A DNA stretch of 64,000 nt, taken from positions 14,597 through 78,596 of the forward strand of contig JAUXNU010000127.1 in assembly GCA_030682655.1 (NCBI GenBank), given 5' to 3'. Position numbers and translations under genes: made by a program. Within the stretch, counting starts at the first letter, position 1; the number at the start of each line of letters is the position of its first letter. This document shows positions 1 to 64,000 of this stretch, piece after piece. A model generated the notes under the pieces. It did not search any database, was not told where the DNA came from, and saw nothing but the letters and a program-made list of their open reading frames with translations. Origin of the DNA: Actinomycetota bacterium. Lineage in GTDB: Bacteria > Actinomycetota > Coriobacteriia > Anaerosomatales > JAUXNU01.

Positions 1-162
1 CTTTCCGAGGAGATCGGCCGACTGACCGTCGAGGAGGCCACCGCGGACGAGATCAAGCGTGTCGCCATCGCCGAGGGAATGCTCACCCTTCGGGAGGATG
101 GGTTGGAGAAGGTCCGGATGGGGATAACGTCGATCGAGGAGATCGTACGGGTCATAGTCTAG
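1..162 (+). CDS. pilB: Type IV pilus assembly ATPase PilB/GspE, C-terminal fragment (5' end outside window)
   Basis: Frame is open from the window edge to TAG at 160-162. The tail ADEIKRVAIAEGMLTLREDGLEKVRMGITSIEEIVRV looks like a GspE/PilB C-terminus. pilT and pilC follow directly. Confidence 0.6.
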   Translation, partial: LSEEIGRLTVEEATADEIKRVAIAEGMLTLREDGLEKVRMGITSIEEIVRVIV

Positions 163-185
163 TTCTCGCGAGCCAAGGGGGCGTT

Positions 186-1256
186 ATGCGAGATGTGAAC
201 GAATTGCTGCGTGTCGTGATGGAGAGGGGTGGGTCGGACCTCCATATCACCGTGGGCGTCCCGCCAATGATCCGGCTCAACGGCAGGCTTATGCCGATAG
301 AAGGCGAGCCGTGCCTGACGCCCGACATGACGCGTGAGGCCGTGTTCTCGATCATGAGCCAGGATCGGCGAGCGGCGCTCGAGCAGAATCTCGAACACGA
401 CTTCGCATACTCCATTCCAGGTGAGGCGCGCTTCCGAGTCAACGCGTACTTCCAGCGCGGGAGTCTCGGGGCGGCGTTCCGTCTCATCCCTGTGGAGATT
501 CGCACGATCGCAGACCTTGGTCTTCCTGCCGTTCTCGAAGACCTGGCGATGAAGCCTCGTGGTTTCGTGCTGGTCACAGGACCTACAGGCTGCGGGAAGT
601 CCACGACACTGGCGGCGATGATTGACCATATCAACCACAACAGGGAACAACACATCATTACCATCGAGGATCCGATAGAGTACCTTCACGTGCACGACCG
701 TTCCGTGATCAATCAGCGTGAGGTCGGTTCAGACACGCAGTCGTTCGCCCGCGCGCTCAAGCACATTCTCCGCCAGGATCCCGACGTGATCCTCATCGGC
801 GAGATGCGCGATCTCGAGACAGTCTCTGCGGCATTGACCGCTGCCGAGACCGGGCATCTGGTGTTTGCAACCCTGCATACGCAGGATGCAGTGCAGACGG
901 TCGATCGAATCATCGACGTATTCCCGCCTCACCAGCAGCAGCAGGTCCGCGTCCAGCTGTCGGGTGTGCTGCAGGGGGTCGTAAGTCAGCAGCTCTTGCC
1001 GACCATCGACGGGCGGGGGAGGGTCGTCGCGTGCGAGGTGCTCATTCCTACACCCGCAGTGAGGAACCTCATTCGCGAGGCGAAGACCCATATGATCCAG
1101 ACGGCGATGCAGACGGGTACTTCGCACGGAATGGTAACGATGGACCATGCACTGGCCGATATGTACAGACGAGGTATGATTACGCTCGAGACCGCGATGC
1201 AGCGCGCCGTGGATCAGAACGATCTCAAGTCGCTGCTCTCGCAGACGGGCGGATAG
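186..1256 (+). CDS. pilT: Twitching-motility (retraction) ATPase PilT
   Basis: 356 aa. Walker A GPTGCGKST, Walker B/Asp box ILIGEMRD, His box ATLHT, and the PilT-type N-terminus LLRVVMERGGSDLHITVG. Confidence 0.9.
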   Translation: MRDVNELLRVVMERGGSDLHITVGVPPMIRLNGRLMPIEGEPCLTPDMTREAVFSIMSQDRRAALEQNLEHDFAYSIPGEARFRVNAYFQRGSLGAAFRLIPVEIRTIADLGLPAVLEDLAMKPRGFVLVTGPTGCGKSTTLAAMIDHINHNREQHIITIEDPIEYLHVHDRSVINQREVGSDTQSFARALKHILRQDPDVILIGEMRDLETVSAALTAAETGHLVFATLHTQDAVQTVDRIIDVFPPHQQQQVRVQLSGVLQGVVSQQLLPTIDGRGRVVACEVLIPTPAVRNLIREAKTHMIQTAMQTGTSHGMVTMDHALADMYRRGMITLETAMQRAVDQNDLKSLLSQTGG

Positions 1257-1280
1257 CGAAGAAAGGGAGAGGCCACAGGG

Positions 1281-2492
1281 ATGCCGACCTTCAACTACTC
1301 GGTCCGTGACAAAGCCGGTAAGATAGTCAAGGGAACTCTGGACGGCGACAATAGCGAGGCTGTCGGCGCGAAACTGCGTCAGATGGGCTACATCATCCTT
1401 GAGCTGGACCAGCAGGGCGGAATCGCCGCGCTGAACCAGATCACCTTTGGAACCGGCGTCAACCCCAAGGACGTCTCGATCTTCTCGCGCCAGTTTGCGA
1501 CGATGATCAATGCGGGCCTCTCGCTCACGAAGTGCCTCTCGATCCTCGCGCAGCAGACGGAGAGCAAAGGTCTGGCCGTCGTCATCAACCAGGTGGCCAA
1601 GGACGTAGAAGCCGGGCAGTCACTCTCTGACTCGCTGGCCAAACACCCAAAGGTGTTCCCGCCGATCTTCATCAATATGGTGCGCGCGGGCGAGACCGGC
1701 GGTGTTCTCGACGAAGTGCTCATGCGGCTTGCCGACCACTTCGAGAACGAGCTGGCGTTGAAGGCCAAGATAAAGTCCGCGATGACCTATCCGATTGCGA
1801 TGGGTGCTCTCGTGCTGATAATCCTCGTGGCGATGATGATCTTCGTCGTGCCGACGTTCGAGAAGATGTTCGCGGACATGGGAGGGGAGCTGCCCGCGAT
1901 CACCCAGTTGCTCGTGAACATCTCGAACTACGTTGCCGGGTGGGGTGGGGTCATCACCGCTGTGGTTGCAGTAGCGGTCAACTTCCTGTTCAAGTTCTGG
2001 AAGGGCACGAACAGTGGGAAGCTGATCTGGGACAAGACCCGCTTGAGTGCCCCAGTGTTCGGCACGCTGGTGCGGAAGATCGCTCTCGCGCGCTTCACGC
2101 GGACATTCGGCACGCTCGTTTCCGCCGGCGTGCCGATTCTCTCGGCGCTCGACATCGTTGCTGATACCGCAGGCAATGAAGTCGTCGCTCTCGCCGTGAA
2201 GAGAGCCCGCTCCGCGATCAAGGAAGGCGAGACTATAGCCAAGCCTCTTTCGGAGTCGAGCGTCTTTCCGTCCATGCTCGTACAGATGATCGCGGTCGGC
2301 GAGGAGACCGGTGCTTTGGACGCCATGCTCAACAAGATCGCGGACTTCTATGACGAGGAGGTGGCAACAGCCGTCGACGGTCTCACGTCCCTCATCGAGC
2401 CCCTGATGATGGCGACCCTCGGGCTCGTTGTCGGTGGCATGGTCGTCGCGCTCTACATGCCGATGTTCACTGTCATCACTCTCGTGGAGTAG
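1281..2492 (+). CDS. pilC: Type IV pilus platform protein PilC (GspF family)
   Basis: 403 aa. Duplicated GspF-type domains (FSRQFATMINAGLSL... and FTRTFGTLVSAGVPIL...) and three hydrophobic segments. GGAGAGG RBS upstream. Confidence 0.9.
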   Translation: MPTFNYSVRDKAGKIVKGTLDGDNSEAVGAKLRQMGYIILELDQQGGIAALNQITFGTGVNPKDVSIFSRQFATMINAGLSLTKCLSILAQQTESKGLAVVINQVAKDVEAGQSLSDSLAKHPKVFPPIFINMVRAGETGGVLDEVLMRLADHFENELALKAKIKSAMTYPIAMGALVLIILVAMMIFVVPTFEKMFADMGGELPAITQLLVNISNYVAGWGGVITAVVAVAVNFLFKFWKGTNSGKLIWDKTRLSAPVFGTLVRKIALARFTRTFGTLVSAGVPILSALDIVADTAGNEVVALAVKRARSAIKEGETIAKPLSESSVFPSMLVQMIAVGEETGALDAMLNKIADFYDEEVATAVDGLTSLIEPLMMATLGLVVGGMVVALYMPMFTVITLVE

Positions 2493-2693
2493 GCATCGGT
2501 TCACGATGGTCTGTGCCGCAGCGTCAGCGATCATGCACCGTGACAGGGCTCACAACAGATGCCGTTCATCTGCGAAAGAAGGTGAATACGCTAAAGCCCA
2601 GCTGAACGAGGTCGATAACCCCAATTGAAGAATGTTGGGCGGCGAAAGGCCGCCAAGTCGATTCCCCGGGAGGGGAGAAGGAGGTGCGAAGCC

Positions 2694-3074
2694 ATGAGGA
2701 AGTTCCGTAAGGACGAGGGCTTCACCTTGGTCGAACTGATGGTGGTTGTGCTTATTATCGGTATCCTTGTTGCAATCGCGATTCCCGTGTTCAACGTTGC
2801 TCGTGCCCGGGCGCAGGAGCGCGCGTGTTTCGCGAACCAGCGCACGCTTGAAGGCGCAGCTCAGACGTTCGTTGCTGACGATGTTCTCAACAGCCTTGCG
2901 AATCTCGAGGCCGCCGCCTGGAAGACCGCGGCGAGCGCCAGCGCCGGGGCCCCGCCGTTCATTGGCAGGAATGGATTCGTCGCAGCAGAGCCTGTATGCC
3001 CGACCCTCGGCGGTAGCTACACGTTGACTAATGGCGAGGCGGCTTGCGCGGACGCTTCGCACCTTCACTACTAG
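2694..3074 (+). CDS. pilA: Major type IV pilin (prepilin with class III signal peptide)
   Basis: Internal ATG at 2694 is preceded by GAAGGAGG. N-terminus MRKFRKDEG|FTLVELMVVVLIIGILVAIAIP has the G-1/F+1/E+5 prepilin motif. 126 aa with 3 Cys. A strong hairpin follows the stop. Confidence 0.8.
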   Translation: MRKFRKDEGFTLVELMVVVLIIGILVAIAIPVFNVARARAQERACFANQRTLEGAAQTFVADDVLNSLANLEAAAWKTAASASAGAPPFIGRNGFVAAEPVCPTLGGSYTLTNGEAACADASHLHY

Positions 3075-3112
3075 GAGTTTCGGCTAGCCTGGTTCTTCAG
3101 GTCTAGGAATGA

Positions 3113-3145
3113 GGCCGGCGGGTTCGCCCCGCCGGTCTCTTCGCG
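3113..3145 (+). terminator. Putative intrinsic terminator after the pilin gene
   Basis: GGCCGGCGGG (3113-3122), loop TTCGC, CCCGCCGGTC (3128-3137): a 10-bp stem with one G-U pair, followed by TCTTCGCGTTCC. Confidence 0.5.
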
Positions 3146-3232
3146 TTCCGATGCTGCCGCTCGACCTCGACACCTCTTCAGCGAACCGCTAGGCTCATTC
3201 GTCGTAAAGCCTCTCCAGCCAGGGAAGCGCAC

Positions 3233-4057
3233 ATGAACGCAGCCTACTTCACAGCACTCGCGCTCTTCGGCCTTGCATTCGGCAGCTTCGCCAACGTCGT
3301 CATCTGGCGTTTTCCCCGTGGCGAATCGCTGTCCGTTCCCGGTTCACATTGCCCTGCGTGCGGCCATCCCGTGCGCTGGTACGACAACATCCCCCTGGTG
3401 TCGTGGGGCGTTCTCAGGGCTCGTTGCCGGGACTGTGGATTCCGCATCTCCTTCCGATATCCGCTCGTGGAGCTCACGTCGGCAGTTCTCTGGGTGCTCG
3501 CCGCAGTGCGGTTCGGATTCACCCTCAGGACGGTTGCGTGCGTTGTCCTGTTCTACTTCCTGCTTCTGCTCACGTTCATCGACATCGACACGATGCGTCT
3601 GCCGAACCTGCTGGTGGGGGCGCTCGCCATCACGGGAGTGGTGTTCGTGGCGGCCTCAGCCGTGTCGCACACCGCGATCGCCCCGCTGCTCGGGACGAGT
3701 TCCGGTTCCTCGGCACGACCGATTGTCGTGGCTTTGATCGGCGTGGCGCTCGGGGCAGGGCCGAGTCTGGGCATCGCGCTTGTCTACGAGGTCGTTCGAA
3801 AGCGCCAGGGTTTCGGCATGGGCGACGTGAAGCTCCTGGCCACGCTGGGTATCTACCTAGGGCCATACGCGTTGATGACTCTGGTCATAGGCTCGTTCAT
3901 CGGTGCAGTGTGGGGTGTAGGCGCCAGCGTAGGGAGCGGTGAGGGTGCATCGACCAAGATACCTTTCGGTCCGTTCTTGGCGGCTGGCGCAGTACTGACG
4001 GTTATGTTCGGACCCTCGATGTGGGTTTGGTACATCTCGATAGCTGGACTAGCATGA
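3233..4057 (+). CDS. pilD: Prepilin peptidase / N-methyltransferase PilD (A24 family)
   Basis: 274 aa. CPACGH...CRDCG zinc-type motif, catalytic Asp contexts FIDIDTMRLP and GMGDVKLL, multiple TM segments. Confidence 0.9.
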   Translation: MNAAYFTALALFGLAFGSFANVVIWRFPRGESLSVPGSHCPACGHPVRWYDNIPLVSWGVLRARCRDCGFRISFRYPLVELTSAVLWVLAAVRFGFTLRTVACVVLFYFLLLLTFIDIDTMRLPNLLVGALAITGVVFVAASAVSHTAIAPLLGTSSGSSARPIVVALIGVALGAGPSLGIALVYEVVRKRQGFGMGDVKLLATLGIYLGPYALMTLVIGSFIGAVWGVGASVGSGEGASTKIPFGPFLAAGAVLTVMFGPSMWVWYISIAGLA

Positions 4058-4208
4058 TGCACGGGAATGAGTTCGGGACTATGGTCGAGTGAGCCTCGTG
4101 CCCGCGCGACTCGTGAGCATCAAGTCATGCGCCACGGGTGCCGATAATGCATGTGGATACGTGTGCCGGTTGGCGCACGCCAGAGCAGCATATAGGGGTG
4201 TGTGAGAA

Positions 4209-5705
4209 ATGAAGAGCCTGCGCTTTGGAGCGAGTACTCCCCGTCGAGACGACGATGGTTTCAGCGTTCTCGAGGTTGTGCTCGCTGCGTTCATCATGTT
4301 CTTCGCGCTGACGGCGGTGCTTGGGCTGGTTGGCACGAGCACGCGCATGAGCCTCAGCGCGAAGCAGCGTACGGCGATGGTCAACGCGGTGAACAGCCAT
4401 TTCGAGTGGGTTCGGTCGCTAGACTTCGAGAAGATCGCCAGCACATCTGAGGGTGGCGATATCCTTCCCGTCAAGACGATCACCGTCGACGGATTCACAG
4501 TGACGATCACGACTACCATCAGCGAGGGCACGGGAAACACAAAGGAAGTCCGGGTAGCGGCTGAAGCGGCCGCGCCGGGGTACCGAAGCGTGAGGATGAC
4601 GAGTTTCGCTGCGATTCGCAACAGCGAGGCAATCGTTGTCGGCACCGAAGACAGCCCGCTTGAGATCGACTTCGGCACTCGAACGCCGGTAGCGAACACA
4701 ATCGTATACGAGTCATATGTCATGGGTGGTGCGGACCTGATCATCGACGCGGACGCAGAGACGACTGAACCTGACGGTGTCGTATCCGAACTGGAGTTCA
4801 GCTGTTTGAATCAGCCTCTTCGCAGCGGCTCGACACTGAGTTCTCCGGTGGCCGCGTGGACACCCGGAACGCCCACAGTATCGCAGTCGTTCAAGTGGGA
4901 CACAGAGCAAGTCAAGAGTGTTGATGGACTGACCGTTGCGGCAATCGCTGACGGCTGGCGTGATGTCTACATCATCGCGAGAGACAATCAAGGTCGCGAG
5001 GAGAGGAAGTCTCGACGCCTCTATGTTGACAACAAGAATCCGGACCTTCCGGGGGTTCCGATCGCACAGGTGAACAACAACTCCGAGACGCGCGTCTCGT
5101 GGGCAGCAGCAAAGGACGGCACGCATGATGCATGGTCCTACGAGGTCTTGCTTGAGCAGATCAATGGTTCGGGCAGTCTGGTGAGCGTGGGTACCACCGC
5201 GTGTCCGGATCCCGTCTACATTCACAACGGCTCCACGTTCAGCAGGTACTGCGTTTCCGTGAGGGCCCTGTCGCCGCGGAATCTCGCCAGCGCATACCAG
5301 CCGATCGCAACACCGTACGTGACACGGCCCACCCTCACCGGTACCAGCACGTGTGTCTACACCGGAAGCAACGAATCTCGCAAGTCCACGACGTCCGTCT
5401 CGCTCACGTCCGCCTCACCGACCTTCGCTGCCAGTGGTGTCGCCTACGATGTCTACCGGAAGAACATGAACGATGCGACCCCGGCGTGGGTGTTCGTCAA
5501 GACATCTGACACTAGCGACTTCACCGATTCGGTCGTGAAGACCGTTGGCGCGAATGGTGTAGCCGATCCGTACCTGTACAAGGTGCAGGTCCGCTACTCG
5601 GCTACCGTCTATGCTCCGCTTGCGAACCAGTCCATCTGGTCGGACGAGATAGGTCCGACGACCGTGCTTGAGGGCACCCTCGCGATGGGACACGTCGCAT
5701 GGTAG
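4209..5705 (+). CDS. Large prepilin-leader (minor pilin-like) protein with Ig/FN3-like C-terminal modules
   Basis: 498 aa. N-terminus RRDDDG|FSVLEVVLAAFIMFFALTAVLGLVG matches the prepilin cleavage/methylation motif. The rest is beta-rich, with FN3-like patterns (TRVSWAAA...WSYEVLL...YCVSVRALSP; VAYDVYRKN...YLYKVQVRYS). Confidence 0.65.
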   Translation: MKSLRFGASTPRRDDDGFSVLEVVLAAFIMFFALTAVLGLVGTSTRMSLSAKQRTAMVNAVNSHFEWVRSLDFEKIASTSEGGDILPVKTITVDGFTVTITTTISEGTGNTKEVRVAAEAAAPGYRSVRMTSFAAIRNSEAIVVGTEDSPLEIDFGTRTPVANTIVYESYVMGGADLIIDADAETTEPDGVVSELEFSCLNQPLRSGSTLSSPVAAWTPGTPTVSQSFKWDTEQVKSVDGLTVAAIADGWRDVYIIARDNQGREERKSRRLYVDNKNPDLPGVPIAQVNNNSETRVSWAAAKDGTHDAWSYEVLLEQINGSGSLVSVGTTACPDPVYIHNGSTFSRYCVSVRALSPRNLASAYQPIATPYVTRPTLTGTSTCVYTGSNESRKSTTSVSLTSASPTFAASGVAYDVYRKNMNDATPAWVFVKTSDTSDFTDSVVKTVGANGVADPYLYKVQVRYSATVYAPLANQSIWSDEIGPTTVLEGTLAMGHVAW

Positions 5706-6256
5706 GACGGCTGACAGATGACAGGGGTTTCTCGCTGACCGAGCTCATCACGGTCACGGTTCTCCTGGGCGTGGTGCTCGCCATCTCCTACGGCGCGATG
5801 ATTGCGGTATACCGCGGCACCGACGTGAGCGATCGGCAGGCGACGATTTCGAGAGAGGCTGCTGCGCCGCTTGGAGCTATGGAAGAGATCATCTCTCAGG
5901 CGATCAGCGTGGACACGGCAAACGCCTACACGATGACCGTGCTGACTGATCGTGACAACAACAAAGTGATCGAGCGGCACATCTTCACGGCGAATGCCGA
6001 CGGCACGCTGACTCAGGTGACCTGGCTCACGAATGCCTCACGGGTAAACACGACTCGCATCGGGGATGTCACCTGGTCTCGAAACAACCGCAATGTCGCG
6101 AGAACGCAGCCACTCTTCTACTACTGGGATGGACAGAAGCCGCGTGCGAGGACCACTGATCCGGCACAAGTCGGGTACGTAGACATGAACCTCGTGGTGG
6201 AGGTCGACGGGCGGGAGTACCGGGACACGCGCTCGGTGCTGTTGCGAAACCGCTAG
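5699..6256 (+). CDS. Minor pilin / pseudopilin
   Basis: 185 aa. N-terminus MVGRLTDDRG|FSLTELITVTVLLGVVLAI (G/F/E+5 motif). The start overlaps the upstream stop (ATGGTAG). Confidence 0.7.
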   Translation: MVGRLTDDRGFSLTELITVTVLLGVVLAISYGAMIAVYRGTDVSDRQATISREAAAPLGAMEEIISQAISVDTANAYTMTVLTDRDNNKVIERHIFTANADGTLTQVTWLTNASRVNTTRIGDVTWSRNNRNVARTQPLFYYWDGQKPRARTTDPAQVGYVDMNLVVEVDGREYRDTRSVLLRNR

Positions 6257-6280
6257 GGCGCCACGGACGGAGGAACCAAG

Positions 6281-7732
6281 GTGTTCACGAGGATACGCAA
6301 GGAAGATGGCATTGCGATGGTGGCCGTCGTCGGTGTTGTCGCGCTCATATCGGCTGTCGCCATGGGCGGATTCATCCTGTCCCGCCAGATCCTCCACGAG
6401 TCCGTGCGGGTAGAGAACGAGAGCAAGGCCTTCCAGGTGGCGCAGAGCGGGATGGACCGTGAGCTTGCCACATTCACTCCCGACAAGCTGACAGATGGCT
6501 TCCTTGACAAGACCGGCAGGACCGAGGACGGTACCTACACCATCAGCGTGGCACCTGCATCGGGTACGCCGAATCCCCTGTTCGGCGAGTACGTCCTTAC
6601 TTCGTGGGGAGAGGCACGGGGTGTCTCGGAGTCCGTGAGCATGACCTTCTTCTATATCGACCTCTGGAACATCAACATCGGTTCGGGAGAGAACGCTTCA
6701 ATCGGTGGAGGTCGGGGCTTCAACGGCAACGCTACCATAACTGGCCCCTTGTACATCCGTGGAAACATGGAGTGGGGTTCGAGCGCGCGATACGAAGGAG
6801 GGCCGCTGTTTATCAAGGATGGATACCTCGATATCAGCGGGGCCGGAACCCTTGGCAAGCTGAAGCCGATCAAGTGCTACATCACCAACGGAGTGCGGGG
6901 CAAGGTGGGCAATCTGTACCCCGACGGCCCAATATCCTCGTCTGTTCCCGACATCGAGTTGCCGTGGGTCGACGCAGCGTACATGTCGAGCAAGTACGAC
7001 CTTGCGAAGGCCGAGTCGGCTGACCAACTTATGGGCTCGGAGTCGCGCGGAATCGTCAACACCACCGAAGTCACGACTCTCGGTAACCCATCCACATACG
7101 GTGGCACGAAGGCGACTTCTTCGCCGGCCGCCACGTCTGCATTCTACAAGTACATCGGCGCGTCGACCGGCCCCAAGGCACTTGGAATGGGAACCAACAA
7201 CTTGACCATCGGCGCCACGTCGTTCGGTCGCTGGGAAGGCAACGGGTACCCGGTCGCCTCCGGCCTGCATGACGACTTCGCCTTCGACTACAACACAGGC
7301 ACACTCTACGTCGAGGGTACGGTGTTCATCGACGGAGTCCTCACACTCGGTGATAGGGTGACGAAGTACGTCGGCAACGGCACGCTTGTGGTCAACAACA
7401 ACGTGTTCATCCTGGGCGATCCGCGACCCAAAGACGTGCTGTCCAAGGAGCAGGCACTCGGAATCGTCACGCCGGGCGATGTGAGGATCGGCGAGTCGAA
7501 CAACACCGCCCACTACATCGGCGGCATCTTTGCCAACGGCGTCGTCGGGCTCTATGGCGCGCAGGGGTCGGACCCCACTCGGGCAGAGGGTGCCATCCTT
7601 TGCGGCTCCATCTACGGAGACAAGCCGAACCTGAACATCCACATGAATTCAGAGCTCTCCGAGGCCGGCGTCGAGAGCCTGCCGGGTTCCGGTGGCGGCA
7701 TCGTGTACCAGGGCACCTGGACGCGCAACTAG
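6281..7732 (+). CDS. PilX-N-like pilus-associated protein with Gly/Asn-rich beta-helix-like body
   Basis: 483 aa. GTG start 8 nt after GGAGG. N-terminus IRKEDG|IAMVAVVGVVALISAVAMGG is pilin-like but lacks Glu+5, as in PilX_N proteins. Repetitive G/N-rich strands are present (GGGRGFNGNATITGPLYIRGN..., GNGTLVVNNNVFILGD...). Confidence 0.55.
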   Translation: MFTRIRKEDGIAMVAVVGVVALISAVAMGGFILSRQILHESVRVENESKAFQVAQSGMDRELATFTPDKLTDGFLDKTGRTEDGTYTISVAPASGTPNPLFGEYVLTSWGEARGVSESVSMTFFYIDLWNINIGSGENASIGGGRGFNGNATITGPLYIRGNMEWGSSARYEGGPLFIKDGYLDISGAGTLGKLKPIKCYITNGVRGKVGNLYPDGPISSSVPDIELPWVDAAYMSSKYDLAKAESADQLMGSESRGIVNTTEVTTLGNPSTYGGTKATSSPAATSAFYKYIGASTGPKALGMGTNNLTIGATSFGRWEGNGYPVASGLHDDFAFDYNTGTLYVEGTVFIDGVLTLGDRVTKYVGNGTLVVNNNVFILGDPRPKDVLSKEQALGIVTPGDVRIGESNNTAHYIGGIFANGVVGLYGAQGSDPTRAEGAILCGSIYGDKPNLNIHMNSELSEAGVESLPGSGGGIVYQGTWTRN

Positions 7733-7753
7733 CGTTCAAGAGCCAGCCATCTG

Positions 7754-7781
7754 TTGCCGAATATGAAACATATGGTAGAAT
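7754..7781 (+). promoter_or_regulatory. Putative sigma70-type promoter for pilMNO (extended -10)
   Basis: TTGCCG (7754-7759), 16-nt spacer, TGg-TAGAAT (-10 at 7776-7781), in a locally AT-rich gap about 75 nt upstream of pilM. Confidence 0.45.
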
Positions 7782-7854
7782 CCGCATCGGGAGTTTAGAG
7801 TTGTAGCATCAGTCGAAGTCACGTCGTAGCACTAGTGGTAGAAGGGGGACTCCT

Positions 7855-8985
7855 GTGGGCGCCTTCTCCCTCGGCACCCAGCCGATGCCCATCGGTCTCG
7901 ATATCGGGACCGACCACATTCGCGCAGCCCAACTGAAGCCATCCGGCTCGGGGTTCGTGCTCGGCGCGTATGGGCGCGTCAATCTTCCTATGGGCGCGGT
8001 CGTAGAAGGCGAAGTCGTCGATACAGAAGCGGTTTCCTCGGCGATGAAGGAACTGTGGCGCCGGCACGGTCTTCACGGCAAGGACGTCTCGATCGGCGTG
8101 TCCAACCAGAAGGTCGTCGTGCGGCTGATCGATCTGCCATACATGGAGCGCGCTGAACTTGAGGGCGCGATCCAGTACCAGGCGCAGGACTACATACCGA
8201 TTCCTATCGAGGACGCGATCCTCGACTTCCAGATAATCGGCGACTACATGACGCCGGCCGACGAGCACATGATGGAAGTGCTGCTTGTCGCCGCGCAGAA
8301 GGACATGATCGGCAATGCTGTGCTTGCCGTCGAGCAGGCGGGCCTGAAACTCGCTCAGATCGATGTGACCTCGTTTGCGATCGTTCGTTCGATCCTTGGC
8401 ATGGGTGGCACGGTCCTGCCCGGTGAGGACGAAGCGATCGGCGAAGCGATCGGCGTCATTCACATCTCGTCCGGACTGACCAACATCGTGGTCGTTGAGC
8501 GCGAAGTCCCGCGCTTCACCCGCGTGTCGTCGATCGCCGGCAACCAGTTCACCCAGGCGATCGCCAACGTACTGAACCTCACTTTCGACGAAGCCGAGGA
8601 ACTGAAGATTCGTGTAGGGCTTCCTGACATCGATTCCGCGGCGGCCCAGGCCGTTGTGCCCGATGTCGACCAGCAGACGTATCAGGTCGCCCAGGACGCT
8701 CTCGAGCGCGAGGTCAACAAGTTCATCGCCGAGGTCCGGCGGTCCCTCGACTACTACCTCACCCAGGCGACACAGGTGCGCACGATCCGCAAGATCTACA
8801 TGACGGGCAGCGGTGCGCAGCTCTCCAACATGGCCGGCTACATCGAGAAGGGCCTCCAGGCGGAGGTCGTGCTTGCGGATCCGCTCCAGTGGGTTCAGGT
8901 GCCCGGCGGTCTTCAGGACCTCGTCCTGGCCGATCGAATGGGCTCCGCGCCGGTCGTCGGCCTTGCAATGGGGGGTGCGGTCTAG
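7855..8985 (+). CDS. pilM: Type IV pilus assembly protein PilM (actin-like ATPase fold)
   Basis: 376 aa. IGLDIGTDHIRAAQL phosphate-1-like motif with PilM/FtsA-like architecture. Immediately followed by pilN. Confidence 0.9.
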   Translation: MGAFSLGTQPMPIGLDIGTDHIRAAQLKPSGSGFVLGAYGRVNLPMGAVVEGEVVDTEAVSSAMKELWRRHGLHGKDVSIGVSNQKVVVRLIDLPYMERAELEGAIQYQAQDYIPIPIEDAILDFQIIGDYMTPADEHMMEVLLVAAQKDMIGNAVLAVEQAGLKLAQIDVTSFAIVRSILGMGGTVLPGEDEAIGEAIGVIHISSGLTNIVVVEREVPRFTRVSSIAGNQFTQAIANVLNLTFDEAEELKIRVGLPDIDSAAAQAVVPDVDQQTYQVAQDALEREVNKFIAEVRRSLDYYLTQATQVRTIRKIYMTGSGAQLSNMAGYIEKGLQAEVVLADPLQWVQVPGGLQDLVLADRMGSAPVVGLAMGGAV

Positions 8986-9621
8986 ATGATCCGCATCAAC
9001 CTTCTTCCTCGGGAGATCATCGAGAAGCGCAAGTTCGAGCGCCTGATCACCTTCGTCGCTCTTGGCGGGCTCGTCGTGTTTCTTGTTGTCGCGGCGGTGT
9101 GGGGTGTCATGGCGTGGCAGGTGGCTGGGCGCAACTCGCTGCTTCAGGCCGAGCAGGACACCGCTGTGACGTTGAGGAACAGCGCGGAGGCTCTGAAGGT
9201 CTTCGAGGACAAAGAGGGTGCTCTGGAGTCGCGGCTATCTATCGCCCGCGAAGCTCTCGCAAAGAGGGCCGACTGGGGGAGAATCGTCAACGAATTCTCG
9301 CTCGTGCTGCCGTCGGATGTGTGGTTGGACTCACTGTCAGGAGACGAGGAAAGTGGCCTGACTATCGATTGCAGCGCTCTTGATAGCGTGACGGATGTAC
9401 CGGATTTCGGGCACAAGGCAGTGGCCAAGACACTAGTGCGACTCGCCGATCTTGAACTGGTGGATGAAGTGTGGCTCGTGTCTTCCACGAAGAGCGCCTA
9501 CGAAGATACGGAAGACTATGTGATCACGTTCTCGATAACGACCGGAGTGGTGAGACCGGCGGCGCCGGACACGACAACGAACTCGAGCGAACCTGCCCCG
9601 CCAAGTCAGTCCGCTCAGTGA
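8986..9621 (+). CDS. pilN: Type IV pilus assembly protein PilN
   Basis: 211 aa. The canonical PilN start MIRINLLPREIIEKRKFERL is followed by one TM segment. The ATG abuts the pilM stop. Confidence 0.85.
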   Translation: MIRINLLPREIIEKRKFERLITFVALGGLVVFLVVAAVWGVMAWQVAGRNSLLQAEQDTAVTLRNSAEALKVFEDKEGALESRLSIAREALAKRADWGRIVNEFSLVLPSDVWLDSLSGDEESGLTIDCSALDSVTDVPDFGHKAVAKTLVRLADLELVDEVWLVSSTKSAYEDTEDYVITFSITTGVVRPAAPDTTTNSSEPAPPSQSAQ

Positions 9622-9638
9622 AATGACAGGTTAGCGAG

Positions 9639-10259
9639 ATGAAACTCACTACACAACAGAAGCTCATCATCGCGATTCTCCTGATCGTCCTGGTTGCGGT
9701 CGCCGCGGTCTTCCTTCTCATCGTGCCGCAGTTTGGTGCCCTCGGCGATCTTGACGACCAGATAGCTCAGGCTCAGCAGGACCAGAAGGACGCTTCGCTT
9801 CTCCTGGAGACTCGCAAGGAGAAGAAGCTGCGTGCCAGCGAGACCGATGTGAAGCTGATGCGCCTCGCTAACGAGTTGCCGGAGACACCGGAACTGCCGG
9901 CGATGATCATCGAACTGCAGGACGTAGTGAACGAGTCCGGTCTCGAGTTCGCGTCACTGACTCCGGGGGAACCCACCCAAAGGCCGAGTGATGCGGCCGC
10001 TGAGCCGGAGTACTGGGCGATTCCAGTCTCTCTGACGGTTAGAGGTACCTGGCAGGACACCGTGGACGTCATACAGCGACTCCGCCGACTGACACGACAG
10101 ATGAGAATCGTCAACTTCTCGACATCGAGGTACGAGCCCGACACCGATCTCTTGCCGAGCCGCACATTCGTGGAGACCTCGATCCAGCTCGAGGCATACT
10201 CTCTAGCTACCAAACAGGAGGGGCCGGACAAGACCGTACCTCCTGCCCCGGGCCAGTGA
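9639..10259 (+). CDS. pilO: Type IV pilus assembly protein PilO
   Basis: 206 aa. N-terminal TM, coiled-coil (LDDQIAQAQQDQKDASLLLE) and a ferredoxin-like C-terminal pattern, in the position after pilN. Confidence 0.75.
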   Translation: MKLTTQQKLIIAILLIVLVAVAAVFLLIVPQFGALGDLDDQIAQAQQDQKDASLLLETRKEKKLRASETDVKLMRLANELPETPELPAMIIELQDVVNESGLEFASLTPGEPTQRPSDAAAEPEYWAIPVSLTVRGTWQDTVDVIQRLRRLTRQMRIVNFSTSRYEPDTDLLPSRTFVETSIQLEAYSLATKQEGPDKTVPPAPGQ

Positions 10260-10280
10260 CGGATCGGTGAGGAGACACCT

Positions 10281-10925
10281 GTGGTAGACGACATGACACC
10301 CCAGGACAGCTCTCTGTCTCCGGCAGAGGCCGCTCCCGTGTCCGGCGTTCCTGAGAAGGCCGGGGACTTCCTCTCGACATCCACGGGCAAGCTGATTGTC
10401 ATCGGTGGCGCGGTTCTCGCCTTCCTTGTTGTCGCGGGACTCGTTGCGTGGGCCGTGTTCATGTTCGTACTTGAGCCGTCATCCTCTCCAGATACCGTCG
10501 GAGCCAACGATGCTGCTGCCGGGTCAAAGGAGGCCACTGCGAGCGCCGATGCTATCATAGAACCCGGCGGCGTACCCCTCAGCGATCTGTTCACCTTCAG
10601 GGACGTCTTCGAGCCGTTGATTGTCACGCCAGACGCATCGGAACTCGAGACCACGACGGGGTCTCCCACGTCTACGACTGCAACCTCCGACTCGGTGGCA
10701 GCACCGGATACGAGCAGTCAGACTCTGTATCTTCAGGACATCATCTCAGACAACGGGGTCGCGAGAGCTGTGCTGGTCTTCGAGGGCCAGGAGTACACTC
10801 TGGCCGAAGGCGAGTCCATTCCGGGCTCTCCGTGGGAAGTCCTCACAATCGGCACGACGAGCGTGACGATGCTCTACGGTGACGTGCAGGTGACGATCAG
10901 TATCGGCCAAGGCGTCACGAAGTAG
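10281..10925 (+). CDS. Bitopic membrane protein, last gene of the pilus locus; the C-terminal beta-domain resembles the PilP/GspC HR domain (inference)
   Basis: 214 aa. GTG start 6 nt after GAGGAG. One TM (LIVIGGAVLAFLVVAGLVAWAVFMFV), an S/T/A/P-rich linker, and the C-terminus ARAVLVFEGQEYTLAEGESIPGSPWEVLTIGTTSVTMLYGD. Confidence 0.5.
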   Translation: MVDDMTPQDSSLSPAEAAPVSGVPEKAGDFLSTSTGKLIVIGGAVLAFLVVAGLVAWAVFMFVLEPSSSPDTVGANDAAAGSKEATASADAIIEPGGVPLSDLFTFRDVFEPLIVTPDASELETTTGSPTSTTATSDSVAAPDTSSQTLYLQDIISDNGVARAVLVFEGQEYTLAEGESIPGSPWEVLTIGTTSVTMLYGDVQVTISIGQGVTK

Positions 10926-10953
10926 TCCTCCGGGACTTGTGGGGTCATTCCGG

Positions 10954-10962
10954 TGGTAGAAT
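10954..10962 (+). promoter_or_regulatory. Putative extended -10 element (TGgTAGAAT) upstream of aroC
   Basis: TGGTAGAAT lies 34 nt upstream of the aroC ATG. It is the same 9-mer as upstream of pilM and steA. The -35 is weak (TTGTGG at 10937-10942, 14-nt spacer). Confidence 0.35.
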
Positions 10963-10995
10963 TGCTCTACCGCAACGCCGTCCCCGGAGGAATCA

Positions 10996-12147
10996 ATGCG
11001 CTACGTCACCTCGGGTGAGTCACACGGCAGGGTTCTCACGGCAGTCGTCACCCGGGTACCCGCCGGTATTCCTCTGACCCAGAAGGCGATTGATGACGAT
11101 CTTGCCCGTCGGCAGGTAGGCTACGGGCGGGGTGGGCGGATGCGAATCGAGTCAGATCGTGGCTCCATTGTCTCCGGTGTGCGATTCGGCAGGACGATCG
11201 GGAGTCCTGTGACGATCGCCATCTCAAATCGCGACTGGGACAACTGGACAGACGTGATGTCTGTCTTTGGCGAGCCGGTCGACTCGGCCCGGGTGACCGC
11301 ACCGCGTCCCGGGCATGCGGATCTTGCAGGGGTTCAGAAGACGGGCTCTCGAGACATTCGCGACATCCTTGAGAGGGCCAGTGCTCGTGAGACCGCGGCC
11401 CGCGTTGCGGCCGGTTCGGTCGCCCGAGCATTCCTGACGCAAATGGGCGTAGGGGTGGAGTCGTTCGTCCAGTCCATCGGCGATGTGGCGATGGACGATG
11501 TCGAAGACCCAGCTGCAATCGATGCCGCACTTGTGGATGCCAGCGACGTGCGTTGCCCCGACGAGGCGACTGCGAAACGGATGCGTGTGGCGATCGACGA
11601 AGCCCGTGAGGCGGGCGAGAGCCTCGGAGGCGTCTTCTGCGTGACGGCGACGGGTCTCGTCCCCGGACTAGGTTCGTACGCCGAAGCGTCCCGCCGTCTC
11701 GATGCAGGACTCGCCGCGGCCGTGTGCTCGATTCCCGCGATCAAGGGCGTTGAGTTCGGTGACGGGTTTCGGGCTGCCACGCGCCCGGGTTCCGGCGTTC
11801 ATGACGAGATCCTGTTCGACGAAGGTCGGGGCTTCTACCGCAAGACCAATCATGCAGGTGGCGTCGAGGGCGGCATGACGAACGGGGAGCCGCTGGTGAT
11901 TCGCGCAGCAATGAAGCCCATTCCGACACTCATGAAGCCGCTGGCCAGTGTGGATATGGACACTCATGAGCCAGTCGATGCTTCGAAGGAACGTTCAGAT
12001 GTCTGTGCTGTCCCGGCGGCGGCCGTCGTTGCCGAGGCAGACGTGTCACTCGTTCTTGCCCGCGCCTACATCGAGAAGTTCGGCGGGGACTGTCTGGACG
12101 ACACGATCTCCGCTGTTGCCGCATACCGTGCGAGGCTGCAGCCGTGA
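10996..12147 (+). CDS. aroC: Chorismate synthase
   Basis: 383 aa. MRYVTSGESHG N-terminus and conserved GGRMRIESD and RPGHADL motifs. Confidence 0.95.
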   Translation: MRYVTSGESHGRVLTAVVTRVPAGIPLTQKAIDDDLARRQVGYGRGGRMRIESDRGSIVSGVRFGRTIGSPVTIAISNRDWDNWTDVMSVFGEPVDSARVTAPRPGHADLAGVQKTGSRDIRDILERASARETAARVAAGSVARAFLTQMGVGVESFVQSIGDVAMDDVEDPAAIDAALVDASDVRCPDEATAKRMRVAIDEAREAGESLGGVFCVTATGLVPGLGSYAEASRRLDAGLAAAVCSIPAIKGVEFGDGFRAATRPGSGVHDEILFDEGRGFYRKTNHAGGVEGGMTNGEPLVIRAAMKPIPTLMKPLASVDMDTHEPVDASKERSDVCAVPAAAVVAEADVSLVLARAYIEKFGGDCLDDTISAVAAYRARLQP

Positions 12148-12662
12148 GTCACGTGTTCCTGGTCGGCTTCATGGGCGCCGGCAAGTCGACCGTCGGTCAT
12201 CTGCTCGCCAAGGACCTGGGACACCCCTTCATCGACCTCGACGAAACCATCGAGCAGGACGAAGGCCGTTCGGTGACCCAGATATTCGCCGAGGACGGGG
12301 AGACGGGGTTTCGCTCGTTGGAGACGCGGGCCCTGCGCGCGCTAGGAGACGCGCCTCCATCGGTGGTGGCGTGTGGGGGAGGGGTGATCCTCGTCGACGA
12401 GAACAGGGCGCTGTTGGCCTGCGAAGGGCGTGTGGTCTACCTCGTTGTCACTCCCGGAGAGGCGCTTGCCCGCATTGGCGGAACCGAATCGCGGCCGCTC
12501 CTGGCAGGAGCCGGTGGTGTTGTGGCCGCAACCTCACTTCTGACAGCGAGGGAGTCGCTGTACCGGGCGTCTGCCGACATCGCCGTGGATACCACCGGCA
12601 AGGAACCGTCGACCGTCGCGAGCGAGGTCCTGGCGTTGCTGAAAGGGGTCGAGGTCGAGTGA
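12144..12662 (+). CDS. aroK: Shikimate kinase
   Basis: 172 aa. P-loop GFMGAGKSTVG. GTGA start/stop overlap with aroC. Confidence 0.9.
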   Translation: MSHVFLVGFMGAGKSTVGHLLAKDLGHPFIDLDETIEQDEGRSVTQIFAEDGETGFRSLETRALRALGDAPPSVVACGGGVILVDENRALLACEGRVVYLVVTPGEALARIGGTESRPLLAGAGGVVAATSLLTARESLYRASADIAVDTTGKEPSTVASEVLALLKGVEVE

Positions 12663-13759
12663 GCGATGCGGTCAGGGTCCAGGTGATGACATCGTCAGGC
12701 CTCTATCCGGTGCACATCGGCTCCGGGATCGTGGACTTGTGCGGCTCTCTCGTGAGGGAGCACTCGACTGCTCGTACGGCGGCGGTTGTCACTGACTCGA
12801 ACGTTCAAGCACTTCTCGGAGTGCGGGTCGTCGCTTCGCTTGAGGCTGCGCAGTTCCGCGTGGTTCAGGTCACGGTCGAACCGGGCGAGGCCAGCAAGAG
12901 TTGGGCGCGCGCAGGTGAGGTGCTCGAGGCGCTGGCTGCGCACGGACTCGACCGGGGAGACATCGTGGTGGCGCTTGGCGGTGGGGTGATTGGCGACCTC
13001 GCGGGGTTCTGCGCGGCGGTGTACATGAGAGGCATTTCCTACGCGCAGATCCCCACGACACTTCTGGCGCAGGTGGACTCATCTGTCGGTGGCAAGACCG
13101 CAGTGGACCTGGCGGCAGGCAAGAACCTCGCGGGCGCGTTCCTTCAACCGCGTGCGGTGGTCGCGGATACCGATTCGCCTCGAACCCTGTTGGAGCTGGA
13201 GTGGCGGAGCGGACTCGCCGAGATCGCGAAGTCGGCGGTACTTGACGGCGAGGAGTTCCTGTCGTGGCTTGAGACGCACGCCCAGGGTCTCGTGGACCGT
13301 GATCCCGAGACGGTCAAGCACGCAATCCAGGCATCAGTCGAGTTCAAGGCGCGCATCGTGGCTGGAGACGAGCGAGAATGCGGCGTGAGGGAGTGCTTGA
13401 ACCTGGGGCACACTCTCGGACATGCCATCGAGAAGGTGGCCGGGTATGGCGCGGTCGGCCACGGACTTGCGGTTGCCGAAGGGATGCGCTTCTCGGCGCG
13501 GCTGGCCGCACGCATCGAAGCAGTGTCGCCTGAATTCGTGAGCAGACAGGAAGCGCTTCTAGATGCACTCGGTCTCGTTGAGCTCTCCTCGGTGTACGAT
13601 AGCGAGATGATCCGTACGGCGATGTCTTCGGACAAGAAGGTGCGCAACGGCGCCGTGCGTTTCGTGCTTGCCACGAGCCCCGGAGAGCATGTGGTACGCG
13701 GGGTCGACGGCGGTGTGCTTCAGGAGGAGCTGCGCGAGTGGATGCGCGAGAGGGGTTGA
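12659..13759 (+). CDS. aroB: 3-dehydroquinate synthase
   Basis: C-terminal ~366 aa of the 11948-13759 [14 protein letters not shown] and [20 protein letters not shown] motifs. Start placed at GTG 12659 (GTGA overlap with aroK); ATG 12686 is the alternative. Confidence 0.88.
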
Positions 13760-13763
13760 GATC

Positions 13764-14207
13764 GTGATACGCGTGCTCGTCATCAACGGACCGAACCTGA
13801 ATCTCCTTGGAACGAGGGAGCCGGATATCTACGGCTCGACGACTCTCGCCCAAATCGAGGCGCTGGTGACCCAACAGGCTGCCGATGAGGGCGTGGAGGT
13901 CGGATTCTTGCAGTCGAACCACGAGGGCGCAATCATCGACGCATTGCAGCAGGCACCTGGAGACTACGACGCTGTCGTGATGAATCCGGGTGCCTTCACT
14001 CACTACTCGTACGCGCTGCGGGACGCGGTTGCGGGAGCCGAGCTGCCCGTGATCGAGGTGCACCTGAGCAACATCGCGGCCCGCGAGGAGTTTCGTGCGT
14101 CGAGTGTCATCGCACCGGCATGCATCGGTCAGATATCGGGATTCGGCGTCGGCTCGTACCTGCTCGGCGTTCGCGCCGCCGCTCAGAGCGTTCGGGGCGA
14201 CGCATGA
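13764..14207 (+). CDS. aroQ: Type II 3-dehydroquinate dehydratase
   Basis: [21 protein letters not shown] and [12 protein letters not shown] motifs. GTG start at 13764, just after the aroB stop. Confidence 0.9.
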
Positions 14208-15292
14208 TAGCGGATCGAAGGCTCTCGGCGACCAGGCTCAAGCTGGCACAGCGTCACTCCTCAGCGATCGTCGTGACGAGCGTTTCCAACGTTTCATATC
14301 TGACCGGCTTCGAGAACGTATTCGATAGCGAAGCCAACGTCGCCCTGCTGATCACCTCGGACATCGCTTGCGTCTACACCGACTTCCGCTATGCCGAGGC
14401 GGCCGAAGCGGCGGCCGTAGGGACACCTTGGATAGTCTGCGTGCCCAAGGAATCGCTCTACATCGAGTTGTGCGCATATGCCGCAGAGCGGGGAATCGAT
14501 GAAGTTGCACTTGAGTCGTCGGTGCCCTACGGACGATTCCGGTTCGTCTCCGAGCAGTTCCAGGGCCGGGTCGAGGTCGTGGACGCATGGATCGAGGAGA
14601 TCCGTCAGGTCAAGGAGGCCGCGGAGATCGAGCGCATCTCGGTCGCGGCCGACTTGACCGATCGGGCGCTTGAGCACGTGAAGGGACAGATCGTTTCCGG
14701 TGCGCGTGAGTGCGACATAGCGCTTGCGATCGAGGTCTTCATCCGGCAGAACGGCGGAGACGCAGTTGCGTTCGACCCCATTGTCGCGAGCGGACCGAAC
14801 TCGTCACGTCCACACGCGAAAGTGTCGGACCGCCAGTTCGAGGTCGGGGACTTCGTCACTGTGGATCTGGGCGCGCGTGTGAGTGGCTACTGCTCTGATC
14901 TGACGAGGACCTTCGTGATTGGCAGCGCAAGCGATCGTCAACGTGAGATCTACGACGCGGTCCTCGCCGCAAACAAGGCAGGCATTCTCGCGGCACGCGC
15001 CGGTGTTCGGGGGATGGACATCGATCGGGCGGCACGGGACGCGCTGGGTCAGCATGGACTGGCCGAGGCGTTCGGCCATGGCCTGGGTCACGGGGTCGGT
15101 ATCGACGTTCACGAGATGCCAAGTGTCAGTCCGCGTGGCCGGGATGCCGTCCACGCAGGCTCTGTCGTCACGATCGAGCCGGGCGTGTACATTGAGGGTT
15201 TCGGCGGTGTTAGAATTGAGGATTTGGTGGTCATTGAAGAGGGTGGTTGCCGTGTCTTGTCCGCCGCCCCAAAGGAGCTGATCGAGCTCTAG
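14204..15292 (+). CDS. Xaa-Pro aminopeptidase/dipeptidase (M24B family)
   Basis: ATGA overlap with aroQ. Metal-ligand contexts [25 protein letters not shown] and GVRIEDLVV. Confidence 0.85.
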
Positions 15293-15315
15293 AACCGAGG
15301 GAAGGTACAAGATCT

Positions 15316-15876
15316 ATGGCGGTGTCTACGAACAACTTCAAGAACGGCATGTGCATCATCTACAGCGACAAGATGTGGATCATCGCCGAGTTCCAACACG
15401 TGAAGCCGGGCAAAGGAGGTGCGTTCGTACGCACCAAGCTCAAGGAGCTCAAGACCGGACGCGTGGTCGACGTGACCTTCAGGGCCGGCGAGAAGCTCGA
15501 AGACGTCCGCGTGGAGACCAAGAGGATGCAGTATCTCTACGGCGACGGGTCGTCGTTCCACTTCATGGATAGCGCGAGCTACGAGCAGGTCGAACTGAAC
15601 GCCGACTTCGTCGGTGACACGGCGAAGTGGCTCAAGGAGAATGATGAGGTGGAAGTCCTGATCGCAGGGGGAGAGATGATCGGTGTTGAACCCCCTATGT
15701 TCGTCGAGTTGGTGGTCGTGGAGACAGACCCAGGATTCAAGGGCGATACCGTGCAGGGCGGCACCAAGGCGGCCACACTGGAGACGGGTGCGGTCATCCA
15801 GGTACCGATGTTTGTGAACACCGGCGAAACACTGAAGGTGGACACGCGCGACGGAAGCTATATCACGCGCGTGTAG
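15316..15876 (+). CDS. efp: Elongation factor P
   Basis: 186 aa from the internal ATG. NFKNG...HVKPGKGGAFVRTKLK signature containing the modified-Lys loop. Confidence 0.95.
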   Translation: MAVSTNNFKNGMCIIYSDKMWIIAEFQHVKPGKGGAFVRTKLKELKTGRVVDVTFRAGEKLEDVRVETKRMQYLYGDGSSFHFMDSASYEQVELNADFVGDTAKWLKENDEVEVLIAGGEMIGVEPPMFVELVVVETDPGFKGDTVQGGTKAATLETGAVIQVPMFVNTGETLKVDTRDGSYITRV

Positions 15877-15914
15877 CCTCGTACCCGCACACCTTGTCGT
15901 ATATACTAGCCAAA

Positions 15915-15949
15915 CCGACGCGACGGCAATGCGACCTCGCGCCGGTTTT
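15915..15949 (+). terminator. Possible intrinsic terminator after efp
   Basis: CCGACGCGA (15915-15923) pairs with TCGCGCCGG (15937-15945) with one mismatch and a 13-nt loop, followed by TTTT (15946-15949). Confidence 0.35.
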
Positions 15950-15978
15950 GTACACTCAGATTCCGAGGAGAGAACGGC

Positions 15979-17844
15979 ATGCGTCCAGTGCATATCACCG
16001 ATACGACCTTGCGAGACGCCCACCAGTCGTTGTGGGCTACGCGCATGCAGATCGCTGACATGCTGCCGATTCTCCGCAAGACGGACTCGGTGGGTTACTG
16101 GTCCTTGGAGGTCTGGGGTGGTGCGACGTTCGATGCAGCACTCAGGTTCCTTGACGAGAACCCATGGGAGCGCCTACGCATCATCAAGCAGCACTGCCCG
16201 AAGACTCCGCTTCAGATGCTTCTACGAGGCCAGAACCTCGTGGGTTACCGGCACTACAGCGATGAGATCGTCAGGCGGTTCGTTCACGCGTCGAAGCGGA
16301 ACGGTATCGACATCTTCCGGGTGTTCGATGCGCTCAATGACATCCGAAACGTCGAGGTGTCGGCCGAGGCGATCAAGGAATGCGGCGGGCACTTCGAAGG
16401 AGCCATCAGCTACACGGTCAGCCCTGTGCACACACTGGACAGCTACCTCGAGTACGCACAGCAGCTCAAGGACATCGGAGCCGATACGATCTGCATCAAG
16501 GACATGGCGGGAATGCTCACGCCCTTTCGCACCGAGAAGATGGTGACTGCCCTCAACAACCAGATCGGGCTGCCCGTTCACGTGCACTGTCACTACATCG
16601 GCGGCATGGCACCGATGAACTATCTGAAGGCCGCCGAGGCAGGTGCGGAAATCATCGACACCGCAGTGGTGGCGCTGGCGTTCGGGAACAGCCAGCCTGC
16701 TGTCGAGATGATCGTCGCGGCGCTGAAGGAGTCGCCCTACGACACGGGCCTCGATCTGGATCTGCTGTTCGAGATCGCTGAATACTGGGAGGCGGTCCGC
16801 ATGCGCAAGAAGCTCAAGCGCGGCGTGACATCGCTCCTGCACATGGAGGTCTTCTCTCATCAGGTTCCGGGCGGCATGATGAGCAACCTCGTGAGCCAGC
16901 TTGAACTCCAGAAAGCACCCGACCGGCTCCCGGACGTGCTTGCCGAGATCCCGAAGGTGCGCGCCGAGGTTGGATTCCCACCGCTCGTCACCCCCATGTC
17001 CCAGATCGTGGGCACGCAGGCTGTCATCAACGTGCTTACAGGCAAGCGCTGGGCCGTCGTGCCCAAGGAGATGAAGGACTACATCAAGGGGCATTACGGG
17101 AAGGCTCCCGGCCCCATGGACGAGACTGTCGTTGCGAAAGCCCTCGGCAAGGACGAGCTGCTGCCGCCGGACGTTCGGCCTGGCTCGCTAGTGTCGACGA
17201 CATATGCGGAGGTCGAGGCGGAGATCGGCGACCTCGCGCACTCGGAAGAGGACGTACTCATGTACGCCCTCTTCCCGAACGAAGCAAAAACCTATCTCAC
17301 GCTCCATCAGGAGGGTGCCGAGAAGGCGGTCTTCATGATGGGCGAGGAGATCGAGACCATGATGGAGGGAGAAGAGCCCGTGGACGTGAACCAGATACGC
17401 GAGCTCATCAAGATCGTTGAGACGGCAGGCGTGAGCGAGGTCGTTGTAGAAGAGGGCGGCGTCAAGATCATCGTGCGCAAGGGTGGGTTTGCCGAGATGA
17501 CCTCGGTGGCACCTGCTGCGGCCGCCGCCCCGCCGCCGGCTGCTGATGCCAGCGCGCCTCAGGACGTTGCCGTACGGGATGCGGCCGAGCGCCCGGCGAC
17601 CTGGCGTACGGTGACTTCGCCAATGGTGGGGACGCTCTACCACGCCGCATCACCCGGCGCCGACCCCTTCGTGTCGGTCGGTGACACCTTCGACGAGGGT
17701 GAAACGCTTTGCATCCTTGAAGCCATGAAACTGATGAACGAGATCGCAGCCGAAGAGCCCGGCACCGTGCGTGAGGTTTGCGTCGGAGATGCAGAAGCCG
17801 TCGAGTACGGTACCGTGCTGTTCTACTACGAGCCGCTCGGGTAG
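15979..17844 (+). CDS. pycB: Biotin-dependent carboxyltransferase (5S/OadA/PycB type) fused to a C-terminal biotin carboxyl carrier domain; probable pyruvate carboxylase subunit B
   Basis: 621 aa. N-terminal HMGL-like TIM barrel (ITDTTLRDAHQSL). Ala/Pro linker (APAAAAAPPPAADA). Biotinyl motif CILEAMKLMNEI near the C-terminus. No membrane OadB/OadG genes are adjacent, and a biotin carboxylase gene follows. Confidence 0.8.
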   Translation: MRPVHITDTTLRDAHQSLWATRMQIADMLPILRKTDSVGYWSLEVWGGATFDAALRFLDENPWERLRIIKQHCPKTPLQMLLRGQNLVGYRHYSDEIVRRFVHASKRNGIDIFRVFDALNDIRNVEVSAEAIKECGGHFEGAISYTVSPVHTLDSYLEYAQQLKDIGADTICIKDMAGMLTPFRTEKMVTALNNQIGLPVHVHCHYIGGMAPMNYLKAAEAGAEIIDTAVVALAFGNSQPAVEMIVAALKESPYDTGLDLDLLFEIAEYWEAVRMRKKLKRGVTSLLHMEVFSHQVPGGMMSNLVSQLELQKAPDRLPDVLAEIPKVRAEVGFPPLVTPMSQIVGTQAVINVLTGKRWAVVPKEMKDYIKGHYGKAPGPMDETVVAKALGKDELLPPDVRPGSLVSTTYAEVEAEIGDLAHSEEDVLMYALFPNEAKTYLTLHQEGAEKAVFMMGEEIETMMEGEEPVDVNQIRELIKIVETAGVSEVVVEEGGVKIIVRKGGFAEMTSVAPAAAAAPPPAADASAPQDVAVRDAAERPATWRTVTSPMVGTLYHAASPGADPFVSVGDTFDEGETLCILEAMKLMNEIAAEEPGTVREVCVGDAEAVEYGTVLFYYEPLG

Positions 17845-17849
17845 CGCGG

Positions 17850-19193
17850 ATGTTTGAGAAGATCCTGATTGCGAACAGGGGTGAAGTCGCGCTGCGCGCG
17901 ATTCGAGCGTGTCGCGAAATGGGCGTGGCTACCGTAGCGGTCTATTCCGAAGCTGATCGTGACTCCCTGCACACGCGCATGGCCGACGAGGCCGTGTGCA
18001 TCGGTCCTCCGCCCTCGACGCAGAGCTATCTGAGTATGCCCAACATCATCTCGGCGGCGGTCACGACGGGTGCACAGGCGGTTCATCCCGGCTACGGGTT
18101 TCTCGCGGAGAACGCGGCGTTCGCCCGCGCTGTCGCGGACTCCGGGCTGGTGTTCATCGGCCCGTCGCCTGAGGCCATCGAGCGGATGGGCGACAAGGCG
18201 GTGGCCCGACAGACGATGATGGCGGCCGGCGTGCCCTGCGTTCCCGGCAGCGAAGGTCCCGTCGCGACGGCCGCGGAAGCGCTCACCTTCGCCGAGGAAG
18301 TGGGGTTCCCGGTGCTTATCAAGGCCTCGGCGGGCGGAGGCGGCAAGGGCATGCGCGTCGCCGAGAGCGCCGGTGAGCTTGAGTCGAACTTCACGGCGGC
18401 CAAGACAGAAGCCGCTGCGGCGTTCGGCAATGACGTCGTCTACATCGAGAAGTACCTGACGCGCACTCGACACATCGAGATGCAGGTACTTGCCGACACC
18501 CATGGCAATGCGATCCACCTGTTCGAACGGGATTGCTCGGTTCAGCGGCGCCACCAGAAGCTCATCGAGGAAGCGCCATCCACGGCTCTCACCCCTGAGC
18601 TTCGTGCGGCAATGGGTGACGCGGCCCTTCTTGCGGTGAGGGCGGTTGACTACGTGAACGCAGGCACCGTTGAGTTTCTGCTCGACACGGACGGCTCGTT
18701 CTACTTCATGGAGATGAACACGCGGGTGCAGGTCGAGCACCCGGTCACCGAGCAGGTCACGGGCGTCGACATCATCAAGGAGCAGCTGCGCATCGCGGCC
18801 GGAGAGCCGATGCGACATGCGCGTCAGGAGGACGTCATTCTGCGCGGGCACGCTATCGAGTTCCGCATCAACGCCGAGGACCCGGAGCACAACTTCCGTC
18901 CGCATCCGGGCGAGGTCAGACTTTACAATCCTCCCGGCGGCTTCGGTGTACGCGTGGACAGCCACCTGTACTCGGGCTACACGGTTCCTCCGTACTACGA
19001 TTCTCTCCTTGGCAAGCTGATCGTGTGGGGTGAAACGCGCGAGGACGCCATCGCGCGGGCTCGGAGGGCGCTCGATGAGTTCATCATCGTTGGAATCCCG
19101 ACGACGATCCCGTTCCATCAAGCAGTAATCGAGATCGACGCGTTCCAGCGCGGCGACGTATATACTGATTTCGTCGAAACGTACATGTCGTAG
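17850..19193 (+). CDS. accC: Biotin carboxylase (AccC / pyruvate carboxylase subunit A)
   Basis: Internal ATG at 17850. MFEKILIANRGEVALRAIRACREMG, ATP-grasp GGGGKGMRV, and NTRVQVEHPVTE. Confidence 0.88.
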   Translation: MFEKILIANRGEVALRAIRACREMGVATVAVYSEADRDSLHTRMADEAVCIGPPPSTQSYLSMPNIISAAVTTGAQAVHPGYGFLAENAAFARAVADSGLVFIGPSPEAIERMGDKAVARQTMMAAGVPCVPGSEGPVATAAEALTFAEEVGFPVLIKASAGGGGKGMRVAESAGELESNFTAAKTEAAAAFGNDVVYIEKYLTRTRHIEMQVLADTHGNAIHLFERDCSVQRRHQKLIEEAPSTALTPELRAAMGDAALLAVRAVDYVNAGTVEFLLDTDGSFYFMEMNTRVQVEHPVTEQVTGVDIIKEQLRIAAGEPMRHARQEDVILRGHAIEFRINAEDPEHNFRPHPGEVRLYNPPGGFGVRVDSHLYSGYTVPPYYDSLLGKLIVWGETREDAIARARRALDEFIIVGIPTTIPFHQAVIEIDAFQRGDVYTDFVETYMS

Positions 19194-19227
19194 CGACCGG
19201 CATTGACCGCGAGATGAGGTGCACTGG

Positions 19228-19581
19228 ATGTCCGAAGAGATCAGGCTGGACGGCCTTGGCCTTGCGCCCGGTGTTCTCGAGACTATCGTGACCCTCGCTG
19301 CCAAGAGTGTGGAGGGCGTGGCATGCATATGCGGTCATGGCCTGGCCGGTCTTGCCCAGAAGGCCGTCAGCAAGCCAGGCAAGGCACCGAAGCCCGTGGA
19401 GATTCAGGTAGAAGACGGATCCGTTTCGGTTGCGCTGCACGTTGAATTCGACTACGGCAAGCCCTTGAGGGCCGTAGCTGTCGCCGTGCAGGAAGCGGTT
19501 GCGGACGCCGTTCGCAACCAGGTCGGCGTGCCGGTGCGCGCGGTCAATGTCTTCGTGGACGGCATCGTTTTCAAGGGCTGA
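19228..19581 (+). CDS. Asp23/Gls24-family envelope stress protein
   Basis: ~117 aa. GLAPGVLETIVTLAAKSVEGVA N-terminal pattern typical of Asp23. Sits between accC and nusB, as in Firmicutes. Confidence 0.8.
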   Translation: MSEEIRLDGLGLAPGVLETIVTLAAKSVEGVACICGHGLAGLAQKAVSKPGKAPKPVEIQVEDGSVSVALHVEFDYGKPLRAVAVAVQEAVADAVRNQVGVPVRAVNVFVDGIVFKG

Positions 19582-19615
19582 CAAGCCCCCGAGCAGATCG
19601 GCGTCCAAATCAGAC

Positions 19616-20050
19616 ATGCTTGAGCGCACGCGGGCCAGACGACAGGCTCTTCAGATCCTCTATCAGCGAGAGATCACCGGCGACGATGTCGGGCAGATCT
19701 TGGAGCATCGCTCATACAGCGCCGAGGACGGCGAACCCTCGGCGTTTTGCACGTCTCTGGTTGAGGGTGTCGAAGCCAATCTCGATGAGATCGACGAGCA
19801 GTTGTCCGCGATTTCGGAACACTGGACCGTTCTGAGAATGCCCCTGGTCGATCGCAACATCCTGCGGCTGGCGGTGTATGAGATACTTCATGTCGACGAC
19901 ATTCCGGATTCGGTCTCGATCAACGAAGCGGTCGAGATGGCTAAGACCTACGGTGGCGAAGACTCGTCAAAGTTCGTCAACGGAGTCCTTGGCCGGCTGG
20001 CGGAGATTCGAGTGACTCGCGAGACGGGAGACTCCGGCGAGGATGGCTGA
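19616..20050 (+). CDS. nusB: Transcription antitermination factor NusB
   Basis: Internal ATG at 19616. RTRARRQALQILYQ and LVDRNILRLAVYEIL motifs. Confidence 0.9.
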   Translation: MLERTRARRQALQILYQREITGDDVGQILEHRSYSAEDGEPSAFCTSLVEGVEANLDEIDEQLSAISEHWTVLRMPLVDRNILRLAVYEILHVDDIPDSVSINEAVEMAKTYGGEDSSKFVNGVLGRLAEIRVTRETGDSGEDG

Positions 20051-20390
20051 CGAGAAGCACACATTTGCGGGTACGAGGACGCGTCTGGAGGAGATCGTCG
20101 TCCAAGTTCGCAAGAAGGACACCTCACTCGAACAGAGCCTCGATCTTCTCGAGGAGGGCGTTCGCCTGGCGAATGTCTGCACCGAGCTGTCCGACCATAC
20201 CGAGTGGCGATCAGTGGTCGATGACGCGTCCGACTCGACGGTTCCGATGGGGGACGATCTGGTCGATGGCGCGCAGTCGCTCGATGCGAATACGGAGACC
20301 GGCGCCGACGAGGGCGAGCCGGACGTGGAGGCCGACGACGATGGGGTGGGTCACACTGTGCCGGCTGTCGGGAACGAGGCAGGCGAGTAA
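20043..20390 (+). CDS. xseB: Exodeoxyribonuclease VII small subunit with a long acidic C-terminal tail
   Basis: 115 aa. FAGTRTRLEEIVVQVRKKDTSLEQSLDLLEEGVRLANVC is an XseB helical-hairpin pattern. 8-nt overlap with the nusB stop. The tail is D/E-rich. Confidence 0.75.
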   Translation: MADEKHTFAGTRTRLEEIVVQVRKKDTSLEQSLDLLEEGVRLANVCTELSDHTEWRSVVDDASDSTVPMGDDLVDGAQSLDANTETGADEGEPDVEADDDGVGHTVPAVGNEAGE

Positions 20391-20500
20391 CGCGCCGTTG
20401 ACCGGCTTGCGGGTCCGCTCGATTCGAGCGAACGGGGGGTCTATGCTGGTTCGTAGATCGGCGGTTCCCACGACCACTTGCATGTGGAGATGAAGACCAC

Positions 20501-22450
20501 TTGAGTTCCGAGCGAATTCTTGACACCATACACACCCCTGATGACCTGCGTGAACTCGACGCGGAAGCGCTCAGTACCCTGGCTCGGGAGATTCGCGAGA
20601 TGCTGGTGAACACGGTCTCGGAGACAGGTGGTCATCTGGCGCCCAACCTGGGTGTCGTAGAGCTCACAATCGGGATGCATCGGGCATTGAACTGCCCGTA
20701 CGACAAGATAATCTGGGACGTCGGGCATCAGTCCTACGTGCACAAACTGCTGACAGGCAGGCGCGATTCATTCAGTACGCTGCGTCAGTACGGTGGCATA
20801 TGTGGCTTTCCGAAACGGGCAGAGAGCGCGTTCGACACTTTCGACACCGGGCACGCGTCCAACTCGCTGTCTGTCGCGCTTGGCCTCGCTGCGGCCCGGG
20901 ATGCGCACGGTGGCAAGGAGCACGTCGTCGCGGTCATCGGCGACGGATCGATGACCGGCGGAATGGCGTTCGAGGCGCTGAATCACATGGGTCATCTCGG
21001 CGCCCGCGTCATCATCATCCTGAACGACAACGAGATGTCGATCGCTCAGAACGTGGGTGCGCTAGCGTCGTATCTCGCTCGCGTTCGTCTCGACCCTCGC
21101 TACAACCGGCTTCGTGATGATGTTGAGAGCGCTCTCGGCAAGACGAGACTCGGTGCGGCGATGGTCGCTGCCGGTGAAGCTGCCAAGGAGTCCGTCAAGC
21201 AGCTGATCGTACCGGGCATGCTCTTCGAGGAACTCGGACTGAAGTACGTCGGCCCCATCGACGGGCATGACGTGGCAGCGGTGCAGTCCGCGGTCGCGCG
21301 GGCGAAACAGGTTGATGGACCCGTGATCATACATGCGGTGACGCGCAAGGGTGCCGGCTACGCGCATGCCGAGGACAAGCCAGACACGTTCCACGGAATC
21401 AGTCCGTTCTCAGTAGAGACCGGCGAGGTCAACGGATCAGACGGTCCTCTCACGTACACGGAAGCCTTCGGCCAGTCGATCATCTCCGAGGCTGGTCGTG
21501 ACGAACGTATCGTCGCCATCACCGCCGCAATGCCCGCCGGAACCGGTCTCGACCGCTTCGCGGAGGCCTTTCCGGACCGCTTCTACGATGTCGGGATTGC
21601 CGAGCAGCACGCAGTGGGGCTCGCCGCCGGGCTTGCGCTCGGTGGCCGGCTTCCGGTGGTGGCCATCTACTCGACCTTCCTGCAACGTGCGTACGACCAG
21701 GTCATCATGGATGTCGCCCTTCAGGACCTTCACGTGGTCTTCTGTCTTGATCGGGCAGGGCTGGTTGGGGAGGACGGCCCTACGCACCACGGTGTGTTCG
21801 ACCTGACGTATCTGCGAGCCGTGCCCAACCTGATGATCCTCGCACCGGCCGATGAGGCCGAGCTTGCCAACATGCTGCACACTGCTCTGCTGGCCGATGG
21901 ACCGGTGGCGATCCGCTATCCCCGTGGCAAGGGGACGGGTGTCGGTCTGCCCGATGAGCCGGTTGTTCTCGAGGCCGGTCGTGCGGAGATCCGGAGAACC
22001 GGTACAGATGTCGCTCTGCTCGCCATCGGCAGGATGGTCAAGACTGCGCAGCAGGCCGCGGAGCTTCTCGCCGAGGGCGCGGTCGAGGCGAGCGTCGTGA
22101 ACATGCGTTGGCTCAAGCCGTTGGACCTGGAGACGATCTCATGGGCGGCGGCGAACCATGACCTGGTGGTGACAATTGAGGAGAATACCGGTCAGGGGGG
22201 CATGGGCTCCGCTGTTCTCGAGGCGCTTTCGGACCTCGGAACTGAGATTCCCGTGCAGCGCCTGTCGATTCCCGACTGCTTTGTCACCCACGGGGCGATG
22301 GACAAGCTCCTGGCGGAGGTCGGGCTCACGCCGGATGGGATACGGGGGGCGGTCCTTGGCAGGTTGATGGGCCTGGGACGGGACGGCACGTCCGAAACCG
22401 TTTGGAGTGGAACCGATGACGCGACGCCGAGCCGACGTCGTCATCGTTGA
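20501..22450 (+). CDS. dxs: 1-deoxy-D-xylulose-5-phosphate synthase
   Basis: 649 aa, TTG start. GHASNSLSVALG and ThDP motif GDGSMTGGMAFEALN. Confidence 0.95.
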   Translation: MSSERILDTIHTPDDLRELDAEALSTLAREIREMLVNTVSETGGHLAPNLGVVELTIGMHRALNCPYDKIIWDVGHQSYVHKLLTGRRDSFSTLRQYGGICGFPKRAESAFDTFDTGHASNSLSVALGLAAARDAHGGKEHVVAVIGDGSMTGGMAFEALNHMGHLGARVIIILNDNEMSIAQNVGALASYLARVRLDPRYNRLRDDVESALGKTRLGAAMVAAGEAAKESVKQLIVPGMLFEELGLKYVGPIDGHDVAAVQSAVARAKQVDGPVIIHAVTRKGAGYAHAEDKPDTFHGISPFSVETGEVNGSDGPLTYTEAFGQSIISEAGRDERIVAITAAMPAGTGLDRFAEAFPDRFYDVGIAEQHAVGLAAGLALGGRLPVVAIYSTFLQRAYDQVIMDVALQDLHVVFCLDRAGLVGEDGPTHHGVFDLTYLRAVPNLMILAPADEAELANMLHTALLADGPVAIRYPRGKGTGVGLPDEPVVLEAGRAEIRRTGTDVALLAIGRMVKTAQQAAELLAEGAVEASVVNMRWLKPLDLETISWAAANHDLVVTIEENTGQGGMGSAVLEALSDLGTEIPVQRLSIPDCFVTHGAMDKLLAEVGLTPDGIRGAVLGRLMGLGRDGTSETVWSGTDDATPSRRRHR

Positions 22451-23210
22451 GCGCGGGCTCGTCGCGTCGCGGGAGCGCGCGCGGGCCGCGATCATGGCCG
22501 GCGAGGTCCGCGTCGGTGATGAACCGGTGACCAAGGCCGGTCAGCTGATCGATGACAACGCAGAGATCGAGATACGCCGCCACGCTGACTACGTGTCCCG
22601 CGGCGGGCAGAAGCTGGAAGGCGCGTTCCGCGTGTTCGGAATCGACCCGCGAGACGCTCGGGCAGTGGACGTGGGCGCATCGACCGGAGGTTTCACGGAC
22701 TACCTGCTTCAGCACGGCGCAGAGCACGTGTGTGCCATCGATGTCGGGTATGGGCAGCTGGCATGGTCACTGCGCCAGGATCCCCGAGTGTCGGTGTTCG
22801 AGCGAACCAACATCCGCACGGCTGAGCCGGATGATGTGGGAGCGCCGTTCGATCTGGCGGTCGTGGATGTGTCTTTCATCAGTGTCGGGAAAGTGCTGCA
22901 CAAGGTGTGTTCGATGCTTCGACCGGGTGGTCAACTCGTGGCGTTGGTAAAACCTCAGTTTGAGGCCGGTAAGGGTCGTGTGGGAAAACGTGGAGTGGTC
23001 CGCGAACCTGCGATCCACGAGGAGGTGCTCGAACGGGTCCTTGGCGCGGTTCGAGAAGAAGGTCTTGTCCCCCTCGGACTGACATGGTCGCCTATCACGG
23101 GGCCCGAAGGTAACATTGAGTTCTGGATATGGGCGTCAGATGACGGTGAGGAAGTGGGCGTGTCCGTTTCGGAGGTCGTCGGGGCTGCTCACCGGGAGCT
23201 GGGGAGATAG
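22416..23210 (+). CDS. tlyA: TlyA-family rRNA 2'-O-ribose methyltransferase (S4 + FtsJ domains)
   Basis: RRRADVVIVERGLVASRERA (S4-like) and SAM motif DVGASTGGFTDYLL. ATG 22416 lies 8 nt after GGAG; GTG 22407 is the alternative. Confidence 0.85.
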   Translation: MTRRRADVVIVERGLVASRERARAAIMAGEVRVGDEPVTKAGQLIDDNAEIEIRRHADYVSRGGQKLEGAFRVFGIDPRDARAVDVGASTGGFTDYLLQHGAEHVCAIDVGYGQLAWSLRQDPRVSVFERTNIRTAEPDDVGAPFDLAVVDVSFISVGKVLHKVCSMLRPGGQLVALVKPQFEAGKGRVGKRGVVREPAIHEEVLERVLGAVREEGLVPLGLTWSPITGPEGNIEFWIWASDDGEEVGVSVSEVVGAAHRELGR

Positions 23211-24058
23211 TGCGCGTACTCATTGTTCCGAATGCGGGTAATTCGGTCGCGCTCGCTTCGGCGCGCGAGGTCGTGGCGTCGCTTGCGGCGGGAGGGTTCG
23301 ACCCCGTCCTCACCAGCGATGATGCCGAGGCTTCAGGACTGAAGGACTTCGGGGTCCCGGTCACTGAGATCGGAGAGCCCGGGCTGGTTGTCTCTCTCGG
23401 CGGCGATGGGACGATACTGAAGGCCGTCCACCTGCTCGGTCCGATCGAAGTGCCGATCCTTGGCGTGAACATGGGCAAGCTCGGCTTCCTCACCGGTGCG
23501 CCCTCGGAGGGGCTGCACGATGCCGTGGCGTCGGCCTTGGCAGGGGAAGGGCAGATCGAGCGACGCGAGACACTCGAGGCGATCGTCGTCATGGGTGGCC
23601 GGGAGGTCGGGCGCTATCGCGCCCTGAACGAGGTCTTCGTGGGACGCGGGGCGTCTGGTCGCGTGATCGAAGTATCCCTCTCTGTGAGTGGTACGCCGAT
23701 GATGTCTTTCACCGGCGATGGTGTTATCGTCGCGACCCCAACGGGATCGACCGCATATGCGCTTTCGGCCGGAGGGCCGATCGTGTCACCCTCGGTTCCG
23801 TGCAACGTGGTCGTTCCCGTCGCGCCTCACACGCTGACGACGCGCTCGATGGTGATCGGTTCATCCGACGTCGTCGAGATTCGCTTGCCGGATCCCGCAC
23901 GGCGCGACGGTTGCGTCTCCGTGGACGGCGAGTTGACCCCTTGTCGTAGAGACATAGAATCGGTGACCGTGTGTCGAAGCGAGAGTGACGTCCTGCTCGT
24001 GAAGCTCGATGGACGTGACTTCTATGAGGTTGCTGCTGCCGAGTTCCTCGGAGGCTAG
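23210..24058 (+). CDS. nadK: NAD kinase
   Basis: 282 aa. GGDGTILKA, NEVFVGR and GDGVIVATPTGSTAYALSAGGPIV motifs. Confidence 0.9.
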   Translation: MRVLIVPNAGNSVALASAREVVASLAAGGFDPVLTSDDAEASGLKDFGVPVTEIGEPGLVVSLGGDGTILKAVHLLGPIEVPILGVNMGKLGFLTGAPSEGLHDAVASALAGEGQIERRETLEAIVVMGGREVGRYRALNEVFVGRGASGRVIEVSLSVSGTPMMSFTGDGVIVATPTGSTAYALSAGGPIVSPSVPCNVVVPVAPHTLTTRSMVIGSSDVVEIRLPDPARRDGCVSVDGELTPCRRDIESVTVCRSESDVLLVKLDGRDFYEVAAAEFLGG

Positions 24059-24060
24059 AC

Positions 24061-25683
24061 GTGCTCGAGGAGCTTCATGTGCGTGATCTTGCACTCATCG
24101 AGGACGTGCGTCTTGAGTTTGGGCCGGGCATGACCGTGCTCACCGGGGAGACCGGGGCTGGGAAGACCGCGCTGGTTGGTGCTCTCAAGCTGCTCGTCGG
24201 GGAGCGTGCCGATTCGACGCTCGTGCGTGCGGGGGCGCAGGAAGCGCTGGTCGAGGGGCGGGTCGTCGGCACTGACGGCGAACTGGTCGCGGTCAGGAAG
24301 GTGAGCGCCGACGGGAGATCAAGGTGCTGGATCGACGGGGGCATGGCGACCGTGGGTCAGCTCGCCGAGGGCCTTGGCCCGCACTTCGACCTGCATGGAC
24401 AGCACGAGCACCAGGCCCTTCTCTCGCCTCCGCAACACGTCGGCTATCTTGATCGACACATCGGAGAGGCCGCAACGGGGGCTCTCGCGGCCTATCGCGT
24501 CGCACTCGGGGGGTACCGCGACGCGGTGTCGACTCTGCGCCGCCTCGAGTCCGAGTTGGCCGATTCGGAGAGGACGGGCGACTACCTTCGGTTCGTGACC
24601 CGGGAGATCGAGGCCGTTGCGCCGCACCCCGGCGAGGATGCGGAGATCGATCGCAGACTGCCGATGATGGAGCACGGCGAGCGTCTAACGGCGGCGGCAA
24701 GCGAGGCGTTCGCGTCACTTCGATCCGACGGCGGCGCGGGAGACGCGCTTGCTCGCGCGCAGTCCGTGCTGGCCCGTGTTGCGGGGCTCGACCCGGCTCT
24801 CGATTCGCTGACCGACCGGCTTACGGTCGCGCTTGCGGCCGTCGACGACATCGGTGGGGAGATCCGGGACTATGGTGGCGCCATCGAGTACGACCCGGCG
24901 GCACTGAATACCGCACAAGCCCGACTCTCCGCGCTCGCATCGCTCAAGAAGAAGTACGGACCGCACCTGGACGACGTCATCCGGACTGCGGCGGAGTCTG
25001 CGGAGCGGCTCGACCGGCTGGAGTGCGGCGCGTCGAGCCTGGGGGAGGCGCAGGACCGGGTCGCCACGGCGAAAGGAGACCTCGAGGCCGCAGCCGGGCA
25101 GCTTGCGGACGTCAGGGGAAGGGCCGTGCCGGGTTTCGTGAGTGCCCTCGGCGATGCGGTCTCCGATCTCGCTATGGGCGGTGTGCGGTTTGACGTCGGA
25201 ACGGCCGACCTCGCATTCGAAGAATGGACCGAGGACGGGCCGCAGCGAGTGGAGTTTCTCTATGCTCCCGGGTCGGATCAGCCTGCGCGGCCCCTTTCGA
25301 AGATAGCCTCGGGCGGTGAGGTCTCACGGGTCATGCTTGCGATGAAGGGCGTGCTCGGCAAAGCGGATCGGGTGCCGGTACTGGTGTTCGACGAGATCGA
25401 CGCGGGAATCGGAGGCGCGACGGCGGACGCTGTCGGGCGGCGTTTGAGACAGCTTGCCGCGGATCATCAAGTGCTGGTGATAACCCACCTTGCGCAGGTC
25501 GCGGTTCACGGGGACGCGCACATCGTCGTCGAGAAGACCGACGAAGACGGCGCGGTTCGAACGAGGGCCCGCGAGATCGACGAACAAGAGCGCGTGCTGG
25601 AGATCGCGCGCATGCTGTCGGGAAGCGATACGGGAACGAGCAGGGCGCATGCCGAGGAACTTCTGGCGTCAGCCCGGGCATGA
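24061..25683 (+). CDS. recN: DNA repair protein RecN
   Basis: 540 aa. Walker A GETGAGKTALVGAL, a long coiled-coil middle, and C-terminal SGGEVSRVMLA / VLVFDEIDAGIGG. Confidence 0.9.
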   Translation: MLEELHVRDLALIEDVRLEFGPGMTVLTGETGAGKTALVGALKLLVGERADSTLVRAGAQEALVEGRVVGTDGELVAVRKVSADGRSRCWIDGGMATVGQLAEGLGPHFDLHGQHEHQALLSPPQHVGYLDRHIGEAATGALAAYRVALGGYRDAVSTLRRLESELADSERTGDYLRFVTREIEAVAPHPGEDAEIDRRLPMMEHGERLTAAASEAFASLRSDGGAGDALARAQSVLARVAGLDPALDSLTDRLTVALAAVDDIGGEIRDYGGAIEYDPAALNTAQARLSALASLKKKYGPHLDDVIRTAAESAERLDRLECGASSLGEAQDRVATAKGDLEAAAGQLADVRGRAVPGFVSALGDAVSDLAMGGVRFDVGTADLAFEEWTEDGPQRVEFLYAPGSDQPARPLSKIASGGEVSRVMLAMKGVLGKADRVPVLVFDEIDAGIGGATADAVGRRLRQLAADHQVLVITHLAQVAVHGDAHIVVEKTDEDGAVRTRAREIDEQERVLEIARMLSGSDTGTSRAHAEELLASARA

Positions 25684-25721
25684 CGGTGGAGCTCAGCGTT
25701 CACGCGGCCTGCGCATGCTTC

Positions 25722-25730
25722 TGGTAGAAT
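25722..25730 (+). promoter_or_regulatory. Putative extended -10 element (TGgTAGAAT) upstream of steA
   Basis: TGGTAGAAT in the recN-steA gap, ~72 nt upstream of the steA start. No convincing -35. Confidence 0.3.
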
Positions 25731-25801
25731 CGCGGGTCAGCCGTTTCTGACGGGCGGGGTTCGTCGGTTCGGACGGGCCGTACCTGTCTTGTACGTGGGG
25801 T

Positions 25802-26929
25802 GTGGAGATGCGACATCAGGGCACGGCCCGGCTGGACAAGCGGACGAAGGACCTCGTCAAGAGGCTTGGCAGGGACGACATCGCGATCATCGACCACGTC
25901 GATATGGATCGCGTGAGTGCTGAATCGCTGCTCGAGACCGGGACAGAAGTCGTCATCAACGCCGAGAGGTTCATTTCCGGCGTCTACCCGAACGTCGGCC
26001 CGCTCCTGCTCGCTCGTGGCGGAGTGCGCCTGATCGACGATGTCGGCCCAGAGATATTCCAACGCGTGCGCGAGGGCGATGCGATCGATGTTATCGGCAA
26101 TGAGGTCCTTCTTGCGGGAAACGTTGTCGCGCGCGGAACACGCCTCACCGTGGAAACCATCGAAGCTGCCATGGAGCAGGCCAAGGACGGACTCGAGGAA
26201 CAGCTGGACAAGTTCGCGCGCAACACCTTGGAGTACCTGGAGCGGGAGAAGTCGCTTCTCACCGACGGGACGAACGTGCCAGCCACCCGTACCGAGTTGC
26301 ATGGCAGGCATGCACTTGTCGTAGTCCGAGGCTACGACTACAAGGCCGATCTCGACGCACTCAAGCCGTACATCCGCGAGATTCGACCCGCTCTTGTAGG
26401 TGTGGACGGCGGAGCTGATGCGATCATAGAAGCTGGCTTCAAGCCGGACATCATCATCGGGGACATGGACTCGGTCAGCGACGATGCGCTGCTCTCCGGT
26501 GCGGAGATCATCGTGCATGCCTATCCAGACGGGCGTTGCCCCGGCATGGAAAGGCTGGATGCGCTCGGTGTTCGCGGGGTAGCGTGGCCTCTGGCAGCAA
26601 CAAGCGAGGATCTCGCGCTTCTTCTGGCATATGAGTCAGGAGCTGACCTTGTGGTCGCGGTTGGGACTCACGCGAACCTCGTGGAGTATCTTGACAAGGG
26701 GCGCAAAGGGATGGCTTCCACGTTTCTCGTCCGGCTCAAGGTCGGGCCTAAGCTCGTCGACGCGAAAGGCGTCAACAAGCTCTACCGGACATCGGTCGGA
26801 CCAACGGATCTCATGTTGCTTGTGGGTGCGGCTCTTGTTGCGGTGAGCGTGATCGTGATGATCTCGCCCATGGTTCGCCAGATGCTATCGCTGCTCTTGC
26901 TGCGAGTTCGCACGATATTGGGTATCTAG
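25802..26929 (+). CDS. steA: SteA-like putative cytokinetic-ring protein (thiamine-pyrophosphokinase-like domain + C-terminal TM)
   Basis: 375 aa. GTARLDKRTKDLVKRLGRDDIAIIDHVDMD N-terminus and IIGDMDSVSDDAL motif, with a C-terminal hydrophobic helix. The position directly after recN matches actinobacterial steA. Confidence 0.7.
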   Translation: MEMRHQGTARLDKRTKDLVKRLGRDDIAIIDHVDMDRVSAESLLETGTEVVINAERFISGVYPNVGPLLLARGGVRLIDDVGPEIFQRVREGDAIDVIGNEVLLAGNVVARGTRLTVETIEAAMEQAKDGLEEQLDKFARNTLEYLEREKSLLTDGTNVPATRTELHGRHALVVVRGYDYKADLDALKPYIREIRPALVGVDGGADAIIEAGFKPDIIIGDMDSVSDDALLSGAEIIVHAYPDGRCPGMERLDALGVRGVAWPLAATSEDLALLLAYESGADLVVAVGTHANLVEYLDKGRKGMASTFLVRLKVGPKLVDAKGVNKLYRTSVGPTDLMLLVGAALVAVSVIVMISPMVRQMLSLLLLRVRTILGI

Positions 26930-26956
26930 CTACCTCAGACGACGAGGAGTCGCTGC

Positions 26957-27829
26957 ATGTACAACCTTCGCTACCATATCGCGTCGCTCGTGGCGGTCTT
27001 CCTTGCAATGGCGATCGGCCTGCTCCTTGGCACTATCGTCGTCGAGAGAGGTACTTTCGACAGGCAGCGCGATTCGATCGTGGAGAGCCTTCAGGATGAG
27101 TTTCGCACGCTTGCCGATGAGAACGATGTGCTTCGCACGGACAACGAGCACCTCGACGCTTTCGTAGGTGACCTGGTCCCCGCTCTCACGGGCGATGTCC
27201 TTGCGGGCAAGAGGTTCCTGGTGATCGCGTCGACCGGTAGAACCGACGGGCTCGGGGCTGTGACCCAGGCCATCGGGCAGGCCGGCGGAGAGGTGATAGT
27301 GGCGACGGAGAGCGAAGCCGGGATGGCACTTGCTGATCCCGCGGTCTCTCAGGTAGCGACACCGGTGGTGGGGGATCTGACGGGTGACGATCTGGTTTCG
27401 GCAGTCTCGAAGACGCTTGCTGCCGAGTGGGCGACTCCGGGCGTCGATCGCCCTCTCACAGATGCGCTGAGCGAAGCAGGTGCGATTCGCTTCGATCCCG
27501 CACTGCGGGAAGACGTGTTTGTGGATGGTGTGATCGCGATGGCTGCGTGGGACGGTGTACCAGATGACCTCGCGCTGAGGATAGCCGAGGAGCTTTCCCG
27601 GGTGGGCCGGATCAGCATCGGTGCGGAGGCCGGGACGAATCCGACGGGCGTCGCTGCTGCGAGTGCAGCGCAAGGTCTGTCTGCCGTCGACAACGCCAGC
27701 AGCGCCGCCGGGCGGCTGTCTGTGGTGTGGCTGCTCGCCGGACGGGCAAAGGGCTACTTCGGAACCGGGGATGCCGCTGACGCGCCATGGCCGACGATGG
27801 AGACGAAGACGGGCTCGCCGAAGGACTAG
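26957..27829 (+). CDS. MctB-like (DUF3186 / copper transporter family) membrane-anchored protein
   Basis: 290 aa. MYNLRYHIASLVAVFLAMAIGLLLG N-terminal anchor plus coiled-coil (SLQDEFRTLADENDVLRTDNEHL). Located after steA, as Rv1698 is in Mycobacterium. Confidence 0.6.
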   Translation: MYNLRYHIASLVAVFLAMAIGLLLGTIVVERGTFDRQRDSIVESLQDEFRTLADENDVLRTDNEHLDAFVGDLVPALTGDVLAGKRFLVIASTGRTDGLGAVTQAIGQAGGEVIVATESEAGMALADPAVSQVATPVVGDLTGDDLVSAVSKTLAAEWATPGVDRPLTDALSEAGAIRFDPALREDVFVDGVIAMAAWDGVPDDLALRIAEELSRVGRISIGAEAGTNPTGVAAASAAQGLSAVDNASSAAGRLSVVWLLAGRAKGYFGTGDAADAPWPTMETKTGSPKD

Positions 27830-28518
27830 GCGGGGGTGCGACGACGCTCGAACGCAAGCCGCGCCAACGCCCGTCCGACATGGACGAACTGCTGTCCCCT
27901 GTGGGCAAATCCCGTCAGATCGCGACCGGTTGCTGCGTGACTCATCGTGGTCGGTATCTCGATGACACGCATTCCCGCGCGCAGCGCGCGGACGGTCAGG
28001 GCGACTTCGACCCCGTATCCGAATGCGAAAGGCGTCACGTTCGCGAGACAACGGGCCGACAGCGCTCTTTGACCTGAGAGCGGGGCCTGTGCCACGAACC
28101 CGCCACCCATTCGAGCGATCCCCCAACGTGCGAGACCCTTGACGAGACCGACACCGGCTTTGCCCGCAGGGCGCGGGAATGCGGCAATCACCAAGTCCGC
28201 GCGTCCTTCGGAGACCGGGTCGAGAAGAAGCTGGCCCTGCTCCGCAGACTGGCCCAGGTCCCCGTCGAGAAGCAGGAGCACCTCGATCTCCTCGGCCAGA
28301 TGGGCGATGCCGGTGTCGAGGGCCGCGCCTTTGCCCACGTTGTCGGGCAGGGCGAGCACTTCGGCCCCCGCAGCCCGTGCGACTTCGGCCGTCGAGTCGG
28401 TGGAGCCGTCGTCGACGACCAGGACACGGTCGACACCGCGGATGGAGCGTGCGGCGATCACGGTCGCGCCGATGAGATCGGCTTCGTTGAAGGCGGGGAT
28501 GAGTGCGACGACGCTCAT
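27826..28518 (-). CDS. Family 2 glycosyltransferase (small, DPM1/GtrB-like)
   Basis: 230 aa from the internal ATG at 28518. ALIPAFNEADLIGATV, VVDDGSTDST, and DxD-like LLDGDL. ATGA overlap with the murJ stop. Its stop overlaps the mctB-like stop in a shared CTAG. Confidence 0.8.
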   Translation of the reverse strand: MSVVALIPAFNEADLIGATVIAARSIRGVDRVLVVDDGSTDSTAEVARAAGAEVLALPDNVGKGAALDTGIAHLAEEIEVLLLLDGDLGQSAEQGQLLLDPVSEGRADLVIAAFPRPAGKAGVGLVKGLARWGIARMGGGFVAQAPLSGQRALSARCLANVTPFAFGYGVEVALTVRALRAGMRVIEIPTTMSHAATGRDLTGFAHRGQQFVHVGRALARLAFERRRTPA

Positions 28519-30080
28519 CGAGATCGCCCTGTCAGTCCCACGATGCCTCTCCGGATGAGCGCCACGCCCTCTGGGATCTCGGGTACGCGCAGGAGGGCTG
28601 CGATGCCGTAGGTGACGCCAAGACCGAGCGAGCCGGCGATGGCGAGCTGGACGAGGAATCCGGCGCGCGCGTCGGAAAGACCGCGAGTCGCATACAGCAG
28701 GCCGACGACGACCGCCGCCCCAGCCGTTGATGCGACAAGCATCCGGGCCAGAATGGAGACGACGCCGCGCATGTCGAACGCGCCGATGCGGCGGCGAAGG
28801 ACAAACAGGAGGGCGACGAGGCTTATGGACGCGAACACCGCATCGGAGATAGGGATGCCCCGTAGTCCAAGCCCCTTCCAGCTCCCGATGCCGACTGTGA
28901 GGGTCGCGTACAGCGAAACCTGGACGACGGTCGCCGCGCCGTTGACGAGCATCGGCGTCTTGGTGTCCTGCATCGAGTAGAAGGTCCGGATGAGGAACAT
29001 GAACATTGCGAAGAAGAACAGCGCCACGCCCCACCAGACGAGTACTTCGGCGACGACCGGTATGTCCTCGGCAGTGAAACGACCGGCGCGATACAGGGTG
29101 GTCAGTGGTGTGGCCAGCGTGACAAGCATGGCCGCCATCGGCAGCATGAGGACGCCGGTGATGCGGAGTCCCCTGCCGAAGGTCAGCTTGAAACTCGACC
29201 AGTCGTTGCGTCCGGCCTGGTCGGAGAGCTCGGTGAAGATCGCCGTTGCCAGAGCCACGGCGAAGATGCCGTATGGAAGCTGGTAGAACATCCACGCGTA
29301 CATCAGTGTCGCCGGTCCTTCGGGGGAGACCTCGAAGGCGTAGGCGTTGCGGAAGGACACGGCGATCAGGTTCGTGACGACGTAGAGCACCGTGGGAACT
29401 GCCATCTTGCCGAGCCGGCGCATTCCCGGGTGCTTGAAATCGATGCGCAAGGTGTACGCAGGTTTGAGTCTGAGCAGGCTCGGGAGCTGCACGGCGAACA
29501 TGGCGAGCACTCCGAGAGACGTGCCGACTGCCAATCCGATTCGGGCCAGCTCAGGATTCGTCTCGCGGAAGGGAACGTAGAAGCCCAGCAGAGTGACGAT
29601 CACAACAAGGTTGTTGAACACGGGGCCGATAGTCGGCCAGAAGTAGCGCCTCTGCGAGTTGAGCACGGCGCTGATGATCGATCCTGCGCCGTAGAACACC
29701 ACCTGGACCGCGAAGAATCGGAAGAAGTACGTGGCGAGCGCCGCGTCGTCCGGACTGATACGAAATGTCTGGGTCCTGACGAACGCTTCGGCATACACCG
29801 TGCCAAGGACGGCTACCACGCTCAGGATGAGCGTGGTCAGGTTGAAGAGCGAGCTCGCGAAACGCCAGGCGTCTTCGCGGCTCTTGTCTCCCCACCACTC
29901 CAGAAAGATCGGTATGAAGAGCGACGAGATGATGCCGCCTGCGACGAGCTCGTAGATCATGTTCGGGATGTTGTTCGCGACGCCGTACGATGCAGCGAGC
30001 GCGGTCACTCCGAGCGCGTATGCCGTCGCCCAGGTGCGCACAAACCCCGTGACCCGGGACAGCGTCGTAGATATGGACAT
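28515..30080 (-). CDS. murJ: MurJ/MviN-family (MOP superfamily) lipid-linked glycan flippase
   Basis: 521 aa. LSRVTGFVRTWATAYALG...ANNIPNMIYELVAGG N-terminal MurJ signature and ~14 hydrophobic segments. Confidence 0.85.
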   Translation of the reverse strand: MSISTTLSRVTGFVRTWATAYALGVTALAASYGVANNIPNMIYELVAGGIISSLFIPIFLEWWGDKSREDAWRFASSLFNLTTLILSVVAVLGTVYAEAFVRTQTFRISPDDAALATYFFRFFAVQVVFYGAGSIISAVLNSQRRYFWPTIGPVFNNLVVIVTLLGFYVPFRETNPELARIGLAVGTSLGVLAMFAVQLPSLLRLKPAYTLRIDFKHPGMRRLGKMAVPTVLYVVTNLIAVSFRNAYAFEVSPEGPATLMYAWMFYQLPYGIFAVALATAIFTELSDQAGRNDWSSFKLTFGRGLRITGVLMLPMAAMLVTLATPLTTLYRAGRFTAEDIPVVAEVLVWWGVALFFFAMFMFLIRTFYSMQDTKTPMLVNGAATVVQVSLYATLTVGIGSWKGLGLRGIPISDAVFASISLVALLFVLRRRIGAFDMRGVVSILARMLVASTAGAAVVVGLLYATRGLSDARAGFLVQLAIAGSLGLGVTYGIAALLRVPEIPEGVALIRRGIVGLTGRSR

Positions 30081-30346
30081 TATCGCGGTGGAGCGCGCGA
30101 TAGTGGGCTGGGATATGGTCCTGCCTCCGTTCGGTCAGTCCGCTTGGACCCCTCCGGACCGCGTCACACACAATTGTATCCGAGCATGTGGCGCAGCGGC
30201 TGGGCGCCTTGACGGCGTCGATGACTCGTAGCCGTGTCGTGACCATGTGCCATACCGGCTTCGCGCGGCATTCCGCTATACTTGCGGGTGGGCGCCTCTA
30301 GCCCGGTCCCGTGCAGTCGCACGCAGGGCCATGTCCCCAGATATGA

Positions 30347-30372
30347 TCGTCGCACGTGTACACGTGCGACGA
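30347..30372. promoter_or_regulatory. 26-bp perfect palindrome (putative operator or 5'-UTR hairpin) abutting the RBS of the 771-aa membrane protein gene
   Basis: TCGTCGCACGTGT|ACACGTGCGACGA was checked base by base: 13+13 nt, no mismatch. The right arm overlaps the GAGGAG RBS (30371-30376), and the ATG is at 30382. Confidence 0.9.
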
Positions 30373-30381
30373 GGAGTGTGG

Positions 30382-32697
30382 ATGAAGCGTTCGCTGACAC
30401 TGGTTGTGATCGTCGCGTCGATCGTCGCGACACTACTGCCTGCTGCCGCCGCGAAAGACGTGCAGCCGGCGCGCCGGGTCGTGCTCGTCCTGGCCCCGTA
30501 TCTTGAATGGTCGGACATCACCGCAGAAAGTGCGCCTGCTATCGCAGAACTCGGTGCTTCAGGGGCTCTCGGGAATCTGAACATGCGCAACCGTGGCAGA
30601 CTCTCAAGCTTGTCGTCGCCGGTACAGGGCGCGCTCACCCTCTCGTCCGGTTCATGGGCGGCCGAGGACCCATTGGCAGCGGCGGCGTACGGCTCGGACG
30701 AGTACTACGAGGGCGGGACGGCCGGTGATGCGTTCCTGCGGGCCACAGGGGCCGATTCGGCCGGTGCACAGGTCGTCTACCTTGGGATGTCCCGTGCTTT
30801 GCGCTTCAACGAGCAGGCCGAGACGCTCGCGGTCAAACTCGGCGCTCTCGGCCAGGCAATCGTGGATGCGGGTGGAACCACCGCGGCCATTGGGAACTCC
30901 GATTCCGGGTACGAGGTACGTGGCCTGGCCAGGAGTCGCCCGGCCGCGCTCGTTGCAATGGACGCGCAGGGTCGTGTTGTCCTTGGCGACGTATCATCCG
31001 GACTGCTCCAAAGCGATTCCGAGGCGCCATTCGGCATATCGACCGATCTGGCTGCGTTCGAGAAGGAGTATCAGAGGGTCTCAGAGGAGTTATCGAAGGC
31101 CACAGGGCCAGTGCTGGTCGTTCTCGATCCGGGAGATCTTCAGCGAGCCAAGGAGTTCGCGCCTGAGGCTTCCCCGGCGGTTGCTCGGGCGCACCACAGG
31201 CAGGCGGTCCGGACGCTGGATGTCATCGTCGACATCGTGATGAACGGGCTACCGGACGACAGCGTCATCATGGTCGTTCCGCAGGCGCTGGTTGAGACTC
31301 CCGGTGAGGTCATGGGTCTTGCACCCGTCATCGTCGCCGGTCCAGGTTGGTCTGGATATGCCAGTTCCTCGTCGACGCAGCGAACGGGCCTCGTCACGAA
31401 CCTCGACGTTGCCGCCACGGTGACGGGCTCGCTGGGTATCGAGAAGCCGGTCGAGGTGCTAGGGAACCCCATGGTACCCGTGCGCAACTCGGGCTCACTC
31501 GCGGACAGGGTCGCCGAGTTGTCGTCTATGAACGACGCGGCGGTCGCAGTCGACAGCGCGAAGCCCGCGATCATCAATGCGTTCATCGCGTGCACTACGC
31601 TGATTCTCATGCTCGCGACGGTCGTTCTCCTGCGGGCGCGAAGATGGAGCGTTCGCACGGTCGATCGGGTGTCGCGCTCAGGTATCACGCTGCTGTTGAT
31701 AGCCCTGACGGTTCCGGTGGCATCGACGGCGATGTTCGCGCTTGGGACTCGTCCGCAGAGTGCTGCGGCTGCGAGCGTTCAGTTCGCGGTGGTGGGTGCG
31801 ATTCTGGCCGTCGCGGCGCTCGTGCTGCGACGGTTCGTCGCTCTGCGCGTTCCCGTCGCTATTCTCAGCTTGCTCGCTACCGGCGTGATACTTGTCGATC
31901 AGTGGTTCGACGCGCCGTGGTCCTTCACGAGCTTCCTTGGGTACTCTCCTCTGATGGGGGCGCGCTACTACGGACTTGGGAACGAGAGCGCGGCGGTGTT
32001 GGTCGGCTCGGTGCTCGTCGGAACAAGCCTGCTCATGGATCAGTTCCCTGAGTCTGCCTGGACCCGACACATGCGCTTGTGGCTCCTGCCGGGTATCGGT
32101 GCGGTCATCGTCGGTACCGCCGCAGCCCCGTTTCTTGGGGCAAATGTGGGAGTCGTCGTGTGGGGCGTGGTCGCCTTCGGATTCGCGTGGTCGCTCATGA
32201 ACCGTGTGCGTTTCGGCTGGAGGCTAGCGCTGGGGGTGGCGGCCATCGTCGTCGCGCTTCTGGTGGCGTTCTCACTTGTGGATCTGTCTGCGGGCACGGG
32301 AAGTCAGACGCATCTGGCCCGTGCGTGGGAGAGTGCGCGTGCGGGCGGCGTGGGCGAGCTCTGGCTTATCGTGGCGCGAAAGGCCGAGACGAACATGCGC
32401 GTTCTGACTCGAACGAACTGGGCGTACCTTCTTGTCGCGGTTCTCGGATTCCTTGGCTTCATGCGCTGGAGGCCTCAGGGTGATTTCGCGGACACGCTTG
32501 CGGAGAATCCCTACTTCTCCGCCGCGATGGCTGCCTGCCTCGTGGGTGGAGTGGCTGCATACCTGACCGAGGACTCGGGGATCGTGATCCCGGCGCTGAT
32601 GTTTCTCTACGTAGGAGTGGGCATTCTGTGCCTGATGCTCGACCGGCTGCCCGGTGTCATGCAAAGCGAGCATTCCGGGGAAGGGGACAGCTCGTGA
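30382..32697 (+). CDS. Large envelope protein: signal peptide + ~420-aa extracytoplasmic domain + polytopic C-terminal membrane domain (function unknown)
   Basis: 771 aa from the ATG at 30382 (RBS GAGGAG). MKRSLTLVVIVASIVATLLPAAAAKD signal-like N-terminus. The soluble region has alkaline-phosphatase-superfamily-like edge motifs (VVLVLAPYLEWSD...; TGLVTNLDVAATV). About 9-11 hydrophobic helices start at ~aa 430. Confidence 0.7.
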   Translation: MKRSLTLVVIVASIVATLLPAAAAKDVQPARRVVLVLAPYLEWSDITAESAPAIAELGASGALGNLNMRNRGRLSSLSSPVQGALTLSSGSWAAEDPLAAAAYGSDEYYEGGTAGDAFLRATGADSAGAQVVYLGMSRALRFNEQAETLAVKLGALGQAIVDAGGTTAAIGNSDSGYEVRGLARSRPAALVAMDAQGRVVLGDVSSGLLQSDSEAPFGISTDLAAFEKEYQRVSEELSKATGPVLVVLDPGDLQRAKEFAPEASPAVARAHHRQAVRTLDVIVDIVMNGLPDDSVIMVVPQALVETPGEVMGLAPVIVAGPGWSGYASSSSTQRTGLVTNLDVAATVTGSLGIEKPVEVLGNPMVPVRNSGSLADRVAELSSMNDAAVAVDSAKPAIINAFIACTTLILMLATVVLLRARRWSVRTVDRVSRSGITLLLIALTVPVASTAMFALGTRPQSAAAASVQFAVVGAILAVAALVLRRFVALRVPVAILSLLATGVILVDQWFDAPWSFTSFLGYSPLMGARYYGLGNESAAVLVGSVLVGTSLLMDQFPESAWTRHMRLWLLPGIGAVIVGTAAAPFLGANVGVVVWGVVAFGFAWSLMNRVRFGWRLALGVAAIVVALLVAFSLVDLSAGTGSQTHLARAWESARAGGVGELWLIVARKAETNMRVLTRTNWAYLLVAVLGFLGFMRWRPQGDFADTLAENPYFSAAMAACLVGGVAAYLTEDSGIVIPALMFLYVGVGILCLMLDRLPGVMQSEHSGEGDSS

Positions 32698-33659
32698 CAG
32701 ATTGGACGGCGGAGTCGGTACGCCTCGTCGCCGCGCTTCTGGCCGGATGGGGTCTGCCGGCCCTTGGGATGCACATGTTTGTGCCGACGCTCGAGACATC
32801 CGGACCGCATGTGCGGAACTACCGGGACGCGGATGTGTTCGTCGGACTCGGTACGGTCTGGGTGTTCTGGGTGATCGCGATGGTCGGGCTGAATACCGTA
32901 GCTGTCTCAGGGGTCTTCTTCGGCAGAGAGCTCGCCGCTCCGGTCGTATTCCAGGCCATCCCCGTAGTCGTAGCGGCGTTCGTTTTCGGACTGATCGATG
33001 ACGCCATGGGCGGTTCCGCAGAGAAGGGGTTTGGCGGTCACGTGAGGGCGCTCCTCAGAGGCAGGCTGACGACCGGCGGGCTGAAGCTCCTTGGCATCGG
33101 GGCGGCCTCGCTCGGCGTCGCGCTTGTCCTTGAGCTGTCGCGCGCGGGTGAACCCGGGGCGACTCCCGTGTGGCGGACCGCCGTCGCGGTAGTAGCCGCG
33201 ACCGGAATCATCGCGCTGAGTGCGAACCTCGTGAACCTCCTGGATGTGCGTCCGGCGCGGGCCATCAAGGCGCATACCGCACTGAGTCTCATCGTGGTAT
33301 GCGTGGCAGTGGCACGCGCGATCCAGCTGGACTTCTCCGCGGGCGCTTCTCTCTTCGAGGGTGTTGGTCTGTTCGTCATGATGATCGGGCCGATGGTGGC
33401 CGTGTGGCGCTGGGACGCCAGCGGCCGCGGGATGCTCGGGGATGCTGGAGCCAACGCTGCGGGCGCGCTGGCAGGCTTCATGCTGGCCGCGGTTCTGCCT
33501 CTGCCGGGCCAGGTGATCGCGGCGGCGGCACTCCTTGGCATGAACCTACTCTCGGAGCGGGTCTCGTTCTCGGCCGTGATCGAGCACAACCGCGCGCTGG
33601 CATGGGTGGACGGGCTCGGCAGGATGCCCGAGGTGACCGAAAATCGCCCGGCTTCGTGA
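32694..33659 (+). CDS. MraY/WecA-like (GT4 polyprenyl-phosphate sugar-1-P transferase family) membrane protein with a divergent catalytic loop
   Basis: 321 aa. GTGA overlap with the upstream stop. GLIDDAMG and MLGDAGANAAG resemble the MraY DD and GDxGS loops, but the NxxNxxDGxDGL loop reads NLVNLLDVRPARA. About 9-10 TM segments. Confidence 0.6.
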   Translation: MTDWTAESVRLVAALLAGWGLPALGMHMFVPTLETSGPHVRNYRDADVFVGLGTVWVFWVIAMVGLNTVAVSGVFFGRELAAPVVFQAIPVVVAAFVFGLIDDAMGGSAEKGFGGHVRALLRGRLTTGGLKLLGIGAASLGVALVLELSRAGEPGATPVWRTAVAVVAATGIIALSANLVNLLDVRPARAIKAHTALSLIVVCVAVARAIQLDFSAGASLFEGVGLFVMMIGPMVAVWRWDASGRGMLGDAGANAAGALAGFMLAAVLPLPGQVIAAAALLGMNLLSERVSFSAVIEHNRALAWVDGLGRMPEVTENRPAS

Positions 33660-33715
33660 CAGGTGTGCGGGTATGATGGACGTGTGACAACGAGGCAGGA
33701 GGCTGAAGGGCTCAT

Positions 33716-35329
33716 ATGGCAAAGTACATATTCGTGACCGGTGGAGTCGTATCTTCGCTCGGCAAGGGCATTACCGCCGCCTCCCTCGGGAGGCTGCTCA
33801 AGGCCCGCGGGTTGAAGGTGACCATCCAGAAGCTCGACCCGTATCTGAACGTCGACCCCGGCACGATGAGCCCCTTCCAGCATGGCGAGGTCTTCGTCAC
33901 CGACGACGGGGGAGAGACCGACCTCGATCTGGGTCACTACGAGCGCTTCATCGACGAATCACTCTCGCGCGACTGCAACGTCACTGCGGGTTCGGTCTAT
34001 TCGACCATCGTGACCAAGGAACGCCGGGGCGATTTTCTTGGCGGCACGGTTCAGGTTATTCCGCACGTGACCAACGAGATCAAGGACCGCATCCTGCGCC
34101 TTGCCGAGCAGACGCAGCCCGACGTGATCATCACGGAAGTGGGCGGCACGGTCGGCGACATCGAGTCCCTGCCGTTCCTCGAGGCGATCAGGCAGCTGCG
34201 CAAGGACCAAGGCCGGGAGAACGTCTGCTACATCCACGTGACGCTCGTGCCGTTCATCGCGGCAAGCGCGGAACTCAAGACCAAGCCCACGCAGCATTCG
34301 GTCAAGGAGCTTCGCAGCATCGGTATCCAGCCGGACTTCATCGTGTGTCGCTCTGACCGCCCGATCGACGCGGGGATACGGCGCAAGATAGCGCTGTTCT
34401 GCGATGTCGACCCGAAGGCGGTCGTGAGCGCCCAGGACGCGAGCAGCATCTATGAGGTGCCGCTCCGGCTGCGCGAACAGCAGCTCGACGAGATGGTCAT
34501 CGATCGGCTGCATCTCGACTGCGGGCAGCCGAACATGGACGAGTGGAACGCTTTCGTCGCTCACTCGGCGTCGCTGTCCAGTGAGGTCGACATCGCGCTG
34601 GTCGGCAAGTACGTGCAGCTCCCCGACGCATACCTCTCCGTCACCGAGGCCCTCGACCATGCGGGTATCTTCCACGACCACAAGGTGAACGTGCACTGGG
34701 TGGACGCCGAGTCGTTGACGCCAGAGGAGGTCGACCAGGTCCTTTCGGAGATGGATGGCATTCTTGTGCCCGGGGGCTTCGGCATTCGGGGCATCGAAGG
34801 CAAAGTGCGTGCGGCGCGCTACGCTCGCGAAGGCAAGGTCCCGTACTTCGGTATCTGCCTTGGCCTGCAGGTCGCCGTCGTTGAGTTCGCGCGGTACGTC
34901 GCGGGACTTGAGGGTGCGAACTCGGCCGAGTTCGATCCGGTCACGGAACACCCGGTCATCGACCTCATGCTCGAGCAGCACGAGGTCGACGACATGGGCG
35001 GCACCATGCGCCTGGGCGCCTATCCCTGCAAGGTCACAGCGGGAACCAGGGGCCACGAGGCCTACAAGGAAGAGGTCATCTACGAGCGGCATCGACACCG
35101 CTACGAGGTCAACAACGCGTATCGTCAGAAGCTCGTGGATGCCGGACTCGTTGTAAGCGGACTGAGTCCTGATGGCAAGCTGGTCGAGATGATCGAGCTG
35201 CCGGACCATCCGTGGTTCCTTGGCAATCAGGGACACCCCGAGTTCAAGAGCCGTCCGACGCGTCCGGCACCGCTATTCCGGGACTTCGTCGGGGCGGCGG
35301 TCGATTACCGGCGCGCACGCGAGAGCTGA
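33716..35329 (+). CDS. pyrG: CTP synthase
   Basis: 537 aa. [20 protein letters not shown]-terminus and the glutaminase motif GICLGLQ. Confidence 0.95.
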
Positions 35330-35336
35330 CGGGCGC

Positions 35337-36455
35337 ATGACTGACGGGCGGCTACTGCGGACATTTCTCGACCTGGTGCGTATTGACAGCCCATCGCGCT
35401 CGGAGTCGGTTGTGGCAGCGTATTGCGGAAGCGCTTTTGAAGCGCGCGGGTTCGAAGTGCGTTTCGATGACACCATGTCGAGTACGGGTGCCGACATCGG
35501 GAACCTGATAGCGACGCGTCACGGCGATTCGGAGCGAACGCTCGTCCTTAGCGCGCACATGGACTGCGTGGAGCCATGCCGGGGTGTCGAACCTGTGGTG
35601 GTGGACGGGGTTGTCTCCTCGGCAGGGCAGACCGTGCTTGGCGCCGATGACAAGGCGGGCATCGCGGCGATTCTGGAGGCCGTGGACCGGCTGGACGAAT
35701 CGGGCGCACACACACCGGCGCTCAAGATCATCCTGACAGTCTGTGAAGAGCTTGGACTGCACGGCGCCAAGGCGCTCGACCCGGCGGACGCTGCCGGGGA
35801 TCTCTGCCTGGTGCTCGATGCGGACGGCGAGCCCGGCGGCATCGTCATTGGCGCTCCGACGCACTACACGTTCGTGGCGACATTCCAAGGAACCGCCTCC
35901 CACGCGGGCGTTGCGCCTGAGCGAGGCCGGTCGGCGCTCGTCATGGCATCGCGCGCGATCGCTGCGATGCAGCTCGGCCGGCTGGACGAGAACACCACCG
36001 CCAACATAGGGACCGTCGAAGGCGGAATCGCGACGAATGTGGTAGCCGCATTCGCGAGGGTTACCGGTGAGTGCCGCTCACTCCTCGCCGAAAGGGCGGA
36101 CGAAGTGCGGCTGCTCATGGACCAGGCGATGAGGGAGGCGGCTCGCACCGGGGACGGACAGGTGGATATCGCGTGGACCAAGGAGTACGAGGGGTTCCTG
36201 CGGGACTCCGACGACACGCTTGTCGTGATCGTCTCCGATGCGTGTCGGGAGGTAGGGCTACAGCCCCGGACATTCACGACCGGTGGTGGCAGCGACGGCA
36301 ACGTCTTCTCCAGCGACGGGACTCCCACGCTCGTGCTGTCCTGTGGCATGCGCAACGTCCACAGCACTGACGAGACCGTTCACCTTGCGGACATGGATTC
36401 GATTGCGGCGCTCATCGTCGCGGTGGCAAGCAGGGTGGCCGATCCGTCGTCATGA
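35337..36455 (+). CDS. M20-family metallopeptidase (peptidase T / tripeptidase-like)
   Basis: Internal ATG at 35337. SAHMDCV, GADDKAGIAAILEA, CEELGLHG and a C-terminal GGGSDGN pattern. Confidence 0.8.
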   Translation: MTDGRLLRTFLDLVRIDSPSRSESVVAAYCGSAFEARGFEVRFDDTMSSTGADIGNLIATRHGDSERTLVLSAHMDCVEPCRGVEPVVVDGVVSSAGQTVLGADDKAGIAAILEAVDRLDESGAHTPALKIILTVCEELGLHGAKALDPADAAGDLCLVLDADGEPGGIVIGAPTHYTFVATFQGTASHAGVAPERGRSALVMASRAIAAMQLGRLDENTTANIGTVEGGIATNVVAAFARVTGECRSLLAERADEVRLLMDQAMREAARTGDGQVDIAWTKEYEGFLRDSDDTLVVIVSDACREVGLQPRTFTTGGGSDGNVFSSDGTPTLVLSCGMRNVHSTDETVHLADMDSIAALIVAVASRVADPSS

Positions 36456-37564
36456 GACTCGTGTGGGCCATCGTCACCTCCGTGGAGGCGACAGCTGACG
36501 GTGCGCAGACGCTCGAGGTCGCGCTCGATGACCGGGGCAGTGGACGTGCGATCGCCTACACGCGGCTGACCGGGGAGTGCCGTCTCGCCGACCGCGTCTT
36601 GCTCAATACGACCGCCGTCGACATGTCCCTCGGCACAGGTGGGCTGCACTTCGTGGTGGCCCGCATGGGGGACGCCGAGGGTGTGGCGCTCGACGACCCG
36701 TCCGGCGGACACATCATGAAGATGCGCTATACGCCGTCGCAGATCGACGTGCTTGCCGTCGAGGAGCACGAGAGCCCACACCACTCGATCATGAAGGCTG
36801 CCGAGGACATAGCAGGGCTTCCGGTGGCCTGCTGCGGGCTGCACAGCCAGGTGCCCCTGGTGGCCGCAGCGGTCAAGGCTTTCGACGCGAACTTGCGCAT
36901 AGCATATGTCATGACCGACTTCGCGGCGCTGCCGCTGGTGCTTTCGGATGTCGTGAGGGCCGCTGTCAGGGCGGGATTGATCGATACCACGATCACGTGC
37001 GGACAGGCGTTCGGCGGTGACCTCGAGGCCGTGAACCTGCACTCGGCTCTGCTGGCTGCGCGCCATGTGGCACGGGCGGATGTGGCGATCGCCGCAATCG
37101 GTCCCGGTGTCGTCGGCACCTCGACACCATTCGGCCACGGCGGCATCGCGCAGGGTGAGGCGATAAACGCTGCGGGTGTTCTCGGAGGAGTCCCCGTGGC
37201 ATGCCTGAGGGTCTCCTTCGCCGATGCCCGCGCCCGCCATCGCGGCGTGAGCCATCACACGCTTACCGCGCTCTCGACGGTCGCGCTTGCGCCGGCTCTG
37301 GTCGCGGTTCCCTCGCTTCCCGAAGAGTACGCCGAGGAGGTAGACCTGGCCCTCGAAGAGGCCCACGTGTGGAGCCGGCACAGGCGCGCCATCTCCTCGG
37401 CCGGGAGCACCGCTCCGCCCTCTCTAGGCGGCGTCGAAGTGAGAACGATGGGTCGCGATCTTAACCAAGATCCCGCGTTCTTCGCAGCCGCTTTCGCCGC
37501 TGGGGACGTCTGTGCCAGAGTCGCCCGGGTAGCGCAGGGCAAGCTGCCGCCGACGGGTGAATAG
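36452..37564 (+). CDS. DUF3866-like conserved protein of unknown function
   Basis: 370 aa. ATGA overlap with the M20 gene. Family assignment is from recalled family features (LNTTAVDMSLGTGGLHFV, HSQVPLVAAAVK, IGPGVVGTSTPFGHGG) and was not verified by a search. Confidence 0.55.
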   Translation: MRLVWAIVTSVEATADGAQTLEVALDDRGSGRAIAYTRLTGECRLADRVLLNTTAVDMSLGTGGLHFVVARMGDAEGVALDDPSGGHIMKMRYTPSQIDVLAVEEHESPHHSIMKAAEDIAGLPVACCGLHSQVPLVAAAVKAFDANLRIAYVMTDFAALPLVLSDVVRAAVRAGLIDTTITCGQAFGGDLEAVNLHSALLAARHVARADVAIAAIGPGVVGTSTPFGHGGIAQGEAINAAGVLGGVPVACLRVSFADARARHRGVSHHTLTALSTVALAPALVAVPSLPEEYAEEVDLALEEAHVWSRHRRAISSAGSTAPPSLGGVEVRTMGRDLNQDPAFFAAAFAAGDVCARVARVAQGKLPPTGE

Positions 37565-37686
37565 AGTGATGGGGCCTGCTGCATAAAGCACGGTGTCTGC
37601 GTTACACTGGCCTGAGTTTCTTGCCCGCTGGTGTTCGATCCCAGCCTGGTGTGGTCAGCGGGTCCATCACAGACAAGGAGATTGCC

Positions 37687-38802
37687 GTGATCGTAGGCGT
37701 GCCCAAGGAGATCAAGGACAACGAGTTTCGCGTGGGCATGACCCCTGCGGGCGCGCGCGAATTCGTGAGCCATGGACACACGGTGCTTGTAGAGAAGTCT
37801 GCCGGAGTCGGCTCCTCGTTCGAAGATGGCGAGTACGTGGGCGCTGGTGCCGAGATCGCCGAGACCGCCGAGGAGGTCTTTGCACGCGCCGACATGATCG
37901 TGAAGGTCAAGGAGCCTCAGGCGGCCGAGATCGAGCGTCTTCGAGAGGGGCAGATCCTCTTCACGTACCTGCACCTTGCGCCCGACCTCTCGCAGACCGA
38001 GGGGCTCGTCAAGTCCGGCGCCGTGTGTATCGCCTACGAGACCGTCGAGCTTCCCAATCGCTCCCTGCCCCTGCTCGCGCCGATGTCCGAGGTTGCGGGT
38101 CGAATGGCGACTCAGGTGGGCGCCGAGTACCTGCTCAAGCCGATGGGCGGTAGGGGCATGCTCATGGGGGGCGTTCCCGGGGTTCTCCCAGCCAACGTCG
38201 TCATTCTGGGCGCGGGTGTAGTGGGCATGAATGCCGCCTACGTTGCCGTTGGCATGGGTGCCCACGTCACCGTTCTCGACGTGAACCTGGATCGGCTTCG
38301 CTACATCGATGACCTCTGGGGAAACCGGATCCGCACAGTGTATTCGTTGCGCCACAACATCGAGCAAGCAGTCTATCAGGCCGATCTCGTGATCGGCGCC
38401 GTGCTTCTGGCCGGCGCGCGTGCTCCTTGGCTCGTCACAAGAGACATGCTTCCCGACATGAAGCGCGGTTCGGTGGTCGTCGACGTCTCCGTTGACCAGG
38501 GCGGATGCATCGAGTCGACGAAGCCCACCACCCACTCCGATCCGATCTACTTCGTCGACGGTGTCCTGCACTACGGTGTCGCCAACATGCCGGGCGCGGT
38601 GCCCAACACGTCCACGCTTGCCCTCACCAATGCCACCCTGCGGTATGGTCTGGCGATTGCGAACAAGGGATGGAAGCAGGCCGTTGCCGAGGACGCGGCG
38701 CTGGCCAAGGGCGTGAACGTACTCGCGGGCAAGATCGTCTACGAGCCGGTCGCCGAGGCACACGGCATGGACTACACGCCACTGGAGCAGCTTCTGGGCT
38801 AA
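37687..38802 (+). CDS. ald: Alanine dehydrogenase
   Basis: GTG start 7 nt after [29 protein letters not shown]-terminus and the NAD motif [13 protein letters not shown]. Confidence 0.9.
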
Positions 38803-38811
38803 GGAGCGCAC

Positions 38812-39717
38812 ATGCGCTCTCACGTTGCGGAATTCATGGCCTATCTGGCCGTTGAGAGGGGGGCGTCCCCTCACACGGTCGATGCATACCGCCGCGACCT
38901 GGCAGGCTACATGGACGCGCTCGATGCCCGCGGCGTTGCTGACGTCGATGCGGTGACGCGGGACGACATCATAGCCTACCTCGTGCGACTGCACGAAGCC
39001 GGCCTTGCTCCCAGCACCGTCGAGCGTCGGGTTGCGGCGGTCAAGAGCTTCCACAAGTTCCTTGTGCGCGAGGGCGTTACCGAGAACCAACCGGCTGCGC
39101 GGGTGAGGTTGCCGAAGGTTCCCGAGAGGCTGCCGGACTCCATCTCGATCGAGCAGGCCAAGCACCTGCTTTCGCAGACCTTCGGCGACGGGCCGCCCGG
39201 CATACGGGACCGCGCGATTCTGGAGATGCTATACGGATGCGGAATGCGTGTCAGCGAGTTGACCTCACTCGAACTCGACGACCTGGCGCTTGACGACGGC
39301 TTTGTTCGCGTGTTCGGAAAAGGCGAGAAGGAGCGCGTCGTCCCGATCGGGAAGCCAGCTACGGCTGCCTTGTCGGAGTACCTTGCCCACGGGCGGCCGT
39401 ACCTTCGGACGAAGGGCTCCACCCGGCCAGCGGAGCCGTCAGCCGTCTTTCTCAGTGTGCGTGGCCGACGCCTGACGCGTCAGGCGGTCTACGCGATGGT
39501 ACGGAAGTATGGTGAACTCGTCGGGCTTCGTCTCCACCCTCACACGTTGCGGCACTCGTTCGCTACTCACATGCTCGAAGGGGGTGCGGACCTGCGCGCA
39601 TTGCAGGAGATGCTCGGGCATGCGGACATATCCACAACGCAGGTGTATACGCATGTGGACCGCCAGCACATCCGCGAGGAGTACCTCACAACTCACCCGC
39701 GGGCACGTTTGCGATAG
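38812..39717 (+). CDS. xerD: Site-specific tyrosine recombinase XerD
   Basis: 301 aa. R...HxxR...Y catalytic set (GMRVSEL, HTLRHSFATHMLEGGADLR, GHADISTTQVYTHV). Confidence 0.85.
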   Translation: MRSHVAEFMAYLAVERGASPHTVDAYRRDLAGYMDALDARGVADVDAVTRDDIIAYLVRLHEAGLAPSTVERRVAAVKSFHKFLVREGVTENQPAARVRLPKVPERLPDSISIEQAKHLLSQTFGDGPPGIRDRAILEMLYGCGMRVSELTSLELDDLALDDGFVRVFGKGEKERVVPIGKPATAALSEYLAHGRPYLRTKGSTRPAEPSAVFLSVRGRRLTRQAVYAMVRKYGELVGLRLHPHTLRHSFATHMLEGGADLRALQEMLGHADISTTQVYTHVDRQHIREEYLTTHPRARLR

Positions 39718-39882
39718 TCGTCGTGCGAGGTACCTGAGCGACCGTCGGCGGAAAGCGGAAAGCGCCGTCGGAACGTCTCGCATGAGGCTGGAGGGGGAAG
39801 AATCGATGGTGGTGGGCAAACCAAACGGCTAGTATGGATAGTAGTTGGGGAATTCTGTATTCGAACCGGAGGAGGGATCTGC

Positions 39883-40953
39883 GTGGACGTAAGGTTTAGG
39901 AGAGTCCTAGCACTGATGCTCGTATTCGCGATGGTTCTGGTGTTTGCTGCGGGATGCGGTACGAAAGATGAAGCCAAGCCGGACACCAGCACGGAGACCC
40001 CCAAGACCGACGTCAAGGCTGCCATGGTCACCGACGTAGGCGGCCTCGGCGACAAGTCCTTCAACGATCTGTCGTACGAAGGTCTCAAGAAGGCTGAGAG
40101 CGAACTCGGTGTCAAGATCGAGGTCCTTGAGTCGAAGGAGATCACGGACTACGAGTCGAACATCGATCAGCTCGCTACGGCGGGCTACAGCCCGATCTTC
40201 GCGGTCGGCTTTCTCATGACTGACACGGTCGTGAAGCTGGCCCCGACCTTCCCGGACACCTACTTCGGCGGTGTTGACGAGGAGTTCTACGATGGTGTCC
40301 CGGCCAACGTGGTGTCCCTGCTGTTCAAGGAGCAGGAGGGCAGCTACCTGGCCGGCGTGGTTGCAGGTCTGGCCACGAAGGACTCGTTTGACAGCAAGCT
40401 CAACGCCGACAATGTCATCGGCTTCATCGGTGGCATGGATGTCCCGTTGATCAAGAAGTTCGAAGCTGGTTTCATCGCCGGTGCCAAGTCCGTGAACCCG
40501 GACGTCAAGGTCATCTCGTTGTACACGGGCAACTTCACTGACCAGGCCAAGGGCAAGGAGCTCGGCTACTCGCTCATCGGGCAGAAGGCGGATGTCATCT
40601 TCGCCGCAGCTGGCGCCTGTGGTACGGGCGCGGTCGCTGCTTGCCAGGAGAAGGGCGCCCTGTTCATCGGTGTCGACGCCGACCAGTATGTGACGATTCC
40701 CGGTACTGGCGACGTCATGCTCACTTCGATGATGAAGCGCGTCGACACAGCTGTGTTCGAGGCCATCAAGGCCGTGGTCGACGGATCGTTCCCTGGCGGT
40801 CAGGCGCAGTACTTCGGACTTGCCGAGGGTGGCGTGGATCTTGCCCCGTACCACGATTTTGAGGCCAAGGTCCCGCAGACCATCAAGGATGCCGTCGAGA
40901 AGGCTCGCGAGGACATCGTCAGTGGTGCCGTCACGGTTCCTGAGACTCCGTAG
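39883..40953 (+). CDS. BMP-family (PnrA/Med-like) ABC substrate-binding lipoprotein, probable nucleoside binding
   Basis: 356 aa. Lipobox LVFAAGCG. AAMVTDVGGLGDKSFND and GFIGGMDVPLI motifs. Confidence 0.85.
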   Translation: MDVRFRRVLALMLVFAMVLVFAAGCGTKDEAKPDTSTETPKTDVKAAMVTDVGGLGDKSFNDLSYEGLKKAESELGVKIEVLESKEITDYESNIDQLATAGYSPIFAVGFLMTDTVVKLAPTFPDTYFGGVDEEFYDGVPANVVSLLFKEQEGSYLAGVVAGLATKDSFDSKLNADNVIGFIGGMDVPLIKKFEAGFIAGAKSVNPDVKVISLYTGNFTDQAKGKELGYSLIGQKADVIFAAAGACGTGAVAACQEKGALFIGVDADQYVTIPGTGDVMLTSMMKRVDTAVFEAIKAVVDGSFPGGQAQYFGLAEGGVDLAPYHDFEAKVPQTIKDAVEKAREDIVSGAVTVPETP

Positions 40954-40997
40954 TAGCACGTAGCGCCGCATCTCAGGCGACTTGTTGAGCTAGAATA

Positions 40998-41034
40998 GAG
41001 GGGCGGCGGGCCATGGTCCGGCCGCCCCTCTTTG
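40998..41034 (+). terminator. Intra-operon hairpin (attenuator/terminator) between the binding-protein and ATPase genes
   Basis: GAGGGGCGGC (40998-41007) pairs with GCCGCCCCTC (41021-41030) in a 10-bp GC stem, followed by TTTG. Confidence 0.5.
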
Positions 41035-41060
41035 CTGCACGACCATGCGAAGGGAAGACT

Positions 41061-42626
41061 ATGCCTGTACTTGAGTTGCGCGGCATTACCAAGATCTTCC
41101 CGGGCGTCGTCGCTAACGACAAGGTGTCCCTGAGTCTGGATCGCGGGGAGATCGTCGCGCTCCTTGGCGAGAACGGTGCAGGCAAGTCTACGCTCATGAA
41201 CGTCGTGTATGGCCTCATGGCGCCCGACGGGGGGCAGATACTCGTCGATGACAACCCCGTCCGGATCAAGTCGCCCCGCCAAGCCATCGACTTCGGTATC
41301 GGCATGGTGCACCAGCACTTCATGCTTGTCGAACCGCTGACGGTCACCGAGAACATCGTCTTGGGGAGGGAGCCCGGCCGCTTCGGGGTGATTGACTTTG
41401 CGACTGCCCGCGAGCGGGTGACGGAGATTTCCGCACGCTACGGGCTGACTGTAGACCCGGACATGCGCATCATGGACCTCTCGGTCGGTATGCAGCAGCG
41501 TGTTGAGATTCTCAAGGCGCTCTACCAGGGTGCCCGGGTGTTGATTCTCGACGAACCTACCGCAGTGCTGACACCACAGGAGGTTCGAGAGCTCTTTGGC
41601 GTCGTGCGCTCGCTTGTTGACGAGGGACTGTCGGTCGTCTTCATCACCCACAAGCTGGAAGAGGTGATGGCGGTTGCCGATCGCATCGTGGTCATGCGTG
41701 ACGGAGGAGTTGTCGGGGAGACTCGCCCGGAGGAGACCGACGAGGTGGGACTGGCCCGGATGATGGTCGGGCGCGACGTCGTCTTGAGCGTCGAGAAGGG
41801 CGAAACAACCTGCGGGGCCGACGTGCTCGAGGTCGATGGGCTTACGGTCGACGACGACCGTGGACTGGAGGCGGTGCGCGGTGTGTCCTTCACCGTGTGC
41901 GCTGGGGAGATTGTGGCGATAGCCGGAGTCTCCGGCAACGGCCAAGCTCAGCTTGTGGAGTCGATCGTCGGGCTGCGCCGTCCGAAAGACGGGACCATCC
42001 GCCTCAAGGGCACCGATATCACGCATGCAAGCGCCCGCGCTTCGATCGAGGCAGGCGTGTCGCATATCCCGGAAGACCGCCACCGGCGCGGGCTCGTGCT
42101 CGAATTCGATCTCGCTGAGAACTTGATCCTCGGAGATCACCGCATGGCCCCGTATGCGACCAGAGGCATTATGCACCCGGGGGCAATCACTTCGATGGCG
42201 CTCACGCGAATCGAGGACTATGACGTGCGCACGCCGTCCGAGAAGGTCGAGGCCGGTAACCTCTCCGGAGGCAACCAACAGAAGGTCGTCATTGCGCGTG
42301 AGATGGGGCGCGACCCGGAGCTGCTTGTCGCGGCGCAGCCGACGCGCGGTCTCGACGTCGGCGCGATCGAATTCGTGCACAAACAGATTCTGAAGGAGCG
42401 CCAGGCGGGCAAGGCGGTGCTCCTGGTGAGTTTGGAACTCGAGGAGGTGCTTTCGCTCGCCGACCGGATCCTCGTGATGTTCGAGGGTCAAATCGTCCGG
42501 GAATTCGCGGTCGTGGAAGCAGACGCAGAGACGCTCGGCTACTTCATGACCGGAGGCGGAGGCTCGAAGCTCAACGGCGACAAGCCAGTGTCGGATGAGG
42601 CCGCGATGGAGTTGGGGAACTCATGA
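41061..42626 (+). CDS. ABC transporter ATP-binding protein (tandem NBDs; sugar/nucleoside uptake type)
   Basis: Internal ATG at 41061. Walker A GENGAGKST, signature sequences LSVGMQQRVEI and LSGGNQQKVVI, two Walker B motifs. Confidence 0.9.
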   Translation: MPVLELRGITKIFPGVVANDKVSLSLDRGEIVALLGENGAGKSTLMNVVYGLMAPDGGQILVDDNPVRIKSPRQAIDFGIGMVHQHFMLVEPLTVTENIVLGREPGRFGVIDFATARERVTEISARYGLTVDPDMRIMDLSVGMQQRVEILKALYQGARVLILDEPTAVLTPQEVRELFGVVRSLVDEGLSVVFITHKLEEVMAVADRIVVMRDGGVVGETRPEETDEVGLARMMVGRDVVLSVEKGETTCGADVLEVDGLTVDDDRGLEAVRGVSFTVCAGEIVAIAGVSGNGQAQLVESIVGLRRPKDGTIRLKGTDITHASARASIEAGVSHIPEDRHRRGLVLEFDLAENLILGDHRMAPYATRGIMHPGAITSMALTRIEDYDVRTPSEKVEAGNLSGGNQQKVVIAREMGRDPELLVAAQPTRGLDVGAIEFVHKQILKERQAGKAVLLVSLELEEVLSLADRILVMFEGQIVREFAVVEADAETLGYFMTGGGGSKLNGDKPVSDEAAMELGNS

Positions 42627-43747
42627 GCGAACAGCGCGAGACGCTGCCCGCGCAGCGGGCCTGGATGACGGTCGCACTGAAGATCGGGACGCCGCTTGTC
42701 TCAGCGTTCCTCGCAATCGTCATCGGGTCGATAATCATGTGGGTTTCCGGCTACGATCCCGTGGCTGCCTACGCGGCGCTGTTCAAGGGCGCGTTCGGCG
42801 GCCCCAAGCAGATGGGAGACACGGTCCTGCGGGCAATACCACTCATCTTCACAGGTCTTGCCGTCGCATATGGCTTTCGGGCAGGGCTCTTCAATATCGG
42901 TGCCGAGGGTCAGCTGTTCATGGGTGGTCTTGCGGCCGCTTCGCTCGGGCTCGTCCTTGGGGGGCTACCGTGGATCGTGAGCGTCCCCCTGCTGATTCTT
43001 GCGGCGGCCCTGGCCGGCGCGGCCTGGGCGTTCATCCCGGCGATCCTGAAGGCGCGCATCGGGGCCCATGAGGTCATCACGACGATGATGTTCACCTATA
43101 TCGGCCGCTACATCGTCTCATGGTTGGTGGTAGGGCCACTCAAAGCTCCAGGTCAGATACCGCAGACCACTGCTCTGCCCCTCGAGTCCCAACTGCCGCG
43201 CATACAGACGCTCTTCTCGGACGCGACCCTCGAGGCACTCCCGTTCCTCAAGCTCGGGCGAGCGCACCTTGGAATCGTCGTTGCCATCGCGATCGCGGTT
43301 CTCGTGTGGTTCATTCTGAAACACACGACGCTCGGCTACGAGAATCGTGCGGTTGGGTTCAACCCGTGGGCATCCGAGACGGGCGGCATCTCCGTTCAGT
43401 GGACGATGGTCAAGGCGCTGTGCATCTCTGGCGCACTCGCCGGTCTTGCCGGTGCCGTTGAGGTCATGGGGGTCCACCATCGTCTGTTCGATCAGTTCTC
43501 GTCCGGATTCGGTTTCACGGGCATTGCAGTCGCACTGCTCGCGAAGAACAACCCGATCGGCGTGATTCCGGCAGCGTTGCTGTTCGGTGCGTTGTCGGCC
43601 GGCGCCGGCACTATGCAGCTCGAGGCGCACGTGCCGCAGAAGATCATCCTCATCATCCAGGCTCTCGTGATCTTCTTCGTTGCGGCCGAGGAGATCGTGA
43701 TGTGGTTCATCCGTCGTCGGCAGAAGGAGGTGGTCGGCCGTGCTTAG
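42623..43747 (+). CDS. ABC transporter permease
   Basis: 374 aa. ATGA overlap with the ATPase gene. About 9-10 TM segments, BPD/ribose-type permease pattern (FNIGAEGQ). Confidence 0.85.
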   Translation: MSEQRETLPAQRAWMTVALKIGTPLVSAFLAIVIGSIIMWVSGYDPVAAYAALFKGAFGGPKQMGDTVLRAIPLIFTGLAVAYGFRAGLFNIGAEGQLFMGGLAAASLGLVLGGLPWIVSVPLLILAAALAGAAWAFIPAILKARIGAHEVITTMMFTYIGRYIVSWLVVGPLKAPGQIPQTTALPLESQLPRIQTLFSDATLEALPFLKLGRAHLGIVVAIAIAVLVWFILKHTTLGYENRAVGFNPWASETGGISVQWTMVKALCISGALAGLAGAVEVMGVHHRLFDQFSSGFGFTGIAVALLAKNNPIGVIPAALLFGALSAGAGTMQLEAHVPQKIILIIQALVIFFVAAEEIVMWFIRRRQKEVVGRA

Positions 43748-44693
43748 CGACATCATCACACCCGACTTGTTCGCCTCCGCGCTTCGCATGGCTACGCCAC
43801 TAGCGCTGGCGGCGATAGGGGGGACCATCTGTGAGCGCTCCGGGGTGGTCAACATCGCTCTCGAGGGCATCATGCTCACGGGGGCGTTCTTCGGTACGGC
43901 CGCGGCGCTTGCGACGGGAAGTCTCTGGCTCGGCGTGCTTGTGGCGGTGCTTGCCGGCACTGCCGTGTCTGCTATCCACGCATTCGCTTCGATCAATCTC
44001 CGCGCCGACCAGGTCGTCTCCGGCACCGCGATCAACATTTTCGCGCTCGGCGTCACGGGGTTCCTCATGGAGCGCTTCTACGGGCATCCCGGGACCACGG
44101 ATCCCGCAGGCCTGCTGCGCCCGGTGTTTGGCTTCGGCTCAGCAGGATCGGGCTTCGTGGGCACGGTGTGGGACTGGATCAACGGGGCGCTGCTTTCGCA
44201 CACGCCCATCGTCTACATGGCCATCGTCATCGCGATCGTCGCCCAGTGGGCGATGTACAAGACTCGCTGGGGCCTGCATCTGCGCGCGCTCGGGGAGCAC
44301 CCGCGTGCGGTGGACACCGTCGGCGTGAGCGTAGTGCGCGGCAGGTGGGTCGCGGTTCTCATGAGCGGTGGTCTGGCGGGGCTCGCCGGCGCGAACCTGA
44401 CGCTCGAGCAGGTCGGCAGCTTCACCGAGAACATGACCAACGGCCGGGGGTTCATTGCGCTGGCAGCCAACATCTTCGGGCGTTGGACTCCGGTGGGCTC
44501 CTATCTCGCGTCGCTGCTGTTCGGGTTTGCGGATGCTCTGCAGATCAAGCTCCAGATCCTTCGCGACGTAGTCAATATCCCGCCGCAGTTCTTCCTGATG
44601 CTTCCCTACGTGCTGACCGTTGTCGTGCTCGCAGGCGTGGTGGGTCGCGCTGTGGCGCCCGCAGCAGTCGGCAAGCCGTACAGCAAGGAGTGA
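43740..44693 (+). CDS. ABC transporter permease (second subunit)
   Basis: 317 aa. GTG start overlapping the upstream stop by 8 nt. NIALEGIML motif, polytopic. Confidence 0.85.
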   Translation: MLSDIITPDLFASALRMATPLALAAIGGTICERSGVVNIALEGIMLTGAFFGTAAALATGSLWLGVLVAVLAGTAVSAIHAFASINLRADQVVSGTAINIFALGVTGFLMERFYGHPGTTDPAGLLRPVFGFGSAGSGFVGTVWDWINGALLSHTPIVYMAIVIAIVAQWAMYKTRWGLHLRALGEHPRAVDTVGVSVVRGRWVAVLMSGGLAGLAGANLTLEQVGSFTENMTNGRGFIALAANIFGRWTPVGSYLASLLFGFADALQIKLQILRDVVNIPPQFFLMLPYVLTVVVLAGVVGRAVAPAAVGKPYSKE

Positions 44694-44732
44694 CGCTGCG
44701 TGGTGCGTGAGTCGTTCAGCGGGGGCCGCGCG

Positions 44733-44981
44733 ATGCTGTGGGCTGCGACATGGGGCGCCGGCGTGGCCATTGGCGTGGCACTCGGGGGCTGGCTGACCGT
44801 GGTCGGTGGCGTCGGAACCCCGGGCCCATCGTCACTCAGCTTGACCGAGGACGTCTTCGTCCTCCCGGGACTCGCCGGAGGCGTCGTGTTTCTGTTCCAC
44901 CTGGCGGGGCAGATCCTCGTCGCGGCCATCCGATCGCGCCGATCTGCGCGTGGCAGCGACCAGGGCCACGAAGACCGCTAG
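44733..44981 (+). CDS. Candidate small two-TM membrane protein downstream of the ABC permeases (uncertain)
   Basis: ATG 44733 (GTG 44700 alternative). MLWAATWGAGVAIGVALGGWLTVVGGV...VFVLPGLAGGVVFLFHLAGQILVAAI. My hand count of G/C per codon position gives third position slightly above first position in this frame. It conflicts with the antisense ORF at 44832-45095. Confidence 0.3.
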   Translation: MLWAATWGAGVAIGVALGGWLTVVGGVGTPGPSSLSLTEDVFVLPGLAGGVVFLFHLAGQILVAAIRSRRSARGSDQGHEDR

Positions 44982-45095
44982 AACGCCATAGGCGATCACG
45001 TCACTCGGCATGTCTGGCCGGAAGTCGAATCTTCGGCCAGCCGAGCGCACGAAGTAGGCGGCGGCCGGGAGAGCGACCGCCGCCCACAATGGCAT
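44832..45095 (-). CDS. Candidate small membrane protein downstream of the DUF4349-like gene (uncertain; overlaps the + strand candidate by 150 nt)
   Basis: Internal ATG at 45095, 20 nt after the DUF4349 stop. MPLWAAVALPAAAYFV...VIAYGVLAVFVALVAAT plus an acidic tail. In its unique part (44982-45095) third-position G/C exceeds first-position G/C. Confidence 0.3.
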   Translation of the reverse strand: MPLWAAVALPAAAYFVRSAGRRFDFRPDMPSDVIAYGVLAVFVALVAATRRSARSDGRDEDLPRQVEQKHDASGESREDEDVLGQAE

Positions 45096-45115
45096 CTTGA
45101 TGTCAGGTCGCAGCA

Positions 45116-46123
45116 CTACTCTTCCGCGTCCTGGGGTTCGTCTGCGTGCCGCTTGGCCCGACTGCGCAGAACCGCGCGAATGACGAAGAACAGTGCGAGC
45201 GCGATGAGCAGTATCGGAAGCACGGCGCCGAAGATGATGATGAGACCGTTGATTGTGCCGACGAACGCCCGAATCGCCTGCGTCACTGAGGCGACGAAGC
45301 CCCAATCCGTACCAGACGGCCGGACAACAGCCTGCGGCTCGACAAGTTCGATCGTCACCGTTGCCATTGCCGCCTGACGCTCGAGATAGGCGATTTGCGC
45401 TTGCATCGACTCGATGTCGCCGCGCACGCGGCCGAGCTCCTGCTCGATTGCGAGCATCTCGTCAACCTTCTTGGCCGAGGAGAAGAACTCGCGCAACCGG
45501 GTCTCCTGCGCCTGGAGGTTCTTGAGTCGCGCAGACAGGTCCACATGCTCCTGTGTGACATCCGACTCGTCGGCGGACTGGCGCAGCACTTCGCCGAGAG
45601 CGGAGACTTCCTTCGAGAAGGCATCGAGTTTGTCGGCCGGTATGCGCACTGTCATCCAGCCGGATAGCGCCGACCCATCAGCCAGGGAACCCTGAGCGTC
45701 GTAGCGGTACACCGGCTGGTCGTTGTCTGTGCTGACCTGGAGGTTGGTGACCGAACCCTTGTTCGATGAGACAGCTGCGCGGATCTTGTCGACCGACGCT
45801 TCGACATCGTCGACCTGGACGCGGAGCGCCACGTTGCGGATGACCAGACGGTCGGGAAGGGGTATCGTCGATGCGTCCTCGCCGGCCCCGGCTGTCGGTG
45901 CGGTGTCGTAGGATTCGACCGAGGACTTCATCTCGTCGGTGGCGCCCATCTCCGGGCTTGCCATCTCGACGCCGGTGCTCGATCCGGAGACGCCACTGCC
46001 CCGCTCGCCCGCCTCCTGGGCGCTTTGCACGAGCCCGCAACCTGCGAGAGCTCCTGCGAGCGCGAGCAGCAACGCGATTGAGACTGACATGCGGGTCATG
46101 CGCCGTGTCACGTGTCCCATCAC
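45116..46123 (-). CDS. DUF4349-like lipoprotein with coiled-coil and a C-terminal TM anchor
   Basis: 335 aa. Lipobox LAGALAGCG. DRLVIRNVALRVQVDDVEASVDKIR, then a coiled-coil (LSARLKNLQAQETRLREF...), then C-terminal hydrophobic helices. Confidence 0.65.
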   Translation of the reverse strand: MMGHVTRRMTRMSVSIALLLALAGALAGCGLVQSAQEAGERGSGVSGSSTGVEMASPEMGATDEMKSSVESYDTAPTAGAGEDASTIPLPDRLVIRNVALRVQVDDVEASVDKIRAAVSSNKGSVTNLQVSTDNDQPVYRYDAQGSLADGSALSGWMTVRIPADKLDAFSKEVSALGEVLRQSADESDVTQEHVDLSARLKNLQAQETRLREFFSSAKKVDEMLAIEQELGRVRGDIESMQAQIAYLERQAAMATVTIELVEPQAVVRPSGTDWGFVASVTQAIRAFVGTINGLIIIFGAVLPILLIALALFFVIRAVLRSRAKRHADEPQDAEE

Positions 46124-46156
46124 AAGTCCTCCTGTCCAAGCCGGCGGGGAAAATGC

Positions 46157-46192
46157 CGGACGCCCTTAAGCACTAAGGCGAAAGGGCGTCCG
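46157..46192 (-). terminator. Hairpin downstream of the 46-aa ORF (terminator-like)
   Basis: CGGACGCCCTT (46157-46167) pairs with AAGGGCGTCCG (46182-46192): 11-bp stem, 14-nt loop. On the - strand it is followed by GCATTTTCC. Confidence 0.4.
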
Positions 46193-46218
46193 AATCGTTA
46201 GCAGCGGATTGGCGAAGG

Positions 46219-46359
46219 CTACTCCTTGGCCTGGTCCTCCATCTTCTTGAGCTGCTTGGCGGCGTATGCGCCAAGCCAGGCGCCGAGCGCGACGCACACC
46301 AAGAAGGCAACCAATAGCGTGTTGAAGAGGGGGCTCGCAATGTTCGGAGTGAAATGCAT
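46219..46359 (-). CDS. Unlisted 46-aa single-TM membrane protein
   Basis: Below the ORF-track length cutoff. Translation: MHFTPNIASPLFNTLLVAFLVCVALGAWLGAYAAKQLKKMEDQAKE. Strong RBS GGAGGTG ~10 nt upstream, with its own TTGCCC-18-TAGAAT promoter and a downstream hairpin. Confidence 0.55.
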   Translation of the reverse strand: MHFTPNIASPLFNTLLVAFLVCVALGAWLGAYAAKQLKKMEDQAKE

Positions 46360-46401
46360 TCTGGTCGTTCACCTCCGCATCAGCAGATAAGGTCTTCCGT
46401 G

Positions 46402-46431
46402 ATTCTACTCGCATGCGTGAGCGTCGGGCAA
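46402..46431 (-). promoter_or_regulatory. Putative promoter of the 46-aa ORF
   Basis: On the - strand: TTGCCC (46431-46426), 18-nt spacer, TAGAAT (46407-46402). Confidence 0.45.
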
Positions 46432-46638
46432 CATGCCACACGGGAGACGGCGCTCCATTCACCTTCTAGATTCCGCTGTCAACGTTCGAATCCCTGCCAC
46501 CTGTCTCATAGACGTACAGACTCGGCGTCTGGTTCTTGCGAGAAGACCGCAGTGTTGGTTTGGCCGGTCTGACCGTCCACGACGTGATCGGGCGGATACG
46601 GCGTCCGTGTGTCGTCTTGGGGGAGGCAATGGGGCGAG

Positions 46639-46705
46639 GTGGCACATGGTGGGATACAATCCCATACAGGTGTTGCAAAGTGGGATGAAGTGGCATAAAG
46701 TAGCA
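46639..46705 (+). promoter_or_regulatory. Array of 10-bp-periodic GTGG[G/C]A boxes: putative MraZ operator overlapping the dcw promoter
   Basis: GTGGCA 46639, GTGGGA 46649, GTGTTG 46670, GTGGGA 46680, GTGGCA 46690, GTAGCA 46700. TGGGAT-ACA-ATCCCA inverted repeat at 46650-46664. Confidence 0.5.
46673..46701 (+). promoter_or_regulatory. Putative Pmra promoter
   Basis: TTGCAA (46673-46678), 17-nt spacer, TAAAGT (46696-46701), ~70 nt upstream of the mraZ ATG. Confidence 0.4.
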
Positions 46706-46773
46706 CTGCACGAGGAGGACGCCCACACGAATGGGCGCAAGGTGAACCCGAGCAGACGGGGGGAGGGCAGCAG

Positions 46774-47208
46774 ATGTTCCTGGGCGACTATCAGCACACG
46801 CTGGACGCCAAAGGGCGCGTTTCGCTGCCCGCCAAGTTCCGGGCGGAGATGACGGGCAAGCTCGTCATCGCCAAGGGAATGGAAGGCTGTCTCTACGTCT
46901 ACTCGGCCGAAGAGTACTCCGCCTTCGTGAAACGGCTCATGGGCAAGGACGACTTCGAACCGCGCTTCCGCAAAGTGAGGCGCTACTTCACGTCCGGCGC
47001 GGTTGAAGCCGAGCTTGATTCGGCAGGTCGCATCACGCTACCGCCGCTGCTCAGGGAGTTCGCCAAGCTCGAGAAAGACGTATCGATCACAGGGAACGGC
47101 AACCGCATCGAAGTGTGGAACGCGGATGCCTGGTCCACGTATAGCGGCGAGACTGCCGACGGCATCGAAGACTTCGCCAAGGAGCTCGCCGACGCGGGTC
47201 TCCTGTAG
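46774..47208 (+). CDS. mraZ: Transcriptional regulator MraZ
   Basis: 144 aa. MFLGDYQHTLDAKGRVSLPAKFR and a second SpoVT/AbrB-like repeat (DSAGRITLPPLLREF). Confidence 0.95.
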   Translation: MFLGDYQHTLDAKGRVSLPAKFRAEMTGKLVIAKGMEGCLYVYSAEEYSAFVKRLMGKDDFEPRFRKVRRYFTSGAVEAELDSAGRITLPPLLREFAKLEKDVSITGNGNRIEVWNADAWSTYSGETADGIEDFAKELADAGLL

Positions 47209-47217
47209 GCCTTGACA

Positions 47218-48153
47218 ATGGAATACCGGCACACCCCAGTTTTGCTGGCCGAGGTCACGCAGCACTTATCGTTGCACCCCGGTTCGATAATCGTCGACTG
47301 TACCTTAGGCGGGGCAGGTCACGCGAAGCGGATTGCAGAATCGATCGCACCGACAGGCATTCTCGTCGGCATCGACCAAGATGATTCAGCGCTTGACGCA
47401 GCAGCAGTCACACTCCGCCTCGGCCAGCAGATCATCCTCTTGAAGGGGAACTTCGGCGATCTTGACGACCTGCTAGCGCAGGCCGGCATCCCATACGCCG
47501 ACGGTTTCCTGTTCGACCTCGGCGTGTCCTCGCCACAGCTCGACCTCCGGCATCGGGGGTTCTCGTACCAGGAGGACGCGGCCCTGGACATGCGGATGGA
47601 TGGGCGCGGGTCTATCACAGCAGCAGACATCGTCAATTCCTACTCAGAAGAGCAGCTGACCCGCATCATCCGCGAGTACGGAGAGGAACGGTGGGCCTCG
47701 CGCATCGCAGCCTTCATCCTAGCCGCGCGGGGCCGCCGACCAGTCGAGAGGACCGGCGAGCTCGTCGAGATCATCAAGAACGCAATCCCGGCGTCGGCAC
47801 GTCGCAGCGGGCCTCACCCGGCCAGGCGTACGTTCCAGGCGCTCCGGATCGCGGTGAACTCCGAGCTCGAAGTCCTCGAACGCGGACTTCGAGCTGCGGT
47901 CAACTGGCTTGCACCTGGTGGCCGCATCGCGGTCATCAGCTATCACTCGCTTGAGGATCGCATCGTGAAGACGCTCTTCGGCGAACTTGCGGCGGGGTGT
48001 GTGTGTCCTCCCGAGTTGCCAGCGTGTGTGTGTAGCAGGGAGCCGGTACTCCGAATCGTCACGAAGAAACCCGTCGTGCCTACGGCGGACGAGATTGAGC
48101 GCAACCCGCGGGCAAGAAGTGCGAGGCTCCGGGTGGCAGAGCGAAAGACGTAG
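47218..48153 (+). CDS. rsmH: 16S rRNA (cytosine1402-N4)-methyltransferase RsmH
   Basis: MEYRHTPVLLAEV, DCTLGGAGHA and DLGVSSPQLD motifs. TTG 47212 is the alternative start. Confidence 0.9.
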   Translation: MEYRHTPVLLAEVTQHLSLHPGSIIVDCTLGGAGHAKRIAESIAPTGILVGIDQDDSALDAAAVTLRLGQQIILLKGNFGDLDDLLAQAGIPYADGFLFDLGVSSPQLDLRHRGFSYQEDAALDMRMDGRGSITAADIVNSYSEEQLTRIIREYGEERWASRIAAFILAARGRRPVERTGELVEIIKNAIPASARRSGPHPARRTFQALRIAVNSELEVLERGLRAAVNWLAPGGRIAVISYHSLEDRIVKTLFGELAAGCVCPPELPACVCSREPVLRIVTKKPVVPTADEIERNPRARSARLRVAERKT

Positions 48154-48190
48154 CAGGGTCGGAACGCGGAGTTGAAGGAGGTGGGTCGCG

Positions 48191-48742
48191 GTGGCAGTTG
48201 CAGCACGGAAGGCCTCGTACAATGCGCAGGTGAGTCGCCGCGCTCCTCTTCGGCTGGCCGGATCGGCCTGCGGGCGTCGCGCGAGCAGCCGCGGTGTTTC
48301 GAAGTGCAAGAGCGCATATACCGCATGCTTGACCATCATGGTCGCCCTGGCAGTCGCAGGGCTGGGTCGTGTGGCACTGTCGGTCGAGGCTACAGAAACG
48401 TCCTTCGAGAAGGGCGTGCTTGCCCGAGACATCAAGGCCGAGCGCCTCGAGGGCGATCTTCTTGAGGTGGACAAGAGCGCGCTCACCACGCCCTCGCGCA
48501 TCGAGAGAATCGCGGGCAGCACGATGGAGATGGCTGCTGCGGGGGAGGTGTCCTATCTTGAGCTTCCCGCCGAACCCGTTCCTGTTGCCGAATCCGGTGC
48601 GGAGTGGGGCGAAGAGTCGGACCGGGGCAGTAGCCCTGCGGCGGAAGGCAAGCGAGGCCTGTTCCAGGCGGTGATGGATATGGCTGCAGGTGAGGCGCAG
48701 GTCCTTCTCGTAGGTGATGCAGGACTCGCATCGTCCCGATGA
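48191..48742 (+). CDS. ftsL: FtsL-like cell division protein
   Basis: 183 aa. GTG start ~10 nt after GAAGGAGGTG. Basic N-terminus, single TM (CLTIMVALAVAGLGRVAL), a short coiled-coil. Position between rsmH and ftsI. Confidence 0.65.
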   Translation: MAVAARKASYNAQVSRRAPLRLAGSACGRRASSRGVSKCKSAYTACLTIMVALAVAGLGRVALSVEATETSFEKGVLARDIKAERLEGDLLEVDKSALTTPSRIERIAGSTMEMAAAGEVSYLELPAEPVPVAESGAEWGEESDRGSSPAAEGKRGLFQAVMDMAAGEAQVLLVGDAGLASSR

Positions 48743-50511
48743 CGAAACGGAAGTCCAAGACGCCGGGAGGACATGTGGCGCGAGGGGCCAAGCGAACGAA
48801 TCGGGAGGGCCGGTACACGGTCCTCCTTGCGATTCTGGTGGTCTTTCTCGTTGCCGTAGCTGCGAGGCTCGTCTACCTGCAGGTCGTTGTCGCGTCTGCA
48901 TACGCGCAGCAGGCTGTCGATCAGCGGATGCGAGACATCACGCTTGCCCCGCGCCGTGGCTCCATCTACGACCGCGAGGGCGAGCCATTGGCCGTAAGCA
49001 TGGAAGCGCGCACGATCTACGCCGCGCCCCACTCGGTCGTCGATCCCAAAGGCACCGCGAAGTCCCTCGCGAAGGTCCTTGGCGGGAAAGCCAAGGAGTA
49101 CGAGACGAAACTCACGAAAGACACCGGATTCGTCTACATCGCCCGCAAGGTAGATATGGATCGCGCGAAAGCGCTCGAAGACCTCGATCTGCAAGGGATC
49201 GGGTTCCTTGAGGACTCGCGTCGGACCTACCCGTCAGGGGAGCTCGCGTGTCAGGTACTCGGCTTCGTGGGCGTCGATGACGACGGTCTCGCCGGTCTTG
49301 AGAAGTATTACGACGAAGTGCTCAAGGGTGAACCGGGAGCGATTCTTGCGGAACGGGACCCATTCGGGCGTCCCATCCCCGGGGGCGTCATGCGCAATGA
49401 GGACCCGATCGCCGGCGGGAACGTGGTCCTTACCATCGACAAGGACATCCAATACCAGGCCCAGGTGGAGTTGGCCGCGGCTGTCGAGAAGTGGAAGGCC
49501 AAGAGCGGCTCCGTGATCGTGATGGATCCGCGCGACGGGTCCATCTACGCAATGGCGTCGGTGCCGGGATTCAACCCGAACTTCTTCGGCAAGGCCGATG
49601 ATGCCGCCTATCGCAACCGCCCGATCGCCGACACATTCGAGCCCGGGTCGACCGTGAAGTCCCTCACCGCGGCCTCGGTCATAGACAAGGGTCTCTACGG
49701 GCCGGACAGCATGTTCCGTCTGCCTCCGAGTATCAAGGTCGGCGGTCGGCGAATCGGGGAGTCGCATCCTCGGCCGACTGTGAACTGGTCTCTCTCAGAG
49801 ATCGTGACGAACTCCTCCAACGTCGGTGCGGTCAAGCTCGGTATGGCACTCGGACCGAAGGGCCTGTACTCGTACTTCGACCGTTTTGGTCTGACCGAGA
49901 AGACGGGAGTGGACTTCCCTGGCGAGGCGAAAGGCTGGCTGCCTCCACCCGAGGACTGGTCGTCGTCGACGATCGGCACCGTGCCTTTCGGACAGGGTGT
50001 GTCGATGACCCCGCTTCAACTTGCCAGGTCGTTCGCCGCCATAGCCAACGGCGGAGAGCTCGTCACCCCGCACTTCCTGCTCTCGCTGCCTGAGGACCCC
50101 GATACCGCCTTCAGCTGGCCGAAGAAGCGAGCGATCTCGGCGGAAGCCGCCCGCACGACGACCGAGGTACTCAAGCATGTCGTGTCCGAGGGCACGGGAA
50201 CCGAGGCGGCTGTGTCAGGGTACGCGGTTGCGGGGAAGACGGGCACTGCGCAGAAGGCGCGGACTGACGCTCCCGGATATGCAGCGGGGAAGTACATGGC
50301 CTCGTTCTTCGGGTATCTTCCGGCGGATGATCCGCAGGTGCTGATCGTGGTGATCCTCGATGAGCCATCCAATGCGATCTACGGTGGCGTTGTCGCGGCG
50401 CCGACCTTCAGTGCTCTTGGGCAGTTCAGTGTCTCGCACCTGAAGATCCCGCCCTCGACGGCGACTCCGCGTTCCGTCGACGAGACGGCAACGGGTTCGG
50501 AGAAGCCCTGA
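48739..50511 (+). CDS. ftsI: Class B penicillin-binding protein (FtsI-type transpeptidase)
   Basis: 590 aa. ATGA overlap with ftsL. TM anchor and the SxxK (GSTVKSL), SxN (NSSNVG) and KTG (GKTGTAQ) motifs. Confidence 0.85.
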   Translation: MTKRKSKTPGGHVARGAKRTNREGRYTVLLAILVVFLVAVAARLVYLQVVVASAYAQQAVDQRMRDITLAPRRGSIYDREGEPLAVSMEARTIYAAPHSVVDPKGTAKSLAKVLGGKAKEYETKLTKDTGFVYIARKVDMDRAKALEDLDLQGIGFLEDSRRTYPSGELACQVLGFVGVDDDGLAGLEKYYDEVLKGEPGAILAERDPFGRPIPGGVMRNEDPIAGGNVVLTIDKDIQYQAQVELAAAVEKWKAKSGSVIVMDPRDGSIYAMASVPGFNPNFFGKADDAAYRNRPIADTFEPGSTVKSLTAASVIDKGLYGPDSMFRLPPSIKVGGRRIGESHPRPTVNWSLSEIVTNSSNVGAVKLGMALGPKGLYSYFDRFGLTEKTGVDFPGEAKGWLPPPEDWSSSTIGTVPFGQGVSMTPLQLARSFAAIANGGELVTPHFLLSLPEDPDTAFSWPKKRAISAEAARTTTEVLKHVVSEGTGTEAAVSGYAVAGKTGTAQKARTDAPGYAAGKYMASFFGYLPADDPQVLIVVILDEPSNAIYGGVVAAPTFSALGQFSVSHLKIPPSTATPRSVDETATGSEKP

Positions 50512-50529
50512 TGAGCGGCGCAGGACGCA

Positions 50530-50538
50530 TGATAGAAT
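50530..50538 (+). promoter_or_regulatory. Possible internal extended -10 element (TGaTAGAAT) ahead of murE
   Basis: TGATAGAAT in the 51-nt ftsI-murE gap, 25 nt before the murE GTG. Confidence 0.3.
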
Positions 50539-50562
50539 CGACCGTCTTCTAGGTGGGAACAA

Positions 50563-52020
50563 GTGACTACGACTACCCTTCAGAGTCTTGCAGAGGCAAT
50601 CGGAGCGAACGCTCCCGGTCTCGATATCGGCGTCTCTGGCATCGCATACCGCTCGGACCGGGTCGGGGATGGCGATGTCTTCTTCTGCATTCCGGGATTC
50701 GCGCACGACGGGCACGATTTCGCAGCTGACGCGGTCGCCCGTGGTGCAGCGGCGCTAGTCGTTGAGCGTCTTGTCGACGTTGCGGGTGACGTCCCTCAGG
50801 TGCGAGTACCGGACACCAGGCGAGCACTTGCGCTCGGTTCGGCGCACCTCCACGGTGATCCGAGTGGGCGTATGGACGTCGTCGGCGTGACCGGAACGAA
50901 CGGCAAGACAACCACGACGTACCTGGTCGATAGCATTCTTCGTGCTTCCGGACGCGTGACCGGCGTCATCGGCACCGTGGAAACGCGCATCGGCGGTAGA
51001 CGACTGGCCGCGGCAAGGACGACGCCAGAGTCGGCCGACCTGCAGGCGCTCTTGTCGGAAATGGCCGAGGAGGGAGTCTCTGCTGTCGCGATGGAAGTCT
51101 CCTCTCACGCGATCGACCTGTGTCGCGTCGACGGCGTGCACTTCGCGGTCGCCGCGTTCACGAACCTGACACAGGACCATCTGGACTACCACCAGACCAT
51201 CGAGGAGTACTGGTCGGTCAAGAAGCGGCTCTTCACCGACATGCCGGTTCGCTACCGCGTGGTCAACATCGACGACCCGCTCGGCGCAGGTCTCGCCGCT
51301 GAACTGGACGAGGTCCTTACCGTGAGCATCGGCGGGCTAGAGGCCGACGTACTCGCCGATGACGTCACACTGTCAGCCGAGGGTGTACGATTCCGGCTGG
51401 TCACACCGTCGGGGGTCGCGGACATCAGCCTGCCGCTTACAGGTGACTACAACGTGAGCAACGCGGCGGTGGCTGCTGGGTGTGCGCACGTCCTTGGCGT
51501 GGATATCGAGACCATCGCGCGGGGGTTGGGGGACGCGCATCAAGTCCCGGGTCGTTTGGAGCGCATAGAGGAGGGGCAGCCCTTTGCCGTCTACGTGGAC
51601 TATGCGCATACGCCCGACAGTCTGGCGAAAGCCATCGCGGCGGTGCGAGAGGTCACCACGGGGCGGGTCCTGGTCGTGTTCGGATGCGGTGGAGATCGGG
51701 ACCCGGAGAAGCGGCCGATGATGGGCGCGGCGGTGTCGGAGGGGGCCGATCATGCAATCATCACCAGCGACAACCCGCGCTCGGAGGATCCGGTCGGAAT
51801 CGTCCTGCAGATAGAGGACGGCATGCGAGGCGGCTCCGCATCATACGAGGTGGAACTGGACCGCCGGCGAGCGATCTCACATGCGCTCACGCAGGCTGTT
51901 TGCGGTGATTCTGTGCTGATCGCGGGCAAGGGTCACGAGGACTACCAGATACTCGCAGATCGCACTATTCATTTCGATGACCGCGAAGTCGCGCGTGAGG
52001 AGTTGGGACTGCCATGCTGA
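50563..52020 (+). CDS. murE: UDP-MurNAc-L-Ala-D-Glu:meso-diaminopimelate ligase MurE
   Basis: 485 aa. GVTGTNGKTTT P-loop. The DNPR motif (ITSDNPRSEDP) is typical of DAP-adding MurE. Confidence 0.9.
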   Translation: MTTTTLQSLAEAIGANAPGLDIGVSGIAYRSDRVGDGDVFFCIPGFAHDGHDFAADAVARGAAALVVERLVDVAGDVPQVRVPDTRRALALGSAHLHGDPSGRMDVVGVTGTNGKTTTTYLVDSILRASGRVTGVIGTVETRIGGRRLAAARTTPESADLQALLSEMAEEGVSAVAMEVSSHAIDLCRVDGVHFAVAAFTNLTQDHLDYHQTIEEYWSVKKRLFTDMPVRYRVVNIDDPLGAGLAAELDEVLTVSIGGLEADVLADDVTLSAEGVRFRLVTPSGVADISLPLTGDYNVSNAAVAAGCAHVLGVDIETIARGLGDAHQVPGRLERIEEGQPFAVYVDYAHTPDSLAKAIAAVREVTTGRVLVVFGCGGDRDPEKRPMMGAAVSEGADHAIITSDNPRSEDPVGIVLQIEDGMRGGSASYEVELDRRRAISHALTQAVCGDSVLIAGKGHEDYQILADRTIHFDDREVAREELGLPC

Positions 52021-53426
52021 CACTTGCGGTTGAGACTCTCGTCGAGGTGGTCGCGGGACAGCTGGTCACCGGCTCCGAGGACGCGATGGTGAACGGCCTC
52101 GTGACCGATTCGCGCGATGTCGATCCGGGCATGGCATTCGTGGCGTTCCGTGGTGTGTCTGCCGATGGCCATGACCACCTCGAGCAGGCAGTATCGCATG
52201 GGGCCCGTGCGCTGATAGTCACGCGAAGCCCCGGTGATATCGCCGCCGCGGTGGAAGTCGCAGAGCGTGCGGGTATCGCTGTAGTGCGGGTACCGGATGC
52301 GCTCAAGGCTGTTCAGGCCCTGGCGGCGCACCACAGGGATCGCCTCTTCTGTCCGGTGATAGGTGTGACCGGGTCCACCGGGAAGACGACGACGAAGGAC
52401 TTCATCACATCCGTTCTGTCGACGAGACTGAGGGTCACAGCTACGCTCGGAAACCAGAACAACGAGCTTGGAGTGCCGCTGACGCTCATCCGGGCCGGTG
52501 CCGACACCGACGTCTTGGTAGTGGAGATGGCAATGCGCGGTTCCGGCCAGATCGCGCAGCTGTGCGAGATCGCGCGGCCGACGATGGGGTTGGTGACCAA
52601 TGTGGGCACGAGTCACATCGAGCTCCTTGGCAGCGAAGAGGCGATCGCCTCGGCGAAGGGCGAACTCGTGGAGGCCGTGCCCCCGGAGGGCATGGTCTTC
52701 CTGAATAGCGATGATGTCCGCTCAGCGCCTCTTGCCGACCGCGCGCGGGCCCAGGTTGTTCTCTACGGCCTCGGAGAAGAGTGTGAGATCTGCGCGCGTG
52801 ATGTCACCGTAGACGCTGATAGCCGGCCCTCGTTCGAACTTGTCACTCCGGGGGGCACCCGGCGTGTCACCCTCGCTATTCCGGGTCGGCACAACGTGTA
52901 CAATGCCCTCGCCGCAGCCGCCGTGGCGCGCAACGTCGGTGTGCCACTGGACGACATCATCAGCGGCCTTGAGTCGGCCGAGATCACAGGGATGCGCATG
53001 CAGGTCTTTGAGAGCGCGACAGGCATCCATGTGATCAACGATGCGTACAACGCGAACCCCACATCGATGCGCGCGGCGGTGGAGACCCTTGCGGGCATGT
53101 CCGTAGCGGGTCGCAGGGTCGCCGTCCTTGGCGACATGGCGGAGCTTGGCTCTCTCGCGGAGTTGGCGCACTTCCATATCGGCGAGGAGATTGCGCGAAG
53201 CGGAATCGACACACTGGTGACAGTCGGAGAACTCGGAGCGCGCTTCGCCGATGGCGCACGCGCTGCGGGCATGGACACGGAAGCGATCCGGCCGTGCGTC
53301 ACCGTCGACGAGGCGAGCGAGGTGTTGGATGATCTGCTCAGCCCAGGCGATGTCGTTCTGGTGAAGGCGTCGCGGGTGATGGGGTTGGAGCGCGTTGTCG
53401 AGGCGATTGTGGAGCCGCATGTTTAG
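52014..53426 (+). CDS. murF: UDP-MurNAc-tripeptide:D-Ala-D-Ala ligase MurF
   Basis: 470 aa. GVTGSTGKTTTKD P-loop and a NDAYNANPTSM motif. Confidence 0.9.
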   Translation: MLTLAVETLVEVVAGQLVTGSEDAMVNGLVTDSRDVDPGMAFVAFRGVSADGHDHLEQAVSHGARALIVTRSPGDIAAAVEVAERAGIAVVRVPDALKAVQALAAHHRDRLFCPVIGVTGSTGKTTTKDFITSVLSTRLRVTATLGNQNNELGVPLTLIRAGADTDVLVVEMAMRGSGQIAQLCEIARPTMGLVTNVGTSHIELLGSEEAIASAKGELVEAVPPEGMVFLNSDDVRSAPLADRARAQVVLYGLGEECEICARDVTVDADSRPSFELVTPGGTRRVTLAIPGRHNVYNALAAAAVARNVGVPLDDIISGLESAEITGMRMQVFESATGIHVINDAYNANPTSMRAAVETLAGMSVAGRRVAVLGDMAELGSLAELAHFHIGEEIARSGIDTLVTVGELGARFADGARAAGMDTEAIRPCVTVDEASEVLDDLLSPGDVVLVKASRVMGLERVVEAIVEPHV

Positions 53427-54462
53427 ACTCGCCCAATACCCTACCTACCAGGTCTTCCTCGCCGTGGTGCTGGCGCTTGTTGCGTCCGGCGCTCTGTTCC
53501 CGCTGTGGATACGGGTACTCCGATTCCGCAATATCGGCCAACAGGTTCGGGCGGACGGACCGCAGGGCCATCTCGTCAAACAGGGCACGCCGACGATGGG
53601 TGGAGTCCTCATCCTGTTTGTCATCGCCAGCACCTACCTGGTTCTCGCTGACATCGGACCGCTGTCGATTCTTGCCCTTGGCGTGACGTTCGCGTGCGGG
53701 CTCCTTGGCTTCATCGATGACTGGGCGAAGGTCTGGCACGAGCGTTCGCTGGGACTCAGGCCCCGGGCCAAGATCATGTGGCAGGCGGTTATCGCGATCA
53801 CCTTCGGCGTGCTCGTGGTCAACTGGGCTGGGCTTTCGACCGACGTGGCGCTTCCGTTGGTCGGAGTCAACGTGGACATGGGCGCCCTCTCCAGTATGGT
53901 CAACCTGGGCTCACTGGAGATCGTCGTCCCATGGCTCTATCTGGCCCTGGTGTTCTTCATGATCCTTAGCTTCTCCAATACCGTTAACCTGACCGATGGG
54001 TTGGACGGTCTTGCAGCGGGAACGGTCACCATCGTGATGCTCGCGTATGCCGGCATCGCGTTTCGCCAGGACCGGCTTGAGGTCGCCTTGCTGGCCGCTG
54101 CGATCGCGGGCGCGTGCATCGGATTCCTTTGGTACAACAGCTATCCCGCCGACATATTCATGGGCGACACGGGCTCTTTGGGTCTTGGCGCTGCGATAGC
54201 GGCTTTGGCCATCATCACCAAGACGGAGCTATTAGCCGTTCTCATCGGCGGCATATACGTGGTCGAGGGTCTGTCGGTGATCCTGCAGATCGCTTCGTTC
54301 AAGCTCACCGGGCGCCGGATCCTGCGCATGGCCCCGATCCACCATCACTTCGAGATGATCGGGTGGTCTGAGACGAAGGTGATGGTCCGTTTCTGGATCG
54401 TGACCGGCATCATGGCCGGCGCAGGTTTCGCTCTGTACTTCGTGGGTTCGGTGAGGAAGTAG
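53419..54462 (+). CDS. mraY: Phospho-MurNAc-pentapeptide translocase MraY
   Basis: Internal ATG at 53419, overlapping murF by 8 nt. Canonical GFIDDWAKV, NTVNLTDGLDGLA, MGDTGSLGLG and PIHHHFE motifs. Confidence 0.9.
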   Translation: MFRLAQYPTYQVFLAVVLALVASGALFPLWIRVLRFRNIGQQVRADGPQGHLVKQGTPTMGGVLILFVIASTYLVLADIGPLSILALGVTFACGLLGFIDDWAKVWHERSLGLRPRAKIMWQAVIAITFGVLVVNWAGLSTDVALPLVGVNVDMGALSSMVNLGSLEIVVPWLYLALVFFMILSFSNTVNLTDGLDGLAAGTVTIVMLAYAGIAFRQDRLEVALLAAAIAGACIGFLWYNSYPADIFMGDTGSLGLGAAIAALAIITKTELLAVLIGGIYVVEGLSVILQIASFKLTGRRILRMAPIHHHFEMIGWSETKVMVRFWIVTGIMAGAGFALYFVGSVRK

Positions 54463-54463
54463 A

Positions 54464-55849
54464 GTGCGGAGGCTCAGCGGAGACATACTGGTCGTCGGTC
54501 TGGGCCGCTCAGGGGCAGCGGTGGTCCGCTACCTGCTCTCGTGCATCGTGCATGGCGACAGTATCACCATCACGGCGGTCGATGGCGAGGACACGCCGGA
54601 GCTCCTGCAGTTGGCCGAGGAGTACCGGGCCGTGGGCGTCAGGGTCGAACTCGGATGCGACCGGGTTGACGGGCACTGGGGCCTCGGCATCGTGAGTCCG
54701 GGTATCCCTCCCGGCACGCCGCTTCACATCAGCGCGGTCGAAACATGCGATGAGACGATCGGCGAGCTGGAGCTTGCCTTCCGTATGTCGAGTTCGCCGT
54801 GGGTGGCCGTCACGGGCACGAACGGCAAGACCACGGTGACAAGTCTGGCTTCGCACCTTCTCGAGTGCGCCGGGACGATCACTGAGACCGTGGGCAATAT
54901 CGGGAACCCGGCGATCGACATCGTTGAAGAAGCCGCGCCCGAAGCGGCGATAGTCGCCGAAGTATCGAGTTTCCAGCTGCATCTCGTGACGGAGTTCCAC
55001 CCTCGAGTCGCGGTTCTCCTGAACATCACCCCCGATCACATCGATTGGCATGGCTCGATGGCTGCCTATACGGCGGACAAGACGCGCATCTTCGAGAGGA
55101 TGGGCGCCGGTGACACCGCAGTCATCGACGTGGACGATGCCGGAGCAGCGCCCTACGCAAGTGAGGTCGAGCTGCAGGGCGTGCGCGTCGTGCGCGTAAG
55201 CCGCATGCATGTGCCCGCTGGCGGAGCCGGCCTGGACGGTGGCATGCTGGTGCTGGACACGGACGAGGGCCGGGTCGAACTCATACCGGCGCGAGACCTC
55301 CGGATCAAGGGAGATCACAACATCAGCAACGCATTGGCCGCCGCAGCAGCAGCGCACGCTTTCGGCGCGGACGCCACTGCCCTGCGCGAGGGCCTTGCGA
55401 GTTTCGCCCCCATCGAGCACAGGATCGAATCCGTGACGACCGTCGGTGAAGTGGAGTACTTCAACGACTCCAAGGCGACCAATCCGGGTGCCGTGCTCAT
55501 GGCACTCAGCGCGTTCAGGGACCGCCCCGTGGTACTGCTCCTCGGCGGGCGCAACAAAGACAACCTGTTCGACGAGATCGCCGAGGCGGCTCGGTCATGC
55601 CGAGGAGTGGTCGCGTTCGGCGAGGCCGCAGACGAGATCGTCGCGGCCTTCGATGCCGCCGGGACGCCAGTCGTAGGTGCGAACGGGCTGGCCGACGCCA
55701 CCCGCATCGCGCACGATCTGGCACTCCCGGGCGACGCCGTGCTCTTGTCCCCGGCGTGCGCTTCGTTCGACGAGTTCTCGGGGTATGCTGAACGAGGTCG
55801 GACTTTCAAGCGCATGGTTCTCAAGATGGCCGAGGAGAGGCGAGCGTGA
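54464..55849 (+). CDS. murD: UDP-MurNAc-L-Ala:D-Glu ligase MurD
   Basis: 461 aa. VVGLGRSGAAV Rossmann motif and VTGTNGKTTV P-loop. Confidence 0.9.
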   Translation: MRRLSGDILVVGLGRSGAAVVRYLLSCIVHGDSITITAVDGEDTPELLQLAEEYRAVGVRVELGCDRVDGHWGLGIVSPGIPPGTPLHISAVETCDETIGELELAFRMSSSPWVAVTGTNGKTTVTSLASHLLECAGTITETVGNIGNPAIDIVEEAAPEAAIVAEVSSFQLHLVTEFHPRVAVLLNITPDHIDWHGSMAAYTADKTRIFERMGAGDTAVIDVDDAGAAPYASEVELQGVRVVRVSRMHVPAGGAGLDGGMLVLDTDEGRVELIPARDLRIKGDHNISNALAAAAAAHAFGADATALREGLASFAPIEHRIESVTTVGEVEYFNDSKATNPGAVLMALSAFRDRPVVLLLGGRNKDNLFDEIAEAARSCRGVVAFGEAADEIVAAFDAAGTPVVGANGLADATRIAHDLALPGDAVLLSPACASFDEFSGYAERGRTFKRMVLKMAEERRA

Positions 55850-57087
55850 GCGGCAAACGACACTACGCCGGTGGCCCTGTCGCGCGGTATCTTCTTCTCG
55901 GCTCGACGGCCTTCCTGCTGCTCTTCGGCCTGGTCATGGTCTATTCTGCGTCCTCGGTGTCGGATCTTGTGAACTTCTCGGACGGTGCCTACCACTTCAA
56001 GCGACAGCTCTTGTTCATGGTCGCCGGGCTTGTGTGCATGGGCCTGGCCAGGTTGTATGACTATCGCAAGCTGCGCTCGCTCAGTTGGCCGCTGTATGCG
56101 GTATCGATCACAGGTCTTGTGGCGGTACTTCTCATCGGCGTTGGCAGGTGGGGCGCGACCCGTTGGCTCGATGTAGGCGGTTTCACCATCCAGCCATCCG
56201 AATTCGCCAAGCTTGCGTGCATCATGGTTGTTTCGCTCCTGCTGTGCGACCTCTCTGCGCGCAAGATCGACCGTCGGGACTTCTGGGGACGTCTGTTCGT
56301 GTCTGTGGGGATCGTGCTTGGCTTGGTGATGCTCCAGCCAGACATGGGGACCGCGATGTCCATCGCGGTCGCCGTGTACCTCGTTCTGGTCCTGGGTCGT
56401 ATAGAGTGGCCGATACTCGGTGGAACGCTTGTGGCCGGAGCCGCGGTGGCAGCCGGCGCCATAGCGATCGCGCCGTACCGTGCGGCGCGCTTCCTGGCCT
56501 TCGTCAACCCCTGGGCCGATCCCCAGGGCGGAGGCTATCAGTCGATCCAGGCGATGCTTGCGTTCGGCTCCGGAGGTATTGCCGGTGTGGGTCTCGGCAT
56601 GTCCAGGCAGAAGTTCTTCTACCTGCCAGCTGCCCACACCGACTTCATCTTCGCGATCATTGGCGAGGAACTCGGCCTGCTGGGCACGCTTGCGATCGTG
56701 GTCGCATTCGCCGTGTTCGCCTACGCAGGAATGCGTATAGCGCTCGGGGCGCGTGATGCGTTCGGGCGGTTGCTGGCCGGAGGTCTCACTGTGATGGTCG
56801 TGACCCAGGCGCTCATGAACATGGCTGCGGTCACCGGACTCATGCCTGTCACCGGTATCACGATGCCTCTGGTGAGCTACGGGGGGTCTTCCCTTACATT
56901 CAAGATGCTGTGCGTAGGTGTCATCCTGTCAGTGTCGACGTACGGCATGCGGGGCGTGCGTGCCGTCGCCGATAGACCGATTGCCAAGGAGCCTGCCCGT
57001 GCGCGTATTGGTGAGCGGCGGGGGAACCGCCGGCCACATCTATCCCGCGTTGGCGGTCGCAGCAGTTCTGCGCGCCGTCGGGCCTGA
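55846..57087 (+). CDS. ftsW: SEDS-family peptidoglycan glycosyltransferase FtsW
   Basis: 413 aa. GTGA overlap with murD. QPSEFAKL and YLPAAHTDFIFAIIGEELG motifs. The basic C-terminal tail overlaps murG. Confidence 0.9.
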   Translation: MSGKRHYAGGPVARYLLLGSTAFLLLFGLVMVYSASSVSDLVNFSDGAYHFKRQLLFMVAGLVCMGLARLYDYRKLRSLSWPLYAVSITGLVAVLLIGVGRWGATRWLDVGGFTIQPSEFAKLACIMVVSLLLCDLSARKIDRRDFWGRLFVSVGIVLGLVMLQPDMGTAMSIAVAVYLVLVLGRIEWPILGGTLVAGAAVAAGAIAIAPYRAARFLAFVNPWADPQGGGYQSIQAMLAFGSGGIAGVGLGMSRQKFFYLPAAHTDFIFAIIGEELGLLGTLAIVVAFAVFAYAGMRIALGARDAFGRLLAGGLTVMVVTQALMNMAAVTGLMPVTGITMPLVSYGGSSLTFKMLCVGVILSVSTYGMRGVRAVADRPIAKEPARARIGERRGNRRPHLSRVGGRSSSARRRA

Positions 57088-58126
57088 CGACGTAGCGTTT
57101 GTCGGCACGCCGCGGGGGCTCGAGGCCCGCCTCGTTTCAGAGGCGGGTGTTCGCTTCTTCGGGCTGCCTGCGAAGGGCTTCGACCGCTCGAAGCCCCTGT
57201 CGCTGCTTGTTGCTGTCGCGGTCCTGGGAGTGTCGGCTGTCCGCGCAGTCGGGCTGCTTGCCCGGTTTCGCCCGAACGCCGTCCTCGGGTTTGGCGGATA
57301 CGTGTCCATTCCGGTGGGTATCGCGGCTGTTGTGTGCCGCGTGCCACTTGTGCTCCACGAACAGAACTCCGTGCCCGGGCTTGCGAACAGGCTGCTGGCG
57401 CGGTGGTCTCGCGCGGTTGCGGTCACATACGAGGACTCCGCCGGATACCTTGCGCGCTCGGCACAGGTGGTCGTCACGGGCAACCCGGTGCGCGCGGAGG
57501 TCCTGGCGTCTGGACGAGATCAGGGCCGGGAGATGCTGGGAGTGCCCGGCGACGCGACGATGCTTCTGGTGTTCGGTGGAAGCCGTGGAGCGCGGCACAT
57601 CAACGATGTGCTCGCTCGGTACGCGGGGCGCCTGACGGACTTGCGCGACGTCTACGTGGTGCATATTGCCGGGCGCGATGAGGCCGCCTCGGTGCGCGAA
57701 CGGGTTGGCGGTCTTGGCGTGGATCCCGTCCGCTACCAGGTACTCGAGTACATCGATGAGATGGGAAGCGCCCTTGCAGCAGCGGATCTCGTGATTGCGC
57801 GCGCGGGAGCTACGTCTATCGCCGAGATCACGGCTCTCGGCCGTCCGGCGGTGCTGGTGCCATACCCCTACGCGACCGACGATCATCAGACAACGAATGC
57901 GCGGACCGTCGAAGAAGCTGGCGGCGCGCTCCTGGTGGCCGACTCGGCGCTCGACGGGCCGGAGTTCATCGAGGCCGTCACAGACCTCCTGGTGGACGCG
58001 GGGACACGTGCTACCATGGCAGCCGCATCTAAGTCGCTCGGACATCCTGACGCCGCCGAGCGGGTTGCTTCGCTCGTTGCCGAAGCCGCCTCCGGGCAGG
58101 GTCGCATCGACTGGGAGAAGACGTGA
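56999..58126 (+). CDS. murG: Lipid I UDP-GlcNAc transferase MurG
   Basis: GTG at 56999 gives VRVLVSGGGTAGHIYPALAVA, the canonical MurG N-terminus. 89-nt overlap with the ftsW 3' end. Confidence 0.88.
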   Translation: MRVLVSGGGTAGHIYPALAVAAVLRAVGPDDVAFVGTPRGLEARLVSEAGVRFFGLPAKGFDRSKPLSLLVAVAVLGVSAVRAVGLLARFRPNAVLGFGGYVSIPVGIAAVVCRVPLVLHEQNSVPGLANRLLARWSRAVAVTYEDSAGYLARSAQVVVTGNPVRAEVLASGRDQGREMLGVPGDATMLLVFGGSRGARHINDVLARYAGRLTDLRDVYVVHIAGRDEAASVRERVGGLGVDPVRYQVLEYIDEMGSALAAADLVIARAGATSIAEITALGRPAVLVPYPYATDDHQTTNARTVEEAGGALLVADSALDGPEFIEAVTDLLVDAGTRATMAAASKSLGHPDAAERVASLVAEAASGQGRIDWEKT

Positions 58127-59517
58127 GTTCTGGCGTGTACGCGCACTTCATCGGCATCGGCGGAGCGGGAATGAGCGGAATCGCCTCCGTTCTGAACGAG
58201 CGCGGTATCGGCGTGACCGGTTCCGACCTCAAGGAGTCACGCTACACCACAGCCCTTCGCGAGCAAGGGATCGACGTGTCCATCGGCCACAGCGCCGACA
58301 ACCTTGGCACGCCTGAAGTGGTCGTGGTCTCCTCGGCGATTCCGGAGACCAATCCCGAGCTGGCCGAGGCGCGTCGCGCGGGTCTTGAGGTGTGGCCCCG
58401 CGCGAGGATGCTAGCGCATCTGGCCGAGGACCGCGTAACGGTCGCAATCGCGGGCACCCACGGCAAGACGACCACGAGCTCGATGATCGCCGCCATGCTG
58501 TTCGCGATGGGCGAGGCCCCGACGTTTCTCATTGGCGGGGAGGTTGCATCGTTCGACACCAATGCACGGTGTGGCGAAGGTCGACACTACGTCGTCGAAG
58601 CCGATGAGTCGGATGGCTCGTTCATGTTCCTGGATCCTCTTGTCGCGGTGGTGACGAATGTGGAGGCGGATCATCTGGATCACTACGGCACCTTGGAGGA
58701 GGTCGAGAGGACCTTCGTCGCCTTCATGTCCAAGGTTCCTGCGGATGGGACTGTGGTGGCTTGCGCCGACGACGCCAGACTGATGGAGCTGGTGTCAGGG
58801 ATTCATGCGCGCGTGCTGACGTACGGGTGGTCGGAGATGGCGGACCTTCGGTTCCACTCCCTTGAGTCGAGGGGGCTTGGCCACCGATTCGCTGTTGCGA
58901 TGCCCGATGGCAGCAGTGTGTCAGCGGAGGTGGCGCTGCCCGGGAAGCACATGGTCTCCAATGCGACTGCCGCGATCGCAGTCGCATACGCGCTTGGACT
59001 CGACGCCCTCTCGGCTGGGAAGGGGTTGTCAGGCTTCTCCGGAGTGCGGAGGCGGTTTGATCAGGTCGGCGTCGTGGATGGAATCACGTTTGTTGACGAC
59101 TATGCCCATCACCCGACCGAGGTTCGCGCTACGCTTCGGGCTGCAAAGGAAAGCGGCTTCGGACGAATATGGGCCATCTTCCAGCCGCACCGATACTCCC
59201 GTACCGCAGCGCTGGGTTGGGACTTTGGAGCAGCTTTCGAGGACGCGGACCGTATCGTACTCATGGATGTGTACAGCGCCGGAGAGACTCCTGTGCCGGG
59301 TGTCTCCGGGAAGACGCTGGTCGAGACGATTCTCGCGCAATCACCCCGTGCTCGAGTGGCGTATCTCCCGCATCGTGCGGACATCGAGCCATATGTGCGA
59401 GCGTATGCTCGCCCCGGCGATCTCATAATGACCATGGGCGCTGGCGACGTGACGACTGTCGGGCCCGAGCTGGTGCGCGCGATGGAACCCGGGGAGAAGG
59501 GCCAGAAGTGCCGGTAG
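58123..59517 (+). CDS. murC: UDP-MurNAc:L-alanine ligase MurC
   Basis: 464 aa. HFIGIGGAGMSGIA and IAGTHGKTTTSSM motifs. GTGA overlap with murG. Confidence 0.9.
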   Translation: MSSGVYAHFIGIGGAGMSGIASVLNERGIGVTGSDLKESRYTTALREQGIDVSIGHSADNLGTPEVVVVSSAIPETNPELAEARRAGLEVWPRARMLAHLAEDRVTVAIAGTHGKTTTSSMIAAMLFAMGEAPTFLIGGEVASFDTNARCGEGRHYVVEADESDGSFMFLDPLVAVVTNVEADHLDHYGTLEEVERTFVAFMSKVPADGTVVACADDARLMELVSGIHARVLTYGWSEMADLRFHSLESRGLGHRFAVAMPDGSSVSAEVALPGKHMVSNATAAIAVAYALGLDALSAGKGLSGFSGVRRRFDQVGVVDGITFVDDYAHHPTEVRATLRAAKESGFGRIWAIFQPHRYSRTAALGWDFGAAFEDADRIVLMDVYSAGETPVPGVSGKTLVETILAQSPRARVAYLPHRADIEPYVRAYARPGDLIMTMGAGDVTTVGPELVRAMEPGEKGQKCR

Positions 59518-60425
59518 CCGCAGCATATGAACGGCTGAGGGAAGTCGTGCATGGCTCCGTGCGCCGATCGGAACCCATGACACGGCATACGACGTATCGA
59601 ATCGGGGGTCCCGCGGCCCTCTTTGTCGTGTGCGACACGGTATCCGACATAGCGCACACGTTGCGCGTGCTGTCAGAGGAGGGCGTCGACCACACCGTCA
59701 TGGGCAAGGGGAGCAACATCCTCGTGTCTGACGCCGGGTACGATGGTGCAGTCGTCGTGCTAGGCCGGGAGTTCAAGCGGCACAGCGTCGAGGGTACGCA
59801 GATCCGATCCGGTGCCGGCGTGATTCTGGCGGCGGTAGTGCAGGATGCCTTTTCGCGGGGCTTTGCCGGGATGGAGTTCGCGGTGGGAATCCCGGGCACG
59901 GTCGGCGGGGCGCTGGCAATGAACGCTGGTTCGCGGGACGACTGGATCGGACATCGCGTGGAGAATGTGACGCTGTTCAATCCGGCTCGCGGGCTCTTCG
60001 CGGTACGCGGGTCCGAGGTCGCCTGGGGATACCGCTGCACAGACCTGACCTATCGCGGCCTCATCGTCGAATGCGTGCTCCGTGCCGAGGATGGAGACAA
60101 GGAGCGGATTCAGCGTACGATGGAGTCGGGTCTTCGCCGCCGGAAGGCAACGCAACCACTGGGTGTGCCCTGTGCGGGCAGCGTGTTCATGAACCCGCCG
60201 GGCGATTCAGCAGGTCGACTCGTCGAAAGCGTGGGCAAGAAGGGCGCTTGTGTAGGCGGCGCGCGCGTGTCCGAGGTTCACGCGAACTTCATCGTGAATG
60301 AGGGGGGAGCGAGCGCCCGGGACGTCTGCGCTTTGATCCAGCAGGTACGAGACGCGGTTAGGGACGGGCATGGCATCGAGCTCCAAACGGAAATCCGGTT
60401 CCTCGGCACATTCGACGGGACGTAG
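59508..60425 (+). CDS. murB: UDP-N-acetylenolpyruvoylglucosamine reductase MurB
   Basis: GTG at 59508. HTTYRIGGPAALFV, GKGSNILVSD and AGSVFMNP motifs. Confidence 0.88.
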   Translation: MPVAAAYERLREVVHGSVRRSEPMTRHTTYRIGGPAALFVVCDTVSDIAHTLRVLSEEGVDHTVMGKGSNILVSDAGYDGAVVVLGREFKRHSVEGTQIRSGAGVILAAVVQDAFSRGFAGMEFAVGIPGTVGGALAMNAGSRDDWIGHRVENVTLFNPARGLFAVRGSEVAWGYRCTDLTYRGLIVECVLRAEDGDKERIQRTMESGLRRRKATQPLGVPCAGSVFMNPPGDSAGRLVESVGKKGACVGGARVSEVHANFIVNEGGASARDVCALIQQVRDAVRDGHGIELQTEIRFLGTFDGT

Positions 60426-61323
60426 GAAGGTCGTTATCAGCGCCGAGAGCACGTCTCGGGTGCGCTCGGCGCGACCCGAATCGAAGGGTTCTGCTCGCGG
60501 CGCTGCGCGTGCGCGTGACAACTCGACATCACGAACAGCGGCCGATCGGGCAGCAGCAGCGCGGCGTACGCAACGGGAGCGTCGGCTGGGCCGCCGGAGA
60601 AGGGTGCTGCAGCTGCGTTTCGCCGCCACTGCACTGCTGCTGGTAGCGGTGGTCTCAGGTGGCGTGAGTCTGTACCGATCAAGTGCGTTCACCATCGAGA
60701 AGATAGATGTGGTCGGCAACAGCCGTCTTGGGGCTGCTGACGTACGTGCGATCGCTGCCTTGCCCGATGGCTCGACTCTACTGCGCTACCCCGCGGGGCA
60801 GATCAAGGAGCGGCTCGAGGCAAGTCCATGGATCTCCGAGGCTAGCGTGGCCCGGGACTTTCCCAACGTCCTACGAATCCGCATCACCGAGCGGAAGCCC
60901 TACGCCCTACTGGACCTCGGGGGAGCGAAGCTATGGATGCTCGACTCCTCCGGATTCGTGATAGGGGAGCAGACCGCCGATGTGACATCGACGGTCGTTG
61001 TTGTGAGAGACGTGACGGGAGCTGATCCGCGACCGGGAACGCGTACCGCGTCGGAACCCGTTCTCAACGCCATTGCTGTCTGGGCGGGAATCAGCCAACC
61101 CTTGCGTGAGCGAACGCGTGCTATTTCCGCTCCGAGCATCGACAAGACCGCGCTCATCACCACTGACGATATCGAGATTCTGGTGGGAGCATCCGACGAT
61201 ATCGGCAAGAAGGACCTCCTTGCCCGACAGATTCTGCGCGACCAGAAAGGCAAGGTCGTATACATCAGCGTGCGCTCTGTTGAGCGTCCCACGTGGCGCG
61301 GCATAGACACACCCCAGCCGTGA
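60370..61323 (+). CDS. ftsQ: Cell division protein FtsQ/DivIB (POTRA) with a long basic N-terminal region
   Basis: 317 aa. S/R-rich cytoplasmic N-terminus, TM (ATALLLVAVVSGGVSLY), and a POTRA-like IEKIDVVGNSRL. ATG 60370 overlaps murB by 56 nt; in-frame GTG 60460 is a non-overlapping alternative. Confidence 0.75.
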   Translation: MASSSKRKSGSSAHSTGRRKVVISAESTSRVRSARPESKGSARGAARARDNSTSRTAADRAAAARRTQRERRLGRRRRVLQLRFAATALLLVAVVSGGVSLYRSSAFTIEKIDVVGNSRLGAADVRAIAALPDGSTLLRYPAGQIKERLEASPWISEASVARDFPNVLRIRITERKPYALLDLGGAKLWMLDSSGFVIGEQTADVTSTVVVVRDVTGADPRPGTRTASEPVLNAIAVWAGISQPLRERTRAISAPSIDKTALITTDDIEILVGASDDIGKKDLLARQILRDQKGKVVYISVRSVERPTWRGIDTPQP

Positions 61324-61345
61324 GCCAAGGCGTCTATTCACTTTC

Positions 61346-61375
61346 TTGTTGCAAACCCCTTGTTCTTCGTATAAG
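61346..61375 (+). promoter_or_regulatory. Possible ftsZ-proximal promoter in the AT-richer ftsQ-ftsZ gap
   Basis: TTGTTG (61346-61351) or TTGCAA (61349-61354), 18- or 15-nt spacer, TATAAG (61370-61375). A second TTGACT lies further downstream in the same ftsQ-ftsZ gap. Confidence 0.3.
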
Positions 61376-61466
61376 GTTTATGCGAAGATTGACTGTTGCA
61401 CATGCAGTCTAACCGTAAACTTGAGGTTTACCCAAGGTGGACCGAGGGCATCTCAGGGGAGGAAAC

Positions 61467-62543
61467 ATGCTCGAGACGGGTGCGAACTACCTGGCCGTGA
61501 TCAAGGTCGTCGGTATCGGTGGAGGCGGCACGAACGCGGTCGACCGAATGGTCGAGGCCGGAGTCAAGGGCGTGGAGTTCATCGCGGTGAACACCGATGC
61601 CCAGGCGTTGCTCATGTCCGACGCGGACTACAAGGTCCACGTGGGGGTCAACCTCACCAAGGGACTTGGTGCCGGGGCGGATCCCGATGTCGGGCTCCAG
61701 GCTGCCGAGGAGAACCGGGGCGAGATCAAGGAGGCGCTGCAGGGCGCCGACATGGTGTTCATCACCGCCGGCGAAGGTGGCGGCACGGGTACCGGAGCCG
61801 CGCCCATCATCGCTGAGATCGCGAAGGAAGAGATCGGCGCCCTCACCGTAGGCGTCGTTACGCGCCCGTTCGCCTTCGAGGGGCGCAAGCGCGCGCTTCA
61901 GGCCGAAGAGGGGATCAAGCGGCTTGCCGAGCACGTTGACACCCTTATCATCATTCCGAATGACAGGCTGCTGCAGGTGGCGGAGAAGAAGACGTCGATA
62001 CTGGATGCCTTCAGAATCGCTGATGACATCCTGCGACAGGGTACTCAGGGCATCACTGACCTGATCACCGTGCCCGGTCTCATCAACCTGGACTTCGCCG
62101 ACGTCCGCACGATCATGGAGGACGCCGGTTCTGCACTCATGGGCATCGGCCTGGCGGCCGGTGACAACCGTGCGCATGATGCTGCGAAGGCCGCGATCTC
62201 AAGCCCGCTGCTCGAGTCCAGTATCGAGGGCGCCCAGGGCGTGCTTCTGTCGATCGCGGGCGGTTCGGATCTCGGGCTCTTCGAGGTCAACGAAGCGGCA
62301 GAGGTAGTCGCCACTGCTGCGCATCCGGACGCAAACATCATCTTTGGCGCCGTTATCGATGACTCGATGATGGATCAGATTCGCGTGACGGTGATTGCGA
62401 CCGGTTTCGCGGGGCGCCGCCGTCAGGAGACGATGGAGTTCGCCGCCTCCGACGATGAGTCGAGCTCTTCGGTCCCGACGTTCGAGCCCATTTCTGATGA
62501 GGAACTGGACATCCCTGCGTTTCTCAAGAAGCGTACGTTCTAG
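61467..62543 (+). CDS. ftsZ: Cell division GTPase FtsZ
   Basis: Internal ATG at 61467 after [20 protein letters not shown] and the tubulin signature [11 protein letters not shown]-terminal peptide DIPAFLKKR. Confidence 0.95.
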
Positions 62544-62580
62544 TTGTAGACGCGGTCTGCGAAGGCCGCGATCTCGAAGG

Positions 62581-62618
62581 CCCGGATGCGGCGGCGGTAT
62601 CACCCCGCCGCATCCGGG
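62581..62618 (+). terminator. Intrinsic-terminator-like hairpin after ftsZ
   Basis: CCCGGATGCGGCGG (62581-62594) pairs with CCGCCGCATCCGGG (62605-62618): perfect 14-bp stem, 10-nt loop, followed by CTCCACTTTCTTC. Confidence 0.55.
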
Positions 62619-62643
62619 CTCCACTTTCTTCAGGGAGAAGAAG

Positions 62644-62675
62644 AGACCCGCCGACTTCGAGAAGACGGCGGGTCT
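62644..62675 (-). terminator. Hairpin terminating the convergent - strand gene
   Basis: AGACCCGCCG (62644-62653) pairs with CGGCGGGTCT (62666-62675). On the - strand it is followed by CTTCTTCTCC. Confidence 0.45.
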
Positions 62676-62697
62676 GGTCTTTCCACATTCCTGGAGC

Positions 62698-63252
62698 CTA
62701 CTCCGGTGGAGCGGGTGGTGCTGGTGGTGCAGGAGAGGCGGGCTCCGCAGGAGGTGCGGGTGGCGCCACCTGTGGTGTCGGCGGTGCCGGCGGCGCGGGA
62801 GGCGCCGGCGGCTGGACCGAGGGCGCAGGAGGCGCAGGAGGTGCGGCCATCGGCGGTGCGGCCATCGGCGGTGTCGCAGCTGCGGCAGGAGCGCCCGTTC
62901 CTGGCTTGGGCCCCTTCTTCACGATCATGAAGTAGTAGACCGGAGCTACGACCCAATGGAAGCCGAGGAACCAGCCGACGAGTAGGATGACAAGCCACAT
63001 CGTCTTGGAGCTGCCGGTTGAGTTCGGGAACTCGTACTCCTGGCGTTTGAAGGCGTCTATCACGAGGATTACCCACCAGATGAAGAACGCAAGCATGACC
63101 AGAATGACGATGCCCCAGCATGCGAGGATACCGAATCCCACGGCCGCTCCAGCGGCATCATCACCGTAGGTCTGCGCGAAGGCCGGCGCAGCCGCAAACA
63201 GCGTGATAGCGCCGACCGCAATGGAGGAGAAGGTCGAAAATGACCGCTTCAT
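62698..63252 (-). CDS. Small membrane protein (PLD_N-like hydrophobic core) with signal peptide and a ~60-aa proline-rich C-terminal tail
   Basis: 184 aa from the internal ATG at 63252 (RBS GGGAGGGGG). MKRSFSTFSSIAVGAITLFAAAPAFA|QT signal. WWVILVIDAFKR...KTMWLVILLVGWFLGFHWVVAPVYYF. The tail is made of PAPPAPP-type repeats. Confidence 0.65.
   Translation of the reverse strand: MKRSFSTFSSIAVGAITLFAAAPAFAQTYGDDAAGAAVGFGILACWGIVILVMLAFFIWWVILVIDAFKRQEYEFPNSTGSSKTMWLVILLVGWFLGFHWVVAPVYYFMIVKKGPKPGTGAPAAAATPPMAAPPMAAPPAPPAPSVQPPAPPAPPAPPTPQVAPPAPPAEPASPAPPAPPAPPE
62822..62873. repeat. In-frame tandem DNA repeats inside the proline-rich tail coding region
   Basis: GGCGCAGGA x2 (62822-62839), immediately followed by GGTGCGGCCATCGGC x2 (62840-62869) plus a partial third copy. 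These encode the duplicated PPMAA units. Confidence 0.85.
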
Positions 63253-63404
63253 CGTCTCACCCCCTCCCGAGCAGTCAGTCTTGCACAATCGGGGCCAACA
63301 CCAAGACACGCCCCGGGACCTTACAATGAGTGTGCCCCAAGCAGCCACACTTTGCCACGTATCGGTCACGAGAATGCGCGAAGCCCGTCGTGAGGAGCGA
63401 GTCC

Positions 63405-64000
63405 GTGAGTGATAGCGGGACGTCGATCGCACTACCCGGTCCGCGGCTCGAGCGCTTCACAGATCGCGGAGTCTCCGTCTGGGTTGACCCGGGACTTGCC
63501 GAGGCCGGCATAGCCGTTGCCTTCACGGAGCGCGGAGGCGGCGCGAGCAGCGCACCGTATGACTCCCTGAATCTTGCGGCACACGTTGGCGACGACCTTG
63601 CGCGAGTCGACGAGAACCGTTCGCGAGTTCTGGCGCTCCTTGGCATGTCGGACTTGAGGGACAGACTCGTGAGCGCAGTGCAGGTGCATGGCGACCGCAT
63701 CCGTCTGCTTGGCGGACACGACGCCGGTCGCGGAGCGTTCGCTTCTGGAGGGCGGAATCCAGTCCCGGGAACCGACGCTATGGTGACGCTCTCGGCCGGT
63801 ATGCCGCTTGTGATGCTGTATGCGGATTGCGTGCCACTGGTCCTCGCGACACTGACTCCGGTGCGCTGTGTGGCTGTCGTGCATGCGGGGTGGAAGGGCG
63901 CACTTGCGCGCTTGCCGGAGAAGGCCGTGCGTGTCCTGTGCGATGCAGCTGGTTGTGAGGCCCGCTCGGCGCGTGCGTACGTGGGTCCTCGCATCGGACC
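63405..64000 (+). CDS. pgeF: PgeF/YfiH-family (laccase-domain, peptidoglycan editing factor) protein, 5' part (3' end outside window)
   Basis: Not in the ORF track because it is open at the window end. GTG 63405 lies 7 nt after GAGGAG. My translation contains SLNLAAHVGDD, VQVHG, DAMVT, ADCVPLVL and HAGWKG, the YfiH hallmarks. Confidence 0.8.
   Translation, partial: MSDSGTSIALPGPRLERFTDRGVSVWVDPGLAEAGIAVAFTERGGGASSAPYDSLNLAAHVGDDLARVDENRSRVLALLGMSDLRDRLVSAVQVHGDRIRLLGGHDAGRGAFASGGRNPVPGTDAMVTLSAGMPLVMLYADCVPLVLATLTPVRCVAVVHAGWKGALARLPEKAVRVLCDAAGCEARSARAYVGPRIG

What the first reader, a model, noticed from the sequence alone, without database searches (positions are those of the whole stretch)
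30382..32697. 771-aa protein combining a secreted ~420-aa domain with a C-terminal polytopic domain, with no recognisable family from sequence alone
It has a signal-peptide-like N-terminus (LLPAAAAKD). The soluble region has beginning and end strands reminiscent of the alkaline-phosphatase/sulfatase superfamily (VVLVLAPYLEWSD...; TQRTGLVTNLDVAATVTG), but I could not see obvious metal or nucleophile motifs. About 10 TM helices follow, with conserved-looking loops (GYSPLMGARYYGLGNES). The domain order, soluble then membrane, is the reverse of LtaS/EptA-type enzymes. Coupling to the MraY-like gene suggests an extracytoplasmic step acting on a lipid-linked substrate, such as a polymerase, ligase or phospho-transferase.
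Basis: inference. Interest (0 to 1): 0.6.

Follow-up and report, generated by a model that had tools for sequence, protein, structure and literature searches.

The report
Orphan envelope protein with phosphatase-like ectodomain
This is a real, widely conserved but unstudied bacterial membrane protein: an outward-facing alkaline-phosphatase-like domain joined to an 11-helix membrane domain that matches no solved structure, and it is linked by gene order, overlapping genes and gene fusions to a lipid-carrier sugar pathway and to cell-separation genes, so it probably performs an unknown step in building the cell envelope.

Summary
The 771-aa ORF (30382-32697, +) is real. It has a Shine-Dalgarno site, and 133 full-length homologs start at the same Met. 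The wider family holds over 5,000 clusters at 50% identity, in Actinomycetota and many Bacillota. It has no Pfam or NCBIfam model, and every source calls it hypothetical.

AlphaFold models are confident (pLDDT 87-90). Residues 30-370 have the alkaline-phosphatase (AP) fold; the best matches are the YejM/PbgA periplasmic domain and arylsulfatases. In this clade the canonical metal-binding Asp is Pro39 and the nucleophile Thr is Asn70, whereas about 70% of distant relatives keep both. The 11-helix C-terminal domain has no significant match in the PDB. Its outward-facing loops are the best-conserved part.

The positive-inside rule places the AP domain outside the cell. The gene overlaps (GTGA) a divergent MraY/WecA-type transferase and lies opposite a MurJ-GT2 operon, between steA-steB and pyrG. 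Other Actinomycetota fuse MurJ, two copies of this protein and GT2 into one 2,394-aa protein. A probable C. difficile ortholog, CDR20291_1124, is essential.

My best reading is that it performs the outer-face terminal step on a flipped polyprenyl-linked glycan (confidence 0.4). The chemistry is unknown.

The parts
30382..32697 (+). CDS of the 771-aa protein ('T771')
   Evidence: Translation; homologs start at the same Met; family of 5,227 clusters at 50% identity.
30371..30376 (+). Shine-Dalgarno-like GAGGAG, 5 nt before the ATG
   Evidence: Read directly from the sequence.
30382..30456 (+). N-terminal signal peptide or signal anchor (aa 1-25: MKR, then a hydrophobic helix, then AAAKD)
   Evidence: Helix 2-18 in the model, then low pLDDT at 17-26; hydrophobic window 1-27. 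Cleavage was not tested.
30469..31491 (+). Extracytoplasmic alkaline-phosphatase-fold domain (aa 30-370), with a degenerate canonical site (Pro39, Asn70) but invariant N172, D174, R186, G251-D252, R255, S329, T332 and D342 at strand ends
   Evidence: Foldseek against the PDB: YejM/PbgA, arylsulfatase A, NPP, BcsG, E down to 3e-5. Weak Pfam hits to SGSH_C, Sulfatase, Metalloenzyme and Phosphodiest in relatives. Column counts.
31498..31566 (+). Stalk helix (aa 373-395) that continues into TM1
   Evidence: A single helix spans 373-421 in the model.
31567..32661 (+). 11-helix membrane domain (aa 396-760), fold unmatched
   Evidence: Domain-only model: pLDDT 89.8, pTM 0.90. No PDB match at E<=1e-3. 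No Pfam or NCBIfam hit. K+R count is 14.6 inside versus 1.9 in the short outer loops.
31936..31986 (+). Outer loop 2 motif (aa 519-535): LGYSPLMGARYYGLGNE. R528, G531, G533 and N534 are invariant in 75 distant relatives
32290..32418 (+). Outer loop 4 (aa 637-679): two amphipathic helices carrying H644, R647, R666, K667, N671 and R673
32569..32580 (+). Outer loop 5 (aa 730-733): E-D-S-G. D731 and G733 are invariant
32694..33659 (+). 321-aa divergent polyprenyl-phosphate sugar-phosphate transferase (MraY/WecA family). Its GTG start overlaps the T771 stop codon (GTGA)
   Evidence: Sequence. Alignment with E. coli MraY keeps the DD, NxxNLxD and GDxG motifs. The L047 ortholog hits PF00953 at 1.2e-11. 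The gene is conserved downstream of T771 in every Coriobacteriia-type locus that extends past the T771 gene.
28515..30080 (-). MurJ-type (MOP) flippase, transcribed divergently from T771
   Evidence: PF03023 at 1e-85; TIGR01695 scores 293.9 bits against a cutoff of 235.55.
27826..28518 (-). 230-aa GT2 glycosyltransferase (Dpm1/AglJ/PpgS-like). Its ATG overlaps the MurJ stop codon (ATGA)
   Evidence: Orthologs of 225-230 aa in L001 and L003.
25802..26929 (+). steA
   Evidence: NF040608 at 3.4e-150.
26957..27829 (+). steB (Pfam name MctB)
   Evidence: PF11382 at 1.8e-29. Function as SteB according to PMC12977500.
36452..37564 (+). DUF3866 gene, which travels with the module in both phyla
   Evidence: PF12982 at 5e-120; synteny.

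Best explanation
T771 is the outer-face component of a conserved pathway that builds a glycan on a polyprenyl-phosphate carrier.

Proposed steps:
1. Inside the cell, the translationally coupled MraY/WecA-type transferase starts a sugar-phosphate on polyprenyl phosphate.
2. The small GT2 extends or complements this intermediate. In many Bacillota an adjacent GT4 may play this part.
3. The MurJ-type flippase moves the intermediate outward.
4. T771 takes the flipped lipid-linked unit at the outer leaflet and transfers it, by ligation or polymerisation, to its acceptor.

Proposed working site: a composite one. The invariant basic and acidic residues of the outer loops of the 11-helix domain (R528-Y-Y-G-x-G-N-E, H644/R647, R666/K667/N671, D731-S-G) hold the (pyro)phosphate-lipid. 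The alkaline-phosphatase-like domain sits above them. In this clade that domain has lost the canonical Asp and Thr, so it would act as a binding lid for the glycan or acceptor rather than as a classic phosphotransferase.

The product is probably needed for normal wall growth and cell separation, given the link to SteA-SteB.

Shown here: the folds, the topology, the conservation pattern, the gene linkage and the fusions.
Inferred: the substrate, the reaction, and the role of each residue.
For: Gene linkage:
- T771 and the transferase overlap by 4 nt. MurJ and GT2 overlap by 4 nt on the opposite strand.
- In all 22 Coriobacteriia-type loci, every part of the steA-steB-GT2-MurJ-T771-transferase-pyrG arrangement that the contig reaches is present, down to 39% identity.
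- Fusion proteins: P0168 is MurJ + T771 copy + GT2 + T771 copy; P0146 is T771 copy + GT2 + T771 copy. P0168 occupies the same steB-to-pyrG position and is followed by a 282-aa homolog of the MraY/WecA-type transferase.
- In the Bacillota loci L047, L070 and L082, T771 lies divergently next to steA-(steB)-GT2-transferase-DUF3866. In 33 of 60 Bacillota loci a GT4 lies directly beside it on the same strand.

Topology and conservation:
- K+R averages 14.6 in the predicted inner loops versus 1.9 in the short outer loops.
- Outer loops: 46% of columns are >=90% conserved, versus 10% of inner-loop columns. In the wide family the figures are 20% versus 0%.
- The invariant residues of the AP domain sit at the C-terminal ends of strands, where AP-fold active sites lie.

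Published phenotypes:
- In C. difficile, cdr20291_1053-1057 (SteA-like, exported protein, GT2, GT-family protein, DUF3866) are essential. The 723-aa membrane protein CDR20291_1124, downstream of alaS, is also essential.
- Knock-down gives chaining, swollen or curved, phase-bright cells, like knock-down of teichoic-acid genes (PMC12157513).
- alaS-ireB-T771-ruvX synteny is seen in P. sordellii.
Against: - No biochemical or direct genetic data exist for any member of the family.
- The membrane domain matches no known transferase fold, so calling it catalytic is inference.
- The MurJ here meets the Lipid II flippase model cutoff and may simply be the housekeeping flippase.
- In many loci the transferase and MurJ-like gene sit beside steAB without T771, so the pathway may not need it.
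- In most Bacillota, T771 is not adjacent to the transferase.
- The AP domain keeps Asp and Thr in about 70% of distant relatives, which suits a catalytic AP domain in those lineages and complicates a single mechanism for the family.
- C. difficile orthology rests on size, annotation and synteny, not on sequence. The authors warn of possible polarity onto alaS.
Confidence: 0.4

Rival explanations
1. T771 is an AP-type phosphotransferase that works like LtaS, EptA, OpgB or BcsG. The AP domain would attack a phosphodiester or pyrophosphate of a membrane lipid donor (a phospholipid or polyprenyl-PP-glycan), form a covalent intermediate, and pass a phospho-group or glycosyl-phosphate to an acceptor. 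The membrane domain would only present the lipid.
For: AP fold with LtaS/EptA-class relatives such as BcsG and YejM among the matches. In the wider family, 53/75 members keep the beta1 Asp, 54/75 keep the Thr, and D252 is near-invariant. Relatives weakly hit the Sulfatase, Metalloenzyme and Phosphodiest Pfam families. The domain faces outward.
Against: In this protein and its whole clade the Asp is Pro (31/31). The Thr position is Ser, Asn, Ala, Gly or Leu, and Asn in the target. No His ligands are conserved anywhere in the family. The outer loops of the membrane domain are far better conserved than expected for a passive lipid holder.
Confidence: 0.2
2. T771 is a non-catalytic sensor or scaffold that works like PbgA/YejM (LapC). 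It would bind a lipid-linked intermediate or product at the outer leaflet. It would then control its coupled partner (the initiating transferase) or the SteA-SteB cell-separation complex.
For: The best structural matches are the YejM/PbgA periplasmic domains (5i5f, 6vat). The canonical site is degenerate. The 1:1 translational coupling to the initiating enzyme and the constant neighbourhood of steA-steB fit a regulator. The SteAB complex is a transmembrane regulator with a UDP/GDP-binding pocket (PMC12977500).
Against: Foldseek scores are modest (TM about 0.5, 13-14% identity). About 20 invariant polar or glycine residues in the outer loops, and a conserved pocket in the AP domain across phyla, look more like an active site. 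The membrane domain is unrelated to the 5-helix N-terminal anchor of PbgA.
Confidence: 0.2
3. T771 is a transporter, flippase or carrier-lipid recycling factor. The 11-helix domain would move polyprenyl-phosphate or a lipid-linked unit across the membrane, or the protein would dephosphorylate polyprenyl-PP outside.
For: A large polytopic domain with no transferase signature. Weak hint of an internal repeat, TM2-4 versus TM6-8. Most Bacillota loci have no adjacent flippase. Und-P supply is essential in C. difficile.
Against: Conservation is concentrated on one face only, the outer loops, rather than along a transmembrane path. Foldseek similarities to transporters are not significant: E>=0.1, TM<0.2. 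A dedicated MurJ-type flippase is encoded beside it, and is even fused to it. The AP site lacks the nucleophile needed for phosphatase chemistry.
Confidence: 0.08

Closest known systems
PbgA/YejM (LapC) of Enterobacteria
   Same: An essential inner-membrane protein with an outward-facing AP-fold domain whose catalytic site is degenerate. It acts at the outer leaflet on a lipid-linked glycan (LPS). It gives the best structural match to the T771 ectodomain.
   Different: PbgA has 5 N-terminal helices followed by the AP domain; T771 has the AP domain first and then 11 unrelated helices. Sequence identity is 13-14%. The partners differ: LapB/FtsH/LpxC for PbgA, versus the MraY/WecA-type transferase, GT2, MurJ and SteAB for T771.
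LtaS / EptA / OpgB / BcsG phospho-transferases (Pfam Sulfatase PF00884 with an N-terminal 5-TM anchor)
   Same: AP-fold ectodomain mounted on a polytopic membrane domain, acting on lipid donors outside the cell. Distant T771 relatives keep an Asp...Thr...Asp set.
   Different: The domain order is reversed and the membrane domain is different. There is no Pfam Sulfatase hit in the target. Asp39 and Thr70 are lost in this clade, and no His ligands are conserved.
Eukaryotic GPI ethanolamine-phosphate transferases (PIG-N/Mcd4 family)
   Same: From my own knowledge, not tested here: the same order of parts, with an N-terminal anchor, a lumenal AP-fold domain and then a many-helix C-terminal membrane domain.
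   Different: No hit to the PigN Pfam family in any scan. No such structure appears among the 50 best Foldseek matches shown. The catalytic residues are absent here.
Outer-face enzymes of polyprenyl-linked glycan pathways (WaaL/TacL ligases, Wzy polymerases, GT-C transferases, LCP phosphotransferases)
   Same: The expected position in a pathway made of an initiating phosphotransferase, glycosyltransferases and a MOP flippase. Conserved Arg, His and Asp residues in outer loops at the membrane surface.
   Different: No Pfam hit to Wzy_C, PMT, LytR_cpsA_psr or the like. The best GT-C structure, AglB (3waj), matches only at E=1.0, TM 0.23. The first outer loop, where GT-C enzymes carry their catalytic Asp, is not conserved.

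Membership tests
Alkaline-phosphatase superfamily (fold level) | Central mixed beta-sheet alpha/beta fold shared by AP, NPP, sulfatases, iPGM, LtaS and YejM | tested here: met
   Model pLDDT 86.8. Foldseek against the PDB gives 31 hits at E<=1e-3; all those displayed (the list of 50 covers them) are AP-superfamily members, each with probability 1.00. Weak profile hits to sulfatase and iPGM.
Alkaline-phosphatase superfamily (catalytic members) | Metal-binding Asp/Glu at the end of strand beta1 | tested here: not met
   Pro39 in the target and in 31/31 clade members. Asp in 53/75 distant relatives.
Alkaline-phosphatase superfamily (catalytic members) | Nucleophile Thr/Ser/Cys(FGly) before the helix that follows beta2 | tested here: not met
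   Asn70 in the target. The clade has S19/N7/A3/G1/L1. Thr in 54/75 distant relatives.
Alkaline-phosphatase superfamily (catalytic members) | Asp-His pair after a central strand, plus a further His ligand | tested here: not met
   D252 is near-invariant, but it is followed by Leu/Thr rather than His. No His is conserved in the domain.
LtaS/EptA/PbgA-type membrane AP proteins | N-terminal 5-helix anchor followed by a C-terminal Sulfatase (PF00884) domain | tested here: not met
   The order is AP domain then 11 helices. PF00884 is not hit in the target, and only weakly in 7/40 relatives.
PIG-N / GPI-EtNP transferase family | Phosphodiest-type AP domain plus a PigN C-terminal membrane domain (Pfam) | tested here: not met
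   No PigN hit in any scan. Phosphodiest is hit only weakly in 3/40 relatives.
GT-C glycosyltransferases | GT-C membrane fold with a catalytic acidic residue in the first extracytoplasmic loop | tested here: inconclusive
O-antigen ligase / Wzy family | Wzy_C domain in a large outer loop | tested here: not met
   No Pfam hit at E<=10 on the membrane half. None among 40 relatives.
MraY/WecA polyprenyl-phosphate sugar-phosphate transferases (for the neighbour at 32694-33659) | PF00953 domain with the DD, NxxNxxD and GDxG(S) motifs | tested here: met
   The target copy is itself below Pfam detection. Its 30%-identical L047 ortholog hits PF00953 at 1.2e-11, above the cutoff. All three motifs align with E. 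coli MraY. The HHH loop of MraY is absent.
MurJ/MOP flippases (for the neighbour at 28515-30080) | Score above the TIGR01695 trusted cutoff | tested here: met
   293.9 bits against a cutoff of 235.55.

The most novel reading that the evidence does not exclude
T771 founds a new class of extracytoplasmic envelope enzymes with a previously unseen membrane fold. It would be the missing terminal enzyme (ligase or polymerase) of an ancient pathway made of SteA-SteB, an MraY/WecA-type transferase, GT2 and a MurJ-type flippase. That pathway would make an as yet unidentified, division-associated glycoconjugate, would be shared by deep Actinomycetota and Clostridia, and would be essential in C. difficile.
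Probability: 0.25. Interest if true: 0.85.

Novelty: new variant of a known kind. Interest (0 to 1): 0.62.

Why it matters
If the reading is right, a large protein family without any database model is part of an unrecognised envelope-assembly pathway in Gram-positive bacteria. The family has over 5,000 clusters at 50% identity and occurs in at least 525 species genomes.

It would give a biochemical context to the cluster cdr20291_1053-1057 and to CDR20291_1124. A 2025 C. difficile study lists these as essential genes of unknown function. It would also suggest that the SteA-SteB cell-separation system, studied so far only in Mycobacteriales, was originally tied to a lipid-linked glycan pathway.

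An essential, surface-exposed protein with a distinctive fold would be a candidate narrow-spectrum drug target.

Tried and rejected
Family and sequence searches:
- Pfam and NCBIfam scans of the whole protein, of each half at E<=10, and of 40 distant relatives. Only weak AP-superfamily hits appeared, and nothing for the membrane domain.
- Profile searches against PDB sequences gave only marginal sulfatase and iPGM hits.

Structure searches:
- Foldseek of the membrane-domain model against the PDB found nothing significant.

Readings I considered and rejected:
- The neighbour is the housekeeping MraY. Rejected: a canonical MraY sits in the dcw cluster at 53395-54462.
- The longer GTG start at 30247. 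Rejected on the alignment and the SD site.
- The palindrome upstream is a conserved operator. Rejected: it is not conserved in 12 related loci.
- An internal duplication of the membrane domain. Only weak support: hhalign probability 6%.

Unfinished:
- Two database searches seeded with Clostridia relatives did not list a C. difficile sequence. Only the top 120 hits are shown, so the C. difficile orthology is not verified by sequence.
- Literature searches for locus tags and for a link between SteAB and glycosyltransferases found no study of this family.
Full report
**Observation**

The mechanical ORF begins at GTG 30247. Three things support ATG 30382 instead:
- GAGGAG lies 5 nt upstream.
- All 31 aligned homologs start with M-[KR]-R at the same column.
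- Third-position G+C is 0.73.

The exact protein is recorded once, as a hypothetical protein of an Actinomycetota metagenome-assembled genome.

**Family**

A word-indexed search found 133 homologs of about 770 aa at 40-75% identity. All are unnamed and come mostly from Coriobacteriia-labelled MAGs.

A profile of 31 of them, run against 1.84 billion representatives, matched 5,227 clusters (E<=1e-3), of which 2,368 reach E<=1e-30.

These include:
- Thermoanaerobacter, Caldanaerobacter, Desulforudis and Thermincola;
- Alkaliphilus, Geosporobacter and Moorellales;
- Halanaerobiales;
- the Bacilli Ammoniphilus and Tepidibacillus;
- an Armatimonadota MAG.

Later searches added Romboutsia, Paraclostridium and Tepidibacter.

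Source names are only 'hypothetical', 'membrane protein', 'alkaline phosphatase-like' or 'phosphoglyceromutase'. No Pfam or NCBIfam model covers the family.

**Structure and topology**

AlphaFold2 with the 31-sequence alignment gave pLDDT 86.8 and pTM 0.85. The membrane half modelled alone gave pLDDT 89.8 and pTM 0.90.

Residues 30-370 adopt the alkaline-phosphatase fold. Foldseek against the PDB returns 31 hits at E<=1e-3, all AP-superfamily members:
- YejM/PbgA periplasmic domains (5i5f, 6vat; E about 3e-5, TM about 0.5);
- arylsulfatase A;
- carrageenan sulfatases;
- NPP;
- phosphopentomutase;
- iPGM.

BcsG follows just above that threshold (E 1.5e-3).

A long helix (373-421) runs from the domain into the membrane. 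Eleven transmembrane helices follow.

Across the clade, the predicted inner loops carry 14.6 Lys+Arg on average. The four short outer loops carry 1.9. So the AP domain and the conserved loops face outward, and the C-terminus is inside.

The membrane domain has no significant structural match. The best is E=0.096 with TM<0.25. The GT-C enzyme AglB appears only at E=1.0.

**Conservation**

The canonical AP catalytic set is not present in this protein.

| Position | Target | Its clade (31) | Distant relatives (75) |
|---|---|---|---|
| 39 (end of beta1) | Pro | Pro 31/31 | Asp 53/75 |
| 70 (nucleophile) | Asn | S19/N7/A3/G1/L1 | Thr 54/75 |

No His is conserved.

Other residues at strand ends are invariant or nearly so across both phyla: N172, D174, R186, G251-D252, R255, S329, T332, D342. 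So a pocket at the usual AP site is retained in altered form.

In the membrane domain the conserved residues are almost all in the outer loops:
- Y521, R528-[FY]-Y-G-x-G-N-E535;
- P583-x-L-G;
- D634;
- H644, R666-K667, N671;
- D731-S-G.

The share of columns that are >=90% conserved shows the same pattern:

| Region | Clade | Wide family |
|---|---|---|
| Outer loops | 46% | 20% |
| Inner loops | 10% | 0% |

Both conserved surfaces therefore face the same extracytoplasmic, membrane-proximal space.

**Neighbourhood**

The local gene order is nadK-recN-steA-steB(mctB)-[GT2 <- MurJ]-[T771 -> transferase]-pyrG-pepT-like-DUF3866-ald-xerD.

- MurJ passes the TIGR01695 cutoff.
- The GT2 (230 aa) resembles polyprenyl-phosphate sugar synthases such as AglJ and PpgS, and also GpgS. 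Its ATG overlaps the MurJ stop codon.
- The gene after T771 starts at GTG 32694, overlapping the T771 stop codon.
- That gene has no Pfam hit itself. Its Thermoanaerobacterium ortholog hits Glycos_transf_4 (1.2e-11). The family aligns with E. coli MraY through the DD, NxxNLxD and GDxG motifs, but lacks the HHH loop.
- It is an extra paralog. The canonical MraY lies in the dcw cluster at 53395-54462.

In all 22 Coriobacteriia-type loci, down to 39% identity, each module gene that the contig reaches is present in the same order.

In another actinomycetotal lineage the same slot between steB and pyrG holds a single 2,394-aa protein. It is made of MurJ, a T771 copy, GT2 and a second T771 copy, and is followed by the small transferase. 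A 1,790-aa version lacks MurJ.

In three Bacillota loci T771 lies divergently beside steA-(steB)-GT2-transferase-DUF3866. In 33 of 60 Bacillota loci a GT4 glycosyltransferase is its immediate same-strand neighbour. In others it follows alaS.

Seen from the transferase side, a metagenome scan kept its best 80 loci, and my tblastn re-check found the transferase in 79 of them. The neighbours were:
- steB in 50;
- steA in 43;
- a MurJ-like gene in 37;
- GT2 in 31;
- DUF3866 in 28;
- T771 in 11.

One layout, steA-steB-transferase-MurJ-pyrG, has no T771.

**Literature**

- SteA-SteB is a transmembrane septal complex that positions the hydrolase RipA in mycobacteria.
- SteA has a pocket that binds UDP or GDP.
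- steAB also occur in Clostridia downstream of spo0A (PMC12977500).
- In C. difficile, cdr20291_1053-1057 are essential genes of unknown function. They are annotated as pyrophosphokinase 373 aa, exported protein 291 aa, GT2 230 aa, GT-family protein 274 aa and DUF3866 355 aa.
- Their knock-down gives chaining, short, swollen, phase-bright cells (PMC12157513).
- CDR20291_1124, a 723-aa membrane protein after alaS, is essential by Tn-seq. Its knock-down gives chaining, curved, phase-bright cells. The authors caution about polarity onto alaS.
- Teichoic-acid knock-downs look similar.
- Size, annotation and the alaS-ireB-T771-ruvX synteny in P. sordellii make CDR20291_1124 the probable ortholog. 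CD1283 is IreB in C. difficile.
- I could not verify this orthology by sequence.

**Interpretation**

The evidence supports an outward-facing protein that belongs functionally with four partners:
- an initiating polyprenyl-phosphate transferase;
- a small GT2;
- a MOP flippase;
- the SteAB system.

I therefore favour a terminal outer-face step on the flipped lipid-linked unit. The conserved outer loops and the AP-like pocket would form one composite site (confidence 0.4).

The rivals are:
- a true AP-type phosphotransferase. This is more plausible for Thr-bearing Bacillota relatives than for this protein (0.2);
- a PbgA-like sensor or scaffold that regulates the coupled transferase or SteAB (0.2);
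- a transporter or carrier-recycling role (0.08).

None is excluded. The reaction, the substrate and the product are unknown.

**Comparison and novelty**

At fold level the protein is a member of the AP superfamily. It fails the catalytic-residue tests, and it fails the architecture tests for the LtaS/EptA/PbgA and PIG-N families. Its membrane domain cannot be placed in any family.

I rate it a new variant of a known kind, namely membrane-mounted AP-fold envelope proteins. There is a real chance (about 0.25) that the membrane domain and the pathway are new in kind.

Noticed in passing
window 30347-30372: A perfect 26-nt palindrome, TCGTCGCACGTGT|ACACGTGCGACGA, lies immediately 5' of the Shine-Dalgarno site of the 771-aa gene. 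It could be an operator or a 5'-UTR hairpin. It is not found upstream of the orthologs in 12 related loci.
   Followed up: partly
window 46774-62543: A complete division/cell-wall (dcw) cluster: mraZ, rsmH, a PBP, murE, murF, canonical mraY (53395-54462), murD, ftsW, murC and ftsZ. It lies only about 14 kb downstream of the module. The 321-aa transferase next to the finding is therefore a second, divergent paralog.
   Followed up: yes
L085 9001-16185 (protein P0168); protein P0146: Giant fusion proteins in other Actinomycetota. The 2,394-aa form is MurJ + family copy + GT2 + family copy; the 1,790-aa form lacks MurJ. The 2,394-aa form (P0168) occupies the same steB-to-pyrG slot; the genomic position of P0146 was not looked up. 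Two copies in one chain suggest the protein may work as a (pseudo)dimer.
   Followed up: partly
L088-L167 (metagenome loci): The small divergent MraY/WecA-type transferase is almost always next to steA-steB. Neighbour counts among the 79 loci where I re-found it: steB 50, steA 43. This includes a layout steA-steB-transferase-MurJ-pyrG that lacks both GT2 and the 771-aa family. The SteAB papers I read do not mention this link to a lipid-carrier transferase.
   Followed up: partly
window 35220-37564; L047 2122-3207: A DUF3866 gene, often with a PepT-like M20 peptidase, travels with the module in both Actinomycetota and Bacillota. It belongs to the essential C. difficile cluster cdr20291_1053-1057. 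Its role is unknown.
   Followed up: no
window 26957-27829: This gene is labelled by Pfam as the copper transport outer membrane protein MctB. It is the SteB partner of SteA. A 2026 structural paper argues against the copper-channel role, so the Pfam name is misleading here.
   Followed up: partly
window 31567-32661 (aa 396-760): There is a weak sign of an internal repeat in the membrane domain. TM2-4, ending at D506, aligns with TM6-8, ending at D634 (hhalign P=0.006, probability 6%).
   Followed up: partly
L087 5731-9133: In Paraclostridium sordellii the family member is inserted between ireB (a substrate of the PASTA kinase) and ruvX. An LCP (LytR-CpsA-Psr) gene lies about 2 kb downstream.
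   Followed up: no
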